Below, one piece after another: positions 1 through 64,000 of a stretch of DNA of 64,000 nucleotides. Every line of letters begins with the position of its first letter. The first letter of the stretch is position 1. A model generated the notes under the pieces. The model was not told the origin of the DNA. It saw only the letters and a list, made by a program, of their open reading frames with translations, and made no database searches. The stretch spans positions 62,001 to 126,000 of the forward strand of contig NIVC01002525.1 of the NCBI GenBank assembly GCA_002269645.1, read 5' to 3'. The stretch comes from Macrostomum lignano (taxonomy: Eukaryota). A program made the translations under genes and the position numbers.

Positions 1-133
1 TGATGCCTAAAAATTCTTGTTCAAAACAGTTTATTTTCAGATTAAACAGTCGTCACTTAAGGACTAAGTGACTACTTAAACAGTAGTCACTTCCTGTGCT
101 GTAGACAGTTTCTGTGTTACGAATGAATTTCAG

Positions 134-1893
134 ATCCCTACACTCGCCGACTTTGCCACGGCTCTGCTGAACGCTTTCGTTGTCGAACGCTTTTGCGGTC
201 GTCGGCTCGTCATGTCATTTGCACTGGGCGTTGCCTCAGCTCTCATCCCTCTGCTGGCCTTCTGCATACACATCGCTGTCAGAATCACCTTATTCTTCAT
301 CATCCGCTTCTTTGTGACCAGCGGATACAGTGTGATCTGGCTGTACGTTCTCGAGGCCTATCCGACTTCGCTCCGAACGACTGCCGTAGCATTTCTCTCG
401 TCGTTCAGTCGAATCGCGTCCATTCTGATGCCATTTGTGGCTCAGATGTTTCTTGTTCGCGTATCGCTTCTGGGCGGGCTTTTCATCTTCTCTGGAGTTC
501 TGGCGCTGGCCGCGGTTAGCGCCGCTCTGCTGCCCATCGAGACCAAGGACAGACCGCTGAAACAGACGAAATTAATGGAAGAGGTAATTTTTTCTCGATG
601 CTAGCCGAATAATCAACGTGTCCCACCTTTAAAATTACAGCCAACGGGTTCTGATTTCTACAAATCTGCGATCGAGCTGAAATTAAATTGTCATACAGTA
701 CTCGTACACTCATAGCTTGAATTTGCTATGTGACAATACAACTAGTATCTATAGGAAATCATTGATCAGCCGTAAAATTGCCATTAAATCAGTCAGTGTA
801 GTAGCTAGCAGTACGAAGTAGTCAGCTCGTATTTGAAATTAACTTTATCGTGAGTTCTGACACTACGTCTACCAGATCATGTGGGCTTTCGCTTAAGCCA
901 CGATTGGAAAGAGGCTGTTGCTGTTGTTAACCCTCATCAGAAACTTCGCGGAAGAGGAGGGTAGGGAGGAGGAGGGCAATTCACAGCCATGTGAGCCAAC
1001 CCCTAAGACACAGAGAGTGTACAAGACTGACCATTTGAAAGTCTGGCCCACTGTGCACCCTGTGTGAGCGTGTGTATGACAAGGACTGCTCAAGTAGAAG
1101 GACGGGAAACCTCGTTTCTTAGAAAATTTTAGGAGGCTCTTTTTCCGAAAAAAATACCCAACGGAGATATAGGAAGTTTTCATTTTTTCTTCAATAGGAG
1201 GCAGACCCATCAATTTTCATCTTTTGATATGTTGAGACTTTCTTATGGCTCTATTGATATTTACCTGGTATAAAGCTTTTCGTTCAGAAATAAGGATTTT
1301 ATGTTAATTTTATGTTTATGTACATCCCCTGTGCGTAAAAATCATAAAAATGCGTGGCAAAGCTCGAATCTTTGGTTTTATGAATCTATTTTATCATCTT
1401 TGTTAGACTTATTTGTTACAAAGTCCGCTAAGAATAAAAAATCGATTTAAAAAACCAGTGAGCCGAGCCGTGCCATTTTAATGGTTTTTAGTCACAGGAC
1501 ATGTACAATTGTCCGTAGAATAAAAAATAACATTTCTAAGATTTGTTTATTTTCAAAGAAACGAGATTTCCCGTCATTCTGCTTGAGTAGTCCTTGGTGT
1601 ATGAGTTCGCCCCTTAGTACAGCATTGGCCTGTTTGTATGTGCTCTGGTTGTTTGACACTGGTTGTGGGCTATATGTCACCGAAGGCACTGTGTCAGGGA
1701 GCCTACGGCAATGCGAACATTGAATATTGAACGTTTATAACAGATTAAATTAAGTGCTTTGATCGTTAACAAAACACACTAATTTCAGGATGACACCTCG
1801 GATGAGCGGCTGCTGATGAAGGCCAATTCCGAAGTTGACAATCCGCTGCCGCAGCGCTATGGCAGCGTGGAGACTATTGAAAAGAAAGATTGA
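134..1893 (+). CDS. 3' part (last two exons: 134-583, 1789-1893) of an SVOP-like MFS transporter, inverted copy of the 5919-9697 gene
   Basis: Acceptor tttcag|ATC at 134, donor GAG|gtaatt at 583, acceptor tttcag|GAT at 1789, stop TGA at 1893, all phase 0. Encodes IWLYVLEAYPTSLRTTAVAFLSSFSRIASI and ALLPIETKDRPL, typical of the SV2/SVOP family. Upstream exons lie outside the window. Confidence 0.85.
1080..1596. mobile_element. MITE (non-autonomous DNA transposon, hAT or P superfamily), 517 bp
   Basis: 40-bp TIRs caaggactgctcaagtagaaggacgggaaacctcgtttct (36/40 match by eye). Perfect 8-bp TSD gtgtatga at 1072-1079 and 1597-1604. No ORF. Confidence 0.9.
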
Positions 1894-2299
1894 CTGCTTA
1901 GAGAATGTGTGCTATAATTTTACATGAATTTTTCGTTGCGCAGTTGTGCGAAAGCATCATGTCCGATATGTCTTCAGATGCAATAAATCTGCATGTACGG
2001 GATTGTCTAAAACGGAGCTTCGAAGTTTACGACTGATTTCTGGTGCGGCAGCTTGCGTGTCGACGCAAAAATAATCTGGCTGCTGCAGTGTTCTCTTTGT
2101 TGTCATGGCGATTGAAGAATTTAAGAGTGGTGATCAGTCACTCAAAAACTCCCACTTCTAGACACTGGGGAACAAGTGCCTAGGTATTTACCAGTTTAAA
2201 AAACTTACTGCGGCAGATCCTCTTGTGGTTGGTAGACTTCTGGTTCTTGTGGTGTGTGTGACTCTGTCTAACTTGGCTGAGCGGTCAATCTCCGCTTGG

Positions 2300-2620
2300 G
2301 TCTGCTAGTGCAATTAACAGTAGAAAGACAATGGGGGTGTATTTCAAATACACACATTCTTCCTTTGTCTGGATCTCCAAGAATATTCAACCAATTGCCA
2401 TGAAAATCCAGAACACGGGCTAAAATTTTCCACTCTTTTCGATGAAGCAACTTCGAGAATCACGAAAAATCGGCATCGTCAAGAAATTCGACGATTTTCC
2501 TCGTGATCTCATCATGAAACGGCTCAACAAACTATGCATATCAGTTGTAGAGGCCTTTGTTCTCAGCATCCCAGGCACCAGGGTCCCCTTCATCACCGTC
2601 TGGAGCATCGGCGGCGACTG
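2300..2620 (+). pseudogene. Heavily decayed reverse-transcriptase fragment (retroelement remnant)
   Basis: With frameshifts it reads HILPLSGSPRIFNQL ... IGIVKKFDDF(LVI), resembling the LPFGL..SP.IF and YLDDFL RT motifs in the right order and roughly the right spacing. Confidence 0.4.
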
Positions 2621-2902
2621 TCGGGACCTTCAACAAAAGACTCTTCTGCATGCAGCATTCAGTCAGTAGACACAATCGGTGAATAAAATGGACGATGGCG
2701 ACTCTCTAGGCTGACCTGTAGACATACAAGCGACCTTCGGGACCTTCAACGGAGTGCCACCACGCGGCCCTGACGAGCTGGCACCCCCCAACATCGTGAT
2801 TTTTCTACCAGGGCACCAAACCAGGCACGTCTGTATATTATACAATGGTCCTGCACCATGTTCAGCATTCAGCTCTGTCTGGACGACCTTCGGGACCTTC
2901 AA

Positions 2903-3262
2903 TATTTGTTATAAAGTCAGCTAAGAATGATATATATTAGATTCATAAAACCAAAGAGCTGGGCCGTGCCATTTTAATGGTTTTTCGTCGCAGAACATGT
3001 AAAATTCTACGTCGAATAAATAAATAACATAGAATCCTAATTTTCTGAATGAAAATCTTTATGAATATCGATAGAGCAATAAGAAAGGCACAACATATTA
3101 AAAGATGAACACTGGGTCTGTCTCCTATCAAAAGCAATAAAAAGTTTTGTGCTGAAAAGAATGAAAACTTCCTATCTCCGTAGTGTATTTTTTTCGGAAA
3201 ACCTGCCTCCTAAACTCTTCCAGAAAATGAGATTTCCCGTTTTTCTACTTAAGTAGTACTCG
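2903..3262 (-). mobile_element. Diverged partial copy of the 1080-1596 MITE family
   Basis: Shares gccgtgccattttaatggttttt, aatgaaaacttcctat and the TIR-like end gagatttcccgtttttctacttaagtagt. Confidence 0.7.
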
Positions 3263-3620
3263 GAAAAAAATTTGAAAATATGCACGTTTTCCCAGTCAAG
3301 TAGCTAGCAGACTCTATCGTTTCTGTGTGTTTCAGCTGTTCTACCAAATGCAAGCAGTCCTCTCCTTACTCAAATGTGTTTTCATAAACTTTTAATCGAA
3401 ATCGGAAAAAAGCGCACTATTTTGCTCCAATGCTTGTCTGGCCTCGTTAGGTAAAAGTGAAAAGCTCGTTCCACTCCAGATTGCTAATTATATAACTGCC
3501 TGGTGTAGACTGTGATTCTTGTGCCAGAATTTCCCTAAAAATATGATTAAGCATTCTGTGTAATATTTTGTGCAGCAAGCCTGTGAAGGAACCTTTTGTT
3601 TGCTAACTCCTACCGTACCT

Positions 3621-3720
3621 ACCATCGTCTGCTTAGACTTTGACAAGCTGGCTCTCATCCTGACCTACAGTCAGCCAATCAGCACCATCGAAGAGAAACT
3701 GCTGTGGGAGTCTCTTAGAA
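3621..3720 (+). pseudogene. Remnant of the last exon of a C-type lectin/PAN paralog with an internal deletion
   Basis: Reads ALILTYSQPISTIEEKLLWESLR versus ALILTYSQ...TNEEKLLWEKFLKK in the 22392-22831 exon. DNA matches are 15/16 (ctgacctacagtcagc) and 20/21 (gaagagaaactgctgtgggag). Confidence 0.6.
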
Positions 3721-4036
3721 GTAATAATAATAATAATAATAATAATTGATTGCACCTGCCCCAATTGGGCCAGATGTGCAACCGACAGCTCAGCCGCAGC
3801 TATTGCGCGGCGCATCTGAAGGCTGCGTACGGCTGTTCAGTCCAAGGACTGGAGGGTCGCCACACAGCCTCAATTACCCCAGCTAATGCTGGCACCCATT
3901 CTACAGCTGGGTGAACTGAAGCAATGCAGAGTTAAGCGTCTTGCTCAAGGACACAAATTGTTCCGAGTGAGTCAAGAATCGAACCCCCGACCTTCAAGTC
4001 GTGAGTCCGACGCTCTGACCGCTAGGCTACAGTCTG
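3721..4036 (-). mobile_element. tRNA-derived SINE with CORE-like central domain and (AAT)n tail
   Basis: On the minus strand: A-box-like tagcctagcgg, B-box ggttcgattc, central gtgtccttgagcaagacgcttaactctgcattgcttcagttcacccagctgtagaatggg, then an (att)n tail. Candidate TSD tcttagaa at 3713-3720 and 4037-4044. Second copy at 46779-47100. Confidence 0.85.
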
Positions 4037-4297
4037 TCTTAGAATGTAAGTGACTAAAAATTACTAAAAAATTAAGCTAGTTTTCGTGACAAACAGTCAG
4101 TAGAAAATACACGAACGTAATAAGCGTACGATCTGTTAGGGTGCTAATTTTAACGACATCATTTTGAAAAAATTCACGATATTGCAAATCAAAGTACATC
4201 GATAGGACTGGCTACAAGTAGAAGGAGGTCACATATTGTGCAAAATCGTACATATATTTCACTGCAAACCTGCTTTTGCTGCAAACTGCCACAATTT

Positions 4298-4783
4298 AAA
4301 AGAAGCGTCATGTCAACCATAAAAGAAGCGTCATGTCAACCATAAAAGAAGCGTCATGTCAACCATAAAAGAAACGTCATGTCAACCATAAAAGAAACGT
4401 CATGTCAACCATAAAAAAAGCGTCATGTCAACCATAAAAGAAACGTCATGCCAACCATAAAAAAAGCGTCATGTCAACCATAAAAGAAACGTCATGTCAA
4501 CCATAAAAGAAACGTCATGTCAACCATAAAAGAAACGTCATGTCAACCATAAAAGAAGCGTCATGTCAACCATAAAAGAAGCGTCATGTCAACCATAAAA
4601 GAAACGTCATGTCAACCATAAAAGAAACGTCATGTCAACCATAAAAGAAGCGTCATGTCAACCATAAAAGAAGCGTCATGTCAACCATAAAAGAAACGTC
4701 ATGTCAACCATAAAAGAAACGTCATGTCAACCATAAAAGAAACGTCATGTCAACCATAAAAGAAGCGTAATGTCAACCATAAA
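4298..4783. repeat. 23-bp minisatellite, ~21 copies (aaaagaagcgtcatgtcaaccat)
   Basis: Directly visible tandem array with g/a variants. Confidence 0.97.
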
Positions 4784-5526
4784 TATCGTGTAGAGAGTTA
4801 TTAAACCATACCGTAATGCTCTACTTAAAGTAATATTCTAAGGAAGTCAATTTCTTTCAAAATGAGTCATATCTATTTTAGGAATCACGCGCAAACAGAA
4901 TGATTTAGAACCCTACATTGTTTGATCAAGGAACTGGATTCCAACAGCTGTATTTGCTTAACTCCATATATGGTAATGCTCAAACATGCATGACAGCTTA
5001 ATCAAATATTTTTGACCGAAGTAAATACCCAATCACAAACCGGTTTTTCTCCAAAATTTTGCTATAAATATAAGTGAAAATTCGAGTAAAAAATTCAGAC
5101 TCAGAGCGGTCTCTAAGAAGACTCCGAAGAAACAAGAAGACCAATCTCTGAGGAACCACACTTGTCCAATTGGTAAGCGTTTACCAGTTTCAGTTCTTTT
5201 GTTGTTAGCGTTAATAAGTTGATTCATTGAGTTTACGAGAGCTGTTTATTGTCGATACAGTTGAGAAAGGCCTCCTTGTTTTCCTAGGATATATTCCTAG
5301 AGGATTTATTGATTTAGTTGAGTTATCCGTTATGTTTCGGACGTAACGAAGAAGCCGACCTTCAGGAGGACCTATCACAGAAACTTAGAGAATTCGATTG
5401 TTCATTACGTTCTATTGTTAATTCCGAGCTCGAGGACCGTCAAGAAGTTCTGATTCGCTCTCGTTTTGGTCGACCCACAGATAAAAGTCAAGGACTCAAG
5501 AAGACTACTCCAAATCGGCCGTCACT

Positions 5527-7434
5527 ACCGCTCAGCCAAGTTAGACAGAGTCACACACACCGCAAGAACCAGAAGTCTACCAACCACAAGAGGATCTGCC
5601 GCAGTAAGTTTTTTAAACTGGTAAATACCTAGGCACTTGTTCCCCAGTGTCTAGAAGTGGGAGTTTTTGAGTGACTGATCACCACTCTTAAACTCTTCAA
5701 TCGCCATGACAACAAAGAGAACACTGCAGCAGCCAGATTATTTTTGCGTCGACACGCAAGCTGCCGCACCAGAAATCAGTCGTAAACTTCGAAGCTCCGT
5801 TTTAGACAATCCTGTACATGCATATTTATTGCATCTGAAGACATATCGGACATGATGCTTTCGCACAACTGCGCAACGAAAAATTCATGTACAATTATAG
5901 CACACATTCTCTAAGCAGTCAATCTTTCTTTTCAATAGTCTCCACGCTGCCATAGCGCTGCGGCAGCGGATTGTCAACTTCGGAATTGGCCTTCATCAGC
6001 AGCCGCTCATCCGAGGTGTCATCCTGAAATTAGTGTGTTTTGTTAACGATCAAAGCACTTAATTCAATCTGTTATAAACTTTCAATATTCAATGTTCGCA
6101 TTGCGAACATTTCGCATTTTTATGATTTTTACGCACAGAGGATGTACGTAGAAGAAGAAATTAACATAAAATCCTTATTTCTGAACGAAAAGCTTTATAA
6201 ATATCAATAGAGCCATAAGAAAGTCTTAACATATCAAAAGATGAAAATTGATGGGTCTGCCTCCTATGGAAGAAAAAATGAAAACTTCCTATATCTCCGT
6301 TGGATATTTTTTTCCGAAAAAGAGCCTCCTAAAATTTTCTAAGAAACGAGGTTTCCCGTCCTTCTACTTGAGCAGTCCTTGTCATACACACGCTCACACA
6401 GGGTGCACAGTGGGCCAGACTTTCAAATGGTCAGTCTTGTACACTCTCTGTGTCTTAGGGGTTGGCTCACATGGCTGTGAATTTCCCTCCTCCTCCCTAC
6501 CCTCCTCTTTCGCGAAGTTTCTGATGAGGGTTAACAACAGCAACAGCCTCTTTCCAATCGTGACTTAAGCGAAAGCCCACATGATCTGGTAGACGTAGTG
6601 TCAGAACTCACGATAAAGTTAATTTCAAATACGAGCTTACTACTGCTAGCTACTACACTGACTGATTTAATGGCAATTTTACGGCTAATCAATGATTTCC
6701 TATAGATACTAGTTGTATTGTCACATAGCAAATTCAAGTTATGAGTGTACGAGTACTGTATGACAATTTAATTTCATCTCGATGAACCCGTTGACTGTAA
6801 TTTTAAAGTTGGGACACGTTGATTATTCGGCTAGCATCGGGAAAAAATTACCTCTTCCATTAATTTCGTCTGTTTAAGCGGTCTGTCCTTGGTCTCGATG
6901 GGCAGCAGAGCGGCGCTAACCGCGGCCAGCGCCAGAACTCCCGAGAAGATGAACAGCCCGCCCAGAAGCGATACGCGAACAAGAAACATCTGAGCCACAA
7001 ATGGCATCAGAATGGACGCGATTCGACTGAACGACGAGAGAAATGCTACGGCAGTCGTTCGGAGCGAAGTCGGATAGGCCTCGAGAACGTACAGCCAGAT
7101 CACACTGTATCCGCTGGTCACAAAGAAGCGGATGATGAAGAATAAGGTGATTCTGACAGCGATGTGTATGCAGAAGGCCAGCAGAGGGATGAGAGCTGAG
7201 GCAACGCCCAGTGCAAATGACATGACGAGCCGACGACCGCAAAAGCGTTCGACAACGAAAGCGTTCAGCAGAGCCGTGGCAAAGTCGGCGAGTGTAGGGA
7301 TCTGAAATTCATTCGTAACACAGAAACTGTCTACAGCACAGGAAGTGACTACTGTTTAAGTAGTCACTTAGTCCTTAAGTGACGACTGTTTAATCTGAAA
7401 AGAAACTGTTTTGAACAAGAATTTTTAGGCATCA
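5527..7434 (-). repeat. Right arm of the inverted duplication (partner 1-2285), lacking the equivalent of 1355-1708
   Basis: Reverse-complement match to 1-1354 and 1709-2285. Confidence 0.95.
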
Positions 7435-9697
7435 TTGATTGGCGAAGCGAAAAAAATGTTCGCGAGAGATCCGGTAGACGATATAAAAATTCTGCGATAC
7501 TGAGGATAAAGTTTCAGAATAATCTAAATTAATAGAATTGAGACATACCATTAGTTCAATGTAGCTAATGGATTTACAGTTGCCACAGTTAGAAGCAAAA
7601 ACTTCAATGTTAACTACTGCAGAGGAGACGTTTCCCGTTGCCTGACATTTTTCGCGCAATAGTAGCGGTACCTGCACGTTCAACACAATCAGGCCGTAGT
7701 AGCTAAATCCCATTGCAAACGCGATCACGGCCAGCTGCAGACTCAGTCGCAGAAAGGTGGCTGGTCGAAGCATCTCCTTTAGACTACCATTCGCCTCTTT
7801 GGCATGCAAATCCGCATCGGTAAAGTCGCCATGGTAACGAGGCTGGGAATTCGTGTCGGCCATTTTGTTTAGTGCTTGACGAGTTTCCTCAATTCGACCC
7901 TGCAAATGTTAATTTTTAATAAGATAGTCATTAATGTCGGACTTAATGCGCGCTATTTCTTCAATTTCCTATTTTCCTACGAGCATTCTCATTTGAGCTC
8001 TTGGGACACAAAAAATTGTGCTAAGAAAATTGCGTACATTATATCATACCGGTACAGATAATGTTGTAAACCTCTGGTATTCTTTTACGCATCAATTAAA
8101 TAGTGCCCGGATCTAATGTAATATAATCTAATGTCTATGGCAAAGGTATGACAAATGGAAACGCTTGCATCCATCTCAAACCGTAGCACGGACCCGTGTA
8201 CTTACGTGTGCTTATATAATGCGGATCGTGTAGATATTCATCGAAAGCATTCACCTACCTGCAGCAGACTCTGTCTTGGTGACACAGGCAGCCAGAACAG
8301 CCAGAACAGGCCAAGCAAAAGCATCGGCAGAACTGACACTCCGGCCAGGTATCTCCAGCCGTGAGTCAGATCCAGCAGCAGCCAAGCAAAGCCGACTTCC
8401 AAAAGTCCACCGAAACACCAGAAAGTCTGCGGAAAAAATTAATTACTCAATCAATAGAAACTTGGCTGAAACAAATAGAAACAAACGCCTTCTAACATGC
8501 CACGTTACAAAATGTCAGAATCAGGGTACGCAGCGTCAAATTAAATTTTACTGTAGTAGGTCATAGTTTAGAAACGGGTTAGAATACGTTTTTACACTAC
8601 TGTCAGTAGTTCTAGCCAGAGAAACTATTCATGGTGGGTTAGATCGCGAATTTGGGTCTTTCTAATTACCGAGCGGTTGGGGCTCTTTGAGAAGAAGCGT
8701 TTGTTGCGTTTCCTAAGTTGCGGTCTTGGAACTTGCCAGCCTTGTCAGAGGCTTGTCAGAGGCCTTGTCAGGACTTGTCAGAGTTACGAGCATAAAGGCA
8801 AGAAAAGTAAGGATAGATCGGGGTAAAACTGTTAACGGTAGTCGATGCCCATAACAGTGCACAAAAGGTAGCCAATGTCTAACTGAACTGCACCACCTTA
8901 AGGGAAGTATTTGCGAAAACCTATTGCATGCTCATTTCATTTATGCTCGTTTTTTCTTTGAGTAAATAAATCGTTGGTTTCCTGTCTATTTTTGATCGGT
9001 AAGTACTGGGATTAGAGAAAATCAGGAACCTGCAGGTAGCAGCAACCTACCAAATCAAACCCATTAAAATCCACTTATAATAATAAACCAGTAGCCTAAG
9101 CCGCGAGGACACACTATTTCATTACCTAAGCATATTTCGTACCTGGAACACAAACCAAGCAGTTCCTCGTTGCTTTGTCGTCATGAACTCGCCCAATACA
9201 GCGCCTATAAGCGGCTGCACTCCTCCGACGCCCATGCCGACTAAGAAGCGAAGCAGCAGCACCCAGATCACGTTGGGAGCCAGAGCTGTCAGGCAACCGT
9301 AGAATACAACATAGCTCATGCAAACACTGTTGATAGAGCGACGGCAGAGCTTGTCGCCCAGCGGACCCCAAATATAGGCGCCAAAAAACATGCCTAAAAA
9401 TGTCACCGACGTTATTGACGACTTCCAACCGTCGCCGATGTGCCAGACGCACTGCAGCCGCTCACCGACCATGCTGACGTACTGGATCTGCATCTTGTCG
9501 CTGGCTTGAATCAGGCCGCATAGAATGATTACGATTACCTGCCAGAAACAATTACCTGGGATTTAAAACCAAAATGCAATACACAAGTACCAGTGTCTCT
9601 GCTTTAGTGAAGTTTTTACCTGAAAGCGTCCGAATCCGATGCCGTCGATGACGGAGTTGATCTCTCTCGGCTCGATTCCCACTTCACCACTGGGCAT
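5919..9697 (-). CDS. SVOP-like (SV2-related) MFS transporter, paralog A, 6 exons, ~515 aa
   Basis: Exons 9620-9697, 9143-9538, 8259-8426, 7549-7899, 6852-7301, 5919-6023, all GT-AG and phase 0, joining without stops. Family motifs include IDGIGFGRFQ, WGPLGDKLCRR, LLRFLVGMGVGG, EFMTTKQRG, GWRYL and VLEAYPTSLR. Confidence 0.92.
6114..6381 (-). mobile_element. One-ended (truncated) mirror copy of the 1080-1596 MITE
   Basis: Retains one TIR (ends ...agcagtccttg at 6381) and its adjacent TSD tcatacac; the other end is deleted. Confidence 0.85.
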
Positions 9698-11620
9698 TGT
9701 TGCTCTGAAGGATTTCTTTTTGACTAGAAAGCACACGCGGCAGCAAGGCAAGGTGTAGTGTCGTGATACGTGTTTGACCTATTTTGAACCATTAGGAAAT
9801 ACTAGAGTTTTCAAAACTCCAATCCTGCGCACTAGCTACTGCTGTCTCGTTTCGTGCCCACTCTCTCTTTTGCAAGACCAGTTAAATGAGAAACGTGCCA
9901 AACACTACTCGAGACCCGTGCGACCCTTCTGCACCCGAATATGCTTTGTCCAAGCAACTCTAATTGCTCCAGCGTTCTACTTCACCCCTATTTTGATTAG
10001 AGCGCATTCAGTCATGTGGCGAACGACTGTCTGCTTTTGGTATATTGTAGTCTATTCTCAGATTTTTCATTGGTCAGACAGAGACAATGCATCCAACGTT
10101 TAGGCTAAATCTTTTCTTACGCCAGTAGTAGGGCACTGCGTATCACAGTGGGGCGCCATATGCTTTACAATTTATGACTCTCGCATGGTTTTTTCTGCTG
10201 CAGAATGGAATCCACAGCCATGTATACTACGAGTAGAGCCAGACCGCACTAAATGCTCAGTAGGTATGGACAGTTAGTAATTTACAACAACAAAGTAAAA
10301 AATACGCGGTCAGCGTCACAGGGCGCTTTCAGGGCCAGGGCGCGAACGAACGCCACGCCGCCGACCGAATCTGGGGCGCCGGCGTCAGCTAGCAGGCAGT
10401 CGATGAAACGCCGAGTGCCGGTAGGGGGCCTGCAGCGTCCCTACAGCGGCGCAACAGGTCGCTTGGACAAACCAGCCCGGCGCGGTGATACAAAGCCGCG
10501 TACGTTGGTCACTCATTCGTAGCCGATCTTGAAGGCGCCTCACAGCAGGCCAGCATGCGCCACGTCAACTTGTTGCTCGAGCGGCTCCGTCAAGAAACTG
10601 TCTCCGTCGAGACTCGAGCAGTCTCGACCACCGCCTGGAACAACGCCGCCTTCTGGCAGTCAGGTAGGGCCTTGGACTGCAGGACAATTAGTAATTTAGC
10701 TAGTGCGCATAGCATGCTCTAGACTTTATGACGCAGCATAAGGGTATCAACGTTGACACATGAACGACACTCGGCTCGACGTACGTAATCATGGTTCTTC
10801 TCGTTCAGTTTAAAGAGATCATACAGCAGCTGGCTACTCACCGCGGTGTTTTGCTGGGCTGCAGTAGCACTATGAACTGGTTTTGAAACGCCGAGTGAGC
10901 ATCATCTCCGATGACAAATTCAAGGTCGAATTCAATGCCTATGGTCAAAGTGCGTAATTTTCACGGGGTAGGAGGTGCGGTCCAGCGCTATGAGTCTAGA
11001 CAGGAAGGGAAACTGTATAAAAAGCGAGTCAAATTTGACCACTCGACTGGTAAGAACCTTTAGAACCTTAGATCCTACTCTATATTCTCTAGATGGGCCA
11101 CTCAGCTATAGGGACTGTGGGGAAGATCGCGACTACGAAAATATTATTTTGCCAGTGAAAACGCCGACTTTTATGAAGCAAAACTTTTATTCGGTAGTTT
11201 TTGGAACACAGATTTTATTTTATGCTCAAGGCACTGGTAAGATGGCATGGAATTTTAATTAGACTACAAGTGCGGAGGCGAGGGTCGCCCATTCCGCTAC
11301 TCATTGGACAACAACGCAACGCTTGATGCAGCCGTTGCCTCACTTGTCTCTTTCATGAACAAAACAAAGGAACGAAGAGCGTTCACAACTACTGAAAAGA
11401 TTTTAATGTCACGGATTTTTTATCACTGCTGCTGCGCTGGACTCTATGACTTTGCTTATATTCTTGAGAATATCTAGAGAATATAGGATCTATGGTAGAG
11501 CGAACTGTTTTTCATATTGTTCCTTTTGTCTAGGCAGCAATTTTATTGTTTACTGGCTATACGGTTGTTGCTTTTGGCTGTAAACTATTACAATTATTGC
11601 CCGGTAATTCTTGCATTAGA

Positions 11621-12171
11621 CCATAGACAAAAGGTAGCAATACTCAATACAGATTGCGCAATCCCAACCATAGACAAACGGAAACAATTCTCAATACAGA
11701 TTGCGCTACCCCAACCATAGACAAACGGAAACAATTCTCAATACAGACTGCGCTACCCCAACCATAGACAAACGGAAACAATTCTCAATACAGACTGCGC
11801 TACCCCAACCATAGACAAACGGAAACAATTCTCAATACAGACTGCGCTACCCCAACCATAGACAAACGGAAACAATTCTCAATACAGACTGCGCTACCCC
11901 AACCATAGACAAACGGAAACAATTCTCAATACAGACTGCGCTACCCCAACCATAGACAAACGGAAACAATTCTCAATACAGACTGCGCTACCCCAACCAT
12001 AGACAAACGGAAACAATTCTCAATACAGACTGCGCTACCCCAACCAGTAGACAAACGGAAACAATTCTCAATACAGACTGCGCTACCCCAACCATAGACA
12101 AACGGAAACAATTCTCAATACAAACTGCGCTATCCCAACCATAGGCAAAAGGAAACAATACTTAAATACAG
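11621..12171. repeat. 47-bp minisatellite, ~11-12 copies
   Basis: Unit catagacaaacggaaacaattctcaatacagactgcgctaccccaac. Confidence 0.97.
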
Positions 12172-12712
12172 AATACTGAGGGAATGTGAAGATTGCATGA
12201 ATATCACAATTGAGGTTAATTGGCTTTTGGAAGATTTTTTAAAGCCCAAATGCTTACGATCCAGCTACAATACATTATGCGTTGGAACTAAAATTTCAGA
12301 GTTAGCTAGGTGTGTCACTTAAAGTCAGAATATGGCATTCCACATATATGGCATCCAGGTGGCAAGAACATATTCCTCATGCACAGTCGCTGTCATTTGT
12401 GAGGCATCATTTTTAACCGACAATAAGGCACATCAGACACAAAGTAGTGTATTATGTGTCGTTACTTTTCTTTTGTTTGTTCAAAATATAATTATCCTTG
12501 TCACAGAACCAAACAGACTTTGTTCGAAAGTCATTTCAGGCAACAAAAAGTTTCAGTTAGAAAAAAGAATGCACTAGCCAATCATGCTACTAAATTTTAA
12601 TTTGATGTAAAGTTTTGAGAACTAATTGAGACAAAATATGAATGCACCTTGGTTCTTGCTTTCTGAACAAAAATTATTCGCTTTTTCAAGTATACATATT
12701 ATGTAAGTTTTG

Positions 12713-16768
<4,056 letters not shown>

Positions 16769-17527
16769 CGAAATTATTTTTAAGCAAAAAAGCTATAGGT
16801 ACCACTATTTAGTTCCAATTTAGCACTTGCTATTTATGTCTGCTTCTTTTGTTTGTCTCAGCCCCGTAGGCATGTACTGTATAAGAGTGCGGCCATTGTC
16901 CTCTAAACTTGAACAATGATGGGATTGGTCGTTGAAAATTTCAGTATTTGCCCACGCCTAGATGTAGTGCAAATTTTAACGCCTAAAGTGCTTCACTTTG
17001 TGTCAATTCTAACAAATTGCTGCACCTTCTCTGTCACTACGCGCCCCGTCACGGCAATTCCCCCGTTTATTCGTGTGCCTTGCGCGTGTTTTCAGCATGT
17101 GTTTCTTCAAATTATACAGGAGCAACTCAAACACATGTAGTGCAGTGGTTTCCACACAGACAATAAAGTGAATAAAAAACTTAATTGCGAGCATTTTTTC
17201 TCAGGTCAGTATGAATTAAATGTGTTAAAACTCGTGAGCAAATGCTCACGCGTCTTCTCTGCGGGTTTGTCCTTCGAACTTGAGAAAATTCTGGTTTTAC
17301 TGTGTAAATAATCCAGTCAGTAGGAATAAAACTCGGTCATAGGACTAAACTGCTGGGACCAATTTCATGAAGCACTGCTAAACCAAAGTAAGTTGGCAAG
17401 TTTTGGTTTCATGTCTGTGGATTTGTGCCATGGACAAAAATCTATGCGGCAAGAACATGGGCCCTCTCAAGGCGAGAAGGCTCGAATTTATGGAATATGA
17501 AGCGGCTTTTCGTCACTTTGTATTAAA

Positions 17528-18964
17528 ATGACGTCCATCGATCAGAAAAAAAAACTTTTTCTGTCCGTGATGGGAGCTTGCAAGTCAATACCGTATGGTA
17601 GTTTGGCAGACGTTTCTGAGGCAAAGAGAAAGAAAAGAAAGGCGTGGGAGAAGATTAGAGCTGCCATAAAGTCCAATGGACTGAGCAAGTCTGTTGAGCA
17701 TACCTGCGAGACATGGAAAAATAGTCGGCTGACATCCATAAAGAAAATTGACGCTCAGAAGTTAGGCTTTTTTTCCTTTGCGATCCTGCAGTTTCTGCCA
17801 AAAACAAAAATTTTCCGGTTAGAAGAAGGAGGCTTCGAAATGAAACCAATAAGACTCAGGGTTGAACCAATAAGACTCAGGGTGGAACCAATAAGACTCA
17901 GGGTGGAACTAGTAAGACTCAGGGTGGAACTAGTAAGACTCAGGGTGGAACTAGTAAGACTCAGGGTGGAACTAGTAAGACTCAGGGTGGAACTAGTAAG
18001 ACTCAGGGTGGAACTAGTAAGACTCAGGGTGGAACTAGTAAGACTCAGGATAGAGCCAATAAGACTCAGGGTGGAACCAATAAGACTCAGGATAGAGCCA
18101 ATAAGACTCAGGGTGGAACCAATAAGACTCAGGGTGGAACCAATAAGACTCAGGGTGGAACCAATAAGACTCAGGGTGGAACCAATAAGACTCAGGGTGG
18201 AACCAATAAGACTCAGGGTGGAACTAGTAAGACTCAGGGTGGAACTAGTAAGACTCAGGGTGGAACTAGTAAGACTCAGGGTGGAACTAGTAAGACTCAG
18301 GATAGAGCCAATAAGACTCAGGGTGGAACCAATAAGACTCAGGGTGGAACTAGTAAGACTCAGGATAGAGCCAATAAGACTCAGGGTGGAACCAATAAGA
18401 CTCAGGATAGAGCCAATAAGACTCAGGGTGGAACCAATAAGACTCAGGGTGGAACCAATAAGACTCAGGGTGGAACCAATAAGACTCAGGGTGGATCTAG
18501 TAAGACTCAGGGTGGAACCAACAAGACTCAGGGTGGAACCAATAAGACTCAGGGTGGAACTAGTAAGACTCAGGGTGAAACCAATAAGACTCAGGGTGGA
18601 ACCAATAAGACTCAGGGTGGAAGCAATAAGACTCAGGGTGGAACCAATAAGACTCAGGGTGGAACTAGTAAGACTCAGGGTGGAACTAGTAAGACTCAGG
18701 GTGGAACCAATAAGACTCAGGGTGGAACTAGTAAGACTCAGAGTGGAACTAGTAAGACTCAGGGAGAAACCAATAAGACTCAGGGAGAAACCAATAAGAC
18801 TCAGAGTGGAACTAGTAAGACTCAGGGTGGAACTAGTAAGACTCAGGGTGAAACCAACAAGACTCAGAGTGGAACTAGTAAGTCTCAGGGTGGAACCAGT
18901 TCGCATCAGGGTGTCCAAGTGCCACCTGCTGAAGGTCCAGAAGCTCCGCCTGGGTGAAGGCTAG
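17528..18964 (+). CDS. Myb/SANT-like DNA-binding domain ORF (Harbinger-type Myb) running into a 21-bp array; probably a relic
   Basis: The N-terminal segment KRKKRKAWEKIRAAIKSNGLSKSVEHTCETWKNSRLTSIKK fits the K..K..AWE.I...N.....R.....KK.W.N.K pattern of MSANTD/Myb_DNA-bind_5. The rest of the ORF is repeat-derived. No partner transposase or TIRs found. Confidence 0.5.
   Translation: MTSIDQKKKLFLSVMGACKSIPYGSLADVSEAKRKKRKAWEKIRAAIKSNGLSKSVEHTCETWKNSRLTSIKKIDAQKLGFFSFAILQFLPKTKIFRLEEGGFEMKPIRLRVEPIRLRVEPIRLRVELVRLRVELVRLRVELVRLRVELVRLRVELVRLRVELVRLRVELVRLRIEPIRLRVEPIRLRIEPIRLRVEPIRLRVEPIRLRVEPIRLRVEPIRLRVEPIRLRVELVRLRVELVRLRVELVRLRVELVRLRIEPIRLRVEPIRLRVELVRLRIEPIRLRVEPIRLRIEPIRLRVEPIRLRVEPIRLRVEPIRLRVDLVRLRVEPTRLRVEPIRLRVELVRLRVKPIRLRVEPIRLRVEAIRLRVEPIRLRVELVRLRVELVRLRVEPIRLRVELVRLRVELVRLREKPIRLREKPIRLRVELVRLRVELVRLRVKPTRLRVELVSLRVEPVRIRVSKCHLLKVQKLRLGEG
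17842..18900. repeat. 21-bp minisatellite, ~50 copies, with variant units
   Basis: Units agactcagggtggaaccaata, agactcagggtggaactagta and agactcaggatagagccaata. Confidence 0.97.
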
Positions 18965-20011
18965 TGACCAACGAAGCCAGATCTGATGCAGGCGCATGTG
19001 ATCGACGTGCTGATGAAATTTGGAGGCTTGGCAAGGCTGCACTGAGGCGCGGTGCTGATTGGCGCACAGGGGTTGTACTGAATACACTGGCGCTATGGGA
19101 AAAATCCGACATTCAGGCAGAATCGTTGAATATCTCGACGGTCCGGAGGGCTGGCGACTTGATTCTTGTTTGAGAAGGTGCGCAACAAAAAGTTTTTGCT
19201 GCCCGTGTTCTTGAATTTCGTGTGCCTGCGCTGCTCCGTTCTGGCGCAGCAAACGAAATTGTCCCCCGGCCCCCTTGGTAGTTTGACGGGCGGAAAATGG
19301 CTGGGTACTCCCACTGTTGATGAAGGCAAGAACACAGAGCAAGGCGGTCAGAAACAGGTCCAGCCTCACCAGATACACGCATCCGTCATCAGCACCCGCA
19401 GCCTCCCAATTCGCCAGGGCTCCAGCGGGCGCCCGCGACACCTCGTTGACGTCCGTGTCGACCCGTTTTTGAACTCCAGCAACCCGAGCCAGCAGCCCAT
19501 TGGTGGGGTCCTGGACAGCCTTCAGCCCAGTCTCCGTCACCCGCATGTGCCAGCTCCATCAGCCCGTTGCCCCCATCTTCGCTACTTCATGCAGGCACCT
19601 CTGCTTGCGGAGAGCCCAGCAGGGGAGTTGCTGAGGCAGCGCAACGGCTTCCTCATTTGGGAAAATTTTCAATTTCTGAGATGGCCATATGGGGCTGATG
19701 GCTTGGACAGCTGCTGGTAGGGGCGATTTCACTCCTGCCTACCCGCGGCACTCGCAGCCGCATCCCAACAGTTTCGCACCTCCGCGCCACCAGCATGCGG
19801 AGCGGCGACTCGCCTCCCCCATTTGTCAAATCTCGCTATTCATCAAGAGCGGCTGAGGTGGCTGCAGCCTGAGTTGACGGCTTGGACAGCAGCTGGTTGC
19901 TAGGGGCGATTTAGTTCAACAACGGGAGCAGAATAAATTTTACTGCATGCAGGATTTCTGCCGCTGCCTCATCTCGAGCTCTCGAATTCGCAATATCGCA
20001 CTGCAGCCAGC

Positions 20012-21037
20012 GTGGCAACCAGCTTCATCGCTACTCCAGTCTCCGTTCTGCTCACAGCGGCATGCCTGGCCCAAATGGTCCACTACGAAAGCCTACCAGG
20101 CTACTGGCACCGCCTGAGCAGCCCGCAATGTCTGCCTGAGAATCTGACCGTTCGAGCTGCCCAGATTCCGAGAGGCATCATCGAGTGCCTCGACTACGGC
20201 GCCTCGAGCGGCCTGCAGGTGGCCCAGTTCGACTCGGACACCGGCCAGTGCTCGCTCTTTCTCGCTCTACCTCTTCGATGGACTCGCTGCTGCAGATAGC
20301 TCGCTGCCCGGCCGCTGTGCCGCATTCGCCAATGCCAAAGCTGCCGGCTTCATCACCTTGAGCAAGAAGCTGGGCGTCAAGCTGAGGGCCTCCTGGGTGA
20401 TGAGCGACGATGCGGACGCCAGCAGGAGCAACTTGGTGTGCATCCAGACGCAGCAGTGGATGTCGGAGAATGTGGAGTGGAGCAGCGAGGGAGCCAAGCT
20501 TGACGGAGTGTCGTCCAAGATGTGGCTGGAGAACGTGGAGTTCGCCAGCGTGCAGCAGGGACTCACGTGGCTGGTCAGACTCAAGCGAACTGTCCGAGTG
20601 AAGGCAGCGCTGCTCGAATCCTACAACTGCGATATTTTGGCGGATGGGGCCTGTACTTCACCAGGGTGGCTCCATCTTACTTTGACAACTACCTGCCTCC
20701 CGCCTGGAACTCGTTTGACCCTAATGGATTCGTTGAGGTCGGCGTCACTTCGGCCTCTCCTTTAAGCCACGACTTCTTCTCCAACTCCGGGTTTGTGCCG
20801 AGGTCTGCTGCGGAGCGAGCTTCCCGGACTGCCGCTACCGTGCCGACATGTCGCTGCATCCGCTTGGGCTTTCGACATGGCGACTCGCGAATGCTGAACG
20901 GCACGGTGCAGGCGGTGGCCATCATGAACGACACGATGACGGAGGCTGAGATCCGCAGCTTCTTCGATTTGATGCGGTCACCCTCAGCTGGCCTCAGCTG
21001 CCTTCGCTATCGCTGCACCTTTTGCACCTCAACGTAA
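20012..21037 (+). pseudogene. Frameshifted secreted-type protein with PAN/apple-like and LamG/concanavalin-like domains
   Basis: Three overlapping ORFs join into ...IECLDYGASSG..QFDSDTGQCSL/YLFDG...TWLVRLKRTVRVKAALLESY/GGWGLYFT...IRLGFRHGDSRMLNGTVQAVAIMNDTMTEAEIRSFF. Frameshifts near 20258-20268 and near 20625-20640; no in-frame ATG. Confidence 0.6.
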
Positions 21038-21951
21038 TGAACGAAATGCTTTTACTCAAAGATCTTATAATTCAAGCTGAAATTTTCCGCGCCCACTAAA
21101 GCTGAGCTAAAGCCTTAAAAACTGAAGTTTTTATTTGAGCAATGTATGAGCTGTTGTTAAAAATACAAAAAATATTGGAATCAGACAAATACTACATGTC
21201 AAGGCTCATGGGGGAAGTACTGAAATTCTTGGGCTCAGTAGTGGAAATGGATGACACGTCAAGTTTCATTTGGGGAATCGCTGAAATGCTGTGGCTGCCG
21301 CATTGCTGAGCATTTCGGGGAATCGCTGAGATGTCAAGGCTCATACGAGTTGCTCAGATGCTTTGAGCCAAAGCTAATACGAGTAGAGGATCTGCACGAT
21401 ATCTTAGGTGAGATAGCTGGCTTTCAGGCGAATGCTTTTTTTGCTTTTAAACTTCTTTCCCTTAAGAAATGAACAATAGTGGCTGTACAAAGTCAAAACG
21501 CACGTAGTTTGTTCAATTTTTGTCTTCCTCTGTGGCCGCCATAACGGGGGGCGCAGGTTGCTATTTTTCTAGCACTTATTCTCAGCAGACGACGCCAACA
21601 TTGCCACTTATCTCTCCAGTTTTTTAACTTGTCGGAAATTCTTACGGAGTCTCCTGCAACTCCTTCTCGTGCTATTCCAATTATAAGTTGCTATACAGTA
21701 TTTGCATTTCAGTTTTTCCACTCGAATCAGTATCTACTAATGGCTTGTTTGCAAAGGTAGCAGCTGTAGAGTAGGCATTGCAATTATTTGGCCCAGGCGT
21801 TTCCGTGAATAAAAGTCGTTGAAATTTTAGCGAGTAGCAACGAAGCTTAGGCGATAGACGAACGATCTTTGTTAGAACGTTGAGTGACATAGAAGAGCTT
21901 AGAGAGCAGTTTCCATTTTTAGCGAATTCCACAATTCCGAAAGAACATTTG

Positions 21952-22831
21952 ATGATCAGGTGCAAAAAGCCCCTATTTCTCCTCCTGCTGCTGCCAACTC
22001 TGATTAAGTGCAGCGTGGCAGGCGACTTAATAAGCGTCCGAGTTCAAGACAGCTTCAACCTCTCGGCCTACTTTGGCTCCTACACCCTCTGCGAGGCCGT
22101 CAAACTGTGCCACGACATGGGCCAGGGAATCCTGAGTAGAGACGCTCTGAGTGCCATCAGGGCTGGCTCCGAGTTCAGAGATGCCGTCGGCAATGGACAC
22201 AATTGGTGGATCGGACTGGTCGATGCTTTGAACGAAAGAAACACATCGCGAGACGGTTGGATGTGGATTGAAGACGGCACTTACACAAACGCGACCGAAG
22301 GAGGTGCGGAATTCTTACTTTAACCAATGCTTATATGATATTATCTGTAGTGTTAAAATATCCTGAAACGCTTTTAACGCCTCGTTTTTAGACCCGATTT
22401 TCTTTAGCAAAGAGCCAGACAACAGAAAAGGCTCAAACGGAGAAGATTGTGCCGCTATAGACAGCTCTTACATTTACGCCTTTGACGACATCTGCGTTAG
22501 CAAGTACAACGCCCTCTGCTACACCTCGGACGGTGACACAGTACCACCTGCTTTGATCTCGGGCTCAATTTTCGTCTCCTTCACTAAAGCGTTAATTCTG
22601 ACGTACAGTCAGCTGGATCCCGGATGCTCGATTGACGTCTCATTACCGAACATGACGCTGTTGGCTTGCCTCGGAAAATGCCTGGCCATTCCTCACTCGG
22701 ACTGCGTCGGACTCTACTGGAACTCGGCGAGGCGGCAGTGCATCCTGCTGCCGTACTTTGACGCGGCTGTGCAGCTGGACTACGGCACCAACGAGGAGAA
22801 ACTGCTGTGGGAGAAGTTTCTCAAGAAGTGA
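21952..22831 (+). CDS. Secreted C-type lectin with C-terminal PAN/apple-like domain, 2 exons (21952-22303, 22392-22831), ~263 aa
   Basis: Signal peptide MIRCKKPLFLLLLLPTLIKCSVAG; CTLD motifs EAVKLC, WWIGLVD, GWMWIEDG, EPDN, EDCAAI, FDDICVSKYNALC; then CLGKC...CVGLYWNSARRQCILL. Phase-1 GT-AG intron. Confidence 0.88.
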
Positions 22832-25329
22832 ATTTGATCGTAAGAATACCGAAAAGAATGTAGCCGTGGAAGGAAAAGATTGTGATACAACGAAACTTGA
22901 AGAGTGCGATATCCGAAATGTAAACTTACGATTAAGAAAAGTCTAAAGTGACAAAATTTAACAATAGCATGTCTATCAAAATCGCTTGAATCGAATAAAT
23001 ATGCATGTACAGGTCAATTTAATATTTATTAGTTGAGTCCCTCTGAAAAGTTTTGACCATATGCCAATTATGTCAAATCGGCAAAAATATTGTCACTTTA
23101 GCAAAAGCATTAATTTGATCCAATGCTTCAATTTCAAAGTATTGAAATTCAGCAGAAGCAATTTGAACCTTCAATGAAAATTTTGACTGTTCGAAGTTGA
23201 AAAATACATGTATACCGGTGAGCGCTAATTGTGACTCCGATTTTAACATCCTTAGAATCACTAGGCTGCACGATCGCAGCAGTAGAGTGTGTTAATTACG
23301 CTTGATTGATTGTGTACATACATGTATTCTATGAAGGAGATGATGTATTTTATGAAGGAGATGAAGGAGAGGTCCATGCAAGTAGCTTAAAGTTGCGCAT
23401 TTTGAGTTTTGCAGAAAACTTGTAACTTATTTAAGTTTGTGCGTATATTAAAAGTATATAACTAGATTGTGAGTAGTGAGCTTGGGACTCTGTTATAATA
23501 ATGACTCTCGAAAGGAAGGCAAAATATGTTCACACTCCGGTGTTACGGTTTATAATCTCCGGGGCTCCGGCCATTTTAAGTCGCCGATCTGGGGACTGCA
23601 AACGGGCTGTGATCTCTGACCGGAGACCTTGAGGAGTTTAGGATCGCCTTCGGAGACTACAAACGGTTATGGGTCTCCGCGATAGGAGATTCGTAACTAT
23701 TGTGGGATCTCCGGGGCATGGTCAGGTCTCCCCATCCGGAGATCCTAAACCAGATTCTGTTGTCCCCCCCCGGAGATTCTGCATCGTTTGCCGATCTCCG
23801 ATACAAGTGAAAAAAACTAAGGTTTGGTTTAGGATCTCTGGTACAGATCTCCCCGTTTTTATTGAGTCGGAAATTTTAATCTTATTACGAGCATTGTGTA
23901 TATATAGCTGGTAACTACGTATCGTGCAGAAAGTGCTGGGTTTTTAGGCAGATTTGACGCAAAAAACGCAAATTATACTACTATCTGAAAATGAAGTAAG
24001 TAGTATACGAAAACGCTATCCTAAGCGTGATATATGGCAATATGTAGTTGTAAGAATCCATGTGCTCATATATGTACATTAATTCCATGTACATTAATCC
24101 CTATCTATCCCAAATTGTCCATGTCTATACCCAATTCTATATGTACGCAGTATGTGCATTAATCCACATGTACAGTGTCATCCCCAGACGGCCAGCGCGC
24201 GCGCACCAAAATTACAACTCGAAACCCTACTGCAGTTGTACAATCTCATCCAAATGAGTCAACTAATTGTATAGCTCACATCGTAATGTATATTTCCAAT
24301 GTACATTCTCAGAGACAGATTTGAATAATACTGGTCGGAGTCTATATGTACATCGATAGCCTCTATACTCATATCCGCTACATACCCCAAAAATTAGGTT
24401 ATGTACATTTTCACCCTCGGAGAATGTAGATTTGAATATGCTGATAATTTATTCGAAATCACTTATAAAATACACATACTTTCATATAGAGGCGGGCCTG
24501 TACAAACTCTCGCCAAGCGATGGGGTGGAGGTTGCGTCATCCAAGTCTCTCCCAAGTCTGCCCCCCAAATACAAGACTGTTGAAGCAGTGCTTTATATTT
24601 CTATTGACAGTGGGTATGATACAAGAAGCTTCGTCGCGCTTTAATTACAGTAAACCATCCCCTCGAAGCTCCTATACTGAATGTTGAATCACCCTTTAAC
24701 TCGGACCATAGTCAAATTCAACCGTGTTCGAAAACAGCCACCCCTCCGATGTTCACCAGACTCGTCTTCACAGCGCAGACCCCATAGCAAAATCGAGCTA
24801 AATTTTAACACTCGCCCCTGTTCTCTCTGTCCCCCTTCTAAATGCCAAGGAATTTCGACCCTCTCTCCATTTTCAGTGTACAGACAGATCTTTCCACAGC
24901 ACAGACCCTATATTAAACTTCATTCAGCAAAACCCCTCTCTTCTCCGATTACGTCATCCATGCCGCCCCAGATAGCAAGAAACCAACTTTTAATGCACAC
25001 ATCAACCCCACGAATCTGAGCAAATCCGAGTCCGCCAACCTCTACCTGCATTGACAAACCCCAGCTGCATTTGTAAATGTACACAGCCTATGAATCAGTG
25101 TCTCCACCGCATGCAATTCTGATTTACTTGATTCTGAAATTTGTAAATAGTATAAGTCACCCTTGCGTTTACTAGAAGTAGTGAAGTCCACAAATTTAAA
25201 TACGCGAGGCTATTCAATTCTGCCTCTCCACCTCCCCAGCCTTCTCACTTCAAGCTTTCAGACTTGGTCTTTGAGACGGTTTAATCTGTTAGAAGCAGGA
25301 ATGAATCATGCACTGACCTCTCCACACAA

Positions 25330-26330
25330 AGTAAAGTTGGAATTTCAAACAAGAAATTTGGTTATTTTGAAAGCTAAATGACTAGAAATGCACATTTTTT
25401 TCATTAAAATGCAGCTTTTCACAGTTTTTTTTACGATTTTAACCTTAAAATGCAGACTTTGTTGATCAAAATCAGTGGTTTCATCACTAGAAACCATACT
25501 TTCAACAGCTAATTTGTCCAAATGTCGCTTTCAACTTGACCTTAGACAGCTTTTAAGCAGGAATGAACCCCACACAAACATCCACAAGCCAGCCCAAAAT
25601 CATCCAAAGACATGGCTATTGAAGCCTAAATTGCTAGAAATGAGCATTTTTTCCTAAGAAATGCAAATTTTCACAGTTTTACGCATTTTTACGTTAAAAT
25701 GCAGACTTTATTGATCAAAATCAGTAGTTTCATCACTAGAAACTATACTTTCAACAACTAATTTGTCCAAATATCGCTTTCAACTTGACCTTAGACAGCG
25801 TTTAAGCAGAAATGAACCCCCCACGAACATACACAAGCTAGCCCAAAATCATCCAAAGACATGGCTATTGAAGCTTAAATTGCTAGAAATGAGCATTTTT
25901 TCCTAAGAAATGCAAATTTTCACAGTTTTTACGCATTTTTTACGTTAAAATGCAGACTTTATTGATCAAAATCAGTAGTTTCATCACTAAAAACCACAAT
26001 TTTAACACAAAATTATCACAAATGCTACTTCTGGAACTCTGAGACAGCTTTGAGCAGGAATTATAATCGCACACGGATTACCCGAGCCAGTCCAATTTCC
26101 ACTAAAGCCATAGTTTTTTAAAGCTAATTCTTAGAATTTCTCATTCTTTCGTTTAATAAAGGCCAATTTTCACAGTTTTATTATTTTCTAACGTTAAAAT
26201 GCGAAATGCGAATTGATCAAACTTAGTAGTTTCATCCCAAAAGCCATAATTTCAACCGCTAATTTGTCCAAATGCTGATTTCAGAGTTGGCAAGAGACAG
26301 CTTTCGAGCAGGAATGAGTCACACACTGAT
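25330..26330 (+). repeat. ~250-bp tandem units inside the foldback arm (fifth unit at ~28090-28300; mirrored at ~38780-40030)
   Basis: aaaatgcagac-type anchor recurs at ~25447, 25696, 25947, 26196 and 28194. Confidence 0.85.
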
Positions 26331-26350
26331 CTCCATATGCACACCCCGGC

Positions 26351-28076
26351 CAGGGAATACTCTACATATGGAAGTGACACTCCCCGATTCAGGCCTCTCA
26401 GGGCGGACCAACCCAGGCCAAGGTTTTTTTCGAACGAAAAAGCATGACTTGAAAAAAGCTTTGTTACTTCTTGCTTGGAGGGGGGTTTCAAACACTGTCC
26501 ACTCTGTCCCGACTCCCTTATTTCGAAAGGAGCAGAAGAGCAGGGGCAGAGAGGACAGTGAGAAAAAATAATGTTGGAGAGGAAAACACTGACTTAACAA
26601 AAATAAAGACACTTAATGTACATCCTGTATACAAAAGTGGGCGCTCTGGGGATGAACCATAAACGTACATCTGCCTTTTCCCTGTCCTTTCAGTTGTGAT
26701 TCTTATATAAACTCCAACAAAGTTTCGAGTAACGAAAAATCCCATTTTCCTGCTGTGTTATTGACTGCAATTCCTGGTTCCGGCTATGCGAATGCGATCC
26801 ACACCGACAGAGAAGAAAATTCGCTTTTATTCCGTTTCAAAAGGACACTTCATTGCTGCAGCGACGGCTACATGCCATTCTGAACAAAAATCTGCATCAG
26901 CATTTTGAATGTTCCAACACCTATCGCTGGTCAGCAGCTAAAAAAGCCAGAATGCCCGCCGATTACAAGAGAACTCTGGCAGCTTGAACACCTACTAGCA
27001 TTCGCCGAATTTCTACAGAACTGGCGCCAGTGGCGCGCAGCTGCAGCGGGCAAGAACTGCTTGACGAATGAAACCTTCGGTAGCTTCATTCCGACATGTT
27101 CTGCGATTCCGAAACTTTGCTCAAGACTATTTGCTACGGTGCACTTTCAGTATGCTTTGCTCGGAAAGTTTCTTTCGGAACCCATTGAGAGGCAATTCGG
27201 AAGGTATCGACAGATGTCAGGTGCTCTATACTATTGTACATCAGCTCGAAGAAGATTATTCAGTATGAAAATAAGACTAGAGTGATGTCGCTTCTATCCA
27301 TTTCTTATATCATTACCTGGCCTTGCGACGTGAGGAATCCTCAGAAAAGAAAGCCTGAATGTCATGTTTTACATCGTAGGATATCTGTCAAAGTCCATTG
27401 GTAAACGCTGTCATGGGTATCGCCAGTTTCTGGTCAGCGAGAACAACTTTCCAGCACTGGAAATCCCAACTGAAAATTTAGATCAGAGGCCGGCAAACTC
27501 CGTCCACTTTATCCTCTCTATCAATGGCAATTGATGGCAATGGCAAACTTCAATGGCAATTCGGCTCGGCCCGCACAAAGTTGCTGTCCCTTCTAAGTTC
27601 TCTCCTCTCCTCTCTCCTCTCCTCACCTTTCTTATCACCTCTATTCTTTCATCTCCTCACTTTTCTTATCTTCTGTCTTCTCTCCTTTCTTTTCTCCTCT
27701 CATCGATCTTCTCTCTTTTCTCTTTTATTTCTCTCCTTTCTTTTCTCCTTTCATCGATCTTCTCTCTTTTCTCTTTTATTTCTCTCCTTTCTTTTCTCCT
27801 TTCATCGATCTTCTCTCTTTTCTCTTTTATTTCTCTCCTTTCTTTTCTCTTTTATTTCTCTCCTTTCTTTTCTCCTTTCATCGATCTTCTCTTCTGTTTC
27901 TCTCATTTCTCTCCTTTTTTTCTCCTCTCATCGATGTCTCATCTCCTCTTTATTCTTCTCTCTCCCCCCATTCCCTCACCTTTCCACTCTCATCTGGGTG
28001 GGTTTTGGGGACGAGTTGGCCCGGGTTGGTCCGCCCCCATTGGGGAGTGTCACTTCCATATGTAGAGTATTCCCTG
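26351..28076 (+). mobile_element. P-superfamily DNA transposon, internally deleted, non-autonomous
   Basis: Perfect 35-bp TIRs cagggaatactctacatatggaagtgacactcccc; 7-bp TSD ccccggc. Decayed THAP start (PFSCCVIDCNS..GY..SLLFRF.KD...QHFE, ~26740-26910) fused to a transposase C-terminus (LTNETF...YALLGKFLSEPIERQFGRYRQMSG; FYIVGYLSKSI). Confidence 0.92.
27595..27990. repeat. CT-rich low-complexity repeat inside the P element
   Basis: tttctctcctttcttttctc...atcgatcttctctc units; the ORFs 27524-28189 and 27553-28065 are artefacts of it. Confidence 0.9.
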
Positions 28077-28384
28077 CCCCGGCCCAAGTTGGAATTCCAC
28101 CCAAGACATTTTCATTGAAAGCTAAATTACTAGAAATTGCACATTTTCGTTTTAAAAAGGTCAATTTTCACAGTTTTTACTCTTTTTAACGTTAAAATGC
28201 TGACTTTATTGAACAAAATTAATCACTTCATCAGCAGAAACCATAATTTTTACAACTTAATCGTCAAAAATGCTGTTTCATCATTCAAATGTATGTATTT
28301 GGTACGTGGAATACCCCTCAAGAAGTCAGGGAAGGGATTATTCTTGAATATTGGGTTAAAACGTACAGTTTGCTATAAACCTAG

Positions 28385-28806
28385 TGTAACGGTTTGGAAA
28401 TTCTGTAATTCAAATCTTAGTTTATTTACATGGTGTATTTAACTTTATTCAAATCCTTAGCTGTTTAGATTACGTGCGTAATTTATTCTAGGGTTTTAAT
28501 ATTACGTATTTTGTTAATTTGGTTTCCGTTTCCAAGAAATGCGACTCATAATTTTAACATGTAAGTTCTAGTCTTTTTGTCTGTAAGCGTGTGGCAGCCT
28601 GGGACGTAGATCAACCTAGCATGTACGTGAGATACAATAATTATAATCAGAGCCGATCACCAGTGTACGCATTCATACTAAGACAGTAAGATTTCTTATG
28701 CTCCGAGTATAGTAAATCGTCCAGGACTGACAGACGTATCTGCTGAACCATATACGTTGCTAACACTCTCTTCGCTAGTAATATTAAATATACCGGACTC
28801 GTTACA
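28385..28806 (+). repeat. 5' LTR (422 bp)
   Basis: tgtaac...gttaca; one difference from the 3' LTR seen by eye (ctagg vs ctatg). Confidence 0.97.
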
Positions 28807-28812
28807 TCAATT

Positions 28813-28825
28813 TGGAGGTCCCACC
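28813..28825 (+). promoter_or_regulatory. Primer-binding site complementary to the tRNA-Gln 3' end
   Basis: tggaggtcccacc is the reverse complement of GGTGGGACCTCCA, the eukaryotic tRNA-Gln 3' end as I recall it; starts 6 nt after the LTR. Confidence 0.8.
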
Positions 28826-29437
28826 ACCGAACTCTTCATATCAGTCATCATCATCAGGCGTCCGTCAGCATTCAGGCTCCCATCCTCATCAGGCACTGCG
28901 ACACGAGAATTTTGGCCGGGTACACAATAGCCATCTGCAACCGCAACCAGGTCCTACACTACAGTATTGCGGCGAGGCTCAGGCAGCACAATTTCGTTTC
29001 AACTTGTCTAAAACCGCGTGAGTCAGCTCTACATCTAGACCCAAGGCCAAGCGAAAACAGTCAATACGCTCGTAGCTACGGCGCGTCAAAACCCCAGCCG
29101 GTCAACTCAGCGTAAACAACACTCAACTGTTCTGAGGTCCGTCTAAGCTGCCGACTGAACCGCGAGACCACCACCCCAGCGGCAGCCACCCCTAAAGGCC
29201 ACAGCCAATCCGGTCCAAGCGGCAGTACGGCAGGACGGCAGTCTGTACATTGTACTCCACGGCCAATAACCTCCAAGAGTTTCATCACAGTTGTGAGTGT
29301 GGTTGCTTCTTTTTGGGCTGTTTAGCTGAGCTTACCTGGCTGTTCAAAGGTGTGTACGCGTGTAGGTTTTTTTCTTCCTTTCCTCTCTGTAATCTTAGTC
29401 TTCACTTTGCACTGGCACACCTCTTTTTTCTCTCAAT

Positions 29438-32400
29438 ATGTCTGTAGAGCAATCAGCCATTGGAACTCAAGGCGCACCTCTGTTGGGTGAACCCATTAAG
29501 CTGCCTGAGACTGAGAAGGCTCAAAACGAAGCCGAGTTAAACCAAATTGCTACTGAGAGTAGCGTGGGTGCTATTTTAGGAAGTCTTGACAGAACGCTGG
29601 GCAACTTGGATGCTAAGCTTGACTATGCGAGAGTGCCTGAGGCAAAGCTGAAAGCCCCACCTTGCTACCACCCTAAAATCAGATTTGAGCTCTGGGAGAC
29701 ACAACTCCGGGCCTATTTAAGCGTTAACAGAGTTCAGCGGGAGCACTGTGGCGGTGTTCTTTTCTCTCTACTATCGCCAGAAGTCCAAGAGTTTTACTAC
29801 AATAGCAAACTACAGGATCTAGCGTTTCCAGCAGCATTAGAAGCTCTCCGCGAGCGGTACACGGACTCTAGCAGTGCCGATAAATTTTACATTGAGCTGA
29901 CAGTTGCCCACCAAGCTGATGGCGAAGGAATTCAAGAATTCTGTGACCGTCTTGTAGCCCTAGCCACCGCAGCTAAAATTTCTGCTCCACACAGCGATCC
30001 ATTGGTTCGGTCACGTTTTTGTTATGGAGTTCTAGACAAAAATCTAGCTGAGAAACTAATTACAATGACCCAGGAGTCACCCAAAGCAACCCTTCAAGAC
30101 CTCCTGAAGAAAGCCAAAAGGTTTCTAGACATTCAGAAGCTGCTGAAACCGACTGAGACAAGCAAGATCCGGCAGTTAGAAGTAGACGAGATAAGCCGAC
30201 TCAAAAACAGGATCCAAGAACTTGAGACAGAAGTCAAGCAGAGGGGCAAGTTCGAACACGAATTTAATAGCCAGCCTACTGGGGGATTTAGACCACAGGC
30301 TTTGCACACTGCCACTGATAAACCACCGAGGTACAATGCGCCTATCACGGACAGGCACGCAGGCAAGCGGCACTGCTTCAGGTGCGGTTCAGCTGATCAC
30401 CTGGTAGCAGAGTGCCCTGGCTCAGGTGCACCTGAAAACGGTAAATTTTCATGGCGCCACCCGAGGCAGCCCACACAGAAAGGCTCAGCTAAAGTGGAAA
30501 AAGAGCTGGGTAGAATTTCCTACTGGTCAAATGCCTACGGATTCATCCAGTCTCTGCCTCTGGGAGATTCTGTTTTCGTACACTTCTCGCAGCTCAGCAG
30601 CGAGTTAAAGGATCTTGTCCCCGCCCATCAGATTGTCGGAGCGCCCGTAGAGTTTATCCGGCTAGCCGACAAGGGCAAGAAAAACGACCGTGCTGTTGAT
30701 GTTGTGAGTAGTAACCAGGATGTCCGGTGCAGCCAAACCGTGTCTAGGGCAGAATCCTCCAGCTCCGGGTACTACCTGCAGGCCACTGTGGGAGACATTA
30801 AGCTGATTGGGTGTCTAGATAGTGGTTCAAATGCGTCCATCATCAGCCCAGAAATTCGGGACAAACTGTTAGCAGCCGATCCTATCAATAATCGCTTCAC
30901 GGCCGCAACTACAGTGCAGTCAGCTTCGGGATTCAATAGTGCCTCCAGCCGAATCCTTGGCAAGTTAGTTTGCGAGGTTCAAGTAGCGAATGAGACAAAG
31001 CCGCACGTTTTCCTAGTCATAGAACACTCGATCTCCGACACTCTCTTTGGGATCGACTTCATGCGGAATTTCCGGATTAATTTATTGGTGGCAGAGGGTC
31101 GAGCGACGGCTGGAGGTGAGCTTATTCCTGTCATCGAAGGGGACAGTAGCATCTTCCAAGTCAAGAGAGTGCTGGCGGCTTGCAATGTCGAACTGCCGCC
31201 CAGGTCGGAGACTCTAATCCCTGGGAGGGTGATAGACAGTCAGCCTAACACCTGCGGCTCCGTGGGTGGCAAGATTTTTGCGAACGACTCGAGCCTCTTA
31301 ATAGCACACTCGGTAGACCAAGTAAACAGTTCCAATCATATCTTGCTGCGGGTCTTAAACACCAGTGAAGAACCAGTATCACTCAGAAGAGAAGATGAAA
31401 TGGGATCCTTCCAGCAGTTGGGGCCAAACGAGACAATCAGTAAAACTTCAATTTCTGAAAAAGACTTTAAAATCGAAAACACTGATCAGCTCCTTAGAAA
31501 ACTCAATCAGCTGCCTAGTCCAGATGAAGGTACAGCGAAGTGGCTATCAAACCAGTTTCGCCTAACGGAGTCCAAACTCAGCGAGGAACAGTTGGGAACT
31601 ACACTGAAAATGCTTAACTATTTCTTAAGTCAAATCTCTCGTAGTGAGCACGATATCTCGAGAACCCAATTGCATGAACTAGCTATCGAACTGAAAGACC
31701 CTAGCTGTAGGCCGATCACGCAGCCATCACGCCGCACCACCCCGGCTCAAAAAGATTTCCTTGACAAATATATAGAACAGCTAGTGGAGCAGGGCATAGT
31801 AGAAGAGTGTGATTCCGAGTGGGCCTCACCAATTGTCTTAGTCAAAAAGAAGGACCAGTCTTACAGAATGTGTGTTGACTACAGAGCGGTCAACAAGCTA
31901 ATAAAGCCGTGTAGCTTTCCGCTCCCATTAATGGATGAAACGTTTGATAGCCTTGCCGACTCTACCATCTTTTCAACACTAGATTTAACAAGTGCATACT
32001 GGCAGGTAGGAATTAGAGAGCAAGACCGAGACATTACGGCTTTTTCTTGCCCCCAGGGCACATTCCGTTGGCGAGTTGTGCCATACGGTATCAAAACGGC
32101 ACCATCTAACTTTGCTAAGCTGATGCACCGTGTGCTCAAACCCTTGCTGATGAGAGTTAGCCTCGTCTATCTTGACGACGTCATTATCAAAGCTCGAACT
32201 AGTAGCGAAATGATAACAAACCTAGCGCTGGTGTTTTGGCAACTACAAAAGGCAAACCTAAAAATTAAGCCAGCTAAATGCGAGCTTTTCAGGGAAAAAC
32301 TAAAGTTTTTAGGATTTGTAGTATCGGCGGATGGAATCGAGACGGACCCCAGCAAAACAGAGGCCGTCCAGAGTTGGTGTAGGCCAAAGACAGGGAAACA

Positions 32401-35400
32401 ACTCTTGTCATTCTTAAATTTTGCCAACTATTACCGTAAATTTGTGCCAAAATTCTCGATCATAGCAGCTCCACTGTACGCTATCGCTAACTCCGATAGG
32501 TTTCACTGGGAAGAAAAGCACGAAGAAGCTTTCAAACAGTTAAAGGACAGTCTCTGCAATCCTCCAACTCTGGCGTACCCGGATATGCGTCCAGAAGCCG
32601 GCCCCTTCGTGCTAGACTGTGACAGCTCTGGCCTGGGGGTGGGAGGAGTCCTGTCCCAGGTTGGCAAAGCTGGTAAAGAGCATGTGATAGCATTCGCTTC
32701 GAAGAAGTTCAACAATGCACAAAGAAATTATTGTGCAACAATGCGCGAGCTGCTCGGTTTGATTATCATGCTAGAGCAGTTCCGCACTTACCTCTTAGAC
32801 AGGCCTTTCGTCGTCCGAACTGACGCCGTGGCGCTTAAATGGCTTCATTCCAAAAAACACGCTACGGGAATGCTAGCCCAGTGGCTTGTGATCCTAGAGC
32901 CTTACAACTTTAGCGTTGAGCAGACGCCGCTGGAACGCTTGGCAGACTTTGACTTCTCCGTGGAACATAGGCCTGGGGAGAGCCACATTAATGCCGACAT
33001 TCTCAGTCGCAATCCCAAATTCCGTCCGGACCATTTCGACTGCCCATCTTGCTCTCGTATTCCAGAGTTTCAGGCCAGGTTCGGATGCCAAAGTAGCGCC
33101 GTTAGAGCCGTTAAAATAGGCTGTGCTAAATTAGAAAAGCACGAGGCTTCGACTCAAACCGAAGGTACACACTTTTTAGATCAACCAACCATGTGTGAAC
33201 CCACTAGGAATGATGACCACGGCAATGAGAGCCGGCTTGATAGTTGTCACTCAGTTAGCCAAGCGATCCAGACTGATCCATCAGGCACAAACCAGAAAGA
33301 AACCTCTGAAGATAGCCAAATTCAAGTGACAAAACCTAAGGTTCAGGTGGCTAAAATTGCAACTAATTCTAACAATGACCAAAGTGCGAAGAGTGACAGA
33401 ACGAGCGGTAGTCATTCCTTCCACATTGGAACCAGCCTAGCGAATCAAGCCGCTGATGATGCAAGCGAATTAAGCCTACCACAGAGTGAGGCTGATGAGA
33501 GAGTAGATGTGGATTGGGTGACGCTGGCACAAGAGTCAAACGTAGATCTGCTGAGAATCAAGCAATCCGTAGCTGGCTCCGAACCGAAACTTAGCAAACA
33601 GGATATTCAAGATTGCAGTCGAGAAATTAAAACTCTCTGGGCTCTGTATAACGAACTGTCAGTTGAAAATGGCTTGCTCTACCGCACAAAGCCAGCGAGG
33701 AAGGGCAAACCGAGTGTTAAGCAGTTGATAATTCCCTCGTCTGCAAATTTAGATGAACTAGTAATCAAGTACCATAGAGCGTGCAACCATTCAGGAGCCA
33801 ATAAAACCACGGCGGCATTGAAGGCACGTTTCTTGATCTTTGATCTGGAAACTTACGTAAGAGTATCGTTGCCGAATGCGAAACTTGCGCCAGAGTTAAG
33901 AAAGGTACAAAGAAGATTAGAGCCCCCCTGCAGCCTACCTTGGCAGGGTATCCCAATCAGGTGGTACACGTTGACCATTGTGGACCTTTTCCTGAATCTA
34001 ATGGTATGCGGTATCTTCTGGTGCTGATTGATCGTTTCACCAGCTTCGTCGAGATTGTCCCGGTGCCTGATGTCTCAGCAGGAACTACGGCGCTAGCCAT
34101 CCTCACTGAATGGGTGGTAAGGTATGGGACGATGGAACAGATTGTCTCAGATAACGGCACTGCATTCATTAACGCTACGGTTGCCGAGTTGACTCGAATA
34201 CTCGAAATCGACATGGTTAGAATCGCAGCGAGAAGACCACAGGCCAATGGCAAGGCCGAACGAGCTATCCAAACGATCAAAACCAAAGTTCGGGCAGTGT
34301 GTGCTGATCGTAGAATAGGGTGGCCTTTGGCTGCTAAGCTTGTGGGGTTGTCGATCCGGACGACCGAATCCGAGTCTACCGGCTTCACGCCAGCCAAGTT
34401 GTTCTTCGGGAGAGAACTCGACATCCCCTTGGACCTCCAGTACAACCCACCACCAAGAGAATACTATGATCCGGAATCTTACGCACACACCCTGCACAAA
34501 GCCCTGGTCGAAACATCGGCTACGGCTCGCGCTTTGCGGGGAAAGGCCCAGAGAAGACAAAAGCGCTACTATGACAGAGCCGTTTTTAAACCTAACTTTG
34601 AAGTAGGTGAGCTGGTCTGGGTTCGAAACCCGGATCACAGAGGCCTTGACCCAGCAGTTTGGTTGGGACCATACCGCGTAGTTCAGCAAATATCCGAGCG
34701 CAACTATCGGCTCCTGCCCGAATTTATTAAAGAAAATCCATTCATTCGAACTCCTAACCCGAGCCACAATATTTATAATGTAGACAGAATCAAAAAATGC
34801 ATACGCAAGCCGAACTATCAAGACACCATTGACCGTTTCGGTCTAAAAATAACTGCACGGTTGCCGGAATCTCGTGTGGGAAATTGTGACGAGGACTCGC
34901 CAGCCTCGGATTCCAGCTCGGACTCCGACATGGAAGAGCGTGGATTACCTTACTTCCCAGTTGCAGGGCTGGGATCGAACCAGGTGCAGTCCAGTGAGAA
35001 CCAGGTGCAGTCCAGTGAGAACCAGGTGCAGTCCAGTGAGAACCAGGTGCAGTCCAGTGAGAACCAGGTGCAGTCCAGTGAGAACCAGGTGCAGTCCAGT
35101 GAGAACCGGTGCAGTCCAGTGAGAACCAGGTGCAGTCCAGTGAGAACCAGGTGCAGTCCAGTAAGAACCTGGTGCAGCCTGGTGAGAACCAGGTGCAGTC
35201 CGGCGAGAACCAGGTGCAGTCCAGTGAGAAACGGTTGCAGCCCGGTGAGACTCCGGTGTGTACAGGTGGAACCCAAGGACAACCGGTTGAGCACCTTGGT
35301 CAGCCAGTTTTGGACCTGTTGCAACCCAGAACAGAGTCTGGAGATTTTGTGCAGGAGCCAGATTTTTTAAGTGAAAAACACACTCAACACCGTGTGCCTG

Positions 35401-35705
35401 AAGTAGGTAATAGTAGCACGAATCGACTCGAACAAGTCGAGGATGGCCAGGTTCCTTCAATCGGTGCGGAGGTAGAGATAGTGGGAGATAGAACGCGTGA
35501 GTTGCCTGGAACCGCCAGCCAAGGACAGAGGACGGAGCCAGCTGGCCAGCGTGAAACAGTGGAACCAAACCCATCGTTATCAGACAGAGTCAGTACTCGG
35601 GGTAGCATTTACACCACTCGAAGTGGCAGGGCGGTTCGGCCGCCAACCAGATTTTTGCAGGTGCTTGCCGGGTTTTGCCACCGCTCCAATTCCAACAGTC
35701 TTTGA
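29438..35705 (+). CDS. Gag-Pol polyprotein (~2089 aa if two single-base deletions are repaired): capsid, CCHC knuckle, cold-shock domain, protease, RT, RNase H, integrase, repetitive tail
   Basis: CFRCGSADHLVAEC (30374-30415); CSD-like 30503-30706; LDSGS (30818); YLDD (32168); LDCDSS/RELLG/RTD RNase H; H..H...CETC, VHVD, SDNG and GKAER integrase motifs. Frame changes near 33860 and 35107 are each explained by one missing A. Confidence 0.93.
34978..35240 (+). repeat. 21-bp coding minisatellite in the integrase tail, (NQVQSSE) x ~12
   Basis: Unit aaccaggtgcagtccagtgag. Confidence 0.95.
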
Positions 35706-36270
35706 TTTCCTTCTCTTTCCCTCCATTCGTTGTGTTGTCTCGCTTTGTTCTCTTCTTCCTTTTCTGTTCTTTGTTTTCCGTGCCAGTGCCAAGTTAGCCC
35801 TGAGTCTGCCGGTTGCGTTGCCGCCGGTGGGTTGTGTGTGTGTGGGGCGGCGTCCCGTCCGTGTGTTGGCTGGGTGAGCTCTGCTGCGCAGTTCGAATTG
35901 AAGTTCGTGCATTCCGATCCGTGGTGACGTTATTTTCGGTTCTGTGATTTTCTTTTGTCACTTAGCTCTCGGTTTCAGTTGTAATTATTAATTGTTATTT
36001 TACGTCCTTGCTTATAAAAGTTTCAGTGATGCAATATTTTAATCCGTGCTAGTTACAGAATGTTACTTAAGGTCTTTTAAATCCCATGCAATATGCTCAA
36101 TAACTTCTCAACATTCGTATACTTTCGGTGACGTCTACTTTGAATATTTCGTTCACTCCGTTCGTGTTCCCATTCTTGTGTCATTCAATTTCTGTTCGAT
36201 GTGTTCGGTTAATAACGCTAATCATGTTAATAATGTTTCATGGAGTTTACTGCCAATAGGCTCGTTATGG

Positions 36271-36282
36271 AAGGGAGGCGAG
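36271..36282 (+). promoter_or_regulatory. Polypurine tract
   Basis: aagggaggcgag directly before the 3' LTR. Confidence 0.85.
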
Positions 36283-36704
36283 TGTAACGGTTTGGAAATT
36301 CTGTAATTCAAATCTTAGTTTATTTACATGGTGTATTTAACTTTATTCAAATCCTTAGCTGTTTAGATTACGTGCGTAATTTATTCTATGGTTTTAATAT
36401 TACGTATTTTGTTAATTTGGTTTCCGTTTCCAAGAAATGCGACTCATAATTTTAACATGTAAGTTCTAGTCTTTTTGTCTGTAAGCGTGTGGCAGCCTGG
36501 GACGTAGATCAACCTAGCATGTACGTGAGATACAATAATTATAATCAGAGCCGATCACCAGTGTACGCATTCATACTAAGACAGTAAGATTTCTTATGCT
36601 CCGAGTATAGTAAATCGTCCAGGACTGACAGACGTATCTGCTGAACCATATACGTTGCTAACACTCTCTTCGCTAGTAATATTAAATATACCGGACTCGT
36701 TACA
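36283..36704 (+). repeat. 3' LTR (422 bp)
   Basis: Direct repeat of 28385-28806. Confidence 0.97.
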
Positions 36705-38589
36705 CTAGCTATAATAATTTTAACATATACAGTCGGCGAAGCGGCCCGTTGATTTCGATTGACATTTAAACTGTCCCTCCCAGACCTCTCTCTCTCTCCT
36801 TCTGCACCCACCGAGAAAAGTGACTCATGCGGCAATCAGCTGGACAGGTTTTATTACTGAATTGGCAAAACAGCCAACACCCAATGGTCATATTAGACTC
36901 GTCTTCACAGCACAGACCCATGTAGAACAGAACCACTCGTCCCTGTCTCTCTGACCTTACCATTTCTAACTGTCAAGGAATTCCGACCCTCCCTCTCCAA
37001 TTTCAGTGTACAAACGAAGAGCCCAGAGGCTCGAAACCGGTAGCCCATATTAAATTAATTAAGTCTTTTGATTTTTTTAAACACGCCGTGACCTCTCTTC
37101 TCTCTCTCTCTACCTCTCCAATTTCAGTGTACAAACAGATATTTTCACAGCACAGACTCATATATTGAGCCTCCTCCAACCAAAACCCTATCTTGATTAC
37201 GTCATCCACCTCCCCATAGGAGCAGTTAGCAAGAAACAAAATTTTTCGATGCACATATGAACACTGTGAACCATGCAAAATCGCACATCTACGGGTCGAT
37301 TTTGATTGACAATTTAATACCTTTTGTTGATGCTGCTGTGTACAGTAGTCTTATTTCCGAAGCTCCTAGCAGTCATCTTTTAGATGTGGTGAATCAGTGT
37401 TGTTTTTGCCAACTTTACATCTTAATTGATTCATCCTCCAAATTCTTCAACTCTGACCATATTCAATAATTTAACCCATGCAAGTAGATTTGCCAATTCG
37501 CCAAATTAGCCAATACGAATGGGGCCAGAGGACCCACCCAAATCGAGCCCTTGTCTCTCTCAGGCCTCTCTCTCCTACACATACCCCAGAAAAGTGACTC
37601 ATGAGGCAATCAGTTTAACAGGTTCAGTATACTGAATTGGCAAAACAGCAAACACCCAATGGGCAATGGACTCGTCTTCGCAGCACAGACCATTTTGAAT
37701 AAAGCCAAAACACACATACACCCCTATTCTCTGACCAAACCTTTCCATTTCTAGTTGTCAACGAAATTCGACCGGCCTCTCTCTCAATCCCAATGTACAT
37801 TTTGACGAAGCAAGCAGATCTTTTCACAGCACGGACCCAGCCTCCCCCAACCAAAGCCCTATCTCTGATTACGTCATCTATACATCCCCATAGAAGCAGT
37901 TAGCAAGAAAAAAATTTCGATGCACATATATGAACAATGCGAACCAAGCAAATCCGCGCGTCTACCAAAGCCAACCCTACCCTGCGTGCTGTAATTGCAT
38001 TTGTCAATGTACACACCCTATGAATCAGTGTCTCCTTCTTTGGAACACACGAAGGCATTAGTCAGAAAGTTTGGATGCAATTAAAAACTCTCTCGATGCT
38101 TTGCGTATAAACGAGTAATCGATTGAATCAATTGTACACTTGACACATTTAATTACGTGCTGCCATGCAACGGAAAGACAGGATAATGGGGTGGGTGGTC
38201 ACGCAGCCTCATTCTCTCTTTCCTACTGATTTTTCATTATCTATCAATCTCAGCTCTTTCCGGGGCAACTCGCGCATGTGTGCATAGTTCCTCATCAGAT
38301 TTACCACATGTTCATTTACATGTGATGTACATATGCAAGCGGCAGCCGATTTAAACCTGAGAAATGGTTGAAGCACTCCCCCGACTATGACTAAATGCAC
38401 GTACGTTCAGTCAAATACAGGAAAATTTGACACCCGTAGTATGAAGATGTAATCTTCACGAAAGCTTCACATGTTTATCTTTCTCTGGGGAAATGACGAT
38501 AGTTTCTCAATAAAACTCTGTCATAGGCCCAATATAGCAGTTTAAATATTTTCACGAAAATGTCGCATTATTCAAAGAACTGATTGAAC

Positions 38590-41448
38590 TGAGTCACTTT
38601 TCTCGGTGGGTGCAGAAGGAGAGAGAGAGGTCTGGGAGGGACAGTTTAAATGTCAATCGAAATCAACGGGCCGCTTCGCCGACTGTATATGTTAAAATTA
38701 TTATAGCTAGGTTTATAGCAAACTGTACGTTTTAACCCAATATTCAAGAATAATCCCTTCCCTGACTTCTTGAGGGGTATTCCACGTACCAAATACATAC
38801 ATTTGAATGATGAAACAGCATTTTTGACGATTAAGTTGTAAAAATTATGGTTTCTGCTGATGAAGTGATTAATTTTGTTCAATAAAGTCAGCATTTTAAC
38901 GTTAAAAAGAGTAAAAACTGTGAAAATTGACCTTTTTAAAACGAAAATGTGCAATTTCTAGTAATTTAGCTTTCAATGAAAATGTCTTGGGTGGAATTCC
39001 AACTTGGGCCGGGGTGTGCATATGGAGATCAGTGTGTGACTCATTCCTGCTCGAAAGCTGTCTCTTGCCAACTTTGAAATCAGCATTTGGACAAATTAGC
39101 GGTTGAAATTATGGCTTTTGGGATGAAACTACTAAGTTTGATCAATTCGCATTTCGCATTTTAACGTTAGAAAATAATAAAACTGTGAAATTTGGCCTTT
39201 ATTAAACGAAAGAATGAGAAATTCTAAGAATTAGCTTTAAAAAACTATGGCTTTAGTGGAAATTGGACTGGCTCGGGTAATCCGTGTGCGATTATAATTC
39301 CTGCTCAAAGCTGTCTCAGAGTTCCAGAAGTAGCATTTGTGATAATTTTGTGTTAAAATTGTGGTTTTTAGTGATGAAACTACTGATTTTGATCAATAAA
39401 GTCTGCATTTTAACGTAAAAAATGCGTAAAAACTGTGAAAATTTGCATTTCTTAGGAAAAAATGCTCATTTCTAGCAATTTAAGCTTCAATAGCCATGTC
39501 TTTGGATGATTTTGGGCTAGCTTGTGTATGTTCGTGGGGGGTTCATTTCTGCTTAAACGCTGTCTAAGGTCAAGTTGAAAGCGATATTTGGACAAATTAG
39601 TTGTTGAAAGTATAGTTTCTAGTGATGAAACTACTGATTTTGATCAATAAAGTCTGCATTTTAACGTAAAAAATGCATAAAAACTGTGAAAATTTTTATT
39701 TTCTTATGAAAAAACTGCGCATTTCTAGCAATTTAGGCTTCAATAGCCATGTCTTTGGCTGATTTTGGGCTGGCTTGTGGATGTTTGTGTGGGGTTCATT
39801 CCTGCTTAAAAGCTGTCTAAGGTCAAGTTGAAAGCGACATTTGGACAAATTAGCTGTTGAAAGTATGGTTTCTAGTGATGAAACCACTGATTTTGATCAA
39901 CAAAGTCTGCATTTTAAGGTTAAAATCGTAAAAAAAACTGTGAAAAGCTGCATTTTAATGAAAAAAATGTGCATTTCTAGTCATTTAGCTTTCAAAATAA
40001 CCAAATTTCTTGTTTGAAATTCCAACTTTACTTTGTGTGGAGAGGTCAGTGCATGATTCATTCCTGCTTCTAACAGATTAAACCGTCTCAAAGACCAAGT
40101 CTGAAAGCTTGAAGTGAGAAGGCTGGGGAGGTGGAGAGGCAGAATTGAATAGCCTCACGTATTTAAATTTGTGGACTTCACTACTTCTAGTAAACGCAAG
40201 GGTGACTTATACTATTTACAAATTTCAGAATCAAGTAAATCAGAATTGCATGCGGTGGAGACACTGATTCATAGGCTGTGTACATTTACAAATGCAGCTG
40301 GGGTTTGTCAATGCAGGTAGAGGTTGGCGGACTCGGATTTGCTCAGATTCGTGGGGTTGATGTGTGCATTAAAAGTTGGTTTCTTGCTATCTGGGGCGGC
40401 ATGGATGACGTAATCGGAGAAGAGAGGGGTTTTGCTGAATGAAGTTTAATATAGGGTCTGTGCTGTGGAAAGATCTGTCTGTACACTGAAAATGGAGAGA
40501 GGGTCGAAATTCCTTGGCATTTAGAAGGGGGACAGAGAGAACAGGGGCGAGTGTTAAAATTTAGCTCGATTTTGCTATGGGGTCTGCGCTGTGAAGACGA
40601 GTCTGGTGAACATCGGAGGGGTGGCTGTTTTCGAACACGGTTGAATTTGACTATGGTCCGAGTTAAAGGGTGATTCAACATTCAGTATAGGAGCTTCGAG
40701 GGGATGGTTTACTGTAATTAAAGCGCGACGAAGCTTCTTGTATCATACCCACTGTCAATAGAAATATAAAGCACTGCTTCAACAGTCTTGTATTTGGGGG
40801 GCAGACTTGGGAGAGACTTGGATGACGCAACCTCCACCCCATCGCTTGGCGAGAGTTTGTACAGGCCCGCCTCTATATGAAAGTATGTGTATTTTATAAG
40901 TGATTTCGAATAAATTATCAGCATATTCAAATCTACATTCTCCGAGGGTGAAAATGTACATAACCTAATTTTTGGGGTATGTAGCGGATATGAGTATAGA
41001 GGCTATCGATGTACATATAGACTCCGACCAGTATTATTCAAATCTGTCTCTGAGAATGTACATTGGAAATATACATTACGATGTGAGCTATACAATTAGT
41101 TGACTCATTTGGATGAGATTGTACAACTGCAGTAGGGTTTCGAGTTGTAATTTTGGTGCGCGCGCGCTGGCCGTCTGGGGATGACACTGTACATGTGGAT
41201 TAATGCACATACTGCGTACATATAGAATTGGGTATAGACATGGACAATTTGGGATAGATAGGGATTAATGTACATGGAATTAATGTACATATATGAGCAC
41301 ATGGATTCTTACAACTACATATTGCCATATATCACGCTTAGGATAGCGTTTTCGTATACTACTTACTTCATTTTCAGATAGTAGTATAATTTGCGTTTTT
41401 TGCGTCAAATCTGCCTAAAAACCCAGCACTTTCTGCACGATACGTAGT
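38590..41448 (-). repeat. Uninterrupted right TIR of the foldback element
   Basis: Reverse complement of 23914-26350 + 28084-28384 + 36709-36827; carries single (empty) ccccggc and ctag sites. Confidence 0.93.
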
Positions 41449-44400
41449 CTGGTACCTTCGCTACCCATTTAACATTTTTATCGAAGCATGAATGGTAAAT
41501 GGTAGTAAAAATCTACTTGTAGAAAGCATTTCTTGAGATGTTTGCTGTTGACACGGAGTCCTGCTAATCGATATGGCAACTCAGCTACCCACGCTCAGCC
41601 CGCGCCTTGCACGTGGGAGATCAGACTCCGCTTGGGCCAGGCGCGCCCACTCTGACTGACACTTTTCTCATCACTGACTTGTACCCCTCAGTCTGCAGCT
41701 AGGCTGGTCTTGCAGCTGTTTTTCACCAGCGGGTGCTTCGCTGACCTCTGCGCCAGCGCGGTCTGTTTAATAATAATAATAATAAATGGGACCATTGCTT
41801 GAAACTTTGCATTTATAATTTGGGCCAAATTACGCTTATCTTATTGTTCTTAAAATCAACGGTTAAGGGCAGTCCGGGCGTATAGTTTAGTTCATTAATC
41901 TCAAACTCGTATCTTTTGCTTGTTTTTACATTGTGTACATAAAACTTAGAAATATTAATATTATGTACATAAGCTAGTGAGAGAGTAAAATGCTGTTGGT
42001 GGTCTGTAAGGAAGTTATTTTGAGGTATGAAATCATACATGCAATAATCATCGGACACAATCGTCTTTATATATTTTTCTAACAGCGTCTAATGTGTCTT
42101 TGCTTACATGGTTTTGTTTTGATGAGTAAGTTTCAGAACCGTATTTAAATGGTTTCTTGGAAAATTTACCCAAAATGCACCCGACTATGAGGCTCTTCAC
42201 GGCAATCGATTCCAGAACCAGAATCGGTTCGGATTTCCAAGAAAAAAAGCAGTATAACTTTTAAACTTTGTTGAATGTTTGACTGCCTTAACAGCCTCAC
42301 TCTGCACAATTTTTCACTTTCTTCTTGGCTATTGCCATCCAATAATCACAATTTTAAAGCACTAATCACCGGAAAGCTAGGGGCCTAGGTATAGCCTGTT
42401 GAGTGTTGGCAATATTACAAAATACTAAAATAGGCCTACTATTTTTTAATTAGGACTTATTAATATTTGCTTTCAAAGCATTTTTCTAAATTCTAGTAAA
42501 TTGATTTTCAATTTTTATCATAACAATTGTTAATTATAGGCCTAGCTTTGGTTAGGCAGCTAGGTCTAGGCCTAGCTTGGGGCATAGGCCTAGGCCTAGG
42601 CCACCTAGCTTGGGGCTCAGGCTTACTATTTTTTATTAATTTCTGTTGGTGCAAAGCATTGGCCATTCCATTGTCCTAATCCTAACCTAAATATTAATAA
42701 TTTATAGTATTGAGTCACTTATCTATGAAAGATGTTTCATTTAAAACAAAATTTTTTGCATAAATAGGAAAAGAAAGAGAGTGAGACTTGAATAATTGTG
42801 TGCTAGGGTATTGTATATTTATATTTATGTTAAGCCTAATAGAACATTCCAGAATCCAGAAAGATTGAAAAGTTTATTTTCAAGTATTATAGTTTTTAAG
42901 CTTGTAGGCCTAATAAAGCATTTACACAAATGTTTAGGCTTAAGCATATTGATTTTCTGCAATAAATATTATAAGCAAGAAAGATAAATAATAAACCAAA
43001 TTGTCTACTAAAATTAAAAAGGTCTTTTATGCAATTTATTGTTTATTGTTTCAATGCAAAAAAGTTCATTTATTGTTGCAATATTGGCCTAGATTTGAAA
43101 GTATAGTATTTTTTGGCATGCAATTGTAACTATTCAATTTTTGTTTTAGTATGCATTTAACAATCTAGACCATGGATATGAATATATTTGCATAGTAATA
43201 AACAAATGTTTTCATATGGTATTCTAGCTCTAAAGTTAGGACTAGGCCTATATATTAGGAACTAGCAAAAACTGTGCATGTTTTTATTTTTTGAAGTTTT
43301 ATATCTTAGCATATACTGCTTCTAAACTGACTAAACTATAGAAATTGTAGAAAATTATAGTAAATTATAAAAAAAAGAGCTATATAGTTACTATGTTTTG
43401 GGCAATGTTAGACTTGGGTATCAAAATATTTATTACTAATTTTATATTTAGGAATGTGCAAACTTTTTGTATAGTATAGCTAGGTTCAGTTTAGTCCTTG
43501 AAGTTGTTTAGATTTAGTAAATTTAGATTGTCTTTTAAGGTTTAGAATTTGGAAGTGAATAAAAGTATTTATTAACTTTACCTATATATTGCCCTCAATT
43601 CTACATTATTAAATTAAGCATATGATTAGGTAAATATAATACATAGTTACTCTTGCCTGGCACATGACCAAGATAGCCATATACCAAGATGGCCATAGAT
43701 CTAAATGTTCAAATATATAATAATAAGCCTAAGTCTATATATTTCACTCATTTCCTAGTGATAGTAATTAGGGAGATTACTATAACCTAAGGATGCTATG
43801 GATGCTATAGATGCTACTAAAGAGATGCTATAATGGAATTGTATTATATAATCATTCCCTTTGGCTTTAGCTTTTATTGTAGCCTAACCTATATATATTC
43901 ATCCACTATATAAAGCAATTAGCTAATTAGCTAATAATTAGCTAATAATAAGCTAGTATATGGTAATATAAGCTAATATAAGCTAATATTAGCTCAAATT
44001 TTATTAAGAGTGACAGCATCTTAGATCTAAAAAATTTTCTCTTTGATTTTTCTTGCAATTTAGTATAGAAAAAAGCTTTCCCTTTTTGGATTTCAAAAAA
44101 TATTTTGATTTTTGTATTTTAAATGGTAAAAGCATTTTGATAAACTGAGAATTCCATGAGTCACAGAAATTTCTTCCTAACATGTTTGCTCTATATACTG
44201 TCACTATTGTATCTTAGAGATTTAAATGTTTAAAGCCAGAAAGCATGATAAGTAATAGCAAGCTTTATAGCCTAAGATATCAGATATCTATTGTAATATC
44301 TCTCTTTGAACTTTGGCATCTCAGCAACTTATTACTTTAGTTTGCAACAATATTGGCTATATATTTTTTTATTAACAGTTTTGATGCTCTGCGAGTTTCC

Positions 44401-44520
44401 CAATGTTAAGTTCTTAGTTGCAAATGTACTTTAATTATCAAAGATCTATACATAAAGATGTATTGTTTCATTTGATTTTTCAGCCAATATTTCCTGTTGG
44501 CAGCCACTAAACCAGTGGCA

Positions 44521-47500
44521 ATGCCAGCCCAAGTGGTGGCCATATTATTTATAATTAGTGTATTAGTAGCGACTAGTCTGACTGCGGCTTCAACTAAAAG
44601 TACATCTGGTGCTGCGGTGGCTGCCAATAAATTGTCTTGCAATTTTGATGAGCGACACTGCTGCGACTTCACTATGCAGGGCTGGCGGGTGGCCTCCGAG
44701 GGCCAGATGAGACTATTGTGTGCGGTGTCTGACACTAAGGCTGGGGAGTTAACTAACGAAGTGAGTAGCCATTTTGAAACCTATCAGAGTTTTACACCCT
44801 CTGAACAAGCACTGAGAATTGCCCTAAACAAGCAGTGAGAATCGCCCTAAACAAGCATTGAAAATCGCACTAAACAAGCCCTGACTATCGCTCTATACAA
44901 GCATTGAAAATCGCCCTAAACAAGCATTGAAAATCGCCCTAAACAAGCATTGAAAATCGCCCTAAACAAGCCCTGACTATCGCCCTAAACAAGCATTGAA
45001 AATCGCCCTAAACAAGCCCTGACTATCGCTCTATACTAGCATTGAAAATCGCCCTAAACAAGCCCTGACTATCGCTCTATATAAGCATTGAAAATCGCCC
45101 TAAACAAGCATTGAGAATCGCCCTAAACAAGCATTGAGAATCGCCCTAAACAAGCATTGAGAATCGCCCTAAACAAGCATTGAGAATCGCCCTAAACAAG
45201 CATTGAAAATCGCCCTAAACAAGCATTGAGAATCGCCCTAAACAAGCATTGAGAATCGCCCTAAACAAGCATTGAAAATCGCCCTAAACAAGCATTGAGA
45301 ATCGCCCTAAACAAGCATTGAGAATCGGTGTGTTGAATAGATCTGACAAGAGTTTCTCAATTGAGCCATCAATCAATTCATTCTCTCACGCGCCAGATAA
45401 CAGTTGAAGGCTCGAGCAGTTTACACCTGTGTCTGCAAGTTCGCTATCGAATTAAAACTCAGCGACAGCAACAGCAGAATCCGCCATTGTCGCTGTCAAT
45501 CAACGATCAGCAGGTGTGGTCAGTTGATTGGCCATCGTCTCTAGGCGGTCAGGATTCGTCTAGTTTTAATTCTTCTTTGTCACAAGCTTCACCTTCCTGG
45601 CAGATTTCGCACCTGTCAATTAGTTTGAGACCGTCATCGGCTACCAATGGCAGGCGTCGGCACACATTGTCGTTGCGAGGTTTCGATGGAGCCTGTCTAG
45701 ACGCTTTGTCAGCTGATTCTAGCGGACGTTGTCCCATTACTAGGCAACCGTTGCTATGGTTACTATTGGATCAGAGGGTGTGGCTAGCAACCAGTTTGTG
45801 CCTTATGGGCCTGTGCTTAATTGTAGGCCTGGCCGCTTCTCTGCTGCTGTCTCGAAGGAAAGGATCCGGGACGAGGGTCCAAGGGCGCGGCGGGAACGGT
45901 GGCGACGTGAGTCTGGGGGACTGGGGCTGGCTGAGATGATTTTGAAAGTCATAGGTTGGTTTGAGATGATTTTTACATCTATAGATCGGTTTCAGATGAT
46001 TTTGAAATTCATAGGTTGGTTGAGATGATTTTGAAAGTCATAGGTTGGCTTGAGGTGATTTTGAAAGTCATAGGGTGGCTTGAGATTTTTTTGAAAGTCA
46101 TAGGGTAGCTTGAGATGATTTTGAAAGTCATAGGGTAGCTTGAGATGATTTTGAAAGTCATAGGGTGGCTTGAGATGATTTTGAAAGTCATAGGGTGGCT
46201 TGAGATTATTTTGAAAGTCATAGGTTTGCTTGAGATTATTTTGAAAGTCATAGGTTGGCTTGAGATGATTTTGAAAGTCATAGGTTTGCTTGAGATGATT
46301 TTGAAAGTCATAGGTTGGCTTGAGATGATTTTGAAAGTCATAGGGTGGCTTGAGATGATGTTGTTGTTGAAATAGGCTTATTACTTTGAGATGACTTTAC
46401 GGTATGAATTGTCTAACTTGGACAACAATAACGTTATTGTCTCGTACGTTGCAGCTATTTTTGTCGCAGCGTTGAAATGTTACAAGCTTGAAAATTGGAC
46501 CGTTTAAAGAAATCTTTCGTGTGAAGTCATTAGCATGAGAATTTCCTATTTAATGTGATGATGCATCAAGAAGATTGAAAAATTCGAGATCTAGAAGTGC
46601 TGGAATTTTTTCACGCATTTATTGACTATTAACGATTCGGCCATGTGGGATGCGCAGAATGCGACCCCTCCCCAAGACTGGGCTTCTTAAAGTGCATTTG
46701 CCACAAATTTCTAGTCCATATCCCTGCGCAGTTAGCTTTCGAATAATTTGTGGCTTTTTGTCTCGTACTATATAGTAAGGGGGTTGTAGCCTAGGGGTCA
46801 GAGCGTGGGACTCACGACTTGAAGGTCGGGGGTTCGATTCCCGATCCCACTGGAACAATTTGTGTCCTTAAGCAAGACACTTAACTCTGCATTGCTTCAG
46901 TTCACCCAGCTGTAAAATGGGTGCCAGCATTAGCTGGGGTAATTGAGGCTGTGTGTGGCGACCCCCCCCCCTCAGTCCTTGGACTGAACAGCCGTACGCA
47001 GCCTTCAGATGCGCCATGCAATAGCTGCGGCTCAGCTGTCGGTTGCACATCTGCACATTATGACAGGTGTATTTAATTATTTATATTAGTTATTGTTGTT
47101 ATACGGATATACGGTATGGTTGAACTCTGGTGTGATGAACTAACAGCATTTCATGCATCATTCCACGTTAATGATTAAACATATTACGACTCGTAAAACC
47201 TATGTAGGGATAAAATCAATCTTAACTCATTTCAAAATCATCCAGTCAGTTTCAACTCATTTCAAAATCATCCAGTCAGTTTCAACTCATTTCAAAATCA
47301 TCCAATCAGTTTCAACTCATTTCAGAATCATTCAGTCAATCTAAACTCATTTCAAAATCATCAAGTCAGTTTCAACTCATTTCAAAATCATCCAGTCAAT
47401 CTAAACTCATTTCAAAATCATCCAGTCAGTTTCAACTCATTTCAAAATCATCCAGTCAATCTAAACTCATTTCAAAATCATCAAGTCAGTTTCAACTCAT

Positions 47501-49170
47501 TTCAAAATCATCCAATCAGTTTCAACTCATTTCAAAATCATCCAGTCAATCTAAACTCATTTCAAAATCATCCAGTCAGTTTCAACTCATTTCAAAATCA
47601 TCCAGTCAATCTAAACTCATTTCAAAATCATCCAGTCAGTTTCAACTCATTTCAAAATCATCCAATCAGTTTCAACTCATTTCAGAATCATTCAGTCAAT
47701 CTAAACTCATTTCAAAATCATCAAGTCAGTTTCAACTCATTTCAAAATCATCCAGTCAATCTAAACTCATTTCAAAATCATCCAGTCAGTTTCAACTCAT
47801 TTCAAAATCATTCAGTCAATCTAAACTCATTTCAAAATCATCAAGTCAGTTTCAACTCATTTCAAAATCATCCAGTCAATCTAAACTCATTTCAAAATCA
47901 TCAAGTCAGTTTCAACTCATTTCAAAATCATCCAGTCAATCTAAACTCATTTCAAAATCATCCAGTCAGTTTCAACTCATTTCAAAATCATCCAGTCAAT
48001 CTAAACTCATTTCAAAATCATCAAGTCAGTTTCAACTCATTTCAAAATCATCCAGTCAATCTAAACTCATTTCAAAATCATCCAGTCAGTTTCAACTCAT
48101 TTCAAAATCATCCAGTCAATCTAAACTCATTTCAAAATCATCAAGTCAGTTTCAACTCATTTCAAAATCATCCAGTCAATCTAAACTCATTTCAAAATCA
48201 TCCAGTCAGTTTCAACTCATTTCAAAATCATCCAGTCAATCTAAACTCATTTCAAAATCATCAAGTCAGTTTCAACTCATTTCAAAATCATCCAGTCAAT
48301 CTAAACTCATTTCAAAATCATCCAGTCAGTTTCAACTCATTTCAAAATCATCCAGTCAATCTAAACTCATTTCAAAATCATCAAGTCAGTTTCAACTCAT
48401 TTCAAAATCACCCTACAAGCGTGGCAACTCAACCCAGCCTATCTCAAGCCACTAAATTCCTATATAGAACTCATTCCCATTTTCCCACCACTCCACAGGC
48501 GGTCGTGGGTCCCCGAGTTCGCGCCCAACCAGTCCGCCTGTCGCAGGTGCTGCTGAGCTCTCCGGCGCCTCCTCTGCGCAGGCAGTCATCTCAGCTTCAT
48601 CGCCAGCATCCTTATCAGCAGCAGCAGCAGCAACAACAGCCGTTGCAGCAGCAGCAGAATTCTAACAGGCTCTCAGTTCATCTGCAGCACAATCGAACTC
48701 CATCAAATGGTTCCGGCAATTTTCCTCTACCAGACACTGTCGCTTTCCGATCGGCTCGACCAATCAGCGTGCCGCCTGGCTGTACTTTTCTGCTCGGCTC
48801 CTCGATGACGTCATCATCTACCCCGGCAGCCGCCACCGCTACTGTTGAACCTCTGGCCGAGGGTGTAGAATCTCCCGTAGCTGAAGTCAGCTTAACAATG
48901 GCCAGCACTTTGCCTCGGCGGCCGCTGCCAGCTGTTGCCGCGGATTTTACAGAATCCAACACTGCTGCTACTAATAGTAGTAGGCCAGTATCGTCTACAT
49001 TTGTTCCAGCCGGAGTTGGCGGATTTGGCTTCGTGCTTGGCACCGGAATTCGCCCGGTGTCGTCGTCAACGCCTGGTCGGTCGACTAATCTGGAGCCGGG
49101 TGCTGGTACTACTAATAGTACTACTAATGATACTCATACTACTGATGATGCCAATGAAGGGGCTGGTTAG
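44521..49170 (+). CDS. Predicted type I membrane protein with MAM-like ectodomain and Q/S/T-rich cytoplasmic tail; exons 44521-44760, 45397-45906, 48499-49170
   Basis: Signal peptide; LSCNFDERHCCDFTMQGW (MAM-like start); CLQVRY and WQISHLSI; TM segment VWLATSLCLMGLCLIVGLAASLLL followed by RRK. Donors gtgagt at 44761 and 45907, phase 0. The 3' end is uncertain. Confidence 0.65.
44797..45326. repeat. 23-bp minisatellite, ~23 copies (gagaatcgccctaaacaagcatt), intron 1
   Basis: Directly visible. Confidence 0.95.
45928..46359. repeat. 30-bp minisatellite, ~14 copies (ttgagatgattttgaaagtcataggttggc)
   Basis: Directly visible; starts ~20 nt after the splice donor. Confidence 0.95.
46779..47100 (+). 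mobile_element. tRNA-derived CORE-like SINE, second copy
   Basis: Closely matches 3721-4036 reverse complement: ggttgtagcctaggggtcagagcgtgggactcacgacttgaaggtcgggggttcgattccc..., with a degenerate AT tail. Confidence 0.85.
47213..48410. repeat. 30-bp minisatellite with alternating variants (60-bp dimer), ~40 units
   Basis: aactcatttcaaaatcatccagtcagtttc / aactcatttcaaaatcatccagtcaatcta. Confidence 0.96.
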
Positions 49171-49633
49171 CTTTATTAATCAAGATTGTAAGGAAATAAT
49201 TGTTATTACGGTTTTAAGCATCCTGAGCACATGCAAGTTTGCCAATACTGTACGAGCGTACAGTGTGTTACAGCGATTCTGACTTTCTAGTCGTCAGGCC
49301 ATGTACACTCTGTGCTTTGGGTTGAATTCCAGGTGTAACTGGAGATTAACTGGGATTTGTCATCTCTACCCAAAAATTTACACTGCTGAGTCTGTCTGAC
49401 CCACAGAAGATGCATAAGTCTGTCGACTCCATGTTGATAGAGTTACTCAAATTTGACAATTGATCTGAAAGTGCTAAGAAGCTCCATAACTTAAAGAACT
49501 ATTTGCTATTACAAAAGAAATATAAACTATGGAAAATATGGAACAGATTCAATTCGATGTTCAGCTTAGGGAAAAAACAGGTAGTCAGTTTGGTATCTGG
49601 GTTGTCAAAAATTAAATTTGATGTTGTCATGAC

Positions 49634-49763
49634 CAAGGATTACTGAAGTAGAAGGTGTCTAGGGAAAATTGTTATTGCTTTTGATAGAAGTCGGGACCTG
49701 GTGTCCAAGGTCTAAGGAACTCATTTACCAAGAAACGCAGTTTCCCGTCCTACTTGAGTAGTC
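49634..49763. mobile_element. Short degenerate member of the CAAGG MITE family
   Basis: caaggattactgaagtagaagg ... agaaacgcagtttcccgtcctacttgagtagtc resemble both TIRs of 1080-1596. Confidence 0.5.
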
Positions 49764-49856
49764 TAGAGAGGTTTTTTAAATCAATCTATTATAAAAATGC
49801 AAATAGAAATCTGTGTACCATTTGTCTAGAAGTTTGTATTTATCAATGTAGGTTTG

Positions 49857-50234
49857 CTACTGTCTAATACCTTGGTCTAATTAATCCACTGTGGCTACTG
49901 CCTAATACCTTGGTCTAATTAATCCACTGTGGCTACTGCCTAATACCTTGGTCTAATTAATCCACTGTGGCTACTGCCTAATACCTTGGTCTAATTAATC
50001 CACTGTGGCTACTGCCTAATACCTTGGTCTAATTAATCCACTGTGGCTACTGCCTAATACCTTGGTCTAATTAATCCACTGTGGCTACTGTCTAATACCT
50101 TGGTCTAATTAATCCACTGTGGCTACTGCCTAATACCTTGGTCTAATTAATCCACTGTGGCTACTGTCTAATACCTTGGTCTAATTAATCCACTGTGGCT
50201 ACTGCCTAATACCTTGGTCTAATTAATCCACTGT
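49857..50234. repeat. 38-bp minisatellite, ~10 copies
   Basis: Unit ctactgcctaataccttggtctaattaatccactgtgg. Confidence 0.96.
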
Positions 50235-51744
50235 TTCACCCTTGGCATAGCTAGACTATAATTCTCTTTTCCTATCCGACAATATAGAAAAGTACAGCAG
50301 TTTTTTTAGGCAAGCAGTTTATATCTGGGCTTGAAGTATGTTGTTTCTCCCTTCCCCAGATGCAGCTGTATCCACTGCAGCTGCATCGAGAGGGTTTTGT
50401 AGGCACAACCCCCCCCCCCCCCCCCCCCCCAGATCCTAGCGGCTGATGCTGCCAGGTATAAAATTTCTGATTGTATTAATACAGAAGGTAAATGTATCTT
50501 TTATTTTTTAGCATTGTTTCTTTACATGTATTGTTCTTTTTCGCATGCGCTGTTTCTGAATCTGAAAATCTAGTTTTGGTTTAGTTGCTATGGGGCACAT
50601 TTTGTGTCCAATCTGTTTCTTTGAATGGCAATATTCATTTTACCAAAAAGCTATTAAATGTTATTTTTTATAATTTAGTGCCTAACCGCTTAGCACTTAG
50701 CTACTAATGCTATTGTCAGTAGGAATATTCGAATTTTCCTTTCTATTTAGCTTCAGTAGTTCGCTGAAATTGTTTTCTTATAATTCATTTTTTAATTGTT
50801 TTTTTATAAATTCAGGGACAAACTGTTTGTTTGCGTGCTACTACTAACTAGCAGTTTTGTTGCGAGTAGTATGTTTAGCGAATTTGGTGGGGATTTGACT
50901 TGATGTCTGTTTTTATTCTTCACCGGTGCCTATCGCAGTAATATGTTAACAAATTAATAACATTCTGCAGCGGCTTGCAAATTACTATATACTACTTATG
51001 CATAGGAATAATTAGTAACATTACTGAAAATAAATTTAAAATTTATTGACATTTGCTCACCTGGAGACTTAATATTGCTTGCTTTACAAAAACCTTTGCC
51101 TGCGTTCATATTACATTGTACATCTAATTCAGTGCTTTTGTATAGAAAGTGTTGTGTATTGTTAATTATTAATTTCAGTATTTAAATGTAAATTTTGACT
51201 TGAAAAATTAAATCTCTTGTCATTGTATTCAATACCTATTGTTATTTGTTGTAATTCAATATTTGTAATCATTTCTAATAATAGCCTTGTTAGAAGTTCA
51301 CTGCTCTACTATTTATAGTAGCTTTCAAGCGTTTTATCTATGTTTTTTATATTAACAGAAGCTCTTAATTGCTGCCAATTTTATAAACCATATTTTTATT
51401 GTTTGCTTCCTAAAATATTATTTATTAACTGCTTCCTTTCCCTGTGTACGCTCTCAGTGCTGCGTATGCAATGATTACAATTGTTTAGTCAATAACAAAT
51501 TTTTGTTTTCGGCTTGCTGCAATTCTAACTATTTCTTCTTACCTGGTCAATTTTTAATAAGTTTTTTTGTTACATTTTAGTAAGTATTTTTGCGCACCAG
51601 TTTGTAAATTGGTACATATGATTAGAAATCAGTGGCCAGTCACTCAATAAAAACAAAAAGTATGTTTTATTTTATTTATGCTGCAATGAGTATGTTTTGT
51701 TGTATTTTATTTTTAACATTGCCCTAGAAGTAGGCTATCTAGAT

Positions 51745-52055
51745 TATTATGTACTTTAATCATCTGGAGGTGTACTTTTATCATTTAGGTTTGTACCTTC
51801 ATCATCTAGATATTATGTATTTTTATCATCCCGACATAATGTACTTTTATCTAAACATTGTGTACTTCTATCTAGATATGTACATTTATCATCCAGACAT
51901 ATGTACTTTCATCATCTAGATATGTACTTCAATCATCTAGAGATGTACTTTTTATTACCTAGACATGTGACTTTTATCATCTAAAAATCTACTTTCATCA
52001 TCTAGAGATGTACTTGTACTTGTATCATTTAGACATGTACTTTCATCATCTAAAC
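51745..52055. repeat. Degenerate ~21-bp tandem repeat ending just before a likely 5'-UTR acceptor (tattgcag at ~52079)
   Basis: atgtactttcatcatctagat-like units. Confidence 0.7.
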
Positions 52056-52202
52056 ACTATCTATTGTGCCGTATTGCAGGTAGAAGCTTGCCAATTGTCG
52101 TGGCGTCAATTTTCAAGGTTTCTGCCAAAGGCTAACCTAGTTTTAAATAACTAGTTAATAAACTAGGTGTTCAACGGAAGAGGACGCTAAATTGGCAGAC
52201 AG

Positions 52203-55200
52203 ATGCTGATGAGAGGCTCCCCACTCAGTGCTGGCAGCGGCGGCGGCGCCAGCGGAGGCGGCAGTGGCGGAGGCGGCACACTGTACTCCGTCAGCGTTAT
52301 CGGTATGTCAGCAAAGTCGGCAGAAGCGGAAGGTCGCGGCGTTGGGAAATCCTGTCTGTGCAACAGATTTGTCCGGCCCGGAGCCGATAATTATCGAGAC
52401 AGGTGAGCGAACCTGTCTGTTTAAGACGGATCTCTGCCTTCACACTTTGAATGCACTTTTAGTGGTCGCATTAGCTCGTCTTAAAAAGTCAACAATGGAA
52501 TCAGTCTGAATTACCTGTCAGAGTCAGTCTGAATTACCTGTCAGAGTCAGTCTGAATTACCTGTCAGAGTCAGTCTGAATTACCTTTCAGAGTCAGTCTG
52601 AATTACCTGTCAGATTCAGTTTGAATTACCTGTCAGAATCAGTCTGAATTAACTGTCAGAGTCAGTCTGAATTACCTGTCAGTTAGTTTGAATTACCTGT
52701 CAGAGTTAGTCTGAGTTACCTGTCAGAGTCAGTCTGAATTACCTGTCAGAGTCAGTCTGAATTACCTGTCAGAGTCAGTCTAAGTTACCTGTCAGAGTCA
52801 GTCTGAATTACCTGTCAGAATCAGTCTGAATTAACTGTCAGAGTCAGTCTGAATTACCTGTCAGAATCAGTCTGAATTAACTGTCAGAGTCAGTCTGAAT
52901 TACCTGTCAGAATCAGTCTGAATTAACTGTCAGAGTCAGTCTGAATTAACTGTCAGAGTCAGTCTGAATTACCTGTCAGAGTCAGTCTGAATTACCTGTC
53001 AGAGTTAGTCTGAATTAACTGTCAGAGTCAGTCTGAATTACCTGTCAGAATCAGTTTGAATTACCTGTCAGAGTCAGTCTGAATTACCTGTCAGAGTCAG
53101 TCTGAATTACCTGTCAGAGTCAGTCTGAATTACCTGTCAGAGTCAGTCTGAATTACCTGTCAGAGTCAGTCTGAATTACCTTTCAGAGTCAGTCTGAATT
53201 ACCTGTCAGAATCAGTTTGAATTACCTGTCAGATTCAGTTTGAATTACCTGTCAGAGTCAGTCTGAATTACCTGTCAGAGTCAGTCTGAATTACCTGTCA
53301 GAGTCAGTCTGAATTACCTGTCAGAGTCAGTCTGAATTACCTGTCAGAGTCAGTCTGAATTACCTGTCAGAATCAGTCTGAATTAACTGTCAGAGTCAGT
53401 CTGAATTACCTGTCAGAATCAGTCTGAATTAACTGTCAGAGTCAGTCTGAATTACCTGTCAGAATCAGTCTGAATTACCTGTCAGAGTCAGTCTGAATTA
53501 CCTGTCAGAGTCAGTCTGAATTACCTGTCATAATCAGTCTGAATTACCTGTCAGAGTCAGTCTGAATTACCTGTCAGAATCAGTCTGAATTACCTGTCAG
53601 AGTCAGTCTGAATTACCTGTCAGAGTCAGTCTGAATTACCTTTCAGAGTCAGTCTGAATTACCTGTCAGAATCAGTTTAATTACCTGTCAGAATCAGTCT
53701 GAATTACCTGTCAGAGTCAGTCTGAATTACCTGTCAGAATCAGTTTGAATTACCTGTCAGAATCAGTTTGAATTACCTGTCAGAGTCAGTCTGAATTACC
53801 TGTCAGAGTCAGTCTGAATTACCTGTCAGAGTCAGTCTGAATTACCTTTCAGAGTCAGTCTGAATTACCTGTCAGAGTCAGTCTGAATTACCTGTCAGAG
53901 TCAGTCTGAATTACCTGTCAGAGTCAGTCTGAATTACCTGTCAGAGTCAGTCTGAATTACCTGTCATAATCAGTCTGAATTACCTGTCAGAGTCAGTCTG
54001 AATTACCTGTCAGAGTCAGTCTGAATTACCTGTCAGAGTCAGTCTGAATTACCTTTCAGAGTCAGTCTGAATTACCTGTCAGAATCAGTTTGAATTACCT
54101 GTCAGAATCAGTCTGAATTACCTGTCAGAATCAGTTTGAATTACCTGTCAGAATCAGTCTGAATTACCTGTCAGAGTCAGTCTGAATTACCTGTCAGAAT
54201 CAGTTTGAATTACCTGTCAGAATCAGTCTGAATTACCTGTCAGAGTCAGTCTGAATTACCTGTCAGAGTCAGTCTGAATTACCTGTCAGAGTCAGTCTGA
54301 ATTACCTGTCAGATTCAGTTTGAATTACCTGTCAGAGTCAGTCTGAATTACCTTTCAGAGTCAGTCTGAATTACCTGTCAGAATCAGTTTGAATTACCTG
54401 TCAGAATCAGTCTGAATTACCTGTCAGAGTCAGTCTGAATTACCTGTCAGAGTCAGTCTGAATTACCTGTCAGAGTCAGTCTGAATTACCTGTCAGAATC
54501 AGTTTGAATTACCTGTCAGAGTCAGTCTGAATTACCTGTCAGAATCAGTTTGAATTACCTGTCAGAATCAGTCTGAATTACCTTTCAGAGTCAGTCTGAA
54601 TTACCTGTCAGAATCAGTTTGAATTACCTGTCAGAATCAGTTTGAATTACCTGTCAGAGTCAGTCTGAATTACCTGTCAGAATCAGTTTGAATTACCTGT
54701 CAGAATCAGTCTGAATTACCTTTCAGAGTCAGTCTGAATTACCTGTCAGAATCAGTCTGAATTACCTGTCAGAGTCAGTCTGAATTACCTGTCAGAATCA
54801 GTCTGAATTACCTGTCAGAATCAGTTTGAATTACCTGTCAGAATCAGTCTGAATTACCTGTCAGAGTCAGTCTGAATTACCTGTCAGAATCAGTTTGAAT
54901 TACCTGTCAAAATCAGTCTGAATAGCAGCGGAAATTAATTACAAACGCGGCCCACCATTCCAGACACAGCTCCATAGTGTCAGAGCCAGATTTCGCTGGT
55001 CAAGTATTGCGCAGCAGCCACTGGATCTACTGGGGCATCGGGCAGGTGGCGCAAAGCCATCAACGATTTCACGTAGTTGAACAGACGGAGATTGCTAACG
55101 ACGCTAATTTGCGGGTATTCGGCTACAGCGAGCCTTATCATGCCAGGTGTACAGCAACGAAACTGTACACCAGCCAGAAGCTTGCCTGGATTTGCTCCGA

Positions 55201-58200
55201 TCAGCTCGGCTTTGAAGACGATTATCCGAAAATTCAAGCACCGGATGGCGCTCTATTAATTAACGGATTCTTGCTGTGTTTTGATGCTTCCGCAAATTTT
55301 GAGCGGCAATGCGCTTTCTTGAAAGAGGTGGCGCCGTATTTAGGTGAGGAATCCGGTTGCTTTGCTAGGGTGTGTAGTAGGGCTGTCAAGAGGGTAAGAC
55401 AGGGCAGTAAGGAGAGTAGACACGTGTGGTAGACAAATTTGGAGTAGACCCATGAGAGACACGAGGGGTAGACACATGTCGGATAAACCATGAGGGGTAG
55501 ACCATGAGGGATAGACCCTGAGGGTTAGAATACATGTGGGGTAGACACATGTGGGGTAGACACATGAGGGGTAGACACATAAGGGGTAGACACATGAGGG
55601 GTAGACACCTGTGGGGTAGACACATGTCGGATAAACCATGAGGGGTAGACCATGAGGGATAGACCCTGAGGGTTAGAATACATGTGGGGTAGACACATGT
55701 GGGGTAGACACATGAGGGGTAGACACATGAGGGGTAGAAACATGAGGGGTAGACACATGAGGGGTAGACACGTGTGGGGTAGACACATGAGGGGTAGACA
55801 CATGAGGGGTAGACACATGAGGGGTTGACACATGAGGGGTAGACACATGAGGGGTAGACACATGAGGGGTAGACACATGAGGGGTAGACACATGAGGGGT
55901 AGACACATGAGGGGTAGACACATGAGGGGTAGACACATGTGGGGTAGACACATGAGGGGTAAACACATGAGGGGTAGACACATGTGGGGTAGACACATGA
56001 GGGGTAAACACATGAGGGGTAGACACATGTGGGGTAGACACATGAGGGGTAAACACATGTGGGGTAGACAGGTTCATCAACTCAGCATAATCCGGCCGTC
56101 TCAATCGGTTTCCTCTCTCATCCCGCAACCCCAGCCAAAGCCAAACGGCCCAGCGTCCTGGCCGTGACCAAGATGGACCTGATAGCCAATCAGCCCGAGC
56201 TGCACGCTCGCCAAATGGAGGCGCTGCGCAAAGCGGCCAAGAATCTGTCTAACCTAGCCGGCACTGTGGAAACCTCCGCCCAGTTAGGCGTCAACGTTGA
56301 CGAAGCGTTCCGCCTTCTGGCTGGCGCTATCGAGAAAAGCCGGCCTCGAGCGGCGCCGTATGCCGAAGCTTTAATGGGGCATCAGGCCGCTTGTGACAGC
56401 GCTCGTCAGGGTTTTAATCAGCTGTTGCAGGCCACGCTTAGCTTAACTGTCTCTCTGCAGCCTAGCGGTCAAGCTTGGCAAGCCTGGCTGAGAGCTAACG
56501 GCTCTAAGAGAGAGTTTGCCGATTTTATTTCTTTGTTTGGCACCGGAAATGCTAGGAATGAGTTTGATAGGTGAGCTGCGTTAGGGATATTTCTGCGTGT
56601 TTAATATCCCATCTTCCATGATCCTGAAATCTCTATCCCCAATCTCCCATTTCTATCCCCAATCTCCCATTTCTATCCCTAATCTCCCATTTCTATCCCC
56701 CATTCCCATTTCTATCCCCAATCTCCCATTTCTATCCCCAATCTCCCATTTCTATCCCCAATCTCCCATTTCTATCCCTAATCTCCCATTTCTATCCCCC
56801 ATTCCCATTTCTATCCCCAATCTCCCATTTCTATCCCCAATCTCCCATTTCTATCCCCAATCTCCCATTTCTATCCCTAATCTCCCATTTCTATCCCCCA
56901 TTCCCATTTCTATCCCCAATCTCCCATTTCTATCCCCAGTCTCCCATTTCTATCCCCAATCTCCCATTTCTATCCCCAATCTCCCATTTCTATCCCCAAT
57001 CTCCCATTTCTATCCCCAATCTCCCATTTCTATCCCCAATCTCCCATTTCTATCCCCAATCTCCCATTTTTATCCCCATTCCCATTTCTATCCCCAATCT
57101 CCCATTTCTATCCCCAATCTCCCATTTCTATCCCCAATCTCCCATTTCTATCCCCAATCTCCCATTTCTATCCCCAATCTCCCATTTCTATCCCCAATCT
57201 CCCATTTCTATCCCCAATCTCCCATTTCTATCCCCAATCTCCCATTTCTATCCCCAATCTCCCATTTCTATCCCCAATCTCCCATTTCTATCCCCAATCT
57301 CCCATTTCTATCCCCAATCTCCCATTTCTATCCCCAATCTCCCATTTCTATCCCCAATCTCCCATTTCTATCCCCAATCTCCACTTCTATCCCCAATCTC
57401 CCATCTCTATCCCCATTCCCACTTCTATCCCAAATCTCCCATTTCTATCCCCATTCCTACTTCTATCCCAAATCTCCCATTTCTATCCCCATTCCTACTT
57501 CTATCCCCAATCTCCTATTTCTATCCCCATTCCTACTTCTGTCCCCAATCTCCCATTTCTATCCCCATTCCTACTTCTATCCCAAATCTCCCATTTCTAT
57601 CCCCATTCCTACTTCTATCCCCAATCTCCTATTTCTATCCCCATTCCTACTTCTATCCCCAATCTCCCATTTCTATCCCCAATCCCATTTCTATCCCAAA
57701 TCCCATTTCTATCCCAAATCCCATCCAATCCAGATGCGCGGCCTCGCTGCGCGATCGCGCGGTGTCCGAACGTCGAGAAGTGATCGGGCAGCGGCTCAGG
57801 AAGCTGCTGGACACGGCGTACCCGCTGGAGACCGCCGAACCGGCCAGGCTGATGCGACACGACTCGGTTGTTAAACGGCTGCTGCACATTGGGGGCGATC
57901 AGCACTTTGTCAGCGTTACCAACGCCTGGCAGGAGAATAGGGACTATTTAGCCTCTTTGGACACCAGGATTCCTTACAATTTCCTCATTAATAAGGCCGA
58001 GTCTAGTCAGATCTTTATGGTGAGTTTTATCTCATTCTGGTCACTCTGATCCTGCAATTCTGGTCACTCTGATGCTGCAATTCAGGCCACTGATCCTGCC
58101 ATTCTGGTCACTGATCCTGATATTCTGGTCACTCTGATCCTGCAATTCGGGCCACTGATCCTGCAATTCGGGCCACTGATCCTGCCATTCTGGTCACTGA

Positions 58201-60643
58201 TCCTGCCATTCTGGTCACTGATCCTGATATTCTGGTCACTCTGATCCTGCAATTCTGGTCACTGATCCTGATATTCTGGTCACTGATCCTGCAATTCGGG
58301 CCACTGATCCTGCCATTCTGGTCACTGATCCTGATATTCTGGTCACTGATCCTGCAATTCGGGCCACTGATCCTGCCATTCTGGTCACTGATCCTGCAAT
58401 TCGGGCCACTGATCCGGCCATTCTGGTCACTGATCTGGCCATTCTGGTCACTGATCCTGATATTCTGGTCACTGATCCTGCAATTCGGGCCACTGATCCT
58501 GCCATTCTGGTCACTGATCCTGATATTCGGGTCACTCTGATCCTGCAATTCTGGTCACTCTGATCCTGCAATTCAGGCCACTGATCCGGCCATTCTGGTC
58601 ACTGATCCGGCCATTCTGGTCACTGATCTGGCCATTCTGGTCACTGATCCGGCCATTCTGGTCACTAATCCAGCTATTCTGGTCACTGATCCGGCCATTC
58701 TGGTCACTGATCTGGCCATTCTAGTCACTCTAATCGTGGAATTCTGGTTACTTTGATCCCTCATTTCTGTCACTCTGATCCCCACTTTTTGTCACTCTGT
58801 TCCCTCATTCTGGTCACCCTGACTTCGATTCGTGTCACTCTTAATTTTACGTGATAATCACTTTGATTCTGATCACTTTCTCAAATTCATCGCCCATTCC
58901 CAGGACCACCGGGATCGCATACAGCAGCGCCGGCGCCGTGACGTTCTCAAGGCCCAGGTGCTGGCCTCTCTGCGCGAGTCTCCGTCCTGTCTAGCAGGCG
59001 CAGCCAGCCTGGAAGACCTGTTTCGCCTGGTGCCCCTGGCAACGCTAGAAACGGCGCTAACCGAGCACGGCAAATCCGGTCTGCAGGCTTTGCTGCCCGA
59101 ACTGCAGCTGGAGGGTCGGCGATTAGCGTTTGCCGAGGTTCATGAGTGGCTGCTTGAACGGTCTGAGCTAGTGCCCGTGTTGGTAGGTTTGAAATGCATT
59201 CTTATGGGATTCTTTAATAACTGCCGATATGTATCGATTCTATTCTTACTCTGTACTGATATGCTTCGATTCTGTTCTTAATGACTGCCGATATGTATTG
59301 ATTCTATTCCTAATAACTGCCGATGTTTATCGATTCTATTCCTAATGGCTGCCAATATGTATCGATTATATTCTTTATGGCTGCCGATATGTATTGATTC
59401 TATTCTTAATGACTGCCGATGTGTATCGATTCTATTCTTAATGACTGCCGATATGTATCGATTCTATTCTTAATGACTGCCGATATGTATTGATTCTATT
59501 CTTACTGGCTGCCGATGTGTATCGATTTTTTTCTTTAATAGGTGCCGTTATGTATTTATTCTATTCTTAATGGCTGCCGATATCTATCAATTTTTTTCTT
59601 TAATGGGTGCTGATATGTATTGATTCTATTCTTAATGACTGCCGATATGTATTGATTCTATTCTTATGACTGCCGATATGTATTGATTCTATTCCTATGA
59701 CTGCCGATATGTATCGATTCTATTCTTAATGACTGCCGATATGTATTGATTCTATTCTTATGGCTGCCGATATGTATTGATTCTATTCTTATGAACTCCG
59801 ATATGTATTGATTCCATTCTTAATGGCTGCCGATATGTATCGATTCTATTCTTACTCAGTCGATATGTATCGATTCTATTCTTATTGTTGCCGATATGTA
59901 TCGAAACTCATCATAGTACGCCGTACCGTGGACCGCAGGAATCCGGTCCAACAGACGAAGACGTCCGCCGGGCTGCCAAACTGATGAAGCGCGACACCCG
60001 CTGCTCAAATCTGCTGCAGCTGCTTCGGCCAGACAAGGCCAAGGATATCGCCAGAGTCTGGTTCGACCTGCCCAACGACGCGTCGGCTTGTCGACTCCGG
60101 CCATGCGCCGATTACACGGTGCCGGAGGCCCTGACCGAGCACCATCGCGGCCAGGTGTCAGTGCCGCAGCTGCTGCTCCTAGGCCAGCCCCAGCTGGTTC
60201 GCCAGTTCAAACGGGCCTGCCGTCATCTGCGCCAACAGCCGGGCTGCTTTCACCTGCCCGACGGGTCGCCGCCGCTGCAGGTGGAGGTCCGAGCGCCAAC
60301 CCTGGCGCAACTCCGACAGACTGGCGCCGGGATAGTCGGCGCTTCGAATGTCGACGAATCGACGGGCGCTGACGTAGCTGGCGGGTTGAACTGCGTACTG
60401 CTGTACTCTGGCGACTCTGGCAGCCTGGAGGAGGCGCGCTCCTTTGTACACTCATTGCCCGCTCTGAGAGACGCCGCGTTGGCCTATGAAGAGGAGAGCG
60501 CCTACGAGAGCCTGGGGCCCGGCTCGCCGGCGCACAACCAGCTGACTCAGCCGCCCCAGCAGCCGCCTACGCCGCCTCATCAGCAGCAGTCGGAGACTGC
60601 CACCAATTCTCGAATTGGTGAGTATTCATGTTTGCCTCTCAGC

Positions 60644-60680
<37 letters not shown>

Positions 60681-60711
60681 ATCCGTCTGTGTGTCTGTGT
60701 GTCTGTCTGTG

Positions 60712-60742
<31 letters not shown>

Positions 60743-60815
60743 CTGTCTGTCTGTGTGTCTGTCTGTCTGTCTGTGTGTCTGTCTGTCTGTCTGTCTGTCT
60801 GTGTGTCTGTCTGTG

Positions 60816-60906
<91 letters not shown>

Positions 60907-60935
60907 GTGTCTGTCTGTCTGTGTGTCTGTGTGTG

Positions 60936-60974
<39 letters not shown>

Positions 60975-61103
60975 GTGTCTGTCCGTCTGTCTGTCTGTCT
61001 GTGTGTCTGTCTGTGTGTCTGTGTGTCTGTCTGTCTGTCTTTCTGTCTGTCCGTCTGTCTGTCTGTCTGTGTGTCTGTCTGTGTGTCTGTGTGTCTGTCT
61101 GTG

Positions 61104-61158
<55 letters not shown>

Positions 61159-61224
61159 CTGTCTGTCTGTCCGTCTGTCTGTCTGTCTGTCTGTCCGTCT
61201 GTCTGTCTGTCTGTCCGTCTGTCC

Positions 61225-61258
<34 letters not shown>

Positions 61259-61395
61259 GTGTCTGTCCGTCTGTCTGTCTGTCTGTGTGTCTGTCTGTGT
61301 GTCTGTGTGTCTGTCTGTCTGTCTTTCTGTCTGTCCGTCTGTCTGTCTGTCTGTGTGTCTGTCTGTGTGTCTGTGTGTCTGTCTGTGTGTCTGTG

Positions 61396-61434
<39 letters not shown>

Positions 61435-64000
61435 CTGTCTGTCTGTCCGTCTGTCTGTCTGTCTGTCCGTCTGTCTGTCTGTCTGTCCGTCTGTCCGTCT
61501 GTCTGTCTGTCTGTCCGTCTGTCTGTCTGTCTGTCCGTCTGTCTTTCTGTCTGTCTGTCTGTCTGTTTGTCTATCTGTCTCACGTCCCAAACTGCCCCCG
61601 CAGCCGTCTGCTGCCTCTCGCCGTCAACCGACGATTCGTTGCTAAGCCAGGGCCGTCAGCTGGCCGCCAGCATCCGCGCCCGCCATCTGGAGTGCCAGCA
61701 GCCGCCGTCGCAGACCTGCCGACAGTCGCCCACAAGCGACGACGCCAACTCTTCTACATCGTCCTCGCCGATCGTTGGCCAGCAGCAGCAGCGTCGAAAC
61801 ATCATCGCAGTTGCCGACATCAACGACAGCTTGAAGCAGCTGGCTGAGGACTGCCTGACCCGCCTGCTACCTGCGGCTGTTGAAGCCGCCGGCGCGTCGA
61901 CTCAAGCAGCATCGACAAATTTGTCGACACAAACGGCCAACTCGACAGCGACGCCAACGTCTGGCGCTTCGACATCATCGTCGACCCCGACACCGTCGTC
62001 GGCTCTGCTAGTCGCCCTAGTCTGCGGCGATCCCGACATTCCATGCAGCATCGCCCGCCTGCTGGCGGCCCTGCCAGTTCGCAGGTCAGCTCAGCTGCAC
62101 CGGGTCGGGCACGACTCGCTGCTGTTCACCGTGGCCAACACTGCTAGCCCGCTAGCCGCCGCTGCAAACGGCTCCGGCCCAATGTCCGCTACTAAAGAGA
62201 ATTGCATGCTACTAATAGTAGCTTCGTTTCATCGGGCCTGGCGAATTCTACGCCAGCCTCAGCAGCAGCATCAGAGCCAGCCTACTAGACTGTTGATTGT
62301 GTACAACTCTATTCGGAGAGCGTCCTACGTTTGCGCTAAGCAGTTCGCCACGGCCGTTGCTAGCGGCCCTCGCACGCCCTACCTGCTGGTTAACGTCGGT
62401 CCGAAATCTCCCGGCAATCCGGACTTTCATTTAGACGACTACGCCGTCGACTCGTCGATATTGTCGAATTTTGTCATTGCCGGGGCTACGGCGCCTTGGC
62501 GACAGTTGATCTCCGCCACCGCCAAGACTGTGTCGCCGGCGTCGCTGCTGATGACGTCTGGCTCGTCTGGTGGCTCGGCGTCCTACTACCAGCCGTGCCC
62601 TGACGATGCCGACGATCACAGCCTCCCAGCTGGCATTGCCGCCGCGGGCAGCCTGGAGCCGCAGTACTACACTCCTCTTGGCGATGGAGACGCGGCCGGC
62701 ATAGCGCCGGTGGCAGCGACAATGCCGGAGGTGTATGCCTCGCCGCCTGATTGCTACTCAATGGCTGCGCCTGGCTTTGTCGGCTCTGCTGCGTTTGCAC
62801 CTGGACCGCCACCCGACTCCACTTATTCTGACGCATTAAACGCTTTACCTGATGGCAATTTTCAAATGGTTGGCTCGGCTAAGACTCCAGCGGCTGCTGC
62901 TGCGGCGGCGGCGGCTGCTGCTGGTTCTGTTAATCCCGCTTTTACTGGAGACGAGCTCGAGGCCAGGTGAGAGAGACTGCTCTGGGATCCTCTCGGCGAT
63001 AATAGTAGCTTCGGATTACTGGTCCTCATTGATCCCTATTGTAACTTTACTGATCCCCAATGATCCCCAATGATCCCCACTGGTCTCTACTGATCCCCAA
63101 TGATCCCTAATGACCCTACTGATCCCCAATTATCTTTACTGATTCCCAATGGGGAACTGATCCCTACCGATCCCCAATGATCCCCAATTATCTGTGCTGA
63201 TTCCCAATGATCCCTACTGATCCCCAATGATCGCCACTGATCCCTTCTGATCCCCAATGATCCCCACTGATCCATAATGGTCCCTACTGTTCCCAAATGA
63301 TCCCTACTGATCCCCTCCGATCCCCACCAATCCTCATCCCCCTTTCCGCACTCAACCTGCATTGCAGATTTAAGCAGTCAGGCCGTCACCAGCTGCGCCA
63401 TCAGCCGAGCAAGCGTGACGGCGCCGCGCCGGCCGCTATCCCGCCGCTGTCGTGGTCGCAGCTGCCGTTAGATAACTCCGCATCCCCCGTTCCAGCCTGC
63501 TTATCCGCCTGCGTCGCCTACATCGAAGCCAACGGCGGTCTGGCCACCGAAGGCGTCTATCGAACCTGCGGCAACGCGTACGACATTGCCGACACAGTCA
63601 GCCTGTTGCTAAGCCAGCCGGCCGAGCTGGCCAATCGCGGGCCCAGCCTGTGCACCGTCACCTCGGCTCTGAAACAGATCATCGGTAAACTGACGCCTCC
63701 CCTGCTGCCTGAACGGCTGCTGCCGCAATTGGCTCAGCTGTGCCAGCTGCCGGTTCAGCTTGGCGAGCTGCTCCGGGCTGAGCTCGACCCGTTCCAGCTG
63801 GCCTGTCTGAAACGGCTGGCCAGACATCTTCACAGGCTTGCTGCCGCTCATGAGGTCACAAAAATGACGGCCTACAATCTGGCGCTGTGCTGGGCGCCGA
63901 CTTTGCTGTCGCCTAAAAATCCTATGATGCTGCTGACTTATCGGGAGGCGTTGCAGTGCATTGTGGAATCTGTTATTCAGTCGCCCGAAGTGCTTGACGG
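52203..64000 (+). CDS. p190RhoGAP: p190 RhoGAP (ARHGAP35/ARHGAP5 family), 8 exons visible, 3' end outside the window
   Basis: Exons 52203-52402, 54964-55343, 56135-56570, 57734-58019, 58904-59182, 59939-60617, 61604-62966, 63368-64000+ with consistent phases (2,1,2,0,0,1,2). Motifs: [40 protein letters not shown] (N-terminal GTPase); FF-like region; ALVCGDP and [11 protein letters not shown] (pseudoGTPase pG2); EGVYR arginine finger (63561) and [15 protein letters not shown] (RhoGAP). Confidence 0.95.
52499..54923. repeat. 23-bp minisatellite, ~105 copies, p190 intron 1
   Basis: Unit gagtcagtctgaattacctgtca. Confidence 0.98.
55415..56070. repeat. 15-bp minisatellite, p190 intron 2
   Basis: Unit gacacatgaggggta. 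Confidence 0.96.
56632..57722. repeat. 20-bp minisatellite, p190 intron 3
   Basis: Unit ctatccccaatctcccattt. Confidence 0.97.
58035..58830. repeat. 21-bp minisatellite, p190 intron 4
   Basis: Unit ctgatcctgccattctggtca. Confidence 0.96.
59218..59903. repeat. ~32-bp minisatellite, p190 intron 5
   Basis: Unit gatatgtatcgattctattcttaatgactgcc. Confidence 0.95.
60643..61580. repeat. (TGTC)n microsatellite with TG/CC variants, p190 intron 6
   Basis: Directly visible; source of the CLSV/TDRQ ORFs. Confidence 0.98.
63027..63330. repeat. Degenerate ~10-bp repeat (gatccccaat), p190 intron 7
   Basis: Directly visible. Confidence 0.9.

What the first reader, a model, noticed from the sequence alone, without database searches (positions are those of the whole stretch)
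23914..41448. Giant non-coding foldback element: 2.86-kb TIRs, 6-bp TSD, AC...GT termini
Seen: near-identical ~2.86-kb arms, a 1.76-kb spacer with no recognisable gene, termini 5'-ACTACG...CGTAGT-3', and an exact 6-bp TSD (ctggta; a chance 6-mer match is about 1 in 4096). Established: 6-bp TSDs with long TIRs are typical of Maverick/Polinton elements, but those are usually described with AG termini and shorter TIRs; Drosophila FB and Galileo foldbacks have 9- and 7-bp TSDs. Inference: a non-autonomous derivative of a Polinton-like or as-yet unclassified integrase-driven element. The transposase remnant inside belongs to a nested element, not to this one.
Basis: partly seen in the sequence, partly recalled or inferred. 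Interest (0 to 1): 0.8.

Follow-up and report, generated by a model that had tools for sequence, protein, structure and literature searches.

The report
Non-coding foldback transposon with nested inserts
This is a 7.5-kb non-coding "foldback" mobile element in an animal genome, later swollen to 17.5 kb by two other mobile elements; its 6-bp target duplication is unusual for foldbacks, but only this one copy could be examined.

Summary
Two inverted arms (2,857 and 2,859 nt, about 99.5% identical) end sharply at 5'-ACTACG...CGTAGT-3'. They are flanked by an exact CTGGTA direct repeat and separated by a 1,762-bp middle segment. No protein family matches the middle segment or the right arm in any of six frames.

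Two nested insertions in the left arm inflate the locus to 17.5 kb. One is a 1.7-kb deleted P-superfamily element (7- or 8-bp duplication). The other is an 8.3-kb young Ty3/Gypsy retrotransposon (LTRs 421/422 identical, 4-bp duplication CTAG). The intact right arm serves as the empty site for both.

Each arm has a unique terminal domain, about 4.7 tandem 250-bp subrepeats and a short inner domain. This is the classic foldback layout seen in FB, Galileo and Tetris.

My best reading is a non-autonomous foldback-type DNA transposon of unassigned superfamily, recently inserted by an enzyme that cuts 6 bp apart.

The AC..GT termini match neither Polinton (AG..TC) nor IS3EU/GingerRoot (TA..TA).

Copy number could not be tested, because the host genome is absent from every collection reachable here. 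Interest is moderate to low.

The parts
23908..23913 (.). Left copy of the 6-bp target-site duplication CTGGTA
   Evidence: Read directly; identical to 41449-41454.
23914..26350 (+). Left arm, segment 1. It holds the terminus ACTACG..., a unique terminal domain to about 25293 (with a ~375-bp module at 24731-25105 that recurs in the middle domain), then ~250-bp tandem subrepeats from about 25294.
   Evidence: Inverted-repeat pairs I1 and I2; global alignment; self-comparison; tandem repeats of period 249.
26351..28076 (+). Nested element 1: an internally deleted P-superfamily DNA transposon. Ends are CAGGGAATAC...GTATTCCCTG (about 34 nt perfect, 68 nt at 79%). Duplication is CCCCGGC (7 bp), or 8 bp if the element starts at 26352. 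It carries a CT-rich 51-bp tandem array at about 27600-27965.
   Evidence: (I15). It is absent from the right arm, whose sequence at 39007-39014 is the uninterrupted site.
26899..27492 (+). Broken P-type transposase gene of nested element 1. Only about the C-terminal quarter is kept. Breaks: one large N-terminal deletion and two in-frame stops.
   Evidence: phmmer gives 670 relatives; the best is 60% identical, E=4.5e-36. Full-length relatives carry THAP + TNP-like RNaseH_N + TNP-like GBD. tblastn aligns residues 606-831 of the 860-aa best hit. That hit is named as a Macrostomum lignano THAP-domain protein. Stop count.
28077..28384 (+). Left arm, segment 2: the last subrepeat and the start of the inner domain. 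Its first 7-8 bases are the duplicated target of nested element 1.
   Evidence: Pair I3 with 38707-39014.
28385..36704 (+). Nested element 2: a Ty3/Gypsy LTR retrotransposon of 8,320 bp. LTRs are 28385-28806 and 36283-36704 (TG...CA, 421/422 identical). The 4-bp duplication CTAG lies at 28381-28384 and 36705-36708.
   Evidence: LTR alignment. Pfam on the pol ORF: RVT_1, RT_RNaseH and RT_RNaseH_2 are above the cut-offs, while the aspartyl-protease and zf-CCHC hits are below them; rve is above its cut-off on the separate downstream ORF. The right arm shows the uninterrupted site ...AAACCTAGCTAT....
29438..35370 (+). gag-pol of nested element 2, given as one part. gag: no break. pol: one change of reading frame and no in-frame stop otherwise. 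Whether the frame change is a mutation or programmed cannot be told here.
   Evidence: ORF list; Pfam; tblastn of distant relatives falls in two frames.
36709..36827 (+). Left arm, segment 3: the inner domain, ending in a short (CT)n tract that differs by one unit between the arms.
   Evidence: Pairs I7 and I22.
36828..38589 (+). Middle (loop) domain of 1,762 bp, non-coding. It consists of two diverged direct copies (74-80%) of a ~780-bp unit plus about 550 bp of unique sequence. Each unit contains a 68-75% copy of arm module 24731-25105, in the orientation of the left arm.
   Evidence: Self-comparison; six-frame Pfam negative; sequence.
38590..41448 (-). Right arm, uninterrupted, 2,859 nt. 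Inner domain 38590 to about 38810, subrepeat array about 38811-40068, terminal domain to 41448 (...CGTAGT).
41449..41454 (.). Right copy of the 6-bp target-site duplication CTGGTA

Best explanation
A non-autonomous, foldback-type class II (terminal-inverted-repeat) transposon of unassigned superfamily, 7.5 kb long, that inserted once at ...TATAG|CTGGTA|CCTTCG.... Two other mobile elements then inserted into its left arm.

Shown: two near-identical 2.86-kb arms with sharp ends; an exact 6-bp flanking duplication; arms built as terminal domain, ~250-bp tandem subrepeats and inner domain; a non-coding middle domain made of internal duplications; and two later insertions, each with its own duplication, for which the other arm supplies the empty site.

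Inferred: the element was inserted by a DDE-type transposase or integrase supplied in trans from an autonomous relative elsewhere in the genome, cutting the target with a 6-bp stagger. The terminal bases, and possibly the subrepeats, act as protein-binding sites, as proposed for Galileo and Tetris. The insertion is young, or the arms are kept alike by exchange within the element. The age argument is that arm divergence outside one small patch (3 differences in about 2.8 kb) is no greater than that of the nested retrotransposon's LTRs (1 in 422).
For: Arms, termini and duplication.

Modular foldback layout. It matches the published scheme for Tetris of final domain, 220-bp tandem repeats, inner domain and non-coding middle (PMC4079207), and Galileo arms with ~210-bp internal tandem repeats (PMC3573991).

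No coding capacity.

Nested insertions sit in one arm only, with 7/8-bp and 4-bp duplications checked against the other arm. So the locus is a real, historically layered structure and not a symmetric artefact.

The left and right flanks are unrelated, unique sequence.
Against: Only one copy is seen. No second copy of termini, arm or middle domain exists in the 64-kb window or in the viral, metagenome or prokaryote contig collections. The host genome could not be reached.

Mobility therefore rests on a single 6-bp duplication (p about 2.4e-4) plus architecture.

Another inverted duplication that is not a transposon lies at 1-2285/5527-7434 of the same window, so inverted duplications do arise here by other routes.

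No superfamily can be named. The termini AC..GT fit none of the described 6-bp families.
Confidence: 0.7

Rival explanations
1. A non-autonomous deletion derivative of a Maverick/Polinton. On this reading the long inverted ends and the 6-bp duplication come from a Polinton-type integrase, and all genes have been lost.
For: The 6-bp duplication is rare among mobile elements and is the described length for Maverick/Polinton (PMC6839031, PMC10045372). Polintons have inverted ends of hundreds of bases (my own knowledge of Kapitonov & Jurka 2006 and Pritham et al. 2007; not re-read here).
Against: The termini are AC..GT, not the described 5'-AG..TC-3' (PMC6839031). No trace of integrase, polymerase, ATPase, protease or capsid appears in six-frame Pfam. 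The arms, 2.86 kb with 250-bp tandem subrepeats, have the foldback layout. IS3EU/GingerRoot and Ginger2 share the same duplication length, so length alone does not discriminate.
Confidence: 0.1
2. A one-off inverted segmental duplication from a replication or repair error, not a mobile element. The CTGGTA repeat would then be chance or junction microhomology.
For: It is single-copy as far as can be seen. The same window holds another inverted duplication at 1-2285/5527-7434, 96-99% identical and carrying a host transporter exon.
Against: An exact 6-bp direct repeat abuts both outer ends precisely where complementarity stops, with chance about 1/4096. Repair-generated inverted duplications copy adjacent local sequence and leave no flanking direct repeat. 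The arms are non-genic and have the domain structure typical of foldback transposons. The flanks are unrelated to the arms.
Confidence: 0.13
3. An assembly or long-read 'foldback' artefact, in which a chimeric read carrying both strands was assembled as a palindrome.
For: Foldback chimeras are a documented long-read artefact (PMC12870357). The arms are almost identical.
Against: The structure is not symmetric. It has a 1.76-kb unique, direction-specific middle domain, two insertions totalling about 10 kb in one arm only, scattered arm differences, and different unique flanks on the two sides with a direct repeat. An artefact would give mirror-image flanks and no duplication.
Confidence: 0.03
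4. Whatever its origin, the locus now acts as a hairpin-RNA / small-RNA source. Read-through transcription of the arms would give a long double-stranded RNA, and it is a landing pad that has trapped two other mobile elements.
For: Inference only, from 2.86-kb near-perfect complementary arms and two recent foreign insertions within 17.5 kb.
Against: No expression or small-RNA data are available here. Nothing in the sequence marks a promoter. No Rfam family is found in the window. It is not exclusive of the transposon explanation.
Confidence: 0.04

Closest known systems
Tetris (Drosophila virilis foldback transposon; PMC4079207)
   Same: Non-autonomous. The inverted arms are made of a terminal domain, a variable array of ~220-bp tandem repeats (here ~250 bp) and an inner domain. 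The middle domain is non-coding, and only a few structurally complete copies are known.
   Different: Tetris makes 8-10-bp duplications and is assigned to Mutator on that basis; here the duplication is 6 bp. There is no sequence relationship. The arms here are longer (2.86 kb).
Galileo (P superfamily foldback-like transposon of Drosophila; PMC3573991, PMC3688188)
   Same: Very long inverted ends (up to about 1.2 kb) with ~210-bp internal tandem repeats that add transposase-binding sites. There are many two-arm non-autonomous copies.
   Different: Galileo has 7-bp duplications and a P-type transposase. The P-type remnant at this locus belongs to a separate nested element with its own ends and a 7/8-bp duplication, not to the foldback.
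FB of Drosophila / Tm1 of root-knot nematodes (Mutator-related foldbacks; PMC3169594)
   Same: Composite inverted arms built from tandem subrepeats, with many non-coding copies.
   Different: They have 9-bp (8-10) duplications and subrepeats of 13-15 bp (Tm1) rather than 250 bp.
Maverick/Polinton
   Same: 6-bp target-site duplication and long inverted ends.
   Different: The described termini are 5'-AG..TC-3' (PMC6839031), and here they are AC..GT. Polintons are defined by polymerase B, integrase and capsid genes, none of which are present. The arm layout here is foldback-like.
IS3EU / GingerRoot
   Same: 6-bp duplications; present in animals (PMC6839031, PMC10045372).
   Different: Their termini are TA..TA (occasionally TG..CA), their inverted ends are 100-150 bp, and they encode an integrase-like transposase. 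None of these features is seen here.

Membership tests
Foldback-type transposons (structural class) | Long terminal inverted repeats that make up most of the element | tested here: met
   2 x 2.86 kb of a 7.48-kb element.
Foldback-type transposons (structural class) | Arms are modular, with internal tandem subrepeats between a terminal and an inner domain | tested here: met
   About 4.7 copies of a ~250-bp unit, 72-94% alike, in each arm.
Foldback-type transposons (structural class) | Middle domain without coding capacity (non-autonomous copies) | tested here: met
   Six-frame Pfam negative at E<=0.1; no ORF hits.
Foldback-type transposons (structural class) | Flanking target-site duplication | tested here: met
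   CTGGTA on both sides. The 6-bp length differs from FB (9), Galileo (7) and Tetris (8-10).
Foldback-type transposons (structural class) | Dispersed multi-copy family in the genome | not testable with these tools
   There is no other copy in the window, and the host genome is not in any reachable collection.
Maverick/Polinton | 6-bp target-site duplication | tested here: met
   family value from PMC10045372 and PMC6839031.
Maverick/Polinton | Termini 5'-AG..TC-3' | tested here: not met
   The termini are ACTACG...CGTAGT; family value from PMC6839031.
Maverick/Polinton | Protein-primed polymerase B, retroviral-type integrase, ATPase, protease and capsid genes (or recognisable remnants) | tested here: not met
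   No family hit in six frames of the middle domain and right arm. The only integrase in the locus belongs to the nested Ty3/Gypsy element, which lies between its own LTRs.
IS3EU/GingerRoot | 6-bp duplication with TA..TA termini and 100-150-bp inverted ends | tested here: not met
   The duplication length fits. The termini (AC..GT) and the 2.86-kb arms do not (PMC6839031, PMC10045372).
P superfamily (Galileo-like foldback) | 7-8-bp duplication and P/THAP9-type transposase between the arms | tested here: not met
   The foldback has a 6-bp duplication. The P-type remnant lies inside a separate insertion in one arm only.
Mutator superfamily (FB, Tm1, Tetris) | 8-10-bp duplication | tested here: not met
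   The duplication is 6 bp, and neither 8 nor 9 bases of flank match. MuDR/IS256 as a whole is quoted with 4-10 bp (PMC10045372), so this lowers but does not exclude a distant relationship.
Dada | 6-7-bp duplication with insertion into multicopy small-RNA genes (family values recalled from Kojima & Jurka 2013, not re-read here) | tested here: not met
   The joined flanks contain no tRNA. No Rfam family is found in the window. The flanks show no small-RNA gene by eye.

The most novel reading that the evidence does not exclude
The element is the first seen member of a foldback lineage mobilised by an enzyme that makes 6-bp staggered cuts. That enzyme would be either an integrase-type transposase (Polinton, GingerRoot/IS3EU or Ginger2 relatives) or a still undescribed superfamily with AC..GT termini. 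This would show that the foldback architecture has evolved in yet another transposase lineage besides Mutator and P.
Probability: 0.15. Interest if true: 0.6.

Novelty: new variant of a known kind. Interest (0 to 1): 0.35.

Why it matters
Foldback elements are strong sources of genome instability: hairpins, inversions by ectopic recombination, and seeds of satellite DNA. So far they have been tied mainly to the Mutator and P superfamilies. A foldback with a consistent 6-bp duplication would add an independent origin of this architecture and would point to an uncharacterised autonomous partner in a poorly sampled animal lineage.

As it stands, the locus is a clean worked example of three layers of recent mobile-element activity in which one arm documents the pre-insertion state of the other. 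It does not yet show anything outside known biology.

Tried and rejected
1. Exact look-up of ten window ORFs (arm, middle domain, nested elements, host exons) in the 15-billion-protein collection found none.

2. Similarity searches with two host exons gave no hit: an MFS transporter exon (cut-off 1e-10, probably too strict) and a p190-RhoGAP-like exon.

3. The Gypsy gag-pol ORF (gag to RNase H) found only 35-37% identical relatives. The source organism and its close kin are therefore absent from the collection, and other copies of the foldback cannot be fetched by the protein route.

4. Exact scans for the terminal 23-mer in metagenome, viral and prokaryote contigs all gave zero. A scan for the Gypsy LTR start in metagenomes also gave zero.

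5. Rfam and tRNA scans of the window found nothing.

6. A tRNA scan of the joined flanks, testing a Dada-like small-RNA target, found nothing. The 102-aa open stretch across the junction does not look like an exon.

7. Pfam and PDB sequence searches run directly on the 126-aa ORF of nested element 1 were negative. Only the exhaustive representative search, followed by Pfam on its hits, identified it as P-type.

8. My own impression of a THAP-finger remnant upstream in that element was not supported by tblastn and is dropped.

9. I considered a Macrostomum host because of the best P-type hit. I rejected it as unsupported: M. lignano proteins are in the collection, yet the host exons found no match.

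10. The pentamer ACTAC (at the terminus) and its complement GTAGT occur at arm positions 1, 64, 87 and 131, and GTAGT recurs in three successive 250-bp subrepeats. This is too short to carry weight and is recorded only as a lead.
Full report
**1. What is there**

The finding's coordinates are exact. Inverted-repeat detection gives four collinear blocks: 23914-25652/39710-41448, 25686-26351/39007-39672, 28077-28384/38707-39014 and 36705-36827/38590-38710.

Two foreign inserts interrupt the left arm. Once they are removed, the left arm (2,857 nt) aligns end to end with the reverse complement of the right arm (38590-41448, 2,859 nt). The alignment has 9 mismatches and 5 small indels; an earlier blastn gave 99.3%. 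Six mismatches and four indels lie in one ~80-bp patch of the subrepeat array. Elsewhere there are 3 mismatches and one (CT)n length difference in about 2.8 kb.

The complementarity ends exactly at ACTACG.../...CGTAGT. CTGGTA abuts both ends (23908-23913 and 41449-41454). No longer or shifted duplication fits. For this one fixed position the chance of a 6/6 match is about 1 in 4,096.

The flanks on the two sides are unique and unrelated to each other.

**2. Anatomy of the element proper (7,478 bp)**

Reading each arm from the outside in, there are three parts:
- a unique terminal domain of about 1.38 kb, containing a ~375-bp module at 24731-25105;
- about 4.7 tandem copies of a ~250-bp unit, 72-94% alike;
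- an inner domain of about 230 bp.

The 1,762-bp middle domain (36828-38589) is not arbitrary sequence. It is two diverged direct copies (74-80%) of a ~780-bp unit followed by about 550 bp of unique sequence. Each unit contains a 68-75% copy of the arm module, in the orientation of the left arm.

Nothing codes for protein. ORFs of at least 50 aa have no Pfam match. A six-frame translation of 36705-41448, with stops marked X, gives no family at E<=0.1.

**3. The two nested elements**

(a) 26351-28076 has its own inverted ends, CAGGGAATAC...GTATTCCCTG. The target duplication is 7 bp (CCCCGGC), or 8 bp if the first C is counted as flank.
- Its 126-aa ORF has 670 relatives in the representative library; the best is 60% identical at E=4.5e-36.
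- Full-length relatives carry THAP, TNP-like RNaseH_N and TNP-like GTP-binding domains, which is the P-element/THAP9 transposase layout.
- The best hit is a Macrostomum lignano protein.
- Only about the C-terminal quarter of the gene survives (residues 606-831 of 860). The breaks are one large deletion and two in-frame stops.

(b) 28385-36704 is a Ty3/Gypsy LTR retrotransposon.
- The 422-bp TG...CA LTRs are 421/422 identical, and the duplication is CTAG.
- Reverse transcriptase and RNase H score above Pfam's cut-offs on the pol ORF, with sub-threshold protease and zinc-knuckle hits; the integrase core scores above its cut-off on a separate downstream ORF.
- gag is unbroken. pol has one change of reading frame.

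For both insertions the uninterrupted right arm shows the pre-insertion sequence. So both arrived after the two arms already existed as near-identical copies.

**4. What it most likely is**

The layout is the published definition of foldback elements: terminal domain, tandem subrepeats, inner domain and a non-coding middle.
- Tetris has a final domain, 220-bp tandem repeats, an inner domain and a non-coding middle (PMC4079207).
- Galileo arms carry ~210-bp internal tandem repeats that add transposase-binding sites (PMC3573991, PMC3688188).
- Tm1/FB arms are composite (PMC3169594).

Together with the exact flanking duplication, the best explanation is a non-autonomous foldback-type DNA transposon. 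It would be inserted in trans by an enzyme that cuts the target 6 bp apart (confidence 0.7).

The structure, the duplication and the order of events are shown. The enzyme, the role of the subrepeats as binding sites and the youth of the insertion are inferred.

**5. Which superfamily?**

Duplication length is the only clue. A 6-bp duplication is described as rare. It is found in Maverick/Polinton, IS3EU/GingerRoot, Ginger2 and some LTR elements (PMC6839031, PMC10045372).
- The described termini are AG..TC for Polinton, TA..TA (occasionally TG..CA) for GingerRoot/IS3EU, and TG..CA for Ginger.
- GingerRoot inverted ends are 100-150 bp.
- This element's AC..GT termini and 2.86-kb arms fit none of them.
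- There is no remnant of any Polinton gene.
- Known foldbacks have 7-bp (Galileo) or 8-10-bp (FB, Tm1, Tetris) duplications.
- The Tetris authors note that the foldback structure may arise independently in different transposon lineages (PMC4079207).
- Unclassified inverted-repeat families with 6-bp duplications have been reported before, in C. elegans (PMC2817418).

I therefore file it as a new variant of the foldback kind with the superfamily open. I give the Polinton reading about 0.1.

**6. Rivals**

*One-off inverted segmental duplication (0.13).* This is the main rival, because only one copy is visible. The same window also holds a genuine inverted duplication of host sequence at 1-2285/5527-7434. 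Against it stand the precisely placed direct repeat, the non-genic modular arms and the unrelated flanks.

*Long-read foldback artefact (0.03; PMC12870357).* This is contradicted by the asymmetry of the locus: a direction-specific middle domain, about 10 kb of insertions in one arm only, and different flanks.

*Small-RNA-producing hairpin (0.04).* This is possible but untested, and it is not exclusive of the transposon explanation.

**7. Context and limits**

The host is a metazoan.
- MFS-transporter exons lie upstream.
- A weak, sub-threshold match to the p190 RhoGAP FF domain lies downstream.
- The region is extremely rich in mini- and microsatellites.

No Rfam family or tRNA is present. The reconstructed host target holds no tRNA.

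The source organism is not represented in the protein collections or contig sets available here. It remains the key next step.

**8. Verdict**

- Novelty: a new variant of a known kind.
- Interest: 0.35. It is a tidy, recent, three-layer mobile-element nest with an unusual duplication length for a foldback, but it rests on one copy.

Noticed in passing
window 1-2285 and 5527-7434 (runs off the window start); related copy at 14108-14584: A second inverted duplication, 96-99% identical. It carries an MFS/SVOP-like transporter exon (identical 130-aa ORFs at 212-604 + and 6831-7223 -). A third, 82% paralogous exon lies at 14136-14572. This looks like an inverted segmental duplication of a host gene, not a transposon.
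   Followed up: partly
window 3722-4031 and 46785-47101: A ~310-bp dispersed repeat, 88% identical, present in opposite orientations 43 kb apart. It may be a SINE or MITE family; ends and duplications were not examined.
   Followed up: partly
window 12759-~14900; 17528-18964; 52348-~54800; 55525-56128; 56597-57874; 58129-58548; 60600-61650: An unusually dense set of long mini- and microsatellite arrays. Examples are about 235 copies of an 8-bp unit and about 104 copies of a 23-bp unit. Several create long spurious ORFs in several frames.
   Followed up: no
window 29438-35370 (gag part of the nested Ty3/Gypsy): The gag region gives a weak cold-shock-domain match (PF00313, E=3.7e-4, below the curated cut-off) next to the zinc knuckle. 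That would be an unusual gag component if real. The 3' part of the element also carries a 21-bp tandem array of 13 copies at 34977-35250.
   Followed up: no
window 27600-27965 (inside nested P-type element): A CT-rich 51-bp tandem array of about 4 copies, with shorter periodicities, fills much of the deleted P-type element.
   Followed up: no
window 54977-~63000 (+): One ORF in this stretch (56164-56574) gives a weak match to the p190 RhoGAP FF domain (PF16512, E=1.3e-3, below the cut-off), hinting at a p190 RhoGAP-like host gene interrupted by repeat arrays. It has no detectable relative in the 5.8-billion-protein collection at E<=1e-3, which suggests a poorly sampled or fast-evolving animal lineage.
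   Followed up: partly
arm positions 1, 64, 87, 131 and three successive 250-bp subrepeats (right arm 38590-41448, read outside-in): The pentamer ACTAC (at the terminus) and its complement GTAGT cluster in the first 131 bp of each arm, and GTAGT recurs in three successive subrepeats about 251 bp apart. This could be a protein-binding motif, but it is too short to be significant.
   Followed up: partly
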